Assembly (NCBI GenBank): GCA_900088475.1
Contig: FLMG01001379.1
Span: 28,182-92,181 of the forward strand
Direction of reading: 5' to 3'
Source: Hyphochytrium catenoides
Taxonomy: Eukaryota; Protista; Hyphochytriomycota
DNA length: 64,000 bases
How positions within the stretch are numbered: the stretch's first letter is position 1; the number at the start of each line of letters is the position of its first letter. The notes under the pieces were generated by a model, which made no database searches, was not told the DNA's origin, and saw only the letters and a program-made list of their open reading frames with translations. The translations under genes were made by a program, and so were the position numbers. Below are positions 1 to 64,000 of this stretch, in pieces.

Positions 1-1
1 T

Positions 2-226
2 GCAGACATACGCTTCATTCGAAGACTGAGAAGAGATATATCCGAGCGCGGAAGGACGGTTGAAAGCGTAGTAGGGCAATATAACACAACCGTTAGGCCT
101 ATGCACTTGACATTCGTTGAGCCGTCGAAGCAGCTCGCTGACATCATTATCCCGTTTGGGCTGAACCGTATTGCTCTAGATATGGTAGTGTCACGGCTGC
201 GAGCTTACGTGGCGAACTCCTGCTAG
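2..226 (+). CDS. udk: Uridine kinase, C-terminal part (5' truncated by window edge)
   Basis: Frame from nt 2: [66 protein letters not shown]...NSC*, TAG at 224-226. Typical uridine kinase C-terminus; absent from the ORF track. Confidence 0.92.
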
Positions 227-2303
227 TTCTCTCGGTTTTATGAGGCTGATCCATGTTATGCAATTATAATAGAGCAGTTTTCTTAATGCTGAGCTTTCAG
301 ACGCACGAATCAGGCTGTCCGTATACACGCAGCAAGAGACCATGATGACTGCTAAAGGCACTTCGACAGCGTGGCCTGAAAAAGTGAAAGTTTGTCATGA
401 CCTTCTGACCCGCGGATTACTCCGATCCTAATATTTCAGCTGAAGGAGTCTCCACTGCCTGCCTACATAGAAACTCAACCTGGTACAAGGCTGTCAAAGA
501 GGTAACGGAAGGAAGCGCAGAGAAAAAAGACACAGAATCCAGCATCTCTTTTCCATATTACTGGCACATGCACAGCGTCCCTTGACATGCGCCCTAGTGG
601 TGTCGCAAAATGTCTTACGCTGCGAGGCGGACTTTCGTGAGCTTACCACTAGTCCTTCCCATGGACAATCAAGAACGAGGCCACGATAAAGATAGCCTTA
701 TTGCACATTGACGTAGATTCCACGGCCATTCCTGGTCCTAGTACCCATCCGCCTCATGGTCACCGCTTAGACTAGAGGTCTCCCTAGCTAGCTAAAGGAT
801 GTCAGGAAACAGTTGTCTTTGGCTATTCCTGTGATCCTTGTTCGAGAAAGCCCCACGATGCGATACCATTAGACATAGGACTAATTCATCAACAAAGACG
901 TCAGGAGTTCAAGAAGTCCATGGTTACAGAAGCAAGTGGCTATGTCTTCTCCCGCAAAGATATCGATCTTGTGGCAGCCTCCTAGGCCTTTATTTGCATA
1001 GATCGCGCTACTGCTGCCAGCATCCTGACACTACTTCCTGCAAATGTGACTCTCCTTCCAACATGGCACAGGGGCCCTGCCATCGAATCCTTGATGTGTC
1101 TTTAGAACCGAACTGTATCCTACAGTAGTCCCCTCCAACTCTCTCGTGTAATATAAGACTTCGTGTACTCGTAACAGATTGAACAGCCCTTCAGTCTTTT
1201 CCTGGCCTTGCTGTCTGCGTGCCTCATAGAGTCATCAGACTGTAGGAACAGCCACCGAACGGTACGAGTTACATCGACGTCGCCGCGGTGGGCACCCAAT
1301 AATGGCGTGTTTCCCAAAGTTATCTTCCCCCCTTTGTCCATACAGAGTCAGCATTGGACAGCCAGCCCGCTAGTCATATCCCAGCCAATGGGAGGCGAGA
1401 TCCAGGACAAGCAGCCAATCGGAGGGAAAAGGGTTGTACTTTGCCCTTGCCAGTTCTGGTGCCTCATCACCACGTGAAACCTTCACAGAATCATTGAAAG
1501 AAACTTACCCTTTAACACCACAGTTACAACATCAGTCCGGAAAGATTCAGCCATATCATAGCTTTCACTCTCGAGGGCGGACAGCATTGCATAAGAACGG
1601 ACCCAAACAGCCCCAACTGCCCACTGCCATGGAACCAACAAGGAGCCAACAAACTTTGTCCTCTGAAGCCCGTTATAATCCTAGACCCGCAACGAACCAG
1701 CACTTAAGGAAAGGGGATGATCGGTTATGGTTTTATAATGGCCGATAGATATCGAAGAGGTTCTTTTGTTCTATAGTCTTAGACGAACCTTAGGTAAACT
1801 TAGGTAATTTAGATAGTCCAAAGAATAAAAGCGCGGGTTACGGAAAGCTCTGATCACCCCCTCCAAAGTGTGTGAGAGGAGGGGACAGCTTCACGTCTCT
1901 ACTTTTGTATGATAGTTCTATCTCGATAATAATAAGAGCCGGACTCTACCACAAGCATGAAGAAGAGTTTCCAGAGTTCAAGAGAAAGACAGAGCTTATG
2001 AGACCCGCTGTATCTCTTCTGGCGCCGAACATCATCAGCCAGATTTCCCGACATTGCCCGCAAAGACCCCGACCCTCCTCACACTCATCGTTTGAGCTCA
2101 AGCGGCAAGGTGGGCGGAGCTCCAGGTTCCTGAGTTCGTTCATTCTGGCCATGCCATAACCTCCTTCTCCTGCGCCGTGCACCATCAGTCTCCACTCTTG
2201 GGGCATTGTGCAGACTCAGCAGCATATGAGCTGGCCAATCGTCAGTGTTTAAGCTAGGGTGAGCCACATACGGTAGGCTCAAGACTGAGAAATAACTCCC
2301 AAA

Positions 2304-3917
2304 ATGAGGCTCTACGCAACAGGCATCCTAGCCGCGGTTCTCCTTTCTTTTCCTCAGGCGGAGTGCCAGGACTTTCCTCTGCGACTATTCGGTATTGGTG
2401 ACTGGGGCAACACGCAACCGGAGACAGGAGCAGACAAAGATGCACAGCGGAGAGTGGCAGAAGCAATGGCAAAGTATGGAGCTTCGGTGCGCCCTGTCGC
2501 GGTGGCAACCCATGGGGACAACTTTTACTGGGGCGGGCTGGCAAATCCTAACCATGAGAAGTTTCAAGAGGCGTTCGAGAACGTCTACACCGGAGATTCG
2601 TTGAAAGATGTTCCATTTCTGTTGACTTTAGGAAACCATGACATAGGAGGCAATGCCTACTTATGCGGCAAGGATCCGGGAACTAGTGCACAACACGACA
2701 AGTGGCATGTACCATGCAACAGTAAGCAGGAAGCGATAGATGCAACACGCATGTATTACCAGGCATCTCAGAGCTACAGTTCTCAGAAGAAAGGCTCTGG
2801 AAGGCTTACCTTTGATGGAGCTTACTATATGCGGGCGTTTAAGGTGGGCTCGCTCAGTGTGGAAGTCTATATTGTGGATACCAATGTAGTCGATAGTGGA
2901 CATATTTGCTGCCAGAAGGACGGCTACGGACAATGTGCGGACCGCATGGGCGGTGTCCCTAGAGAAACCTTTGATGGGTGTATGGAAGTCTTACGACAAT
3001 CCTTCAGCGAGAGCATGGCAAAACTCGGGCAGGATTTGGACAAGTCAACGGCAACTTGGAAGGTTGTGAGCACCCACTACTGTCCCACAAGACATATTGG
3101 AGGGCCCGAACTCCAGAGCATTGTCAGCACGGTGAAGGACAGGGTACATGTATGGATGTGTGGGCACACCCACACAACGGTTCATGACTATATGAGCGTA
3201 CCGAAACTGCACGTTCTCATGAATGGTGCTGGAGGTGGGATTGTTCTTGATGGTCCTTCTTCTCTGGGGGAATCTGGCGAAGTCAGTACGGTCTGGGCCC
3301 CTCCTCGATCAGCCTATGCGTTCACGGATCTTCAGATGTCTGCAGAGTGGATGAAGATTAGCTTCGTCACCTATGACACGACTGTTACTGGGGGAAAAGA
3401 GGTAATGGCGTGCAGGGCCATTCCGGTCAAACCAGGACCAGCAGTGGAATGCGACACCCTGCCGTCCCAAGCCCCCGCGGTCGAGCAGCCCCCCGTTGGT
3501 GACAAAGCTGCTAATCAGTCCTCAGAGGGCAGTGCCCAAGAGCCAGGCGGCACTCAAGGCGACTCTTCGCCTACGGCTTTGCTCTTGCCTACCACGACTT
3601 CTTCCTCAGTTGACAACGTAGTACAGCAGGGGAGTATCATTGGTAGTGACTCTGGTGATCCCACTGCTGTCAATGAGGCAGCCGCGTCGGGAGCGAGTCG
3701 GAACAGCACTACCGTGATGCTCTCAGTGGTAATGTCCTTAGCAGGTGTGGGAGCAATTGTGGTAGGCGCCGCGATGTGGTATAGACGACGACGGAACACT
3801 AGGTGGAGAGCTAGCGAGCTGCAAGAATCTATGGTCTACGATCCTAGGAGCAGAACGCCTAGAGAATCTTCAGTAGTGTTTGACTCGCGAAGAGGCACCA
3901 CTCTACTGCGACTATAG
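2304..3917 (+). CDS. Purple acid phosphatase (TRAP/ACP5-like metallophosphoesterase) with signal peptide, Ser/Thr-rich stalk and C-terminal TM helix
   Basis: Intronless 537 aa ORF with all five PAP motifs (GDWG, GDNFY, GNHD, VSTH, GHTH), an N-terminal hydrophobic signal, and TM VMLSVVMSLAGVGAIVVGAAMWY followed by RRRR. Confidence 0.92.
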   Translation: MRLYATGILAAVLLSFPQAECQDFPLRLFGIGDWGNTQPETGADKDAQRRVAEAMAKYGASVRPVAVATHGDNFYWGGLANPNHEKFQEAFENVYTGDSLKDVPFLLTLGNHDIGGNAYLCGKDPGTSAQHDKWHVPCNSKQEAIDATRMYYQASQSYSSQKKGSGRLTFDGAYYMRAFKVGSLSVEVYIVDTNVVDSGHICCQKDGYGQCADRMGGVPRETFDGCMEVLRQSFSESMAKLGQDLDKSTATWKVVSTHYCPTRHIGGPELQSIVSTVKDRVHVWMCGHTHTTVHDYMSVPKLHVLMNGAGGGIVLDGPSSLGESGEVSTVWAPPRSAYAFTDLQMSAEWMKISFVTYDTTVTGGKEVMACRAIPVKPGPAVECDTLPSQAPAVEQPPVGDKAANQSSEGSAQEPGGTQGDSSPTALLLPTTTSSSVDNVVQQGSIIGSDSGDPTAVNEAAASGASRNSTTVMLSVVMSLAGVGAIVVGAAMWYRRRRNTRWRASELQESMVYDPRSRTPRESSVVFDSRRGTTLLRL

Positions 3918-5249
3918 AAGCGACGATAGTAACGGTCGCTAGTTGACTCGTGTGTTAACAATTCGTATTTATTGGGGCTCGCCCTGTGATATGCTCGTTC
4001 ATCTTGACTAGTCGCGTGCTGTTCGTGGCTCTTGCGTTAACTATCGATAATTGGGAAAAGTATTAGTTCATCAACTCATGTGGCCAGCCGTTCTTTCTTT
4101 TCTTTCCCTAGGACAGGAGCTCTTGACCCCGAAGCTGTACCCACAGCCACTGACGTTTAGCGCAGAGAGCGCCACTTTGCCTAGTGACAGTGTCCTCAGT
4201 AGTGCAATCATTGGATAGAGTAGGCCTTAGAGGTTGTCATGGGTCCCTAATTACACCTTTTCCGTCGCCAGATGACAGGTGAATCGGTCTTTCCCTCTCT
4301 CTTCAGACACTCACCCAAGATGACCCTTTACTGATTAGTTCTATGCCGAAAGTCTGCTAGCTAGCTGCAAGCCTCAACAATGCATGACCGAGCGAAGCCT
4401 GTTGGGTCCTCTACTACTGGAACTTCCTAGCAAAGTCTCATGATGCTGCAGGATATCTATAGGAGAGCAGGGTGGAACGGGGTTGGGGGAGGAAGGGGAA
4501 AGGAAAATCTTTCCCCTCGGTCAAGCAAAGTCTGATGGGGAGCTGATTTTCCCTGATACCCCAGTTTGGCATATATGTCAAAATCGGGCTCTTTGATCTC
4601 TATGTTTCTGAACCCATCATCCTATCGAAAGGGTGTCTTGGGAAATAAATGTCACATTCGACTTTGTTCCTTTGACGACCTGACGATCTTATTCCACCAC
4701 TCTTTCCCCCATCTCTCTCGGACTCTTCCTCACCTTTGGCCCGTCCTTTCCTCTGCTTCTAGGATACGTCTTCTGCCTCTGTCTCTCTGCTCATGTCATC
4801 GTCTCCTGTCATCATCGAAACCCAATCAGCATCCCAGACCAGCCTCGCTCCTCCCTCCTCCCACCACTGAGCAGGCGTCTCCCTCGCTCTCTCCTCCTCT
4901 CTGTTCTATGAGGATCGAAAAGCTTCTTCACTCTTCCTCTTAGCGCGTCGTGCAGGGTGACGTGTTCAAGCCCCCGCTCTCCAAACTCCTTCCTCCTCAG
5001 CAGCTGCCGTTATAACAGCGCAATACCTTGATCTGCTGGTCATTCTAGGGTACATACCGGCGCTGGATTGACCAGATAGTCTCTCTTTGACCCAAGTCAT
5101 CAGCCCTGATAGGATCACATCGTTTCCTTCGTTTTGACGAGATCTGGTCGTCCAGACCTCATTTGTGAATTTGACTCTTAGTCTTCAAGACCGATACAGA
5201 CGCCAACGCATCTACTTACCGATCTTCGCCGCTCAATAGGACAAGGAGC

Positions 5250-6395
5250 ATGGTAGAGACAAGGCATAACCCAGTAGCTCCGGAGCTTGGATCTCTCCGG
5301 ACGGTGGACATGTTCACTGCCATACAGATTAGGGGCTTGACCATCCGGAACCGGATCATGTTGAGCCCAATGTGCATGTACCATTGTGAAAACAAGGACG
5401 GAGTTGCATCTGACTTCCACGTCATGCACTACGGAACAAGGGCGCTGGGAGGGACTGGCATTGTATGCGTAGAGGCAACCGCAGTGGAACCAAAGGGCCG
5501 AATTTCTCCTCAAGATCTAGGGATTTGGGGTGACGAGCATGTAGAGCCTCTTAAGCGGGTCACTAGCATTATCAAGGAGAATGGCGCTGTCCCAGCCATT
5601 CAGCTAGCTCATGCAGGAAGAAAAGCAGCAACTTATAGGCCCTGGGGCGTAGGTACTAAGAGAGGGGCTATTCCTGAGGACGAGAGCTGGGAACTTGATG
5701 CTCCAAGTTCTATCGCATGGGGCACGCACTATCCTACCCCTCGTGAGCTAACTGTGGACGAGATCAAGGAGAAGGTCAATCTCTTCAAGCAAGCTGCAGA
5801 GAGAGCCCTAGCCGCCGGGTTCCAGATTATTGAGATTCATGGGGCCCACGGCTATCTCATCCACGAGTTCCTTTCGCCTGTCACCAACAAGCGGACGGAC
5901 AGCTATGGCGGGAGCTTCGAGAATCGTATAAGCTTTCTCTTGGAAGTCGTGGATGCCGTTAGGAGTGTATGGCCCGAAGATCTTCCTGTGTTCCTCCGTA
6001 TTTCAGCTGATGATTGGCATGAGAGTGGCTGGACGCCAGAAGACTCTGCTCGTCTAGCCCAAGTGGTAAGGGAACACGGCGTGGACCTTGTCGATTGCTC
6101 CGCAGGAGCTATCTCAAACGACGTCAAGTACCCAGCATCTCTCGGTCAGCAAGGCTATCAAATTTACCTCGCTGAGAAGGTGAAGAAGGAAGGCGGCGGT
6201 GTGCTTTCAGGCGCCGTAGGAGGCATCAAGGAGCCTGCATTTGCCGACAGCATTATAAAGGAGGGTAAAGCTGACATCGTGATTATTGGGCGGCAAATGC
6301 TTGCAGACCCATTCTGGCCTAATCATGCAGCTGTGGAGCTGAAGCAGAGAGAGCGGTTAGACTATGCCCCAGTCTACAGATGGGCGATCAAGTAA
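5250..6395 (+). CDS. NADH:flavin oxidoreductase / old yellow enzyme, YqjM(NamA)-like class
   Basis: Intronless 381 aa ORF with NRIMLSPMCMY, IQLAHAGRKA, EIHGAHGYLIHEFLSP, NKRTDSYGGSFENR and IGRQMLADPFWP. Confidence 0.95.
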   Translation: MVETRHNPVAPELGSLRTVDMFTAIQIRGLTIRNRIMLSPMCMYHCENKDGVASDFHVMHYGTRALGGTGIVCVEATAVEPKGRISPQDLGIWGDEHVEPLKRVTSIIKENGAVPAIQLAHAGRKAATYRPWGVGTKRGAIPEDESWELDAPSSIAWGTHYPTPRELTVDEIKEKVNLFKQAAERALAAGFQIIEIHGAHGYLIHEFLSPVTNKRTDSYGGSFENRISFLLEVVDAVRSVWPEDLPVFLRISADDWHESGWTPEDSARLAQVVREHGVDLVDCSAGAISNDVKYPASLGQQGYQIYLAEKVKKEGGGVLSGAVGGIKEPAFADSIIKEGKADIVIIGRQMLADPFWPNHAAVELKQRERLDYAPVYRWAIK

Positions 6396-7325
6396 GGGAG
6401 ATGGTGGGAAGGAGACAGAAGGAATATACTATTTAAAGCTTTTAACTCAACCTCTAATTAACACACATATTTGAAAGGATTGCTCTGTATGAAGTCTGTC
6501 AAATGCACCTTGTACAGAGTCGGGAGCGCCATCCATCATATCTTCAAAGGATGAGGTGCTGCATCTAGTGCCGTGAGCAGGTATCCAATGTGAAGAAGAA
6601 GCCATGACGGGAGGGGTTTGAGGGACAAACAGACTGCCGTTGGCTCCATCTACCAGGATGGGTCTCGTCCAAAGCGGCACTGCGACGACAGATCATAATC
6701 TCCAGAGATCCATCATCCATCACCTCCAACATGCATGAACTTTGGCTGAAATGTTTCCATCGTCGGGACCTAGCTGTACACAGTGAAGAGGGCTTGAAAG
6801 AATGAGATGATACTTTCTTGATGAAAGCTTCATGGCCAGTCTAACCTTCATTCACATCATCGAAAGGACACGCACGGCCACGCCATCATTAGAGACCTAG
6901 CAGGCCAGCAGATAAGGAGCGCTTCCGTACGAGAACATGCAAGCAATGTCACACCGATAGGAGAGAAGCTGAACCGCCAGTGAGAAGTCGAGAGCAGACC
7001 CGATGGATGAGAGATAGAAATAGTCAGGATGTTAAGAGCTTGATAGCTGCAGCTACACTCAGTCAACGTCAAGTAAGTCACAGCAGATACTGCTGGAAAT
7101 GGTGACTATGGCCCCAGATGACACCATTGTACTAGAGCAACACTAGACGAACAAAGGCGATGAGGCTAGGTTTGGGTCATCCTACTATCGGAGGACTAAG
7201 TTGACCTTCCGGGAGCGGGAAAGCGCCAGCCTCGCGGCCAGAGGGTCCCTACGAGGAGAGTAAAAGCCAGACCCCCAATAAAGATGACAGTAGCACAAGT
7301 TCTCCTCTTCCTACTATCGATTCAG

Positions 7326-10300
7326 ACTTATGGAAAGTTTACGGTGGCAACCCGTGCAGGTGACGATATGCTGCTTCCTTGACTGACCCGATGCAGGCCT
7401 TTAACCATAACCCGCTCATGCACCCCTGCGCCTATAACTTGACACTCCTGCTGTCTACCCTCGGTGTCTGCGACTCCCAGCTTGGTTGGAGGCTTCCGAT
7501 AACTGTACGCAAGCCTGCTTTCAATATTGTGCTTGTCCATTGGGCATAAATAAGGTGCAGAGCTTACACACAATAGCTGCTGCATGATAGCGTGTTGATG
7601 GGTTTGAATGACGCTCTTCCAGGTACCTTGTAGCGGGAATGGGAACTGTATCGAGGGTGTCTGCCAGTGCTTCGGTGGATTTGAATCGTCTGATCCTACT
7701 CAAGCAAACTGCGATGTTTGTAAGTGGAAGGAGTGTGCCAGTTCCCTCTGCCAACCTGGATCTTCAGACATCAAGTGCTACCTGATCCGCTTCTGTCCCT
7801 CCTTGCCTAAGTCTTATAAGGTTGATTGTCTTTTCCCTCCTCGCCTGTCAATCCAGTAGTCTAGTAGCTTCTCTCCTTTGATGCAGTAGCTCTCCTCAGC
7901 TAAGCCTCCCTAGACCCTGGTATGTTAAGTTAACAGCACTTTCTTAACATCTGCAGTGGTTCTTGGCATAAGCAGCTACCCGTACCTCATAGCTACCACT
8001 GCAGCAGCCATCACTCTCATCATTACCATCCCGTCCTCGCTCATGGTTTTCCTACTGCGGCGGAAGAAGTCAATCATTGAGATGAGGCCAATTCTTTCCC
8101 AGCTGATCAATGGTGGCGTGGTTCTAGGAATGAGCGCTCTTCTATATGCCCTGAATAATGAATCTTCCAACGCGGATTGTGCTGCCATCTGGGCCGTACT
8201 GGACTACTCCTTCGTCATTACGTATGGGACGCTTCTCCTCAAGGTACACCGCATCTCATTCTACGATGTGCGGGACACACTCAGGTTTGGCGCTTAGTGG
8301 CATGTCTTGTGGTTGCAGATGTTGAGTATCTCTCGGACTGTGACATCCAAGAACTCCATTGCATTGGACGACCGATGGGTTATGAAGGGCCTACTAGCCC
8401 TCCTCCTCATCAACACAGCTGTACTTGGTATTGTGTATGGTAAAATGACCCTCGTCTATCTCAGAACTCATCCCTTGATCGCCTGACTACTTCTTCCTCC
8501 TTTTCCGATATGGAAAAGGGGTTCAGGGCGTGGACACTTTCAGTGACAGTCAGACAGCGAGTCAGCTTAGCCGGGAGGAGGGAATCACTGCTATGGTAAG
8601 GAACCTTGGTCAGCGGTAACTAGATGGCTTAAGCATTCATGTCTTTGGAAATACGCCAAGAACTTTCAGTCCTGTTGCCCGACTTGGGTTGGGGCTCTAG
8701 TCTGTGCCAGTCGCCCAGTTCTATCTCTTGACAACTGAGAGTAGAACCTTGAAGTTTTATAGCACGTCTTCTCCACAATTGCCTGACTTTCTCGGACCGC
8801 CACAGGGCCCGGACCAGTCTGATGAATATTTAATCTTGCTGTGCTTCTGATTGGTACAGACATATCGCGGCTGTGTCTTGAGAGACTATGGCCTCATTCT
8901 CTCCATAATCATAACTAAGGCCCTCCTTGTCCTTGGAACTTTCATCATCAGCTTCAGGTCCAGAAGGGCCCCGGAGCCCCATGGAGGTATGCAGATTGTT
9001 ATTGGGATATTCATATTCCGGCCGTTATTGTCTCGCCTTACATTCCCCATTCTTACCTCTCTCTTCCAGCGGAGAGTCGGGCCATTCTCTTCGCCATCTT
9101 CACTTCGGGTTGCGGTTGGGGTGTGGCCGGGCTACTCCTACTTCCCAATCTTCAGGTCCCTGGCGTAAATTATCAGTATATGTGTGTCTCCATAGGCATG
9201 GCGCTTTCCTTCGTAAGTATTCACTACTAACTGGTCGTTCCCTACTTTCGGCTAGTCAATGGTTGTAACATCTCACTTTACTGCTCAATATCCTTAACAT
9301 GGTCTCATCGCCGACCATCCCTCTCTCACTGAACTGCTCTCGTGTCCAGAGTATCTGTGTTCTATCTTCGGTGGGTCCTGCAATGCGTAACCATTTCTAT
9401 AGCAGCCGCTCACGGTTTCTGGTAAGTGGCTTGTCCTCGATAACACTAAGCCTTCACCCCCAGGATCCTCATTATGCTCACCAATATCACCCCATTGCCT
9501 CTCTGTGGCTTATTGCCCACAGATTGCTCCAGTCCATTTTTTGAGCCTATCAGCTAAAGGAGACGGGCTTAATGTGCAGGACCCTGGCAGCGTTAATGAC
9601 CTGCTTATAAAGACCGACTGGTCAGGTAAGTTGAGGAACAATGTGGCCGATAGAGCGACAAAGGAACTTCATCCACACCCTCATTCGGCGGGGCAGAGCG
9701 CAGCGTGCATCCCATCTAAAGTAGGGCGAGAAAAGAAGGCTGGTTACCAGGCAGATAACAGGGAACATAAGACATTGACAGTCTTTCCTTAGACTTCAAT
9801 AAGGTGGAAAGACTACACCAGCAGTTGGAGACATTGGGCTACCCGCTCACATCGTTGCCAGAGCTTCTTCTTTTCCTCCTGTCCGGGGACATCAAGATAA
9901 ATAAAATGAGAGCCTATGCGGTGCGCTGTCTAAAGGTATTCGGCCCTTGCAGCCTTTCATCGTGTTGCCATGGCAGAAGATCCTTCGTCCTCCACTGTCT
10001 TTATCTGATCTTGGGCTCCCTCATGGTCCGTAATCAATGTCACGCTTAACTGTGTACTCTTTGTTCTCAAGCTTGCGCGATTTATCTCAGCTTTCCACTC
10101 GTGAATCTCTTCTTGGCATTCTTGGTCGCCCTGCACCGAATGATGTACTCCATGGGCCTCAGTTTGCACCTGCCTTCAGGAGCTGGACAGCACAGACCTG
10201 GAGTTCCTACTCCCACAATTGGTACAGGCTCTACGTTATGAGCCCCAGCTCAATGATCCTTCTTGTGGCCATTCTGAAACCCGGCATGCCTGCGAGGATG

Positions 10301-13300
10301 AGAGCCCGCTTGCATCCTTTTTAATAGCAAGAGCGATAGAAGAGGAGGTGTTCGGCACTGCTTTCCATTGGCAACTAGAAGTAGAGCTTCATGCCGAGAT
10401 GTTGGTTACCTACAATGTGGTACGAGGCAGGAAGAGACTTGTAGAGATGTCGGTCTCCTTTTTCTTCGTCCTATATAGGCTCCTTCGGCTCCCTTTTCCC
10501 TTCTTGTTTCAGGCCTGCCTAGGCTAATATGCATACGAGGAGTCAACGGATTCCGTAGATAGAACCAACACAGCCTGTCCTTCGACTGTTGCTAAGCTAA
10601 GCCTGGTTGGCGCCGTAGGACGGATTTCTTAAGAAGGTGTCCAGACCGAGTGATGTCATTTACATCTACAAAGGGTAAGTTGACCTGCTGAGGCGAGAGA
10701 ACGAAGGCAAAATGAGAGAGCAGCCGGTTCTGAGCAATGGCTGTCGACGGCCATATCCAGGACCAATGCTCGCACTCTTATACCCATATGATTGCCAGGG
10801 TTCAAGAAGTATTCATGCGAGAGCTGAAGGCAAAAAACCCCGAGCTGCTGCAAAAGATTCAAAACCAGCGCAACTTCATGGCCAGGATTCATGAGGCGTG
10901 GAACGAGGCTGATGAGGAGGGAGGGAGCGCCTCCCAGAAGACAACCTATCTGCAAAAGAGTCTGGAAGCAGGGTAAGGATTGGCTAGTAGATTGCCCTCT
11001 GAAGTAAAAGAAGGTGGTCATCTGGTAAAGTCCATCAATGACCGTAAGAGAAGACAGAGAGGACGGAGAAGAGCGAGGAGGAGTTAAGATAAATGGAAGT
11101 AGAGTAGTACGGGGTGAAGAAACACGTAGTCTCAGGAAGCGCAGGGTTGAAGACATTCAGAAGCAAGGCTAATAGCTTTTTTCTTACGCAAGCGGGAAGT
11201 ACGAAGACCTTGCACTTCTGTCACCTGGCACTACCCACCCACTTTACCCTCAAGTGATAGTCAAAGGACTAGATCCTCGTGGCTGCTTTTTTCTGAAGAG
11301 CAAGACACGACCCCTTTTGGTTGACTTTGTCATAGACAAGGAGGCTATGATCAAGCGTGAAGAGGAAAGGATAAGGACCAAGGAAATGGTGGGCTACCTC
11401 CTCTCGGTCTCCATGACAGACCGCTCCATACTGCAGTGTGTGATACCCCTGTCTCCTAAGCCCTATCACAGACTGCTCCTATTTATTGACTGTTGCCCTG
11501 GTAGATCTAGAGTTTAACTTAGAGCTCTCGACTTTGCAGGAAGAGTTCTACTCTGAAGACGATCAGGTACCCCAAGGAACTAAAAAGATTGCCAGCTACA
11601 TTCAAAATGGGACCCTTACGTCCTACACTTCGCTCATCATTTGGCTAATCCTTTCACCCATGCGCGCCTGTCTGTAGGTCAACGCTAAGAAGTACCGCAT
11701 CAAAATAAAGAACCTGAAAGCAGAGCAACTCCTGAACTTTGACTCCAGCAGCCTAAGTGACCCTTTCATCTGTGTCGAGTGTCTAGGCAGAATAAAGGCC
11801 ACAGAGTAAGACCTCTTGCGACACGGTCTTTCGCACGCTTAATATTCTTCTATAGACTTCCCTGAGCTTCAAGGCTTTCCTTTTTTCTTGGTTATCTCCT
11901 CTGAGCATACGTTGAGTAGGCTCTGACAGTTGTCTCTTACTTACGTATTAGGACTGTCATGGACTCTCTCTCTCCCCACTGGAAGGAAGAACTAGTTTTC
12001 ACCGTCGGGCTGCGTCCCGATGTCCTGCTCTTCTCCTTGTTTGATGATGATGACTTTGGCAGTGAGAAGAAGGGTGATCATAAACGAAAGAAAGACTTTC
12101 TTGGAGAGAATAGTGTTCTCATTGAGGATGGCTGGTGGTCTATGAGGTTAGTCCTTCCCTAGTTTGCCCCGTTCTCTTTGTGCTCAGATGTGTACGTGTT
12201 GCAAGGCATTTTCTGTGGGCTTGGCAATGCTACTTTGATCTCTGGAGCCGCTGTTCTTCATTAGTGACTCTTATCAAGTCTCTGGTCTTGCAGCAATGCG
12301 CTGATCTAAGCTTCTGACGTGAACAGTCCCGAAGACCAAGAACGCACAGAAAGGACCCTAGAGCTTGAATTGGAGAGAGTGAGGAGAGGAGGAGGTGGAA
12401 CGGAGAAAATTAAGAGTGGCAAAGTACACTTTAGTATAATCTGCGAGGAACTCGCGCCTCATTCCCCACAACCGCCATCCTCGTCTCTTCCGCCTGTTCC
12501 CGGTGCAGTCGCTCATAAGTTCACTCCCATCGCACCTAGTGCCCTGGAGAGCAACTACAGAGAAAGAGCGAGACAAGCAGTTGAAGGATTTCTCTCGTCA
12601 CACTCCTGCCGGCTAATTTACAAAGCAGGGGACAATCTTCGCCAAGACGTACTGGCGCTACAACTGATGGGACACTTTGATTTTGTTCTGAAGCAGAGGG
12701 GCTTTGACTCGAAGATCACAAAGTACGGTTGTCTACCACTAGAGCCCACCCGGGTAAGCTCTTGTCCTCTTTGTTTCTAAACTCTCTAGTGTTTTAGCTG
12801 AGCTATAGGTCCTGCCAATATTTGCCTACGGGGTGCTGCCTCTCCTGGTTTCATCGACATTTCCATTATTCTGTCTCCTATACCTTGCAGCAGCCGTTGC
12901 CGTGTCCGTCTTGTTGGTCATCTTACTCTCATTAAATACTAACCACTCCGCTTAACTGTATCGATTGCTGGGTGTCACATGTCTCGGATCTCCTCAGGGT
13001 TTCATTGAAGTTGTCGACGCTATCCCCATCAGCAGAGCCCTGAGTGATTATAGCTCGCTCTCCTCCTTCCTCAAGAGCAAAGCTGGCGATATAGTCATGC
13101 CCAATGGTCTCGTTTCTGAACCAGCTTTTCATTTGCATGCCTCGTCTCCCCTTCCAGCTTCGCCGTGAATACTCTCTCCACTGCGCTACGAACTTGATGT
13201 TAACACTTAGTGTATCTGGCCTTCTGTCTAGAAGAATATGCTGCCCCATTCAGCATTCTTCCATGGCCATTAATAGCGTTCGCCATTGCGATCTTTACCT

Positions 13301-14166
13301 CTCATTCTTCTCGTAGGCATTCAGAAGGATATCTACAGCAACTACGTGCATTCCCTTGCGTCTGCCTGTGTACTTTCCTTCGTGCTGGGGGTGGGAGATC
13401 GCCATCTGGACAACATCATGATAAGCCCTTGTGGGAAAGTGTTGCATATAGACTTTGGATTTCTCTTTGGGAATGATCCGAAACCATCTCCCCCTCCATT
13501 CCGTCTCACACCTGAGATGGTGGCCGTTCTGGGAGGTCCAAGAAGTAAGGTGAGAGTATAAAACGACGAGGTCACGAAAGTAGGACTTAGAGGAGAATAC
13601 GCTATGGTGCCAGATAGCGCAGGGCAACTAAGCGCTAGCAGACGCAAGGGGGGTGGGCCACTAAGCAAGCAGGGCCAGTGAACTGACAGTTTCCCGCTCC
13701 TGTGGGTTATCCTCTGCTGCCAGGAGTTCAAGTTCTTCATACGCCTTTGTCAAGACATCTACATCACCATACGCGGATCACCATCCCTCTATCTGATGAT
13801 GGTCAATCTTATGAGAGATGCAGGCATACCTGACCTACAAGAAAAGCCAGATAGAGTTCTTGCGGAGGTGAGTAAGTCTCTGACATGGCTCATGCCCAAT
13901 CCTCTCTATCTTTCGGTCCGTGTAGATGTAAGTAGCTCTCAGTTTTTGAATGTCTGCTCTCGAGCCGAAGGATAAGCGATGTATGAATCTATCATAACCG
14001 AGCTTCTCGCTTAATTCAGCTCCGCGCCAGATTGCTGCTTGGCAAGGACGATAAGAGGGCCCAAAAGTTTATGAAGCGGTTGGTACTGGAGAGTCAACAG
14101 CTCAGTACAGCTGTCCGGCTTAGCGTACAAGAGCTCCTTCACAAGTTTGCCGTCACTTTGTCATAA
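7326..14166 (+). CDS. Multi-exon fusion: Cys-rich/EGF ectodomain + class C (7tm_3)-like 7TM + partial PIK helical domain + Vps34-like PI3-kinase with inserted C2 (5' end unresolved)
   Basis: About 20 phase-consistent GT-AG exons. EGF: CACPLGINKVPCSGNGNCIEGVCQC. 7TM: ...CAAIWAVLDYSFVITYGTLLLK...KALLVLGTFIISFRSRRAPEPHGAESRAILFAIF...VLSSVGPAMR. PIK: MRAYAVRCLK/ELDSTDLEFLLPQLVQALRYE...LASFLIARA...FHWQLEVE. Kinase: FFLKSKTRP, IYKAGDNLRQD, LGVGDRHLDN, HIDFGFLFGNDPKP. Stop TAA at 14164-14166. Confidence 0.85.
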
Positions 14167-14333
14167 ATTTGTTCACACTGAACGGAAAGACGAGTAGGTG
14201 GCTACGGGGTGCCTTTAAAGTAACGAGCTTCTTGTCCAATTGGCAAAGGCGCCGCTTAGTTCTCTATGCATTTAGCAGGGCTGTAGAAAGGCAGTCGTGA
14301 AGGAAGTCTTCACAGATAACGTCCTTAAGATGT

Positions 14334-17300
14334 CTATAGCCACTGCATTGCTTTGAAGGAGTAGTGAGTACTAAAACAGAAAGACATCGCCAGGAGCCAC
14401 CAATACAGGTAGCCGTATCGCTCCCGTAGCTCCGGCATAATATCGAAGTTCATCCCATACACACCAGTCAAGAACTGCGCTGGCAAGAAAACAGCAAACA
14501 CAATGATTGCAATCTTCATCCTCTTCTCAATGCGTGCCTCCTATATTCAGATCAATGTGCAAAGCGGACAAGAGAGTGAGTTTGGTCACTGCATCTGATC
14601 GTCGCTAGTAAGATGCATTCACCCTACCTGCATCTTGTAGAAAGCATAGGTTAATTTACGGCATTGAGAGATAAAAGTGTCCACAAGTTCAACGGCCTGA
14701 GAGGAAAGCGATTAGTCAAGACCAAACCGCTTCCAAAAGAAACGCCGTCTGCACTGCAATTAGCAAGGACATCAGCAGCAGTGGAGGGTACAAAGGTGAA
14801 TCGACGGGAAAGCCTTGGAGTGAACAAAGGTGACGAAAACTAAGAGCCATAGGTTATTGGGTAAAGAACATCAAACAAGGATCGCCAAAAGTGCTGGTAG
14901 AGATAAGAGGCGCATACATCGCTGGCATCATCTCTCGTATCTCTTAAGTAGAAGACAGTGTTGGTATCTATGGCAGATGCTGCGATGAACTGATTGATGA
15001 CATCAAGGTAGGGAAAGAGAATGCGACGAAGCTTGGCCAGTTGACCGCTGTGACAGAAGATGCATTAGTGACACTTTCCATGTATTGTAGATGCCATCTG
15101 GCGCAGTAAGCATCTCCATTCCCACAATGACATTCTAGAGTAACCTTTGAGCGAGATTCGCTGCTTACCTAAGCCTATGTATTCGCGAAATCTGGAATTG
15201 GTGGCGTTCAATGTTCATCTCGTGCTCAAGTATCTCAAGCTGCGTCTGAAAGGCCTCGACAACTGCCTATCATAAGCAGGAAGGAAGAGCAGCGCTTAGT
15301 GAACTCTTTCGCAAGCGCTATGATGTGTTGAGAAGGTGGCCCAGCGAGGTGACCATGCAGATATTGAGAGGCTAGGTGACAGTAGGCTAATGTATAAGGA
15401 ATTTAGGAATTAGGCGCGCAAGGTGACAAATAGTCACCACACAGAGCCAAGACCGGCGACTTTTGGGAGAGCCTGGTGAGACTCAAGGAAGAGGGTTGCT
15501 AAGTTAGAATCAGGTCAGGAGACTCACCTTTGCCTCTCTAACCAGTTGATTTAGTATCTCATACGTTAGGAAGACTGCTCCTCCTGTCCTAAGCCGCGAA
15601 AGGCGATGGTTCATCTTCGCCACAATACCGCTCCACAAATGAGGAGGGCATTGGTCTAATATGGTCAACACTGTGCAGTCTTCGACTACCAGGATGTTGA
15701 CCTATGCCACAATGCTAGTTAATGCAGAGTATCCGAATGAAGGGCAATTTGATATCATTCACTCACGACCAGGAATCACGACGAAGGACCATAGGTTGAA
15801 AGCCATTCATTGCAATGAATATGAGGGTAACATGAAACGGCAAGACCATCACACTTTGAGGTTATCTATGGATGTAATCAGGAACAGTGACACGGACATC
15901 TAATAACTCAGTCACGAGGAGGGAAAGGGGAAGAAAGAAGGGGATGTGGTATCTTCATCTTAAAACCCACCTGACCAAGCTTCAATTGCGTAAGATCGTC
16001 CATTGCAGGAATTGAGGGGGCAATTGAGGAGAGACTGTTTCCCTCGCTGTTCATAGAAAGGCGCTCCTCCAACTCTTCTAAAGCCTGATCTTTACGTTTG
16101 AGCTCCCTTATCGTTAATGCCTCCTCCACCTCCTCACTTTCTCCAAGAAGATGCAGCTGTTCCTCGGGGCCTCCAACCGATCTCCTCGACGCTGAGCTGC
16201 AACAACACGTTAAGCTCTATTCAGCAGAGCTGATGAGAAGAAGGCACTACAAAGAAGGCTCTATTCTCCCACCGTAACCAAGCCTTGCTCTGTAAGCGCA
16301 TAAGACGGCGTATAGCGTCGTTCCACTGCCCCGACCGTCTACCTCCTTGGACCTTAGGACTGCCAGCTAAGGTTCCGTATCTAAGGAGGAATTGGTGAGT
16401 AACGGTATCAGACAGATATGGAGCCTGAAGCAAAAGGAAGCTTCGTCATTGCAAAGTTTATAGTTTGCCTCTACCTGGAAGTATGCCGATGAAGGGCTTG
16501 GGGAGACGAGATATTGTGAGGACTGCTGCCAGTGCTGGAGACTCCTAGTGCGGCGCCTCTCTTGTCCGGTCCGGAGATATTGTTGAATTTCGTGGTGGTC
16601 CAGCCGTACCATATTCTAGATGGTTTGGCCAGCAGGTTTCCCCCATCAATCTCATCATGATGGAAGGAGCCGTCATCTTCGTCTCCGTCTTCGACGTTCC
16701 CCTGCCCTAGTTGAACGACCGGTAGCACAATAAACAAATGATGCTCGTGCTGCTCAATCTTCGGTCGTTGACCTAGGTGAGGAAGCAACAGAAGTCAATA
16801 CGTATCGAAGATTACAAATAAGCACATAACGAGCACAAGAGCCTTCAGCTAACAGAGAAAGAGGGAGGAGGGGAAGACATTTTTTTGCGCAAGCAGACAG
16901 CTAGGTTCCTGATGGACGGTTATTAGTAACACTAACCAAAGTGAAGAATGTCTTCAACTGCCAGGGGATGCAGCCTGTGCTTCACTGCTAGCCGCTTAAG
17001 AGCCAACTCGTTAACTCCACGTAGATTGACCCACCGAACAGTTGCCCAGGGGGGTAGGTTTGAATAGGTAAACCCTTCGAAGTCCTTGACGTGAAACAGA
17101 GAGCGCACCCTAAAAGAAAATGTTAAATCGCTGTCAAGAGGAGAATGTTATCGAATAGGCCCTCAACGAAATGCAGAGGACAACCACTAGCAGGCAGCTA
17201 AAAAAAGCATTCAGGAGTGCGCATCTGTTCTACAACATACAGTCTAGCCACGTGAAAATGACCAATTCAGCTTACCTTGATGGAGAATAGTCATGGACAT

Positions 17301-19633
17301 CGAGTTCAACCGTGTCCTTTCTGAATGCTGAACCCTCAATAGATCTAACAGTGCTCGGGGAAAAGAGGTCTGCTAGCTTTATACGGAGTACCATAGATTC
17401 GAACTCTTCAAAGGTGACCCCGCCACTGTGGTCGCTATCCACCTATAGATGGGACCTTGAGCGGAGACTGGACTATCTATCCCTCTAATAGCGTTATTGT
17501 AGACCAAAAGAACGTTACTAGAGTAAGCAGAGGAACAAAAAAGAAGAGTCAAGATAAACCACGTCAGGGTGTTTTTAGGTACCCGTTTGAGCAAAGCCCT
17601 GAATGACGCTTGGTCCTCGCACCAGATGCCCAGTTGCTTGAGCCCCTCGTAGAAATCGTCGTAGGAGACCAATCCATCGGCTAATGCAGGGCACAACAGC
17701 CATGAATGGTAGGGGAAAGTTAGAAGACTACCAACCGGGCAGTGGAACGAAGCAAGTTTGTATGCTGGAACTTGAGGGGAGGCAAGACTTAACATTTTCA
17801 AGAATCTTACCGTTCAGATCAAGTTTGGAAAACAATCTCTGAAGTAGACTTCTGGTAGTGTCGAAGTAGCTGGAGGGAACAGATCAGCGAGGTGTCGTCA
17901 ATTCATATGCCAACAAATGCGTACACTACTGGCCACAGCATCTTATCAGCTTGTAACATTCATCTTGAGCTATTATAGAAGCGTGCGCCCTTTCCAGCAT
18001 GGAACTTACGGGTCTAGAAGTGAGAGGTCATCACTTATCTCTCGGTGTCTCTCTCCGTCGTCAAATGAGTGACGACGCCTGCTCAGTGGAGAAGCAATGA
18101 CATTAAAGCCCTGCAGATCCACATCGCGAGTTTTGATGGAAGGAAATGTCTTTGGGCGAAGTGGGGTGGATCCTAAAGCGAGGGAGATTGAATAAAGTCA
18201 GAGTTAGCCCGCATGCCAAGCCTAAAAAGCGCCGAGCCCAATCAGGGGCAGATGAAGACAAGGCATAGAGAGGGCTAAATGGAATATACAGAGGGAGAAG
18301 ATGGACGGAAGACACTCTCGTTCTCCTACCTCTTTCCTCCTTCCCAGAGTTTCGTTCATACTGAGCCAAAGTTTTCTTGGCCGATTCAAGAAAATAGGCT
18401 GTAGCGTTGTCAACATCCTGCGAACTCTTTCCTTCTTCATTCGTGGATGACTCGTCTGCAAAGAACGAGCTCTTTGATCTTTTCTCTCGATTAAGATCAA
18501 GATTCAAGCAGCTTAGATCGATTTTCTCCATCTTTCCCGAGCGCATCTTAGGTGTGCCATGGCCACGATTGCACAGGCTAGGAGCATACCTTTGTTCCTC
18601 TGGAGGCAAAACTGACTCCTGTTCAGAACGTGAGGTACTTTTATTGTCAGTGATGAATTCCAAGCACCCTAAAGAGGTAGCCAGCGGCGGAGAGCAAAAA
18701 GGCAGGATGAAGTACTAGTAATAACGGGACGAGCGACGGCAAGTAGAACCCAGCTAGTGGTATGGGTTTAGAAGTAATCCTAACTCGAGCTCTTACCTCC
18801 TCCTCCTGTCCCGGCTTTTGATTGCTTCCCCAGAGCCAGTTTGTCATGCGATCCCCGATTGACCCAGTGCGATAAAATGTGTAGGATTGTCTCTTGACTA
18901 GCAAAGGAGTGGTCTCGTACGAGTCTTTCGCCTGGATATGTTCAATTGCATCCTCTCCGTCCTTGGCGTCTGCTCTTGAGGCTCTTCTTCCAAAAGCCAG
19001 CTGCGTGACGGCTGGATTGCTAACAAAATCTCCATCGTTTTCTCCTTGTCTAAATTTATGCTCTGGCAGAACCGCAGTGGTGGTAATGTTCTGGTTGGCC
19101 TCTGGTCTTGAGCTCCGTCTGCCGAAAGGTAGCTGGGCAACCGCGGGGTTGATGGAGGTCTGTACATCTAGATCGCCTTGCTTGTCGGGACCAGTGACAA
19201 CGTGAGACGCTCCGTCACTATGCTGAGAGCCAACTTTAGCCTCGGGCCGGGACCTCCTCCTGGAGAAGGGAAGTTGAGCGACGGCTGGACTGATAGCCTT
19301 CTGACCGCTGCTCTCCCTCTGCCTCTCGGGTGGTGGCCCTACCGCAATAAGTCCACTTGGCTTGTGGTTACTTGTCTGCCCTGACTCTTCAGGGCGAGAT
19401 CTGGATCGTGTAAAAGGGATTTGCGCTACTGCTGGGCTTATGTTACGGGAGCGCTGCTCTCCAGAAAGACTATTACCTTCTTCAAAATTTCCTTCCAGGT
19501 CTTTTGAGCGGACATGCTTCTTGGCCTCAGCCGTCGGTGAGCTTGAGGAGGAACCAGGATGGGACCCTTGTCTGACGGGATCTGTGCTCAGTGGGAACTG
19601 GGGTGCTTCCCGAGATGAACTATTGCTTTCCAT
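14334..19633 (-). CDS. CorA/MIT-family Mg2+ transporter with long disordered N-terminus and an EF-hand pair (multi-exon)
   Basis: C-terminal FLPAQFLTGVYGMNFDIMPEL (GMN motif) plus a second TM. Spliced core WVNLRG...HRLHPLAVEDILHFGQRPKIEQHEHHLFIVLPVV. EF loops DLNADGLVSYDD and DSDHSGGVTFEE. The ATG at 19633 opens the first exon, which ends GQEEE|GTAAGA. Confidence 0.85.
18968..19441 (-). repeat. Four copies of an 18-aa motif in the CorA N-terminus
   Basis: ISPAVAQIPFTRSRSRPE, ISPAVAQLPFSRRRSRPE, INPAVAQLPFGRRSSRPE and SNPAVTQLAFGRRASRAD, with starts 49, 47 and 44 aa apart. Confidence 0.9.
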
Positions 19634-22544
19634 TGGGGCTCGTGCAGATCGAGCTTCTCCCTAGGCGATGTTCAGTGTCTCCATGCAATCTTCGCCATGG
19701 TGCCAATCACTTGAGCCCCACACTTCCACAAAGCGTTTCCCTTGACTCTACTGTTCGACTTGTACCTGATGTCGTCGCCCGCGTGAAGACTAGACAGCCC
19801 CTACTACCTATAGGGAACGAGTTCCATCTGAGACCGCGACTCAGAAGGTGAGGTCCTCAACCCGTGCGCCGCATGGTCAGCTTCTCTCTATGAACAACTC
19901 CTCTTACTATAAAGAACGACGTGCACCATATGAGCGAAGCAGCAGCAATGTTCTTCTGTCTATCATTTTATTGTTAAAGATCTGATCTGGTTAACACTGT
20001 GACGAAAAGAAGCGTTTTTAAGGTAACCTTATACATGGTTTACATAAGTAGTAAGGGTAAAGGCCTTTATTTTACTGTACGGGCGGCATTGCATGACCTG
20101 CTGACACGGACCAGATATCTTCGTATAGTTTCGGTCAGTGAAGCCGTGAAGCTGGCTGATCTTTTGACCATCATCAAGTTACAGAGGGAGCATACAGTCA
20201 AGGAGGACATAGAACAGCTAGAACAATCGTGCCATCTTTTTATAGGAGTTCATGAGAGGGAGGCGCACATCATCAGTCATATAGTGTGACATAGCTATTA
20301 TATGTCGGTACCGCTAATTATAATCTGTCGATATTATAGTATCACCTCACGCCACAATCTCACTTTCTAGCAGCAGCAAGCCTAGCAGTACAAGCCGTAA
20401 GGCCCCGCTTTAGCCTTGCAGTAGTAGGTTGAAGCACGTTACTACCTTATTATGACAGAGGACCTGAGATCAAGGTTTGGAAGGATAAATCACAATCTAC
20501 TTTCATAAATAACATCCGCGTCGCATTGACGATGCTTATCTTTATTTCTCATAATACTGATTATAAGGGCTGCTTACTAGCATTCAATGCATCTTCAGAC
20601 GATTGCAGATTCTCTTGTCCTTAATATTTTCCTCCTTCCTTCGTCTTCTTCAGATGAGCTGATTGGCGCGTATTCACCCATATACGATGAGTGCTGTTGT
20701 CTACGTCTCTTTTTCCTTTATTCAGCGCGGAGTGATATTGCCCCTCCTCCTGCTGCCTTGTTGAATCACTTCCTTCCTGACAAGAACCACCGTTGGTCCC
20801 CGAGTGCTCCCTCTTGTGTCAAATTATTTCTTTCTTTCTTTTTCCCGCATTTCTTCCTCTTCTTGCACCGTCTTTTCCCACTTCTTTTGGGTGGTGAAGG
20901 CCAGCAGTTGCTGTTGACGGTGGCGTAACTCACATAATTCCCCTCCTTCCATCAAGAAATCTTCCAGGAAGAGGGTTGGTTGAGATGAAGAGTCATAGAG
21001 CCGGCGGACATGATTCTCCTTGCTCTTGAAGAACTGCAAGATAACTACGGGCGTCTTTGAAAGCCATGGTCACGTGAGAAGCCACCTATAATTGTATCTA
21101 CCATAGCTCATGTTGCCTACAACAAACTAATTAAAAATCTACAGGCTAAGTTTGTTACGCATCGCCTCAGGGGCTTAGGGTTGATTCAAGAGCGGATCGG
21201 CCACTTTTCGTCACGAGACCTTTCAGTATTGAGACCGTCCATACTATCTAGTGATGACGCCTATTATAGTCTTCTTTCTGTCAACACGATGACAGAAGAG
21301 AAGCATCTCCTTGTTGTTGGGGCAGTATGCTTGCAGGTGCCGCAGTATATGTCGCAGCATCATGCGGTTCAACAGCTTCGATGATTTAGCCAGACTCGGA
21401 GAACACAGTCTTAGGTAAGACGTCGGGTAGGCGTGGTTCCTGAGCATTAGCAGCTTTTTGAGAGGGTCCACGACCCGATCGTACTCTCTGGCTATCGCTG
21501 TCATCTTATAGCAGGTACTGCTAGGCGTCTACAATAGGGACCGGTCCGCTCCTCTCTGATGTTCACACTCTCATCAAACAATATAAAAAATAGTAGTGAC
21601 CGCATACTCACAGACCTCAATCCTTCGGGATACACAAGTTGATGGGTTCGCGCCTTCCAGTCGTGATGATGGTGTATATTGTATCCCTGCTCACCTTATT
21701 CCATATAGAAAACTGATGACTGATGACGGCAAAGGGTTTGGGGTGACACTGTGGCCTCCTCTCTATCATCAACCGGTAAGGCCATCTGAATGATCTGCAG
21801 CACCATTTGACAATGTGGTCAGCTGTCAAAGATCTTGAGCTGGTTGGCACTTCCTTCCTTGGTCGGCATAATAGCCGGTCAAGACCCAAAACGAAAAAGA
21901 GCTTGTCCTCACTACCCTTGAAAGGAAGCAGAAGCCCGCCACCAGTGTCCATCCTCCATACAGTTCCTAGTGCGGTAGGTTCTTAGGAAGGGAAGGGTGG
22001 ACAGTGGGAGGAAAAACTGTGTTTCTGACCCCTGGATACAGGCTTGCTAACACTATACGAAAGGTAAGTGGTCTTATAACTGATCAGCTGTCCCGTGTAA
22101 GGAGGTAGGTGCGGGGGTTGACCGAAAGATGCGAATCATCATCCTTCCAATCCATCATCTTGCTGCCTGATGACACTTCATCACTCCGAGAGCTCATGCT
22201 ACTCTCCTCTCCCAACAGATAGAGCTAGCAAGGAGGAGATGACCCCTAGCAGAGAATGGTAAAGTCCATGAAGGCAAGGAAGAGGCGTAGACTTTGCGCT
22301 GCCATCATCCTTTCTACATCGACGATCAAGGATGAGCTGACCGCAGCATAGAACCACATTGTCCGAGCATGAAGCGAAAGAGATTGTTATCATAGATAGA
22401 TACGGAGCCGGAGACAGAAGTCGACCTTTGATCGATTCACAGACCGCGGTCTCTTTTGCCAAAGAACAAAGGGGCAGGAGAGTGACTAACAAAGGAACTG
22501 GAGCTGTTCACAGCTTGGATTTGTAACTTCGCAAGACTCGAGCC

Positions 22545-23947
22545 ATGGAGAGCGCAGGAATCGACGTCACGGGCGCCGAAGACTGCGAGTCTTTTGAGCT
22601 TTGTCAGTCTGATGGCTTCAGCGAAGTCTTTTATGACACAAGAAACACAACGGTGACACCACTCTTTGAAGCTGGCAGCAGAGAAGAGGTAGAAAGGAGA
22701 GATAGCTTGAGTAAGTGGCATTCTATGCTTTAACGGTTCGGTTCCCATCCTTACTATTGTTTGTGTCTTTAGTTAGTAGCACCATTGATAGTGCCAAAGA
22801 GGCCCTGGGATCAGCCATGACGGATGAGCAGCTGGCTTCGCATGCCTCTAGAGTGAAACAGTTGTTGACGCAGATGCTATCTGGAGACAGATGTGTGAAG
22901 TTGGTGGCCACTGTCGTCTCTGGTCTGTTGATTGCCTCTAGGGCAATGCAGAATATCACCTTCTGCAAGGCAGCTGCCGCAAGTCTAAGACAGTCTGCTA
23001 CAGTCATCCGGCAGCCCATAGTGACTAACACTATGGCGAGATGCTTGGATGTTGCGGCTATAGCATTAGAGAACGAGCAGGTGACTACAAGTCTATCAAA
23101 TTCATTGGCTCAAACTGCGGCGACCCTAGAGAATGAGACTGTGGCAGCCACCGTGGAAGTCACTGCGGAATCGTTGGAGAAAGCCTTTGACAAAACAATG
23201 AAGATAATGAACCTTGCACTTCAGAACGAACGGCTCTCTGAGGTTGCCCACAAGATTTCTACCAATGAAGTGGTCAAGCAATCAGTCACAAAGACTGTTG
23301 AGATTATGGAGCAGGCTATGGAGACATCTGCTGTGAGGACGACTGTACAAACCGGGAAGTACATAGCGCGCAAGACTCTAAGCAACAGACATGTGCAAAC
23401 TGTTGGAAAGACTGCATTAGATGTAGCCTTCAGAGTAGCAGGAGACGAACGAGTCCAGACATTCGCTAGCAAGAATATAGAGTTTGCGGCAACGGCAGCG
23501 AGTGCAGTAGTCAACAATCAAGGCTTTAACAAGGCTTTCCGTCTAGGCTCGGATGTCGCGACGGCTGGAATGAGCGCAGTTGAATCTATCTGGGTCTATG
23601 CCTCGGCACCAGCAAGTCTGGTCCCGGCCTCTTTTCAGAAAAGAACACCTGAAAGACAGCTACTTCTCGACGTGGTTGACGAATGTGGGCTAAGCGGACA
23701 ATGTAGCGACCTCCATGCACTGTTAGCTGAGAGTGAGGCAGCCAGACGCGCTCTCATGACTTTGGCTCTACAAGCAAGAAAGGAACTTGAAAGCGAAAGA
23801 CATGCCCATGCCCGCACATTGGACTATGCCAACGAACTCTCTATAGCTCTTGCAGCAGGAGTTCGGAGACTCAACCCTGACATCCATCTTCACAAGAAGC
23901 AGACTGATATTGCTTTGGATGGTCGTCTGTTTGCCCCTGTTCACTAA
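22545..23947 (+). CDS. Uncharacterised Ala/Thr/Val-rich helical protein with acidic N-terminus (FFAT-like motif) and C-terminal coiled coil; 2 exons
   Basis: Exon 1 (22545-22710; MESAGIDV...SEVFYDTRN...RRDSL), then intron GTAAGT 22711 to AG 22772, joins in phase (A+TT = Ile) to the long ORF ending TAA 23947. Confidence 0.75.
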
Positions 23948-25029
23948 GTGGCTTCTACTCCTATTCTCAGGGCTCCCTTGCAAATGGTTTCTGTGAGAAG
24001 AGCTTCAAGGTCAAAGCCCGCTCTAAGCTATTGCGACGGGCCTTGGCGCTTTGCGTCGAGCAACGTAATCTTTAGCACATGTAAATAGAAGATTTCCATC
24101 GCTCTACAGCTTAGTACTCCATCTAATAGCAGTCATTGCATGTTGTTCTCTTTTCAATCTCACTCGATCTATAGCGTTAGCTGGCTAAGATGAATCTTCA
24201 TGGCTAGAGCCCTCACGACCTAATTGATGATAAACAGGACCAGAGACGTCACCAGGCTAACTAACTAGACAATAATCCTTAGCTGTCCGGGCGACCAGTT
24301 CGGTGCTGTAACCTTGGCCAGCCCTTCGTTACGATGGCCCTCAGGGTTGGCTGCTAGCGTTCGCAGGATTACCTCTTCGTGCTGGTCTGAGCACCTTGAG
24401 AAACTAAATCACGCGGGCCTGAACCTGGAGATACCGTCGTCCTTCAATGCCGCTGGCGGATCTCGTTGTTGGTTGCGGCTGATGAGCCGATGAGTAGCAA
24501 AAAACCTTTCTGCCTTCTTCTCGTCCAAATGATGCGAATGTCCCTTCCAAGCGTCATCACTCCCTGACTTGGAACATCAGTTAGACTTACTCGACTTGGA
24601 GACTATGACCACTTCGACCGTTACCGGCATTTCCTCATAAATATACCACAACGGACACTCGCATCAACGCGAACATCAACCAAGCTCATGATGTGCCGTC
24701 GCCTAGGGCTTTCTGCTTCTTACGACTTGCCCACTCTGCTCTGTGCTCGACGGCAGTGAGCTCAACAAGTGGCATTCCTAGTCTTCTTTTAGGCGCTGGT
24801 GTGTGGCGTGGTTCACATAGTGATTGGTTGACTGACAATGGTTGCCTGGATCGGGCTCAGGACATCAAGCGCCAGATGGAAGCTCGCAGATCGTACCTAC
24901 GATAGAGTCCAAAGGAGGAAGCGGCCATAAGAGGTTCGCTTTTAACATAGACAGCTGCCCATCGCCGAGGATGGACGACAGCAGCTCTCCCCACTATTGT
25001 CCTTCCACCAGTGCCTAGATAAGGGCAGA

Positions 25030-28000
25030 ATGGAGCCATCACCTGGGGGAGACATGCCCGATCTGGTGACTGAAGGGAGTGAAGGCAGGTCATCCACTCG
25101 GGGCGACTCAGACGCGACCGAGGCGGGGAGGGCTGGAAGGGGGATCTCGAAGGCCCAGGAACATCTTGACCACTGCCTTGCGGACTTCGTCGCATCGTGT
25201 AGCGATTATTACACCTTGCTGCATCAGCGAACCTCTTCAAGGGCTGGGTCAAAGTCCTTTGTCGACGTCGTGAGAACCAAGCTTCTGACCCTTTATGATG
25301 CCGTCACCCACGTGTGGCAGAGTGAGGTAAGCACCATTTTCGGAACCTCCTTGCGGCAGTATTATTAACAGGCGGAGTCTTCTCCTGGTAGGACGACAAT
25401 TGCTGCAGGAGCATCTTTGAGCAGAAGCTTCAGGACAGGCCTCTAGACACCATTCTTGGCATCCTTCTAACTACCTCATCTTTAGAGAAACCTTTGCATA
25501 CACCCGTAAGTTCATAACGATACAAGCAAGATAATCTCTGACTTTTGGATCTTCAGGCGCTGCATCTGCTCTCTGGGCTCGGGTATCACCCCTCCGTTAA
25601 GCTAATGCTGGCCCAGAATGTCTCAGTTTGGCAGTCGATCTTCAAGTTTCTAGCCAACGAGATAAATGATGCGTCCGCCTCCCAGATGGAGGTGGAAGCG
25701 TTTACCCTGATCAATGACCTGCTTGGTATCAAAGATGGACCGAACAAACTTATCTCCTGCTTTCGTTCGTTTCCTGAGGTCTTTCAGTATTGTGTGCGAC
25801 AGTCAACGTCTCAAAATCCAATTGTCAAGGCTGCAGTTAGTTGCATGCTGGAGAAGCTCGTTAACGACCCGGATGATGTAATCAGAAGTGGGAATGAGGT
25901 TTTACTGCTAGGTTTGGAAGTTTCCCAATTGATATCCATGGTGCAATGTGCTGTGCCCTTGGCCTGCTCTCGTGCCCTGGACGCCCTGAGTATCTTGCTC
26001 GATAGGGGTAAGGAGCAATTTCTGATGGGTGCTCGGCCCGCCAGGAGCTAACCTCTCAATTGTTAGGGCTTTTAAATGGTTCAAAGAGTATTGAAGCGCC
26101 AGTTCATTGGGGTTATCTTCTGTGTTCTTCAGTCGCATCCCGCCATTCCTGGAATAAGCGGCTGTTTGTGATGAATAAGGAGTATTTATTTAGGTGATTA
26201 CTGGCCCTGTCTCCCACTGACTTCTTTGTTGACATCATTTTAGCTACGTGCAACTGCTACTGTTCCCTAACCTCAATTATCTCGATTCAGTGACCCTTGC
26301 GTGCCGTAGGTATGGAGATGGTACATCTGCGGTGGCGAAAGAGAAATATTACCTCCCAAGCCTCACTCTGAAGATGACCGGTCGGTGATCTTTTAAGCTC
26401 TTGTTCCTCTTTCATGGAAGTCATCTCACTCAATCTTCCATATACTCTGCTCTAATCTACTAGATGGAAATACTACCATCCACCTTTGTCCTGAATTTAC
26501 GGCGGCCCCAGTCATTGCTCTTCGCTCTAACGGGGACGACTCTGGCATACTCTCCTGCTGGTATGAAGCGCTGGCAAACGCGATCACTGTTGGAACACCA
26601 GATCGGCTTGATCGTGGGCTCACACAGGGACGCGATATCAAGAGGCCTTCCGGCCCTCCTTATTTTGGAATGGATGATATGAAGTTTGTCTCCCTTTCGG
26701 ATATTAACCTAGAGGTTTTGATGGAACAGGTAGCATACGAAGAAGATCTACGGCATTTGCGCCTCGACTAACTGCTACTGACTCCACCTCCCTCTTCTCT
26801 CGTGTCTCGCATTTGTCCCTCCCCCGCTCTCCGCTTCTTTTCGCTTCTCTTACCTTAGCTGGCGAACTTATTGCAAATATCTAGAAGTCCAGCTGTCCTA
26901 GAATCAGCCACACGTGTACTTTCTATCATATCATCCTCTGGTAGCCAGAGCCATCGCGCAATCCTTCTGGCTTGCAGCATCCCACACCTAGCACTGCACC
27001 ATGTCCGGTCCCCAAACCAGAGAGTTCAGGAGTATGCTGCCAGGGCGCTTTCCAATCTTACAGACGAGTACGATCTAGAGCCAGGTAAAGTTGACGGTTT
27101 TTTGGGTTGTACGAACTCGCATCTCTCGTGAGTTCCAAAGCTACGTTATATTTGACTCGAGCGCGTGTTATTCACATTGTCCACCTCACCTGCTGACCTT
27201 CTGCCTTAATACATTGCTATATAATACTTCTTAGACGGTATGCTTAGCCGACGCCCTATCGTGAATATCGTTTCTAATACAGGCAAGAACAGCAAATCCC
27301 ATATCGACATCTGCCAGTTTTTGCTGGCAGCAGGAGCTATTGAAGGCGCCTGGATGGGCCTTCAATCTAGGCGAATTAAAACTGTGCTCTATTCGGCTAG
27401 GACCATAGTAAATCTGGAGTTGTTTCGAGCCAAACACCCCGAAGGACAAGAGCCGAGCTCAAATTCTACACGCACACCGTCCATGTCCTCCTCCCAATCC
27501 TTTTACTTTCTGAGGGGCCTCTTGAGCATAGCAGAGGAACACGCACTGACTGACGATGACGAAGTCGAGGTTGCGGTTGCTGTAGTAGAGCTCCTTCTGA
27601 TGAAGGCTGCCTTCAGCTCAGATAAGGAGGTTTGTGCTAAACCAAATTTGAAGTGATACAAAGCTAAATAGCGAAGGGCAGTGTGGGTTGATTATGAAGT
27701 CAGGAGCTTGAAGAGAACACCAATTTACATAGAAGAAGGGACGGGTAAAGGAAGCGACGGCGACAGAAGGAAAGTAGCTCTGAACGGAAAGCGAGTTATT
27801 GCAATGGGCGGAATGGTCTAGGGAAAACGAAGAGGGTCAAAAGGAATCAGTATCCATTCTTATAGAGCTTTTCCTTCCCGCCACTTTGTGACCATTAGGC
27901 TATCGTGAGAGAAGGCGGTGTGGATTACCTGTTGCATGTCTCCCGGCTGACTCCGCAAAGAAAGTTTCTCGGTGGCCTTCTAGACCTTCCGCTAAAGCGC

Positions 28001-31000
28001 CTGATTTCCATTCTATGTGAAGTTGGCAGTTCTGGTAAGTAAAGAAACTGTCCCGCATGCCCTCTTCCCTTCTTTTTTTTCCTTTTGGGATGCGCTAACG
28101 TAATACTCTTACAGCTTCCGGGAATGTCACTCTATCGCACCTGGAGCTCTTGATGTTTACGAAGCAGGCGGACTTAGTCAAGCTTTCTCTTTCTCTCGCC
28201 CTGCAGAAGCTAAGCGCCTCTTTGCCGTCGTCACTTATTCCCGATGCACAACCCTCACGCTTGTGGATGGACGCCACACCCTCTCTGCTTGACCCGTTAT
28301 CTCAGCCTGCTGTACCGGATGTGAGGAGAGCGATGGCGGATATCCTGCAAGAACTGTCAAAGGATGAAGAAGTGTCACTCAAATGCCCCCTCCCCAACAT
28401 CGTTAGTCAAATGACTATTCAAACCTCAATTTCAGGAGGTCCCACACTATCAAGCCCTCAATCGCCTCGTCATCGGCCTAGCTATCTTTCCCGGATCCTA
28501 CACACCATGGGGGAAGCCTTACGAAAGGGATATGCCGAATCGAGTACAGATATCCTGTTAAGATCTCTAGATTGCCTTTACCTGTTGTCATATTTTCCTG
28601 TCGCCTCGGCAAGGATGCGCCAGTTAGGTGCTCACTTGAGCCTATGTGAATGTTTGGCTGCACCCATTTCGGTTGTTCTACAACTGAAGGCAGCCAGGAT
28701 CTATCTTTACCTCCTGCTAATGTGTTCCAAGGTTACTGCTCTTGATCCTCAGTTAGAGGTAAGCTAAAGGAGTTAGATCCTGGTGGAGATCCACGTTGCC
28801 CTTCCTCGATATTCCCTCAGACTACTGGTGACTTAGACTAATCCCAAGCCTCAACTTGATGGGACGACTCATTCAACAAATACGCAGACTCTTCATGGCT
28901 AAGTCTTCTATGTCATTGCAGGTGACCCCTCTTCTCCTCTGCCTTCGCCGAACACGAGACCTGGATTGCGAGAAGGAGTCATCTTCTGTGGAACTGATGT
29001 TAACACTGTTATCAATCCTCACACTCTCTTCCCACTCAAATCCCAAACCGGAGTCAGGGCCAATTGGAGACTCCGTGGCGGCTGATATTGAAAACAACCG
29101 TCAATCAATCAGTGCTTGTGGGGGCTTAGCCGTCCTGTCCTCTTGTCTAGGTCATCCTCGGACACTGATCGTCACTCGCGCATGCGAGGCTTTGGCGTCT
29201 ATCTTTCGTTCAGAGTAAGCAACAGTTGACGGCTATACCTCAGACAAGGAGAATAAAGGGGAGGGGCATCGAATTGAACAAGTGTTTAGTAAGGCGTATG
29301 TACCTCGCGCACTCAGAACCCATTAAAGGTGAAGGGTCAGCAAGCAAGGGTACTATTGAGTATAAATCAACTAGGAAGGAACAGCTTATGCTTTGTCCGG
29401 TTAGCTGTTATTGATACCCTTTTCTCATCATCTCCCTTTTCAGGAGTCTAGCGGAGAGATACTTCTACAATAACATGGACGGAGTTACTTGCTTGGCGGG
29501 CTGCATGTTTCCCTCGGACTTACAAACCGAAAGCTCCTCTTTCTCGTCGGCGTTCTCGACCTCAGACTTGCTTCAGCTTGAGGCCTCCCATACCTTGAAG
29601 GAGCTTTGCAAGACGCAGGCAATCAAAGCGTCACTTCTTCGGCTTACGGTGGGACAAAAGGGGCCCCGACGCATGCTTGTGGAACTCTTGGCAGCCCTTT
29701 GTTCTCAGAGGGAGGCATTGGAGAAAGATGTAAGTGAAGGTTAGGTTTGTTCCCGTTCCGTATAGTTGATATATTAATATCGGCCGTCTCTGGCCCCATC
29801 TCAGCTGGAAGCACTTCTGGAGGCCATGGTGACTGATAACAACGGGGATCTTGACGTAGTCCCTCTAGAGTGCATTCTAGATGTTTCAGCCCTTAAGTCC
29901 TTACTTAGGGTCAGAAGTAAGTTATGATACTAAACTGAAGTGAAGGGGCAGTAATGGCAACCGACGGTTTGCCCCTAGTGAGAACGCGTTGGTTTGCCCC
30001 TAGTGAGAACGCCTTCTGCCCTTGTCTGGTGCAGGGAGATTCGGGTTTTGAAGCGTTCTCTACTAACAGCCAGTTCGTCCTTGCACCATTAGGTCCAATT
30101 GTGGTCAGAGCCGGACTGGCGGTGTTAGCATCAAGAGCGGAAAGAGGATGCCTTCCCGCTATATCCGCACTTCCCTTCCCTTCACTAAAAGCTCGACTGC
30201 TGATCCCGCAAACTGGTGTTGTTGGCATGGTGCGGTCGTGGACTAGAAAGTAGGTGTATAGGCTTCTCACTGTTCACTGTATTTGCTCCTGCGTTGGCGA
30301 GCATCTTGTACTCTGCCGCTTGTATTAATGCAGCTTTGGTCCTTTTCGTCTTTCTCTGGTGTGGTCCACCATCCTCCTGTGCTTGTAGGTTGTTTGTTTT
30401 GAGCGAAGAGTATTTATACCGATTTGATCTTAAGCCCGAACTCCTCGCGGAGGCTAGGGATAAAACGTGGCTTGGAGGATGCATTGTTAGACTTCAAGAG
30501 GTAACAAAACACCTCTCTCTACTGATGCGCGCTTTTGTCGTAACGTTTTCGGGCTAACTGGTTCTGGATGACCTTTTAACCTCGGCACCGTTGGTGTCAC
30601 GGTCATATCTGTGGACATGGGGTGCGCCCCCTATGGTAGCTCAAATGTCTACGTAATAACTTGTCATCCTGTGGAGTGGAAGCTCAAGTGAGATTGAAGG
30701 CTAACCATCTATTTCGGCGTAGGCTCAAGGCCGACGATGTGTAGAGCTGTTGGAAAAGGCTGACACCTCATCGCCAGTGATGGTTTTTACTGCAGAAAGG
30801 GGAGAGTCAGGAGACGGGCAGCTGCTGGATTGGTTCCAGGCTATAGCTAGTATATGCAGCAAGTACGGCAACAGCGATGGTGAGCTGCTACACATTAGTT
30901 TGTAACGCCTTATTCTCATCTACTCTCACTATGGCGATTGCATTCTGGTTTACCCTGTCTGTCTGCCATGTTTGTGGTCTCAGATCGTCTTTTACGAGAA

Positions 31001-34000
31001 CAGTATGTTCCGCTAACTTGCGGTGTTCCTAGGCTCCCCAATTCTCTCTGCCCTAGACGATGGTAGTCGTCACCGCTCCTTCTCCATTGCGTCCTCCTTC
31101 TCACAGCTCTCCAAGACCAGCGGCTTGTCGTCTTCATCACTGCGTCCCACCTTCTCCAGCTCTTCCTCCGCTCGACGCCAGACTTATGGATTAACTGCAC
31201 ATTCAGCTCTCTCGTGGAATGAGCTCGAGCCAGAGATATTTTTGCCACAGCTATTGGAGGTATATGTTGCCTGTTTTAAATCTGGCCTTTGCTACTTAGA
31301 TGGGGTACTTTCGCTTAATCCTCTCATGATCATCCCCCATCTGGTCCTCTCGCTATTGTCCCATCGTTCCATTGGATAGAACGTTGCGGCCGTAATGGGC
31401 CAACTCGAGTCCTTTGTATCGTTTGCTAGTTACGTTTTTCAAGCAATGTAAATAGTGACTTTCCTTTGGCAGCTTATGAGCAGATTTGACGAGGATATCG
31501 TCAAAGAACAGCTAGGGCGCCTTCTTTCTACCTTGGCCGCAAGTCTACATCAGCGAAAACGAGGTTCGAAAAGCGCACAGACTAAGACGGCGAGCTGTTC
31601 TCGTCACTTCTTTTATCTTCTTTTGATCTTGTAGATCGCCATTCTCGACTCCTGTGTTATGTTCCGCTACTTATAATAATCATTTGCAGTCCCATTTCCT
31701 ACTTTTGGCCTGCCACAAGGAAAGCTAATCCATGTCCCCTGACTGCATCGCGGACGCAGCTGTACTTTGCTCCCAAGAGTGCTTGCGAGGCTGCATCTCT
31801 TTGGTACGCTCGCGGAATCGTCGATGTGCAACGTATGGCGCGGCCATTCTTTGCAACCTCTTTGAGCCGCCATGTGCTGACACAATGGCAAATTTTTCAG
31901 GTAAGTCAGGAGTAGAAGCTACTGAGAGGGCAGTATTTCGGACTTTTGCGCTACTAAGCTGCATACTCTGGTTTTAACGATACCACTAAGACAGCAAGTC
32001 TTCGATAAATCGTGGCAGCCTCTCATACGCCATGTGTGCCTCTTCATAGATGCTCTCGCAACAGCTGGCATCACACATCGGCTTTCTCTCCTAGTCAAGG
32101 TCCGGACACCGGTCTCTACATATTACGCCTTGCGGGCCTTGTGGGCTATATGCCAGGTGAGATGACTCTCCAATCTCCTTGTAGTGCGGTCTCTCGATGG
32201 GCTGGCATCGCCTTTTTGGGCATTTGATGCATTGGGACCTAGCGGCCTGGGCGAGCAAATACAAGCGGCATCTGAGCACTATGTTGCAGTCCTCTTCCCG
32301 AAATTCGACCAGGGCTCTGGTAAGCACTGACGCTGAGTTCCTGAAAGCTGTCATCACTTCGCAATGGACCATCCAGCAACAAGTTGCGATAGGTAAACAT
32401 TAATTTGATGTTCAGCTACATGTCTGATCAGCTTTTGAGCTTCAATCTGACCCTATTGAGTTATGTTATCACGTATTATTCTATCTCCTGTTCCCTAAGA
32501 ACTATCAAACTAATGATCCCTCTTCCTTGTGTGCCATGGTACCCGTGCTCTATAGGGTATCAAGCTGTCGCCCTAATGAGGATAATGGCTTCAGACAGAA
32601 ATGCCAAGGCATTGTTAGCGACTAGAGGGGGCCTGGACTACCTTTTACACCTCACTTCCTTCCTATCATCCGAAGCAGTGACCCCAAGTGGCCGACGTTT
32701 TTCAATGTTCTCCTTGCTAGTCTCTGAGAGAAGCAAAGAGAGGGATAAGACTTCGGGCTTTTCTCCACCTTCGCCTTCAACGGAATTAGAGATGTTTGAT
32801 GTTGATACTCTGAGCGTAGACGATCAAGGTGAGGACTCACACTAAGTGGAAAAACGTGTGCAATGGACTCAGCTCGCCTTTGAGATAGCTCAATCGAGGT
32901 AGTGGTAGGATAACGTGGGGGTTGCAGAAGGGCAGCTCACTGTTGAGCTAACGTACATGCTATTATCCGCTTCCGTTATTCCTTTCTAGTCGGAGCAGTG
33001 GATGACTTGAACGAACTTATACGGAGAGCTGAGTTCACGCTGCGTACCCTCTTTGGGGAGGAGGATGAGGTTGTTGAGCTTCTGCCTCTTCCTCTTATAC
33101 TAAGACTTTGTGACGCCAAGGTTGGGGAAGTGGTCGTTCAGGCAACAAGAGCATTAGCGAAGCTGTGTGCATCTGATTCCGTCAGGGAGAGCAACACCGA
33201 GAATGAACAAGGAGGTGGACCTGGCGGAGATGGAGGATCCTTGCCAGATCAAACGGAAGGGGAGGAAGCTACGGGCCCCACGGACACACCCTTGCCGGAG
33301 GAGCTCGAAGAGCCATCATCTGAGGAGAAGAGAACTATACGGGAAGAAGCTGCCAAGCAAGGTGATCTATGGCGATTTTTCTGACATGCTCATAATAAGA
33401 GCTGCAGTACACCTTGTAATCAACGGTCTTTTATCCGATATTGGGCTTTACTACCTAAATCCGTTTCCCGAATGCTTTCCGTGCGAACTCTTGTTGCTCA
33501 CTGAGACTCTTCGTGTTCCAGGGTTTCATCGCTTAACAACATTGATTGCCGAATCTCGAACGGGCTGCTTTGGCAAATCTAGTGCTCGGGTTCTGTTCTT
33601 CTCCCTTCTCGCCGTCAGAAATCTCATGAAAGACTCAAAGATACGGGACGAGGTCACAAAGTACGACATGAGGGTGGCAAGACTGCACTACTCTTACCTT
33701 GGTTTACCTGCATATACTCTTACAAACCGGTGGTCGTCTACTGAAAGTGTATCTGTGGGACCAAAATCTTTTCGTTGTGACCTCTGTTAGTGTGAAAGAC
33801 GTAAGCGTCTAACTTGGTATAGTGCGGTGCAGACATCCGTACACTAACACTAGATCCCCTCATGCATTTCCTCATTCTTCCTTGCAGGAACTATGTCTTG
33901 GACGCCCTTCGCCAAGTGCTTGAGGATTCAACTGTGTCCTACTCCACACGTTCAGTAGCTAGTTCTGCGATCACGCTGTGCCTACTGTCTCCTTATAACT

Positions 34001-37000
34001 TTGACGAAGAGGTGCTTGAGCGCCTTCTTGACAAGGCGCTGGGGCTGCTACGGGACGGAGAAATGATTCTTCAAAAAAGGTGGGAACGAATGTGGGCAAG
34101 GGTCAGCTAGGCTGGAATGGAAATTCTCCTCGCATACTTGTTGTGTCTACTCCCATTCTTCGTTGGCCTCATTTCGGTTACCCTTTGCTGCAAGGCCCTT
34201 TTCCCTTTTTCACTCAGCTCATTTGAACGACATGTGTCTATGTCCGAGGTTGCTTTTTATGTACAACTTTCGTTCTTGCCTACCCACCGTACCAGTAAGA
34301 GGACACCCTGTGTGTGTCATCTTCAAGCATGACTTCCCCTTCCCTGTTTTGGCCCTCCCGGTTACCAGTCTGGGTCTAACAGCTACCTCTTGCCTTCTAT
34401 TTTCTTTTAGAGTTGTCCCTCCTCTCCGGATATTTTGTATAAGTTTGGCTGGTTGCCTAGCGCAGCTCTGCCGCTTATCCGAGCGCCACCGACACCAGTT
34501 GGTTAGCAGGGATGTCCTAGAGGTTGTCAACGCATGTTTTGACTTGAAGGACCAGGAGTTATCGGCCGCCTGTTGCAAAGTAAGTCGCTTGTAAAAATAC
34601 AAATCTGGTAGAACGGATACCTGCGCTCTGGTGTGCGATTTATTGCGCGACCACACTTAATAACATCTCGTTGGTGTACCACAGATCTTAGTCTCCCTCT
34701 GGGCGTCTTCGCCTTTGAAGTCACTCATTATCTCGCACTTCTCCTCTGGCCTCGAAAGAATAGTAAGACCTCTGGGATACTTCTCATCGCTTGAGGCTTT
34801 CGCATCATAATCGAAAAGTACATGTTGTGGTCCGTCCTCTCATTCTCGTCCTCAGCATTTCTGATCTGCCTATCAAGTCATGCTTTTATCCTTCAGCGCC
34901 GCTAGCTATCCTATTGATTTTTCCAGATTGAGGCAAGGGACGCGAGTGTATTGCACTTCCGCTGCCTCTTACTGCTCTGCTTGTAAGCTCACAGTTCGTC
35001 TTGCTTGGAGGTTTCGCTCCTGGGCTCTGACAAGCCACATGTGCTGGTGGCTGCCTGTCGAGTTATCCAAGGATTTTGTTATGACAAGCAGTCTAAGCTT
35101 AGGGTGCTTAACATGAATTTTTTGCTCCCAAAGGTTAGATCTCTTAGCGAGGAGCAGCTACTCTATCATAACAGTCTTTCGTTCCCCATGGTAATGTCAT
35201 TTTCTAATCCTTGCCCTTTGCCCTAGCCTTCCCTTCTCCTCGCGTTTCATCCCATGGCCTTTGCTGTTCGATTCGCCTCGCAATTGACATGACGCACATT
35301 ATCTGATAGTAATGCTTTGTTTGGCTACGTTTCGGGGCACTTAGAATTCATCTGGACCATCTTCGGATAGCCCACACGGCCTTTCAACATCACCATCCTC
35401 CTCCTCGACGTCAGGAGGGGGTATACTAATTATCTGTGCGGAAAGGCTAGTTCTTCTCTCTACTTTGGAAGACCGAGTTAGGGAAGTGGCCAGCCAAGTG
35501 CTGCTGGCGATAGTGTCCGACAGTCCAGACTGTAGTGGTAATCTCTTATTTTTTAGTGCCGTAGCATGCCTACCCTCAACGTCTGCTCGCTTCCGGATAT
35601 TCTGCTCATTCTCATTGAGTTACCTCGACCTCCACTGATTTTGGTTTCAATACAGCTGAAGAGCTGATTGGAGCCCATTTGACGATCGATCAGCTCCTTA
35701 TCTTGTCCCGCGCATCGGTCCCGCTAGTGGTCCGACGCGTGCTTGAAGTGCTGGGCAGGATGGTAGAGAGGGGGGCCATGTCTGGAGCGGCCCTGCTCCC
35801 ATTTCCGGCAAAACTGGGTAAGCTCATATACTTTTGTATTTTTGGCTGCTACTTGTGGGGCCTGTATACTTCCGGCTAAACCCATTGCTAACTCTTGCAT
35901 ACTTTTGTGTAGTTTAGTATATCTGTAATCGCTTTGCTCTTTCTTGATTATGAGTGTGCACTGTCTGGCAATTGATGTCCGTTCTCGATCTGGTCGATCT
36001 AGATAAGATCTCGTCTTCTATTATGCCTCCGAAGCAGCTGTGTCCTTCTTCCCACTCTTGTGTCTCATATTCTCACCCGGTAACTTCAGGATGGCTTGAG
36101 AGCGCCCGGCCCAATACTAACAGCTCTATGATGAGAATATCCAAGTCTGCGTGGAACAGAAGATGGTTTGTGCTGTGTGAAGGTAAGCTTCACCTGATTT
36201 CATGTGTGTGTCGCTCCATTCCTCTGTGCTGTTCCCATGCAGCTTTTCATCCTTTGGACCTATGCTAACCCTGGAACTTCCCCAGAATATCTGTACCGCT
36301 ACGCTCTTCGACCCCCGGGTTTAGCGGAATCTAAAGAAAAGTGGTATCTCAAAAGTATGTCACATCGGATTCCCACTCTTCCTCCACCCTTGTCAGCATT
36401 ATGTGGTGCGCCCCACCGGCGGTCTTTAGGAGCGATTTAACCTTTCGGCGTAGATGCTCATTATCACTTTATGCGTTCTTGTACGTGCCTTCTCACAAAC
36501 CATGACTCTTGATCAGCTTGTGAAGTGAGCCTAATTGAAGATACCAAGTCTGGGGGCAAAATAATCGAGCTAACTTGTGGGCTGGAGCGCACCTACATGC
36601 GCATTTGTTCTCTCGAAGAGAATGCGGAGGATTGGTACAATGCCATATCGGCGTATGCGACTGCTACGGCGCCGTCTTCGTCAGGTAACACCACCACAGC
36701 AGCAGCTCTGGGCGTAACTTAGGGAGCTTTATCTACTGCTGTTGTCCAGCGGTCGTCACGACTTCTCCCCCATTCTTGTTGGTATAGCCGCTTCCTCGTC
36801 TTATGCTTATACCCTTTCCTAGATCTGATGGCGTTTCTTATCGAAAAAAATCCTACGAGACGTACTTATCTTGCTTTTATTCATTTCTCATTCCTCTCCA
36901 GGTTCCCAGCTATCAGAAGTGGGGGATTCTGAGGTAGCCAGTGAAGGTATCGGTGTCTCTGCTAATGCGTTCACGATTATGGGTGAGATGATGCATAGCT

Positions 37001-40000
37001 CCGACCAAGATGGGGTAAATGCGGGTGGTGGAGGAAAGAGTGTCTCGGAAAGGATAACCGGGAAAATATCGGGCACTCTCCGCCGTCCTCTGGGCTCGTC
37101 CAAGCCTCCACCGGCTTCTCTTTACGGATTACCTCGTCAGAGCTACGCTCTCTGGTCCGACTTGAAGCTTGAGGAAAATCTTCAGCACTTTCTTCAGGTC
37201 GCTGGCTCTTCAGACGATGAAGGGATAGCCATCTCGGGTAAGGTATATCTTATTTATCACCTATTCCTCTTCGCACCTGCGTCTTTCCTGTAGTCGCTGC
37301 TGTGCTCCTTCTACCTGATTATTCCATCCTAACGCCGGGACCCTCCTACCTACTTACTTACGTAAAGCTGGTCGTATTTTGGCGGCTCTGAGCAAACATG
37401 GAAGTGAGAGGAAGCAACGGCTCCTCTCAACTTTGGACGTAGTGGCTACTGCCGTGGTACTTACCAAGTCTAAGATTCAGCCCGCAGCCCGGTATGGAGC
37501 AGCTGTCCTTGCAGGTATGAGTTAGGAATGTCATTTGACAGGACTAAGACCATGGGCTACGGGCAGCAAGGTACGCACAACGGACTCGCTCTCACTCTCC
37601 TCATGTTTAATGTGACAGGCCTCACTCAAAACCCACCGCAGCAGCAGTCCCAACACCCTGAACTGAAGGCCTTGACTAAGCCTGCCCTACAGATGCTGCA
37701 ACTCGGGGCAGGAAGTAGTCTGGTCCAGTTGCTACGTTCTCAGGACCCACAGGCTATCTATTTTGCTTCTTTAGCGCTTTATCAGGTACTACCTCTATAG
37801 CCGCTTTGTAGTAACCTTATAGCTTGGGAAGCACATAGGCCCCTCTGCGAAGGTCGTGTATCGCTTTCTGGCATAACATCTGCCATTAACATATTTCTTC
37901 TAACAATCACGGTCGACCCCTCTCAGGTGGCAGCTCAGCGCGACGAGAACTCGTCCCAGCTCCTTGATCTGGGTATTGTGGACGCTTATGTTACGATCAA
38001 CCTCTCCGCCTTTGAGCGCAACATTAGGAACGCCATCTATCACATATCCTGTCAGCTGATTCTCTGTTTTGTCACTAACGTTGACCAGAAAATTAGAATT
38101 TTTAAACAGGGTAAGAGCACGCCCTCTGCATCTGTATAGAATGCAATTCCCACCCTTCCAGCAATCTGTTATAACAGCCTACCATGGTTTCTCAGTGCAA
38201 CCCTTTTTGGACTGCACTCTGCTGCTGCCAGTCTAAAATACTTTCAGCTGCAGGAGCTGGAGAATTGTCTCCTTGTATCTCTTATTCTGTATTGCAGTCC
38301 TAACATGATGTTGATCGGACCGTGCTGCTACAATGCAGGAGGAGTCGAATATTTGTTCTCTATTTATATGGGTCAGGAAGTTAGCAAAGAGCTCTTTGCG
38401 GAGGTAGCAATGACTTGTCGTTTCGTGTCCCTTTGAATCATCTCTTTCTACTTGACTGGTGACCCATTATTCTGCCTCAGGATATTGTCGTTCATTTGCT
38501 CTCTTTCGGTGGTCTGACAAATTTACTTTGACCTTGGATTAGATCGAGGTAATACTCTCAGCACTCTTTGGGACGAATGATGGTGCTGTCTCTATCCTAC
38601 CGATCCGTTCAATTATTCTGCTGGCGGGCTCCAACATTATACCAGCAAAGGTGCAGGCTGCTCATGCCTTTAGCACCATAGCGGCAGAATACCCGTATAA
38701 TAGCACAGACAAAACAGAGATGATCAGCTTCGTAATGTGCCTCATGGCGCTCCTCGAGGAGGGCTACGGAGAGGTATCTCAGAGTCGTGAAAGTACCTCT
38801 TCTTCTTCAACCTCCTCCGGTGTACTGAGAAAGCGAGGGGCGTTATCTCCTTCACAAGCCCATGAAGTGATTCAGTGCGGTTTGGAGGCACTGAAGCAAC
38901 TAAACCAGGCAGCTGCCAACCGACAACTTGTCGGCGAAGCAATCCCAACTTTAGTGACACTAGTTTCTTCGAAGTATATTCCCCTAGGTACAAATAGCCC
39001 TTGCCCGTTATGGTGCTATGCTCCTCGTTTTTGCCGTCTCTATGCGAAATGCCCTTCTTAACGTTTGGACCAGCCATGACTCCCAGACACTAATAATCTT
39101 TCAGTTTTACTATGCACTGTCTGACCACTGTCACTAACTACCCGTTAGCATAGCAACCACTAACGTGTACATCCGCACCTTATGATCGTTCATGATGGTG
39201 TAAATCTTCCTTTATAACCCCAGAAACACGCCTTGGTGCTGTGCGTCTACTGCTGGACTTACATGAGGGTGTGGATCACGAGGGGTTGCTAGCGGCAGAC
39301 AATGGAGCTGCTACTATCTTTTTATGTTTCCAGAACCAGTTGTCTGCGCCAGGAAGAGAAAGAGAAAAAGAGGAAGAAAATGCTTTCATCGAAGCGCTGG
39401 CGAAGTTGCTCGGGATCTGCTCTAAGTTTGTGAATGGGCGGCAGAGTATCGCCGTCAATAACGGTGTCGCAGAAACTTTTCAGTATCTTCAGTCCAAGAA
39501 TTTATCGGCTGCATGTCAGGTGAGGGAAGGGAGCTGAGTTGTAACCTTTTTACATGCTTTCCGAATTTAATCTGGCTTTGGAAAGCAACAAGGACCCTTC
39601 TAGAATGGTGGTCTCTATGACTGTAGAGTACCGATAGCGTTACAAGTGGCACTTTGGATAACGTTTTGCGGGGCCAAATAGTGACTCCTGAGAGGAAGGA
39701 CAACCGGCGTAACGTGATGCACTCTAAAACCGTCCTGTTGACTGGCAGGTGGACCTCCTCGTGCTTCTGGGTAATGTTCTCGCTGTGCCAGAGTTTGCTC
39801 GAGACTACTTTCAGCCAGTAAAGAAGAAAGCCATCCACTTCCTATGTAGAGGAATGCAGTCGGCCACTGTTACGCTGCCGCTTCAGCGTCAAATGCTTCA
39901 TTGCATAAAGCAGTTGGTGGAGTTTGAATGGATTAGGGTAAATGAGCACGGATTGGTGGCTCCTGATAATTCCGTTCTCAATTCTCAGACACCCCATGCT

Positions 40001-42240
40001 TGTTCGATATCTAGGATGACTTCCTTCGTGTGGAACGCCTGAAATGTTTTGATGGTCTACTGAAGAGTGATGGCCCCCTGGCAGAGCTAGCAATAGCTGT
40101 ACTTCGTCTCATTCTGTCTACCCCAACTGCTGCTAACGCAAGCGGACCGCTAAAAACAACTATAGTGGAGTTAGAAGGGAAGATGGCTGAGGTAGAAATT
40201 CTGTCTTATGACTTAGTCTCAAGCTCGCACTCCATTTCCTCTATTCATCTTCTCGCTGCTGCCAGGTATACTTTGAATACTCCATAGGTTCCCTCTTCCC
40301 ATTAAATCGTACGGAAGAGGTCATGAGCTTTCATTTTGTAACTTTCTTGTCACTACCTTACCCTTGTTCACAGGTAACTAAAGCGATAGAGAAGCATGAA
40401 AGTAAGCTGCAGCATACTCGAAGTGAGCCATCTATTGTCGGACAACCAGGAGAGCGCAGAGAGCGATCAAGTCAGGATGAGGGCCCCACTATTCCCATTT
40501 CCTCTGGTGGACGAGAAAGCGTTGTGCTGGGCGAGGAGATCGACTTTCTGCTAAGGTTCACTCTCACTGTCCTACGTCATATTTTTAGCGGTTTGGGTTC
40601 CTAAAGTTTTTTATGGAGTCACTCGATTGATTGCATACTCGCCTTACTCCATCTCTTCAAATCAATGCCAGTCGTTTCTTCCGGTACTTGATAAAGAGCT
40701 GATACGTATGTTACCCTCTTGCTCCTGTGCAGTCGGAACTTAGTCTTGTTCGAGCCTTGGAGGGTACCGTTTTTTGGTGGACTATCGATCGTTTCTTCGC
40801 ACCTAGGTCTTTCTCTAGCCTGGGTGCTCGTGGCCTATTGCCTGTGGACATATTACCGCAGTAGGCTTTTTTCAGAGAGACTGTCGACGACGAGCTCTTT
40901 GTGTTGCATTGTGCTTCTGGCCTTGGCGTATGTCCTATGCTGGAGTTACTTTTTCTCGCTGGGTGTGCTTGGCATTACTTACTTCCTATGGACAATTGAC
41001 CGTCAAGGGAATGCGGAGATAAAACCCGTCCTTACCGTTAGGGAGGTTTCAGAAGACAAGGTACGTCGTTTTTTGTTTCGAGGTGGTGAGGCTTTAGATC
41101 TCTGCCTGGATTTGAGTCCAAAGGGATGGTAGTTGCCGATGAGCGAATGTTCGTGTCACCTATAGCGTCGGTTACCTTTCAGTCGGATGGGCTGAGCCTG
41201 AGGTCAAGAGGTCAAGGGCATTTAGTTACGATTAACTCCTTGTACACAGCTCTCTACCCTCACTCAACTGGATTGGCTTAATGCCACTGTGGACGCAGTT
41301 TGGCCTTGCCTTAACAAAGCCACCATGGATACAATCATGACTTCCGTCCAGCCGCTACTAGACAGCTCTCTACCCTACGGTCCTTTGAAGGCAATTCACC
41401 TAGATTGCGTTGATTTCGGAACCGTGCCTCCTCGCATAACGGGAGTGAAAGCGCACCGGGTCGACGCGACGGGCAGCTGCCTCGACATAGACCTTAAATA
41501 TTCTGGGAAGCCCAACATTGTCCTGAGCGTCCAACTTCTTGGTCCAATGGGAACCATGAAGGTGCAAGTGGCAGTTAAAACACTTCAATTGGCTGGGTGC
41601 TTAAGACTCCAATTCAAGGCGCTTGTTCCCGTTTGGTGAGTAGTCCCATACCGGAAGAGGAGATGGAGCGTGCATCGAGATCATTGTTCTGGGTACAGAG
41701 ATGTGGAAAATTCATGAGACGAAAGATCACCCACAGCGCCAGTGCGAAGAGTAGCGAAAAGAAAGCTTCAAATGGGAGGAAGCAGTCGCTCGGTGTTCAC
41801 TGATGAAAATGGAAGACAGCAAAGCATGGGGTGACAGGAAGAAGTCAATGTCATATAATTGTGAATGGACTCATCATTCCCCTCCCCTTTGCAGGCCTCT
41901 ATTCTCTGCCATTGGGGTTTCCTTTACAAGCAAACCGCACCTTGTTTTCAGCGTCAATACACTCAAGATGGATGTTATGAACGTCCCTCTGCTGTCGAAC
42001 AAGCTACAGGAGCTTCTTATGCGCGCCATCACGGAGAATTTCGTGCTTCCCCACGTTCTATTAGCACCTGATTGGCGGCCCGAAATGGTGGAATACATGA
42101 AAAACATGGGCATTCCAGATCTGCCAGACGGATGGTTTGCCCGATATCCAGCCTTAGCTTCAGAGCTGATCCAAGCTGCGGCTCTACCAGCCCCTGCCTC
42201 CACCCCATCGCATGGCACAGAAAGAGACAATGAGGGATAG
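25030..42240 (+). CDS. Giant multi-exon protein: ARM/HEAT repeats with three PH domains, hydrophobic TM region and C-terminal SMP (TULIP) lipid-transfer domain
   Basis: ARM-type exons (e.g. NRQSISACGGLAVLSSCLGHPRTLIVTRACEALASIF). PH domains near 26070-26590, 30090-30870 and 36070-36660. Junction CTA AG|GT...CAG|T CGG links the ARM part to the TM exon at 40733. SMP: LDWLNATVDAVWP...DFGTVPPRITGVK...LDIDLKYSG...LRLQFKALVPVWPLFSAIGVSFTSKP...DVMNVPLLS...FVLP. Stop TAG at 42240. I checked many but not all junctions. Confidence 0.8.
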
Positions 42241-42477
42241 GCGTACGACTGCCAGCGATCGCGAACTGGCGACAGCCACCACCGCGGTCTCCAAATGGAA
42301 TCTCTAAAAGTTGAAGTGAGAAATATTTATTAGGGTTCATGACTATTAAAATTTCAATTGAACCGTGTGACCCTAAGAGCAGGTGCCGTAACGCTTCACT
42401 TGCTAACTGGTACCGAACTCTCTACGCCATGGCTGACGGTGGTTACAATCCCCTCCGATTTATATACACGACCTCTT

Positions 42478-45400
42478 CTAATCCCGATGTTGACCACTCT
42501 TAAGCTCTCGTAGAACCTTCTGGACTTCACTAATCCGAAGATCGTTGGTATCATAGTTGTCCAAGTAGGCAGCCTCGATTGTCGTCACATCTTCGTTTAG
42601 CCGCTCATGGATGTCCCCAGCGTAAAAAGAGGCCCGGCTCTGCCGTCGGAAGCTGGAATGACGGTAAAGAAACCAAGGGAAAGAGTCTTAGTCCTGGTAA
42701 AGTGATCTCCAGGGAGGAAACCATAGGGGTATGACATCCAACGGAAAACCCTACCACAAAGGGAGGGAGTGGGAGGAAAGGACTAGACCCTATCGCAAGT
42801 GAAATAAGAATCACAATCCAATAAAACTGCTTACCTCGCTGAGAGCCGATCTCGCTCTTTGTGCATCTCTGGGTCTTCTGAGGATGAGTTCTCAATAATC
42901 TTCTTCATAATGGCTACCATCTGTTTGGTGCTCTTGGCGGTACCTGGAAGATGGGTATCGTAAGTGCCTAGTTGCTTGTTTGGTACTCTTCTTTTGTGCT
43001 ACTTTCATGACTATAACCTTTTAACTAACTTGCAGGTGTAAGTCAGAAACTCTTAGAGGAACTTCTCGTCAGTCTAACATTGTTGACAACCCTTTGCAGA
43101 CTAGCCAACTAAGTTCCTCCCCGTTGCTGGTGGGGGCCAACGTCTTTGTTTGTTTCGCCGTGTATATACATATATATACATACAGAAATGCTCAATGGAA
43201 GTGTACTACAGGGCTTTACCCCTTACCAAGTCAGGCAACTTGCCAATAGCTCATGTTCTTACCTGAGATTGTTCCATTCGTGATGCTACTTTTGAACAAA
43301 GTTGACTTGGTAAAGTGGACGCTAACTTCAACGGCTATGCTGCACGCCGTACCGTCGGCACTATTTGTAAATATGTTTGCAGTTTCAATCTGTCGCAGCG
43401 AAGACAATCCGCAGTTGTAGGAAATGGGTTTAGGTGGAGAAGGGGAGAGAAAACGCGTCTTGTAGGAGGGTATAGTGCGAGCTAAGGCGTTCCACTTGCC
43501 GAAAAGTAGCTTCCATACGGGATATCTTTCGCGTATGTCTTTGTCCTACAAACCAGCTGACCACCGTCCGCTGGAGGCAGAGGTAGGAGGCTTAGATTCG
43601 GTAGTGAGGAGATAGTAAGAGTGACACAAAACGGGATGATAGGAAACTCTCAAGAGACGAGCGACCTCTAATGACAAAGGCTACAAGACACGCTGGTCAC
43701 GCATTGGGCAAGACCTACCAGTGAAGAAAGCGTTCTGATATTCTTCAACTCGACTTGTTTTGACCCCTGGGACTCCACTCACAGGCATGGCGAATGTCTG
43801 CTTCCTGGTGCAAACGACGGTTGTGGTCAAACCTATCCTTGATCTATCTTACTCTCTCTCAAACCGTGCTGTCTCGTTACTAATCTGTCCCATTATGTCG
43901 AAGTTGTTCTCTTTGGGCGGGCGACGAATAATTGGCCGGCACGACATTGCCTTGACGTACCTCACTTTACCCAATTCTGGGTGCCTATACCAGCAAGTCA
44001 CGTCCACATCTGCGTTTCCATCTTCCTCATGACGCTCCATGTTGAAGTCGGAGCTCTCTGCATAGAACAGTTCCCAGACCTTCTTCACGCTAGAGAGTAG
44101 TTCAGGTAAGTTCGATGAGCGGCGGCCATTAGATTGAATGGTTATCGGCGAGGAAGATGTTGGTAAGAACCCAAAAGCTAGAAGATGAAGCTGACGGTGT
44201 TCTGCAGATAATCCTCCATACTTACTTGACCCCTAGTTCGTCCGAATAGATCTCTTTGAAGTCTGAGTCTTTCGATTCGAAGAACCCCGGCTTCACCTCG
44301 TCCAACCAGGGACACGTTGGTGTCGGAGGTCTTAGACTTTTGACAACTTCTTGCTCCGAGGCCCCCCGATCTCTTTGAGCTGGCACAAGTCTCTGGTGTG
44401 TTTAGAAAGTATTTGGGTCAATAGAGGGTGACAAATGCGTGCAGTAGGCAGCTATCAAACGAATTAACCGGAAGGCTGAAGCTCTACCTACCGATCGGGA
44501 GCTAGCTCTAGATCTGGTGCTTCCAGCTAGGGGCACTGGGGTGCCATACACGGATGAATGGAGGGAAAGGCCACTTCTTGTGGAATAGTAACTTTGTTCA
44601 GAATTTGTTGGGGAGGAGGACCCGTCAAAGGGCTCAGGACTTGGGACTGTAGGCAAACGCGAAGCAAAAGCGGATTACTTTCTCTCCTAGCTCTAGTGCC
44701 CTGTTGGATTTTTAAGGCTGTCATATCGTGTCTGCCTCTAACAATACAGCAACTCTAACCTCGTGACTCTCATCCCCATCTTCAAGTGCTTTTGGACTGC
44801 AAACTTACTCTCCTCATTCTTGTCAGCGAAACGCGAGCAGTAGAATCTCTGCGCCTTGTTGATAGCGACTGGGTCCTTATGCCCTCGATACAGCTTCAAT
44901 CCTTCCCCTTTTCTGACGACCCAAGCTCCCTTAAACCAGTTTGCCTGGGGTAAATAAATGCTGATGCAGTAGTCTGCTGCTAGATTTTCCACGGGAACCG
45001 AGTAAATTGCTAGGCTCTCCCAGTTGCCGCATTTCTTAGCTTTTACCTACGTTTAAACAGTAGACGGTTATAAGTAGGGTTAATGGCAGGGCCATGATCG
45101 AACATCACTAAAGGCGAATACTTAGAGGAAACCTTGGAGTATTAGGCGGAAGCACTCTGACGATCAGAAAGAGACAACCGGGACGCGAATGGAGAAGTGT
45201 TGACACAATCTTAGATAGATACCGACTTGAAGGGAGCTTCCCATTCCGGTCTGTCCCAGGTAACGGCCGGTCTTAACACTTCGAATGCCTAGTCGACCCT
45301 TATATCGCACAAAGTGAAACAGACAAGATTCATCTGGCTGTTGTATCAGCTTCGCACTACGCCCCTGTACGGATAGAAACTTCCCAGTCTCACAGTCCTA

Positions 45401-46396
45401 TGAAGGGAAAGCGAAACCGAAGTGTGAACATCCTTATCGCAACTCAGGGACCTCTCCTTCAACAAAGATCTCCTTTAACAATATTGTAAGCGCAGGGGAG
45501 ATTACCTTAAATATGTACTTCTCTCCTGTGTGCCCAATGGAGTCTAACCGCTCTACCAAAGTCGAATGCGAGGTTGGTAGCGTTTTTACTCTTGTTGCCT
45601 CACCAAAGGAAGAGATTGAGTCCGTGAGGTCTGCAGGAAAACTGTTATGAGAAAAGGGAGCTTGTGCCCAACTTCTCTCTGCAACCCAAGGTGCGTCATC
45701 TCCTCTTTCAAGAATTATCCTTTTCCCCTGTACCGTCAGACCACCTTGATCTCCTTTTTACTTACCTTCGCTATCGCTCTCCGCAGTCTGCAGATAATCC
45801 CTAAGTCTTGCTGCATCCAGGGCCTTGATCAGCGTTATCAAGAGCTTGAGGATAAGCCCCAGTTAGGGCCAGAGATACCGCAATTCTTCTCATGAATTAT
45901 TTGAAAAAATTTGGTACATTGACATCATCCCCACTGAAAGGCTGAAGGCAGTCTAAGGTATTCGAGAGGAGAAAAGAACCGGATGGCCGTGACCATCACT
46001 TAGGTCACTAATTGTAGGAGAACATCGGTTGCTATGTCGAGAGACTGAGGCTATGCCGAGAGAATGAGGCTATGCTGTGAAGAAGCTACCTTATCGTTGG
46101 CTGTCTGCATAGATATTGGCTTTCGGCAGATGTCCAGAACACGAACCTTCAGCTCATTCGTCTCTTCATAAGAGATGGACCCAGACGCGCTGAGTTGGCC
46201 AATCTGTCGCAGAATGTATACCGCTTCTGACACATCCCTTTAACAAGTAGGAAGGGTTAGGAGCGCAATGTAACGCTTAGGTCTTCAAATGTCAAGGACT
46301 CACATGTCGTCTGTTGAATCAGCTGTGTCATAGCTACTGAGCTTGGCTGAGAGAGGGCCCGACGAGTTCAAAGCTACCCTTTCACTTCTCCCACGA
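42478..46396 (-). CDS. Fascin-like beta-trefoil + VASt (StARkin, LAM/Aster-type) sterol-transfer domain protein; 5' end lost at/behind the N-gap
   Basis: Spliced trefoil-like part: KYIFKDCETGKFLSVQG...LFHFVRYKGRLGIRSVKTGRYLGQTGMGSSLQVKAKKCGNWESL. VASt: ELGVNVKKVWELFY...HEEDGNADVDVTCW...KTSRVEEYQ...KDIPYGSYFSIE...CSIAVEVSVHFTKSTLFKSSI. Stop TAG at 42478-42480. Confidence 0.8.
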
Positions 46397-46459
46397 NNNN
46401 NNNNNNNNNNNNNNNNNNNNNNNNNNNNNNNNNNNNNNNNNNNNNNNNNNNNNNNNNNN
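46397..46459. other. Assembly gap (63 N)
   Basis: Run of n; interrupts the 5' part of the VASt gene. Confidence 1.
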
Positions 46460-48619
46460 TTGGAGTAGTACGTGGAACTGGTGAAAAGTACGCTTACGCT
46501 AGCATTCTTCCCCCAGAGCTCAAGCTACTGCGTAGAACCGTAGTTGGATTTATCCTGGGTGCGAGACTGAGCTCGCTGCTGCTCGGTTGGCCTACTTGCC
46601 AGTCATCTCTCAAGAACCTAAACCGATGTTATGGTGTTGCGTTGACAGGAAGACTCGTTAGTGTCAAGAGGCACTGTAAGAAGAGGATGTGTGTCTCTAC
46701 ACTTGCCGGATTATTGAGCACGATTATCTATAGAGACATCCGCTTCAATGCACCCCCCTAACGTCTACGAAGCTAAAGTGGGTAGCTACCGAGCTTGTCA
46801 GGGGTGACTGCAGTCCCTATTTGTGCTGCTTGCTACTCCTCCCAGATGGACTGGGTGAGGCGAGATCCGACAGAAGGAAGAATACTGATTGTTACCTATA
46901 GTTATTGTCGGCAGGAGTCAAGAGGGAGTTGCACAAGGCTCAAGGAAAACAGCAAGCTCATCAGAGACAACAAGCAGTCAGGAAGGTGGTCAAGCAGTGC
47001 AGCGGGGAGAGATGAAGGAGGACACTTTGTACGACGATGCTGATCTGTTGACAACTGGAAGAAAGAAAAAGCACTTTTGTGCCTTCTCTCTGTTCCCCTT
47101 CTCCTTTCTTTCCTTCTGTGATGGCTTTTGGGTTGCAGTTGAGAACTATGAACAGCAGAATAGCCTTTACATTATGAGGGAGAGAACATAGAGGAGCAGC
47201 ACGAGACAGACAGAGAGGGAAGGGGAGGGGAGAGAGAAGAGGGGGAAGGGGAAGAATCAGGAGCTAAAAGTGGCATCAACCATATCAGGGATAGGGGGGT
47301 ATTATACCAAACTAGTACGTACGGATTCTGGACACAAATCGTGCGTTCAGCACAGGGAGGAATGCGTGCTCTAGCAAGTGGGGTTCCCACCCCTGTCTAC
47401 AGGTCACGGAAATTTAAAGCTACACATTATCCGCAATTGGCCCCTCTGGCAGGGGTCCTCCCATTGGCGGAATCTGTCTTGCACTGTTCTTTCGACCCAG
47501 CAAGCTCGGTTAGTGCATCCGATCATCGGGAAGCACCTCAGCTCTAAACAGCGGACAGCGGCAAGCATCAAGACCTCCAAGAGCCTCCTAGCGCTCCTAG
47601 GAAGGCTATTCCTGACGCCCGCCCGATGACCCATCAACAGCTGGTAGTTCTAGATGCATGACGCGGACAGCTGGTTACCTAGATGTGGTTGCTGGGATCG
47701 CTGGGACTCATCTATGCGCGCCATCGTCGCGGTTTCTAAGGAATGCGTGGTGGAGTTGATCGGCTCATCTGCTGCCAGGACTCGTACTTGCTACAGTCTA
47801 CTCATTCACTCCATTGCTTGCTTTACATTGAGCGTATAGCTAGGTACCTTCGACCCGCAATCCCTTTATCGTATCTTCTTCAACAGTGTCAACAGAACGG
47901 CCTTCGCTGTCCGCTGCTGCAGTACATATTGAGGTCTCTAAGGCTTGCGCTCCGTGCATCATGCAGTTTCTAGTACTAGCAGCTTTATGAAAGCCTCACA
48001 AAATATACTTCTCCAGCTCGCTGTACTGGAGGGAACGGATGCGCCAGCAAGACCTGTATGCGTCGCAGTTGAGTCTTCATACCCTCCATAATTTGTATCT
48101 TAGATCCGCCTAAAATACATGCGACATTAAGGTTCTCTGGATGTACCGTCACTGGCTTTCCTCCGGCGACTGTTACATCCACGACGGTCTAGAGTCTGCA
48201 TCGACCTTCAGAGTAGCAGTAACCACTCATGGGGGGGTGCTGTAAGCATACTCCGTAAGCTGCTAATCCTGATCAGTCCTGCTGCTGTCCCTTTGTGCAT
48301 ATTGTCCAATATTACTACCCGTGACCTTGTGTGTGAGGGATTGGTAAGAAGCCCATCGGACTATCCCTTCAGGAGAAGCAGTCGCGTATAGTTCTACCTT
48401 CCTCTATTACTTTATGCGAAGAGCAAGGACCATTTTCGCTCGTTCTTCCGAACCGCAGCTGCCTTTAGGACACTCAATGAAAAGCTCTCTTCAAATAGTC
48501 TACGACTCCTTCGCTAAAGGTGTAGGTACTGACTGGTCTCTGAATCCTCGTGATCCTTACCGTCCAAAATAAATCAATTCTCAAATGCACTTCAAGCTGT
48601 GTCCCCTTCCTGTTTTCAG

Positions 48620-49950
48620 CTATCTTGCTGTCACCCCGAGAGCCCTGAGGCCATTGAACCGGCCGGCCTCTTCACCACCCTGAAGATCTTCAGTCTGATG
48701 CATGGCAAGCATCCTAATGTCCTCTCCAAGTTGGCGGGAATATAGTGCCTGTTCCATACACCGATAGGACGACGACATTAACATTGGTAAGCGAAAGGAC
48801 AGTACGCAAGGATTAGAAGAAAAGCGGTGGGGAAGCCACTCAAGCTGGCCTACCAGGAGGCCACTATCCTTGAGCTCTGCCATCAACTTGTCGTCAGTTA
48901 TGAGCAAGTTGTCCGCAGGAAGCCCAGCCTTTCGGACTGAGTTCCTAAGCAGCGTTTGCAACAGTCCTGGAGGAGATAAGAATCTGGAACCCTTCACATC
49001 CTTTTCTGACGATGGAGCAAGGAACCACGATGCCCCTCCAGTCGCTGTGACACAGGAAGGCTATGGTTAGACCAAGACCATCATCACGTAACGGTTTGAA
49101 ATGATGTGTCAAGCGTCAGACTCTTAGGTAGGTATGGGCCAGTTCAAGCTGAAGGCACGTGAGAAATAGACGATAGCGAAGAGATGAGCCGTTTCTGTTT
49201 TATCCGCAGCAAGCAACCAAATTTCAAGCGGTAGCACTATCTTAGCATTGGGAGGAAGGGCGATAAGCCTCAAGGGCCAATAGAGAACCAACCAGGGTTT
49301 CAAGAAGGTTCACCTTTAGATTTCTGAGAATAGGTCCTACTGAACGGCCTTTGCGGCGGAAATGATCGTTGCCTTGTTGCGTCACGTTCAATTGTAGCTT
49401 CCCACTTAGAACTCTCGTCCGAACTGAGGCACGATAGAGCTGACCTCCAGTCCGAGCGGATGGCATCTGCAGAGAGGGGGCTGTCCTTAAGTGACGAGAC
49501 CTTACTATGAGGCTTAAAGTGAGGTCAAAACATACTCTGACGGGCGTAGCCTGCATTGTTTCCTTGAAAAAGCTGTGACATCATAGGCATCATCTGCGAC
49601 ATCATGTCTCCCAGGTTTAGTTGTGGTCCGGGAGCAGTGGTGGGCTGTTGACGCCGGCGACGTTGAGCGAGAGGCCGCACTTCTTGCTGTCGGGCTGCTA
49701 CCTGCGACCCAGCTCCTGCGCCTTGCCCTTCTGGGGCTAATTCCTCCAGCATCTCATCAGCCAGATCATCTAGACTTAACGCCTGCGGAGGAGGATTTGC
49801 TTCCTGAGGAGCCATCGACTCATCTAAATCGTCCATCATTGACTCCAGAATGTCATCTGCTGACTGCTCGGTCGCTTCTCCGGGTTCCTTCTCGTCATCT
49901 GAGTCCAAGGACATAGAATCTAAGAGGTCCTCCGGATTGGCGGATGCCAT
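48620..49950 (-). CDS. Short BAG6-like protein (C-terminal BAG6/BAGS region only; no ubiquitin-like domain), 4 exons
   Basis: Exon 2 WRSALSCLSSDESSKWEATIERDATRQRSFPPQRPFSRTY resembles the BAG6 W...EWVPIIQQD..QR...PQPPLSDAY segment. The C-terminus LLQTLLRNSVRKAG...ELKDSGLLALYSRQLGEDIR...RFNGLR resembles BAGS. Splice phases are consistent. Confidence 0.7.
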
Positions 49951-50605
49951 CTCTACCAAGTCGTTTGACTCTTCTTCCGTGACGACCCACTAACTCTCTC
50001 AATTCAAGAAGTCCTGGGAAGACGAGATAGTGAGCTTATGTTCTGGACAGTGAGTAGACCAACGCGGCGAGTGATGTTGGGCAGACTTCTCTCTGTCACT
50101 CGCCATGCGGGCGAAGTGGGTCTGAAAGAGTCTCCGCAGTCCTCGTACAGAACCCATCACACATTTCCTTACACCAAAAAATCATCCACAGACGCCTTTT
50201 GAGCGCACGGTCAAGTGCGCTTCGAAGAGGACAAGGCTATAATCTTGCCTTCGTCGCTATGTTTAGCGCACATTTAAATTACCATTTGGTCTGGTGCGTA
50301 TTGTACTGTGTGTGAAGCTTCTTCATCACTTTGCTGACGAAGGAGAGTTCTCTAACCTGCAGCCATCGTTCCAAACTCATAAAAGCCACTGAGGATGAAG
50401 ACCCATAAGGCCCACAATCCCTGCCATGCACTGATGAGTCTTGGCAGCACTGACCTTGTCGTCACCACTAGATCTGAGCTCACGGAGGGCATCCCAGGTC
50501 TAGTCATCACAGTCTTTGGGCAGTCCACAACGTCTCAGGAGGTGTAGGTTGCGAGCGATGGCAACAACTGCATCATAGTCTCTGACTACCAGACAACCAG
50601 GAAGT

Positions 50606-51747
50606 ATGAGCCCTAAAGAAGAAGCAGCTCCCGCAGCGAAGCGCCAGAGATGTGGAGTACTGGATTCGGTAGCTGATCTGAATTCAGTGGCGCCTTCTGG
50701 TCGAAATGGAGCAGAGGCGATAGATTCAGACTCAGCAACAGGTACAAGCCAAGTTATTGCTGGATCAGGGTCAGCTTACAGGGGAAGAACTAATAAAGAT
50801 TAAACAATTGTTATCACTACCACGCAGCGGGCAAACAAGCAGCTATTGTGAGTAGCGAGAAGCCAACATCATTCTACTCTATCTTCGCTGCTAGACGCCA
50901 GAAGACCCTCTACCTCGTCCGTCACGGCCATACATCTTCAAAGGACTCTGATAGGAACATTGACGTTCCTCTTACTGTGACAGGTGACTTTTGACGCTTG
51001 GTAGAGGGTCTAGGATGAGCGCAAAGTGTTCTAAACTCCGCCTTTCAAAGGATGTGATCAAGCGCGGTTGCTTGGGCGAAACCCAATGTGGTCCTCGTGT
51101 GAACTTCTTGTTGTCAGCGACCTCTCTAGGTACCTTCGCGTTTTGCTACCAAGTCCTTCAGTTGTGAAGCTGACGAACTAGCTACTTTAATGACAGAGCT
51201 CTAGAAACCGCAGAAATTGCATTGCAAGAGCGCTTTCCATCTCCCTCAGAGCGGCCTCCTGTCCTTGTGACACATCTTCACAGAGAACAGCTCAACGTCA
51301 GTGGAGATGTTCCTCGCGATCAAAAAGTGCTTGACAAGGAGTTTGCGACGATCTTCAGCCGCTCTCTCAAAGAACTTCCCAAGGGATGCTTTCATTCTCC
51401 TCCTGCCTGCCGTAGGACAGATAGGGAAAGTACTGAAGAGCTGAAGAAGAGAGTCGGTGCATTTAGGGAGTGGATACGATCGTTGAACCAGAAGGTGTGT
51501 CCTATCTTCCTCCAATGTTACTTTAATTGGCACCCCTAGAACTCTCTACCTTCCTACTTTAGCCAAGGACGTATCGCTTACTCTTGGGCTCTTCTACCTT
51601 CTACCTTGATGTTATAGCCGAGGATGAAAGCTCACAGCATTTATTGAGTAGCAGATCATCATCATTGGGCACTCCCTCTTCTTCAAGCAGTTCTTGAGTT
51701 CAAGAAAGCTCATGAAGAATTGTGAGGTGGCCAAGTTCGTGATGTAG
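50606..51747 (+). CDS. Histidine phosphatase / phosphoglycerate mutase-like protein (multi-exon)
   Basis: KTLYLVRHGH (RHG motif), DVPLTVTGCDQA, VVSDLSRALETA, ESTEELKKRV, IIIIGHSLFF, NCEV; stop TAG at 51745-51747. Confidence 0.88.
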
Positions 51748-51768
51748 CTAATTGTCCCTTGGAGCTTA

Positions 51769-52524
51769 TCATTCGACGTCCTGAGCTTGCCGGTACTGAA
51801 GCCTGGTGTCCTTTGTGCTGGAGCTAAGGTCAAGCAAAACTGAGAGACACATCAGCTTAGGCATTGTTGCCAGCAAGCGTTCGGTCTGTAGGTCTGCGTT
51901 TGCTGTGATTAGGATTTTGTACTGAGAGGAAGGGGCAAGATAGGGAAGGGTGACGTCCATCCCATAGCTTGCATTCCCTTGCTTCATTGGACATGGTAGG
52001 CCGTGCATCTGTTACCAGGAGTGAGACGCGAAGTTTTACTTTGCCGTCAGCCATGACATCTGTAAGCGATCTTACCTGGATGGATCCAAATCCCATAGGG
52101 AGCGAGATGGACTCTTCTCCACAGCTATTTCCCTCATGAGAGAAGACTTTCCTGGATCCCATATACACCTCCAAGCTGTAGTTACCTGAGGAGATCGCAT
52201 CCTGCCAAGGCAACACGGTCATAACAAACCCTAGTCAGCTTAGTGGTCAACATCTGAAAACGCAACTAGGTTGAGATGCACCTTTAGGGTACCCTCGGCG
52301 CGAAGGGACACGGGCTCACCCTTAACTGGAGCCAAAGGATGGGCACTAATGTCAGTGAACGTTATCAAAGTTTCCTTATCTGAGCAGTCGCGGGCAGTAA
52401 TGGACGTCCTGAGGCCGTGGTGAGTGTCCATATCACCGGCGTTCCCTTGCAGATATAGCCCTTGCGCATGGTAAGGTTGAAGTTGAAGGAGCGCAGCAAA
52501 AAGTAGCACCACCACGAGCATCAT
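51769..52524 (-). CDS. Secreted/lysosomal ML-domain (NPC2/MD-2-like) lipid-binding protein, 3 exons
   Basis: Signal peptide, then DCS...ITFTDISAHPLAPVKGEPVSLRAEGTLKDAISSG...NSCG...GLPCPMKQG...VTLPYLAPSSQY...LMCL; conserved ML Cys pattern. Confidence 0.88.
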
Positions 52525-53089
52525 TCTGCAGTCTAGGAAGCGTATCCTCTATCTCTCTAATATCTCAACAAGGAAGTACGTCTGACCCACAAACAAGCCG
52601 AAATCCCTCAAAAGATTTATGGTCAAAGGACTGCTGACCCCAAGAGAACTTGACTAAGTGACCAACGTGATGGGACGGAACCAGGACCAGAAGAGAGCAT
52701 GCCACATCGACCAAGCTTCGATCTCAGCACAAGGATATGAACACGTTAGACAACAGCACAACGAAGTACAAAGGGTTACTGTAGAATAACCCACTCTTTC
52801 CCCCACTCCCGCAAAGTTCTTATTCCACCTAAAGGATTCTTTTTTTATATGACTTTCTACAGCGTGTCCTGCTAGTTCCCAGTGAACTTCAGAACACGAG
52901 GAATCAAGAGACAGAGTAGTTTTCTCTCTTCAATCATCATGGTGATGAATGATCTGAGACTTCGCTGCTCACCTGGTCATCCTATAAAGGGCACACCCGT
53001 GCGTGCTTGAGCGTATTGCCTTTGCCTCATTGCTGTTTGCAGAGCATTGCTCCTCAGAGGACCCGTGATCGCTTTGACTGGTCGTCTTC

Positions 53090-55351
53090 ATGGCATCAGC
53101 GTCAGAATCGGAGACACAAGTGACCTCTACCGATGCCAAACCTGTCTCTGTGACGTCCAGGAATGGCTACATCAATTCGATGGTGAAGTTCCTGGCATGG
53201 CTTTCCACCAATAGAAGGCATCTTTTAGAGGAAGAGTTTCTCGAGGCTGGTTCTCTCATTAAGCAGCAAGGAGAGAATGAGAACAAACAAAGGGGACGAG
53301 AAGACGAAGAGCAAACGGGGGTCGGTAACTCCTTGAGTGAAGCGACGATAAAGATTCTAATAGAAGGGCGCCCTGACTTGCCTCCAATCAAGTTTAAGAA
53401 GCTTGCTTCGCAGGACTTTAAAACATGGTTAGGCACACTTAGGAAGAAAGATGGCACAAAGCCTGGCTACTCCAGTTACCTCGGGCATCGAGCAGCCCTG
53501 GTCAACCTCTATCGCGAACACGGCAGGCTGATGTCACGGACGCTTGAGGCGGAGTTACGGAGACTCTTTAGAGGCCTAAAGAGGCAGAGAGCAGCAGGAA
53601 CAGGTGCAGCCCAGGGCAGGTGGGAAGGAGGAAAAGCTCCTCTTTCCTTCACCCTGCTGCAATTCCTAGCCAAGGAGATGCTGCAACGGAACTCTCGAGA
53701 CTTAATGTTCGCACGCACATTTCTGATCTTGTGCTGGAATTTGATGTCTCACGCAGGCAACGTCATGTCTGTGTGCTTTGAAGATATGGAGCTCTTTGAA
53801 GATGCATTGCGCATCTATTTTGTACCCATGAAGAACGATCAGTCTGGGAACCAGCCACAGGGAGACCCAAGACACATTTATGCAAACCCTGTTCTGCCAG
53901 CGATATGCCCTATGCTAGCACTTGGACTATACTGGCTGTCTTTCCACTTCTCTAACAATGAAAAAAAGCTCTTTCCGGGCAATAGTCAGGAGGATCGCCT
54001 CCGGAAGATACTTCAGAGGTTCCTTGCACAGCAAGATGTTTCAGCGGAATTGGCGAGGAGAGGGATTAGCGCCAAGGATATAGGATTTCAGTCTATAAGA
54101 AAGGGTGCGGCAGCCTTCGTGTCATCAGGATCTACTGCTTGTCCCTCATCTGCAGCCATCCACCTGAGAGCGGGCTGGAGTTTAGGAATAGTGCAAGACA
54201 CTTCTCACCGGTATGAGGCTGCGGCAGACATGCATGTGGGTCGGACAGTGTGCGGTTTGCCCTCTGACAGAGCAGAATTTTCTCTGCTGCCGCCTCGCTT
54301 TAAGGCCGATTGTAATAGGGAGATTGTCACCAAAGCCGTAGGCCTGTGCTTTCCAGCTCTGCCGTCTGAGCTAACCCTGATAGCAGAGCATGCTTTAGCA
54401 TCTGTTCTCTACCATCTCGACTTTCTTCGAAAAACTCTGCCCCCTGGCCACTATTTACTACGGACTTTGCCATTTCGTGAGGATCTTGACTTCATACAAG
54501 AAGCGCGGCAGTCAGTTGTTTGCAATCTTCCAGATCCTGCGGAAGGTCTGTATGCAACTGGCATACCACCCCATATTTCTACATTGAGGGAGTTGCGAGA
54601 GCTATCATCACGTCTGGATCGCAGCATGGAGATGCAAGCACAGTACGCCGAGGACATTGTCTCGAGAGTTGCTGATCAATTGATCAAAGAGCTTGATGCT
54701 CACGCAATTGGAGGAGGAGCTGTCACAAGTACGGGACTACGGAATACTATCATGGACTGCCTTCACGAAGTATCTGCTACTACCAGAGCCTCCGTTGCCC
54801 CTGCCCTTGCAGCGGTAGAAGAGCAGCAGGCGCCGAACGCGCGAGAAGGAAGGCATGTCTCGGGACAGGGTAATGAAGGTTATTCTATAACAGGGTCCAG
54901 GCAGGTTGAGGCTTCCACTGAAACAACAATAACAGGGAGAGCAGTGTATTGCTGGGGTGGAAGGCTCCATCCTGTACCCCAAGACTTCCAGCTTCCGACG
55001 GGAAGCGTTTCTGAAGCTTGGAGGCTATGGTGCTGTGGTGATCAAGTTAACGGCCGTCCATATCCTCCACTGAGAACAGTGCATCCGTCAGACCTGGAAT
55101 CAAGGAATTCAAGAAAGCGATTCTGTGAGTACAAGTTTTTGATGGGTCTTATAGAGGCTAAAGCAAAGGAATTGGGGCTGTGGAAGACGCAAATGACAAT
55201 TGCAGAGGCACTGTCGACATTTACAGCTTGCCAGGATGTTGTCAAAGTCTCCGAAACTTCGGAGAAGAATCGGAAGCGACGAACAAGTCAGCTATCATGG
55301 GTGACTGTCGCTACTTTGAAACGGAAAAAGGGAAAAGCGGATACTGCCTAA
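53090..55351 (+). CDS. Crypton (CryptonS-like) tyrosine-recombinase-derived protein with degenerate catalytic residues; possibly domesticated
   Basis: Intronless 753 aa ORF with EGGKAPLSF, LILCWNLMSH, KNDQSG, PRHIYANP..PAICP, LFPG, SIRKGAA...GST..PS..AI.LRAGW, RYEAAADMHVGR..CGLP, and a C-terminal WGGRLHPVP.DF.LP...AWRLW..GD domain typical of stramenopile Crypton proteins. Confidence 0.85.
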   Translation: MASASESETQVTSTDAKPVSVTSRNGYINSMVKFLAWLSTNRRHLLEEEFLEAGSLIKQQGENENKQRGREDEEQTGVGNSLSEATIKILIEGRPDLPPIKFKKLASQDFKTWLGTLRKKDGTKPGYSSYLGHRAALVNLYREHGRLMSRTLEAELRRLFRGLKRQRAAGTGAAQGRWEGGKAPLSFTLLQFLAKEMLQRNSRDLMFARTFLILCWNLMSHAGNVMSVCFEDMELFEDALRIYFVPMKNDQSGNQPQGDPRHIYANPVLPAICPMLALGLYWLSFHFSNNEKKLFPGNSQEDRLRKILQRFLAQQDVSAELARRGISAKDIGFQSIRKGAAAFVSSGSTACPSSAAIHLRAGWSLGIVQDTSHRYEAAADMHVGRTVCGLPSDRAEFSLLPPRFKADCNREIVTKAVGLCFPALPSELTLIAEHALASVLYHLDFLRKTLPPGHYLLRTLPFREDLDFIQEARQSVVCNLPDPAEGLYATGIPPHISTLRELRELSSRLDRSMEMQAQYAEDIVSRVADQLIKELDAHAIGGGAVTSTGLRNTIMDCLHEVSATTRASVAPALAAVEEQQAPNAREGRHVSGQGNEGYSITGSRQVEASTETTITGRAVYCWGGRLHPVPQDFQLPTGSVSEAWRLWCCGDQVNGRPYPPLRTVHPSDLESRNSRKRFCEYKFLMGLIEAKAKELGLWKTQMTIAEALSTFTACQDVVKVSETSEKNRKRRTSQLSWVTVATLKRKKGKADTA

Positions 55352-55962
55352 TGGCTCTGCGGTCCGCGAATGTATTTGACTTTACCTCTCGGGCATCTCT
55401 TGCATTATTTGTCTCGTGTATCTGCTTCGTCAAGAAGGCTCCTTTTCATGACTTACGACTACCGCACTATACCAATGAATGTCAAACAGCTGCTAGTCAT
55501 GATGAACCAAGCTTCCTTTAAGCCAGCCCTTTCAGTCTTACGCTTAAATCCATCATATCATATATTATTGTTATCTGCAATCGCAGCTGAAAACTGGCGG
55601 CCAAAAAGTATGCTTGAATATAATGGCTTCTCTGGATCCTTGAGCACGTTCCCCTCGTTTACAATCTGCAGAGGTTTCCATCTTCCAAGAAAGTAACACC
55701 TTTCCCTTTCACCCTATCTGCCCAGCATAACCCGGCCTAAGTTGCTCCTATCTTGCTATTCGGCGGAGTACATACGTGCTCTCAAGCAACGCGTAGACTA
55801 ATGCTTATCGGCCGCTTCCTTGCAGAACGAAAAACAAATGCTAGTTTTGCGCACCATCTCATAGGGTGTGTATGGTGCAATCCTTAAGGTCATCCTCTGG
55901 ACCTTAGGCTAACTAAATCCTTACATACAGGTCGAATGGCCACAAGATATAAATGATGGACC

Positions 55963-57815
55963 TTAGACACTGCTGACATTAGCAGTGGCTGGCTTGGGCA
56001 TTTTCTCTGCCAGAGCCTAAGAAGATATAATAACGTACCGAGACACAATGAGTGACTTTGTATACACTTTCACTAATCGACTCTCCCTACCTTGCGTTGT
56101 GCAGCTCTCCGCTTGCGCAGCCTGGCGGAGGCAGCCTTCCTTTGCTGATCCAGATACTCATAAGTGTTAATCTGCCGCCACCCTTCAACAAGTTGTCAGT
56201 CAAAAACACCGAACTCCTTCGTGCGTGGATGAAAACGTGGTACTTACACAGCATGATGTGGAAGCTTAGTAGCTGCAGAACGCTCAGCAGCACTGGAATG
56301 TTGAAGACAGATAGGATGCTCGCAAAAATGAACATGAAGCTTGGAGAGAATACGGAGACCAAAAAGCATGGGCCATCTTTGGAGCAGTCGAATGCATATT
56401 TCACTGTGAAGAGAGGTATCGACTTATCAGCGCCTATTGATCAGTTGGGAATGGACAACTTCCTCTGCAAATAAAGAACTCACGAGATCTATCCAGCCAT
56501 TCCCACTCCATAAGAGAGGACCCCAGAAGGTACATGCACATAAACACATGGATGGCGGACATCAGACAAGCGCCTAGGACGGAGGCGAAGAACCATCTGT
56601 GTGGAGGGAGAACCAGAGAGGCGAACAGTGCGGGTCAAACAAAGCTGCGTGATCACAATCAAGCCCCGCCTGCCGTTGAGTATCGTACTTTTTGGTGGGT
56701 TCGTCCGGCCAAGGGCGGCGGCCTAACTGCTCACCACGGATGGCGCTACAAAGGTTTATTGCTACCTCATACTTCTACATGATCCTCTTTATAGATGTCT
56801 CAAGAGGGTCAAGAATCAGTGTATGGGCTCTCATCGTCTCTTTTCATGACATCTTATTCACCCAAACCTCAAGCCCGCCTCAGCTCCCGTGTGATCATGC
56901 ATTACACACCTGTAGTTCTTCGACCCAACGCAGTTATTGATCGCCACACAATGATGATCATAGTCCTGCACACACTTGTTGCACCGCCTGCAGTGTTTGG
57001 AACTTCTCTTCCTGTTCAGGGGTGAGATTTGATAAATGCCCGGGGCAAAGGTTCACAGAGATTTGCGGTGATGATGGCACACGGTGAGAATGCTGCAGGA
57101 GTGTCTTTTCAAGTCAAACGGACGTACACTGCCAGACGGCACAAGTTGCAGAACATGTACTCCTGAACGTCTACTCCTTCAGGAGCTTTTGTGGGCTAAG
57201 GATCAATAGAAGAGTCAGACACATGGCCAGGTCTGAAGAGAACGGCTATAGCACTTGTCATACCAAGATATGCAGGGCCTTGCTGTCAACTGGGTCTATT
57301 GTCGTGGCTACACCCGTCACAAGGCCCACGACTATGGCAAGGATACTGTATAGCTGCCCAGTACGATAATTAGTGTCACATCTCAGCATAGGACCGAAGG
57401 GATATAAGTATCATGAACACCTACAGCGGTAAGGACAGCAGCGCCGGTGACACTCTGAGAGACTAAAAGCACTATCGGATAGAGTGTTGTCAACTGAAGA
57501 AGCCAAGCCACCCATGATAACACCTGCAGGAATGGGATTAGACTTCCTTATGTCCTCAAGAGTTCTTGGAGCTCGTGGTGCTTGTACCTGAAGGAACTCG
57601 AACGGCCAATGCCATCCATTCTTAACCACTTCCATTCTGTGACTCAGGGCATCTTCGCCTGCACCATCGGCAGGGGCAGTGATCTGAGGTCCATTTATTG
57701 CTGACTTGTTACTTGCCAAATCTTGAAGTGACCTCTTTGACCCTTCTGAGGTTTCTGCAGTGGTAACTTCAAGAGTCGAGCAGACAAGAGGCGGCTCTTC
57801 TCTTCGAGATGCCAT
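55963..57815 (-). CDS. DHHC palmitoyltransferase (ZDHHC1/11-like), multi-exon
   Basis: [12 protein letters not shown]|VLSW; [10 protein letters not shown]; [31 protein letters not shown]; LLSFHIML; INTYEYL (TTxE-like); last exon [17 protein letters not shown]. Confidence 0.92.
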
Positions 57816-58659
57816 TGCCCTCAGGTAGCTGCTGCTTGCAGCCTCCTCTTTACTGGTTATCAAACAGAAGTATCAGCAGCGTGGCAGCTAAACGCCTAGA
57901 GACCGAGCGCGGGAGGCTCTCTACAGAATGACCACCTTGAGCGGCACCGCCAGGAAAACGAAGAATGCTAGATGATCAGGGCTGAAGGGCCGGCGCCTTG
58001 TTCCTTTTCATTCTGTGAGACCGAACAGCTTTCATCTCAGGAGGGCAGTCAAGGTGAGGAGTACATCAGGGCGTCGTCCTAACCCGGATAATATGAGTCT
58101 AAAGCCAATTATTCTAATATATGACTTAAATTTATCTAGAATGCCTGAGTAAAAAGAAGAAGCTTCCTCCTCCTGCCGCTTCGTGCAGAAAGACTGTCTC
58201 ATCACAACTCTACAGAGTTCTGCCAGAGGAAGCAGACTTGAACTAGTGAGCTATCGCCATCATGATCATGGACCACCGAGCACTCATCACCACACGGTAC
58301 AGCGGGCCCTAGAGGAAAGGAGAGTCTAGGCTGCATTCAGAGCTAAGGCAAAGGCAGGAAGTGTCGATAACATCAGAGTCGATAGGAAGAAAGGATTCAT
58401 TGGTACGCTGAGATCTCTAATAGAAGGTACAAAGAGCAGGAAAAGGCCAAGAGACTCACACGACCTAGCCCTTGGACCGGGTGACTTGTTCTTTAGAAAC
58501 CCATTAGCTTTAGACTGAACCTCTACTCGGCAAGCCCTTCTCATTAGCGATTCGCTTACGGACGTACTATTTATAAAAACATTGAGGCCTGTGCTAACCC
58601 AAAGGTAGATCGACGTCACGGCAAACTATACAGGGCAAGGCACCTCTGGCTGCCTGTGC

Positions 58660-61560
58660 TTAGGGCTGGACATACCAGCCGCTGTCCTGGGCATGTTGTG
58701 CGCACACCCAATGCTCAAAAGCCCCTCCCGCCTCTGCTCGTCTGCTCTCAAGTAGCTGGACCTTTCTAAGGCCTCCAATGACAAACTGCCGTTCCCAGTC
58801 GACCTTCTCATCGGCAGCTCTGAGAGACTGTAGGAGCGTTTGCCTGCCCTCCGCCGTCATGCAAGCACTCCTAAGCTTTGCAATAGCCTCTCCCACAGAT
58901 TGGCCTCCGGCGGCTCCTTGAAACTCCTTGGCCCTCTCTACGAGCTCTTTGATTTGTTCCTTCGTCTGGTTATCGAGTCTGTGCCTTAGAATGCTCTCCG
59001 CGTACAACTCTAAGTCGCTGACGCTCTTTAGGAAGATCAGCGCTCCCAGCGGTGAGCCAGGTACCATTGCAACCATTCCGATGAGCTTCAAAAATGTGCA
59101 GGTTCCCATAATGACTGGTGCCGCTTTGACGAAGATTTTTCCGGGCTTTTTAATCTGCAGAGTAGCTGCATCATCCGGAAGAGAGCAAGGAAACCCCCGG
59201 TTGAAGGCCTCACATACGAATCGCAGCTCACATTCATCGTGCAAGAGTTCCTTCATCCTTCGCNNNNNNNNNNNNNNNNNNNNNNNNNNNNNNNNNNNNN
59301 NTCTCGTAATGCTTGTCCACCACAAGCTTCTCTAAGTCCAAGCGGCTAATGAGAGCAGTAGGTAGTGCGTGGCCAATGAGGGGGTCAGCGAGGAGATCCG
59401 AAGCCGTCGGGCGTTCAGCAGGGTCCCGATTGAGGCAGAGACGGATCAGCCTCTTAACCGCCTCATATTTTACATAAGCATTCACGCTGTCCTCGAAGCA
59501 GAAGTTAGGGCAGGCGATCCGTCTGAGGATTTGCCTCTTGGTATGTCCTTTAAACTCAAGCAATGCGCGCTCCCCCGCAATAAGCTTCAGCATAAACACC
59601 CCAAAGGTCCAGATGTCGTAGCTCTCATAAGCACGTGGCGGCAAATGGTTGGAAGGGCTGCAGAGGTATCGGGCCATCTCTGGTGGGCAGTACTCTTCTC
59701 CTCCTTCTGTAGGCAATGGGATCGGGTCCTCGTACTTCGTACTGCAACTTAAGTCCACCAATGAATAATAAGAGAGAATGCCCTGGTCGATGGCAACGAC
59801 ATGCTCCAATTTCAGGTTGCTACATATGAAGCCCTTCGTGGCCATGTGCTGCAGGGAGAGAAGCACCGGTCGGACGGCGTCAGAGAAGAACTTTCGGAAG
59901 TTCTCATCCCTATTGTCAGGGTTATACCCTGGCATCTGTTGCACCTGCGCAGACAGTGAGAGAAGGTTCTCTCTACCTTCCTGCAGAATAATTCCCCAAC
60001 ACCAAAGATCATTGGTGATAGACACCTTCTGGACTGTGGCCCGCTGCAGCTTGATCACATATGTGCTTTTGAGAACTCTGAGGCAGAAGGCCTCATGGTC
60101 AGCAAGGGGCTTCTGACTCTGGATAAATAGTTTGACGACTGCTCTAGTCTTAGGACTCTTGGACTTGCAGACTCTGAAGACGCAAGCAGAAGGAGAACAC
60201 TGATCCAGTATCTCATAGTCTTCCATGTCGATTTCCAGGTGCCTTGACGCTGTCAAAGTAAGAGGGTAATCAGTCATAGAACCTTAGCATACCAGCGGAG
60301 AAAGGGAGAAAAGAGGCCAAAGCTGTACACACGAGACTTACCTAGGACAACCTCCCTGAGATCTTGGCGCTCCTTGGCCTCCCAAGCTTCCACATCGTCT
60401 GTCATCGCGTCATCATCACCATCATCGTATATCTCGTCCAGTACAACGTGATTCACATCACTCCGGTATGAGATGCGGTCCGTGTACGGGCAGTGGTCCA
60501 TCGGGTAGGAACCTCGGTCCGTAACGCTCGCAGTACTGCCTGTGGAGGCCATGGAAAGCCCCATACTGTCCTCGCGATAAATGGAGCTCGACCGGCTCGT
60601 TCGCATTGACGAGACTCCAATACTGCTGCCGCGATCCACGCTATGCCTTCTCTTGGGCTTTTGCGGGTCTGTGTAGAAGACGTAGCTGTCGTTATCCTCA
60701 TCCATATCATCAAAGTCAACCGCGTCCTGCGGTTCTGGCTCGTCTGACATCTTTGCTTGAAGCTTTCTGATAAGCATGTCCATGCGCTTTTGAACGTCAT
60801 GCCGGGTCATGTCATCCTCCCATATTACAGCCTCTACGCTGTTGGCTTGCAAGTCGTTGAGTCGTTTTTCATTCTCTAGATCCGCATTGTTTTTATAGGT
60901 GATCAGAATTTCTCCCCTGTGAAGATCGATAGAGTGTGTCTTGACCTTTTTGTTGCTGTTAAGGGCCTTCCTCAGCCCCATTTCCAGGCTTACCTTCGAA
61001 TACTCAGGGAGCTTTCGAAAGTCTTCAGGAGAGTAAATAATCTGACGGATAGACTCGCACTTGCAGAGGGCTTCTGAGGCTAGAACATATGCTCCCAAGG
61101 GAGGGTCAAAGTTTCCTCCCAACTCTATTCTCTCCAAGGTTTTGCTCATTCGAATGACAGAAGCGAGTACCTTGACACCTTCTTTGCTAATCCGATTATA
61201 GCTCAGACCAATACTTTTCACATTCTTCATACAGCAGAAAGCATTGGCCAACGCACAGACCGAGTGAACGCCTTCCTTGCCGATAAAGTTGCCATCCAAA
61301 TGCACAGACTGCATCTTCTTCATTCGTTTGAGGACATCAGCGAGCTTCAGGGCTCCTTTATCGCCGATTTTGTTGTCCATAAGGCTCAAGTGCTCCAAAG
61401 TATCGACCTGGCCCTCCAGAATCGTCGCCAACTCAATCGTGCTCTCATCCGTCAAGCCTGTTTGATCCAGAATGAGGCAATTATTCTTGGTGTTCTCTGC
61501 TACTAGTCCAGCCACTTTCTGGGTAGTGCTCTTCCTTCTTCTGCCAAAGAAGTAATTCAT
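58660..61560 (-). CDS. RI-type LRR + protein pseudokinase + C-terminal Roco/TORNADO1-like helical domain; one intron, internal N-gap
   Basis: Five LRR_RI units (e.g. LEHLSLMDNKIGDKGALKLADVL). Intron CTA G|GTAAGT...ACAG|CG TCA joins the LRR ORF to the kinase ORF in phase. Kinase motifs: AVVK, HEAFCL, ICSNLKLEH, LVDLS, YCPPE, DIWTFG, CLNRDPAERPTA. After the gap: LRFVCE...IKKPGKIFVKAAPVI...GGLRKV...WVCAQH. Confidence 0.8.
59264..59301. other. Assembly gap (38 N)
   Basis: Run of n between the kinase and C-terminal domain; gap length is an estimate, so reading frame across it cannot be verified. Confidence 1.
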
Positions 61561-64000
61561 CCTGACTCTTTACGGCGGGCTGACCACCCGAAATGCCGGT
61601 ACCTTTGTCAATTTTAAGCGGCAATGCGGCAGGATTTTATCGGCTATCCAGCTCGAGAAGATAGCGCGCCAACGGTTGAAGAGTTATGCGCTTGACCCTG
61701 TCTTAGGGGTTGGGCATTGAGCTCTGTTCGGCTTTTGACCAGTTGAGAGTTTATCGTCGTAGACTCGTAGCACTCTCTCAGGTACCTGAACCCTACCTAG
61801 CGCTGGAAACTGGCGCTATTTAGTTTGACGACAACAAAATAGATTCTAGTACGATCTAGAACCTCATAGCACTGCACTCGCTCCTGTCATCAAAGGATCA
61901 AGAGTGATAATCCCTTTATAAATCCATCCAGTCACACTTGTACAGTCTAATCTCCCAGGAATAGCAGGAACCAGGTATCTCCTTTGTGTCGCTTTGGATA
62001 AGGAGGGGGAGCTACTAGGAACCCCAGCTTTGCTTGTGAAAAGTTCTTCTGAGCTTCTGCGCCCTTGCCACTTGCAGCTGATCAGTGGTGGCGCCGTCAT
62101 AGTCCATTTGCACGGCAGCAGCTCAGCCTTCTTCTTCCCTTCAAAGCCTTCCTTCCTTCTTCATCCTTCGGTCAGTGCCGCTGACGCTGCCCTTGTGCTT
62201 TCTGTTTTGGGCATCAACCGACGCCATCACCGCCATCACCATCAGATGCCGGCTGACCAATATGGGAAATTATAAAGCTTCAAATGTTGCAGTAACCTAT
62301 ATATAATACCAGGAGTGAGCTGAAGCCTATTCTTCGAAAGGAATGAATCTTTCCAAACAGAAGACTAAGACTCCTTTCTCGAAGCAGATATCTTATTACT
62401 ACTTCCCTTATTTACCATAGGTCCTGCCGTCTTGTGCTCGATAGGACGGTACGTACTACTATGGCCTGGTCAAAAGCCTAAGAGTTGTGTTCGAAGGGGT
62501 AGCACTCAGACAGAAAGGAAGCTTGACTGCCGGCTCTGTACAAAGTAGACCGCGCTTTTGCCGCCTCTCAGGAACATGGGACAAAGGAGAAAGGCCCAGG
62601 CAACTCATTCTCATGACTGTTTGGAGTCAACGCTGTTTTTTCTTCCCATGAGACCGCAAGGCTGGGCTTCCTTCTCGCTCGGAGGAGCGAACTTTCCGTT
62701 TACATTCTGGAACGAAGAGGCTGCCGTGTCTCACACAGCTTACCTCTCTTGTCCTCGTATGTATGAGGAACGAATCAACAAGCGGGAGAGAAAGTGAGAA
62801 GGGATGAAGGAGACCTTTAGAAGGAGAAGAAGCCGGGAAAACTGGTACCGGTGGGTTCGTACTTTGATTGATCATGGCGGAGGGGGCAGCAGGGAGAAGA
62901 GATACTTGTAGGAGCTTCAAGGAGGGGAGAATAGTGAGTATTGAGGAGTACTGCGAACTAGCCCTGGAGGGAAAGTAGCGGAGGTGAGTAGAAGCCAAGA
63001 GCATTTGTAAGAAGCCTCGGAAGTTTTGAGTCCAAGGCAAGGGTATCATGTCTCTTTAATCCTGAGTCAGAGATGCCGCCTTTTGGGAAGGTGGAGCTCC
63101 CTGAGATATATAACATCCATCGCTGTACTCGTACACCTTTAGTAGGTGGAGCCTGGATTAATGGGGGGAAAATCCGCAGCGTAGGCAGGCTTGAGTGGCG
63201 TTTGGAAGAAGTTAGATTGGTGGGTGTTCCATCAAGCGGGGGCTAGGTAGATTATGAGATGTCAGATAGGAAGAGCTAAGGAGATTCTGATATACTTTCT
63301 GTGGCAAGCCTATAATACACCTCGTCGTTTTTAACTGCGTGGGTGCTCCTTCAAGCGTTGTCATTGTGGTGGAAGGCAATAGGTTGTGGCTTTTCTCCAT
63401 TGCTCAGTAGATTAGATCCAAGGGTACAATCAAGTCTTCTGATAGACAGTCATGCTTTTCCGCTCCGAGGCCCTCGACGATAGACCTACCCGCCTACCCA
63501 GCTAATTGGTTGGCCTTGAAGCGGTATTTAACCCCAACTATGTCTAGTAGCCCCATGGGGAAATCCACAGATAGCAGGCATATTATAGTGTATAGCGCCT
63601 CAAAGGTCGCATTGACAGAGCAATTTTCCGTACGTCTCTACTAGTTCTAAACAACCGACAACCTGCCAGTGTTGGATTGTAAGAGCTTTAGGGACGGCCA
63701 TTGATGAAGACACCACAGCTATGCAATGTGAGATAATGACGGGTGGAGGCCATGCATTAGAACTTTCTTCCTCTCCTACAACCCAGTTCCTTCTTCTGAA
63801 CAAGCCCCTTTATCTCAAAATAATGATATGTGGATGCAGTGGGCATCGAGTAAGTGGCAGCCAGACCCACCGACAAACAAAAGGTTACATGCTGTAGTGC
63901 AGTAACTGCTGTCTCACTAGTCATGCTAGGACTTGAAGCCCTTGTAGGTGCCAAAAAACTTCAGATGACAGGTACAACCCTTCTTCCCATCTAACTGGCA

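Follow-up and report, generated by a model that had tools for sequence, protein, structure and literature searches.

To our knowledge, every characterised SMP protein has its membrane anchor in first place, with targeting modules positioned after or around the SMP domain. Reviews cover only E-Syt/Tcb, ERMES, TMEM24, PDZD8, and Tex2/Nvj2. In plants, the set consists of SYT/CLB1/NTMC2T5/T6/TEX2. E-Syt, tricalbin, and plant SYT have an N-terminal anchor and C-terminal C2 domains. PDZD8 and TMEM24/C2CD2L are also membrane-anchored SMP proteins in which other domains recruit to the partner organelle, and their order is an N-terminal TM, the SMP domain, and a C-terminal targeting part (PDZ-C1-CC, or C2 and a basic tail).

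The locus at 25030-42240 of the window (the whole stretch of 64,000 nucleotides analysed here), on the + strand, is predicted to encode an SMP protein with a different order. It is probable, judged from the sequence, that the locus is one gene for one very large integral-membrane lipid-transfer protein, whose arm would target the SMP domain to a contact site. The predicted order is an N-terminal segment, PH1, ~800 aa of ARM type, PH2, ~900 aa, PH3, and another ~800 aa; then come two hydrophobic helices, a linker of ~30 aa, the SMP domain, and a tail of ~55 aa.

The SMP domain is of the type found in E-Syt, tricalbin, and plant SYT, based on its SMP_LBD match, its E-Syt2 PDB match, and its clade position. 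The anchor directly upstream of the SMP domain with a short linker is another shared feature. In contrast to these proteins, the anchor is preceded by ~3,050 residues, there is no C2 domain, and the stop codon comes ~55 aa past the SMP domain. Targeting would have to be provided by the N-terminal arm. The nearest described layout is that of TEX2/Nvj2, in which a long N-terminus and two TM helices are followed by a PH domain and a C-terminal SMP domain. However, the N-terminus of TEX2 is disordered, whereas that of the window protein is, for the most part, a putative ARM-type solenoid. In TEX2, the single PH domain comes after the TM helices and before the SMP domain, whereas all three PH modules of the window protein precede the TM helices. 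Only ~30 residues lie between helix 2 and the SMP domain, and the TM-PH-SMP order of TEX2 is not present. Unlike TEX2/Nvj2, the best Pfam models for the window SMP domain are E-Syt-type (SMP_LBD and SMP_MUG190-like).

The earlier note stated that no such layout was known. This stands for the literature searched, about 8.4 million papers, in which an SMP domain joined to armadillo repeats is undescribed and the lone co-mention is an unrelated meeting summary. It does not stand for databases, which hold an unrecognised orthologue from Cymbomonas, and TEX2 is a partial precedent. If the predicted architecture is true, an SMP shuttle is coupled to a very different and very long targeting device, and the protein would offer a natural case in which to study how lipid transfer depends on tether length and on membrane reading at several sites.

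Gene model, membrane anchor, and SMP domain

The coding span was predicted with dynamic-programming exon chains and hand curation. The curated model of this 17-kb gene is an in-frame chain of 44 exons with GT-AG introns exclusively, encoding 3,418 aa; its exon borders are approximate except in the PH, TM, and SMP parts. Automatic chain variants encode 3,410-3,596 aa, and the exon number ranges from 43 to 51 depending on the model. The size of roughly 3000 aa given earlier was thus ~400 aa too low. The start is the ATG at 25030, the first Met downstream of an in-frame stop, and the stop codon is TAG at 42238-42240. An upstream extension into the ORF at 22715-23947 was rejected, as that ORF is unrelated and its stop lies 1.1 kb upstream of the ATG.

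Open frames of 100-220 codons succeed each other on the + strand across 17 kb, each PH module, like the SMP domain, is intact over 2-3 splice junctions with correct phases, and near-identical DNA is present in independent soil metagenomes. These observations argue against a decaying or mis-assembled locus, in which part of the exons would be open frames by chance and the true product far shorter. Such a locus is very improbable, although codon bias is weak across the gene, several predicted exons are pyrimidine-rich or hydrophobic in appearance, the exon count varies between models, and 25030-29400 is covered by no relative.

The exon at 40733-41060 holds two hydrophobic stretches (Kyte-Doolittle at least 1.6). 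Hydrophobic helix 1 (40764-40856, + strand, ~30 aa) includes the clade motif G-L-S-L-A-W, which is common to Cymbomonas and a metagenomic relative. Hydrophobic helix 2 (40899-40997, + strand, ~33 aa) includes the hydropathy maximum, 2.33. These helices start at approximately residue 3,077 of ~3,418; the anchor is not N-terminal.

The SMP domain is split over two exons on the + strand. The first (41250-41635) matched Pfam SMP_LBD and SMP_MUG190-like, PDB 4P42, and 410 library sequences. SMP_LBD scored 27.2 bits on this exon alone (cutoff 27), covering profile positions 5-117, and the sole PDB sequence match was E-Syt2 (4P42, E 4.7e-5). The second exon (41895-42075) corresponds to positions 164-219 of SMP_MUG190-like and ends with the clade motif A-P-D-W. 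The codon split between the two exons, TG+G, restores the Trp that is conserved in the motif LVP-x-W-PLFS. The spliced domain matched P0001 of Cymbomonas with E 1.8e-54, and the SMP_LBD match of P0001 spans positions 3-178 of 180. By profile match over the whole domain, this is an SMP domain (TULIP family) of the E-Syt type.

A short C-terminal tail of ~55 aa with the stop codon follows (42076-42240, + strand). No Pfam match to C2 was found in the tail, in any other + strand gene piece, or in the 3.6 kb downstream. The feature is bounded by a convergent neighbour gene at 42481-46400 on the - strand, which encodes a VASt (Pfam E 0.002) and fascin-like (Fascin, E 6e-4) protein; the + strand pieces of this interval have no Pfam match. 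Downstream C2 exons are thus rejected over these 3.6 kb, in agreement with the earlier note, and the order it proposed, from an ARM/PH arm through a hydrophobic anchor and an E-Syt-type SMP domain to a stop without C2, was recovered in the exon model with Pfam and hydropathy.

The window SMP domain groups with P0001, P0003, P0005, P0004/P0151, and P0007 (SH-aLRT 94). In all members of this clade, the SMP domain is at the C-terminus, whereas the sister protein has two C2 domains; the small C2-less clade is nested among C2-bearing E-Syt-like proteins. P0151 (324 aa) and P0003 (368 aa) look like stand-alone TM-SMP proteins and may be fragments. The fold was modelled for P0003, a clade member and not the window SMP domain itself. 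AlphaFold2 with the family alignment gave pLDDT >85 over most of the SMP domain, and the best Foldseek match of this model was the SMP domain of E-Syt2 (1e-11), followed by Mmm1, Mdm12, and TMEM24. Members of the clade can be recognised by the helix motif G-L-S-L-A-W and the tail A-P-D-W, and protist transcriptomes can be searched for both.

Armadillo-type arm and PH modules

The arm begins with a helical segment of ~250 aa before PH1 (25030-26007, + strand), consisting of open frames without a Pfam match. The last ~75 aa of this segment are weakly similar to the stretch directly before PH3. Armadillo repeats are found at 26859-27128 (+ strand) as two Pfam Arm stretches, the best at 26994-27065, with 33.2 bits and E 5e-8, above the cutoff of 20.6. 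Another armadillo repeat at 29096-29203 (+ strand), in the exon piece 28832-29215, scored 18.7 bits (E 1.8e-3), slightly below this cutoff. The largest exon (28117-28758, + strand, 214 aa) has no Pfam match and is probably an alpha-solenoid. Its nearest named Atlas clusters, with lead-level scores, are mostly of the ARM/HEAT type: RICTOR_N, V-ATPase_H_N, CFAP69 ARM, Arm, KAP, and UNC45-central. Single-sequence AlphaFold2 of this exon gave an unusable model (pLDDT 37). The ARM segment at 37358-37549 (+ strand) shows the clearest similarity to Cymbomonas outside the SMP domain (tblastn, 38% identity, E 6e-6) and is part of the collinear phmmer matches. The other arm exons have no Pfam family match at the exon level, and the ARM-type identity is putative for most of the arm span. 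The inter-PH segments are linked to each other by weak collinear phmmer/hhalign signals only, and BLAST self-comparison found no large internal repeats.

Three predicted PH modules are located on the + strand with a spacing of ~900-1,000 aa. PH1 (26067-26600; exons 26067-26193, 26244-26380, and 26464-26600+) has a ~20-residue insertion after beta2, and its splice phases were checked by hand. PH2 (30179-30879) is composed of an exon ending at 30249 and the exons 30389-30500 and 30723-30879. PH3 (36080-36713; exons 36003-36182, 36286-36354, and 36517-36713) was spliced such that its beta3-beta4 segment aligns with that of PH2 residue by residue. Because each module is split over three exons, the sole exon-level Pfam PH match is one PH3 fragment (E 0.035). 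The three modules are homologous to one another and to the PH domain of the Cymbomonas orthologue. PH2 is the nearest to the latter, with 31 bits in phmmer, and falls within the collinear match that covers residues 97-418 of Cymbomonas. The Cymbomonas PH domain itself scored 20.2 bits with Pfam (E 9e-4; profile positions 11-101 of 105), below the cutoff of 25.1, and all seven of its seven PDB sequence matches are PH domains, the best with 0.0029. A local HMM built from four PH modules missed P0035, the sole Pfam-verified PH domain among the fetched proteins; PH domains are too divergent for such a test. A MAFFT alignment of PH fragments was misaligned and left out of the results.

The PH beta1-beta2 segments keep a basic pair before beta2 (KR, RK, and RR), although all three modules lack the beta1 lysine that is part of the canonical phosphoinositide motif. 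Phosphoinositide binding is thus not readable from the PH sequence. ARM solenoids are classic protein-binding surfaces, and many PH domains bind no lipid. PDZD8 and Tex2 are recruited through protein adaptors, Rab7 and TMEM55. All these points are compatible with a single gene whose arm is a protein scaffold or regulator (for instance one that binds the cytoskeleton, a GTPase, or a kinase, with protein-binding PH domains) and not a membrane tether, the SMP domain acting at a contact made by others or within one organelle. Nothing directly contradicts such a scaffold, which we consider quite unlikely; the regular PH spacing fits multi-point membrane contact at least equally well.

Cymbomonas counterpart and the junction between arm and anchor

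The nearest relative of the window gene is a gene of Cymbomonas tetramitiformis split over two contigs, annotated as the hypothetical proteins KAK3276268.1 and KAK3277195.1 and as "PH domain-containing" and "SMP-LTD domain-containing" in UniProt. Of its two gene models, P0159 is ARM-PH-ARM and P0001 is ARM-TM-SMP, in the same order on one strand, each annotated as fused. They overlap by 619 aa at 99.5%, and P0001 starts within the PH domain, 91 nt from the contig end. On these sequence grounds, the two hypothetical proteins are halves of one gene, an unrecognised orthologue of the window gene.

Five collinear phmmer blocks connect the window model with the merged protein of Cymbomonas. Both proteins have the collinear order ARM-PH-ARM, two hydrophobic helices, SMP, and stop, without C2. 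Their SMP domains are 46-50% identical, and the helix motif G-x-S-L-A-W and the tail A-P-D-W occur in both. The Cymbomonas orthologue also matches ARM_ARMC5 (3.4e-10), below the cutoff of that model. In contrast to the three PH modules of the window protein, one PH domain is seen in Cymbomonas, where at least 1,634 aa were recovered and the 5' end of the gene is cut or mis-started. The window protein has ~1,100 extra residues including PH3, which Cymbomonas lacks or its model omits, and a further ~1,000 residues upstream including PH1. The 8 kb before the Cymbomonas model yielded no additional upstream exons.

The connection of the arm to the TM-SMP part depends on a 177-nt intron at 40556-40732 (+ strand), with the donor GTTCAC and the acceptor ...CTCCTGTGCAG. 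It splits a Ser codon, AG+T. The junction 40555|40733 claimed in the earlier note corresponds to the best in-frame GT-AG pair there (12.8 vs 6.4 bits). Its donor is the second-weakest of 43 (4.4 bits vs a median of 8.1), and an in-frame stop is present 47 nt inside the intron. These features raise the question of whether the join is an artefact of frame chaining, as dynamic programming can force a chain through nearly any sequence. The locus would then contain at least two neighbouring same-strand genes, of which one encodes a small TM-SMP protein like P0151 or P0003 and the other or others encode ARM-PH proteins ending near 40602. Such short relatives exist, and short intergenic gaps are possible in this genome because it is compact, with ~240 nt from the stop codon to the end of the convergent gene. 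However, no Met is encoded in the TM exon, and the sole in-phase start would need a 5-nt first exon with a poor donor. Just ~130 nt would have to hold two UTRs as well as a terminator and a promoter, and the Cymbomonas models keep the order on one strand, annotated as fused. Two or more genes are therefore considered unlikely.

The junction-spanning alignment to a single Cymbomonas exon was not above shuffles. The exact strings of the spliced key junction are absent from JGI metagenome contigs, which is uninformative, because a control junction inside the SMP domain is likewise absent. Among the sequencing runs listed for the locus were DNA runs and soil metagenomes and no RNA run. The four aligned to the locus are DNA only, short genomic pieces with no exon joints.

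Proposed mechanism and surroundings of the locus

Under the preferred reading of one membrane-anchored lipid-transfer protein, the two membrane helices (or two hairpins) would place the arm and the SMP domain on the same side of the membrane. This side should be cytosolic, because the SMP domain is cytosolic in every characterised SMP protein known to us. The SMP domain would lie close to the membrane that anchors it, most likely that of the ER, and would load glycerolipids into its hydrophobic groove. The ~3,000-residue arm, replacing the C2 domains, would set the site of action; the three PH domains and the solenoid surfaces may bind the partner membrane or partner proteins, so that the SMP domain would be held at the contact site. 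The whole protein would be an E-Syt-like shuttle with its targeting part N-terminal to the anchor instead of C-terminal to the SMP domain.

The presence of the counterpart in a prasinophyte alga and the window gene in an unrelated protist may, tentatively, reflect an undescribed, ancient shared family of giant contact-site proteins. Such proteins would consist of a repeated unit of PH and ~800-aa ARM solenoid, two membrane helices, and a C-terminal SMP domain without C2, and the arm would be a multi-point tether or spacer with a PH period of ~900-1,000 residues. The arm may have originated by triplication of the PH-ARM unit.

Of the genes around the locus, one for OYE is bacterial-like. Another, for a phosphoesterase, shares ~30% identity with oomycete proteins.

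Gene model and domain composition

The window is eukaryotic DNA with many introns and a GC content of about 49%. From 25.0 to 42.2 kb, the plus strand is densely packed with stop-free pieces, each 50-220 codons long; the minus strand over the same interval shows no comparable series. GT-AG exon chains were assembled by dynamic programming and then curated by hand, which yielded a giant gene of about 44 exons encoding 3,418 aa. It runs from 25030, where the first ATG after an in-frame stop lies, to the TAG at 42238-42240. The automatic variants of the model contain 43 to 51 exons and encode 3,410 to 3,596 aa, and the exon borders can be relied on only where homologues served as a check, in the SMP domain, the TM exon and the three PH modules. 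The introns have a median length of 160 nt, and the commonest donor is GTAAG.

The arm, that is, everything before the TM helices, includes Arm repeats at 26859-27128 (+; Pfam Arm, 33.2 bits, above threshold) and an Arm repeat at 28832-29215 (+), just below threshold. As lead-level evidence, the nearest Atlas clusters of the largest exon are mostly ARM/HEAT-type solenoids. The three PH modules are each divided among three exons. When spliced in the correct phase, the modules can be aligned pairwise across about 100 residues (phmmer, 16-39 bits). In their beta1-beta2 segments, the basic pair preceding beta2 is retained and the canonical beta1 Lys is missing. The modules lie near residues 263, 1169 and 2167, and the start of the TM helices is near residue 3077; PH modules and anchor recur with a period of 900-1,000 residues. 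The similarity among the inter-PH segments is weak and collinear, as is that among the segments flanking the modules (phmmer independent E-values 6e-5 to 0.03, Z=100). The recurrence and the weak collinear similarity suggest an old triplication of a PH+ARM unit.

The anchor exon (40733-41060, +) has no Met and encodes a pair of hydrophobic stretches, each about 30 residues long. A phase 0 intron (41061-41249) links its "...SEDK" to the start of the SMP domain, which occupies the last two exons. The first SMP exon by itself matches SMP_LBD (Pfam, 27.2 bits), and the second shows an SMP_MUG190-like match. The only match in the PDB sequence search was E-Syt2 (4P42). The intron at 41636-41894 splits a codon, TG|G, and splicing restores the Trp of LVP-x-W-PLFS in the family alignment.

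The earlier note had described an SMP domain followed by a stop, without C2 domains. This was borne out: Pfam detected no C2 in the exon-sized pieces of the gene, nor any family besides those named here. The next gene downstream (VASt and fascin-like) is on the minus strand and convergent, ending about 240 nt past the stop; thus, downstream C2 exons are excluded.

One gene or two, and the counterpart in Cymbomonas

Among in-frame GT-AG pairs, only the junction 40555|40733 between the arm and the anchor exon, already proposed in the earlier note, is good (12.8 bits versus 6.4 for the runner-up). Its donor, GTTCAC, is weak, the second-weakest of 43, and aligning across the junction gives no significant match; both points weigh against a fusion. 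A separate TM-SMP gene would, on the other hand, need a first exon just 5 nt long, and every intergenic signal would have to fit into about 130 nt. The sequencing runs compared with the locus were genomic. The spliced-junction strings were absent from metagenome contigs, as was a control junction.

The annotation and collinearity of a counterpart in Cymbomonas tetramitiformis favour the fusion. With the first SMP exon as query, exhaustive HMMER searching retrieved 410 proteins and no self-match. The best match was C. tetramitiformis KAK3277195 (1,202 aa, 50% identical), with SMP at its extreme C-terminus. The start of its gene lies 91 nt from a contig end, and the protein opens with the final helix of a PH domain. 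A word-based search turned up KAK3276268 (1,061 aa; "PH domain-containing protein" in UniProt), which overlaps KAK3277195 across 619 residues with 99.5% identity and supplies an ARM region and a PH domain upstream of the overlap. This PH domain is below the Pfam cutoff (E = 9e-4, 20.2 bits), and its PDB sequence matches are PH domains only (centaurin-gamma, cytohesins, GRP1, and SKAP55). KAK3276268 and KAK3277195 are halves of one gene on the overlapping contigs LGRX02006218 and LGRX02006657. Each Cymbomonas model is either cut by a contig end or mis-terminated. The merged protein, at least 1,634 aa, reads ARM-PH-ARM-two helices-SMP-stop and shares five collinear matching blocks with the giant-gene model. 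In Cymbomonas, a single exon carries the TM region and the start of SMP. It is quite likely that the ARM/PH arm and TM-SMP constitute one gene.

SMP clade, known SMP proteins and possible function

In a quick maximum-likelihood tree of SMP domains, the window SMP groups with two Cymbomonas genes and three metagenomic fragments (SH-aLRT 94). Every member of this clade has SMP at the C-terminus, and the sister protein has two C2 domains. Some clade members, namely the Cymbomonas protein P0001, P0003 and P0005, share an A-P-[DN]-W tail; P0001 also has a helix motif, G-x-S-[LV]-A-W, that recurs on the P0005 contig. Given the family alignment, AlphaFold2 models the SMP of P0003 with confidence; structurally, this SMP is closest to that of E-Syt2, with Mmm1, Mdm12 and TMEM24 next. 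Among the 410 proteins, P0072 (public library, 997 aa) shows an unusual architecture in Pfam, an anoctamin (scramblase/channel) domain with a C-terminal SMP.

SMP proteins in reviews are E-Syt/Tcb, ERMES, TMEM24, PDZD8, and Tex2/Nvj2; plants add SYT6, NTMC2T5/T6 and CLB1. The earlier note knew of no ARM-PH array before TM-SMP; consistent with this, co-mention of "SMP domain" and "armadillo" in the literature was limited to one unrelated paper. The SMP is E-Syt-type, but the lack of C2 and the position of the anchor, which is not N-terminal, place the protein outside the E-Syt family. It resembles TEX2 in having SMP at the protein end, but is not TEX2, since there is no PH between the TM helices and SMP. 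If the organism is not a green alga, the family would span distant eukaryotic groups.

The two helices or hairpins may hold the arm and SMP on the same side of the membrane, presumably cytosolic, and the distance of SMP from the membrane, about 30 residues, would resemble that in E-Syts. SMP would shuttle glycerolipids there, and the ARM/PH arm may provide localisation or tethering. That the arm is instead a protein scaffold is a live alternative.

Neighbouring genes

Upstream, at 22715-23947 (+), is a 410-codon ORF, rich in Thr/Val/Ala repeats and amphipathic-helix-like, with no Pfam match. It is a separate gene ending 1.1 kb ahead of the ATG of the giant gene. A run of N at ~46370-46440, an assembly gap, lies within or beside the VASt/fascin gene. 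Fragments 95-99% identical to the window occur in soil metagenomes. The DNA runs that contain the window date from 2011 (two runs from one sample) and 2017. As circumstantial evidence only, these dates and the sizes of exons and introns agree with the published Hyphochytrium catenoides project (PMC5795050), which includes MAKER models and a cDNA assembly from 454 reads.

An intronless ORF at 5250-6395 (+) encodes a 381-aa Old Yellow Enzyme (Oxidored_FMN, E = 3e-82). The named proteins related to it are NamA-type enzymes from bacteria, with 52-57% identity, and a single Logan fragment reaches 96%. In an intron-rich eukaryotic contig, it is a candidate for horizontal transfer. At 2304-3917 (+) lies a 537-aa calcineurin-like phosphoesterase ORF. 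It hints at a possible stramenopile beyond the oomycetes sequenced so far, as its nearest named relatives come from oomycetes (Phytophthora, Aphanomyces, and Lagenidium), at about 30% identity.
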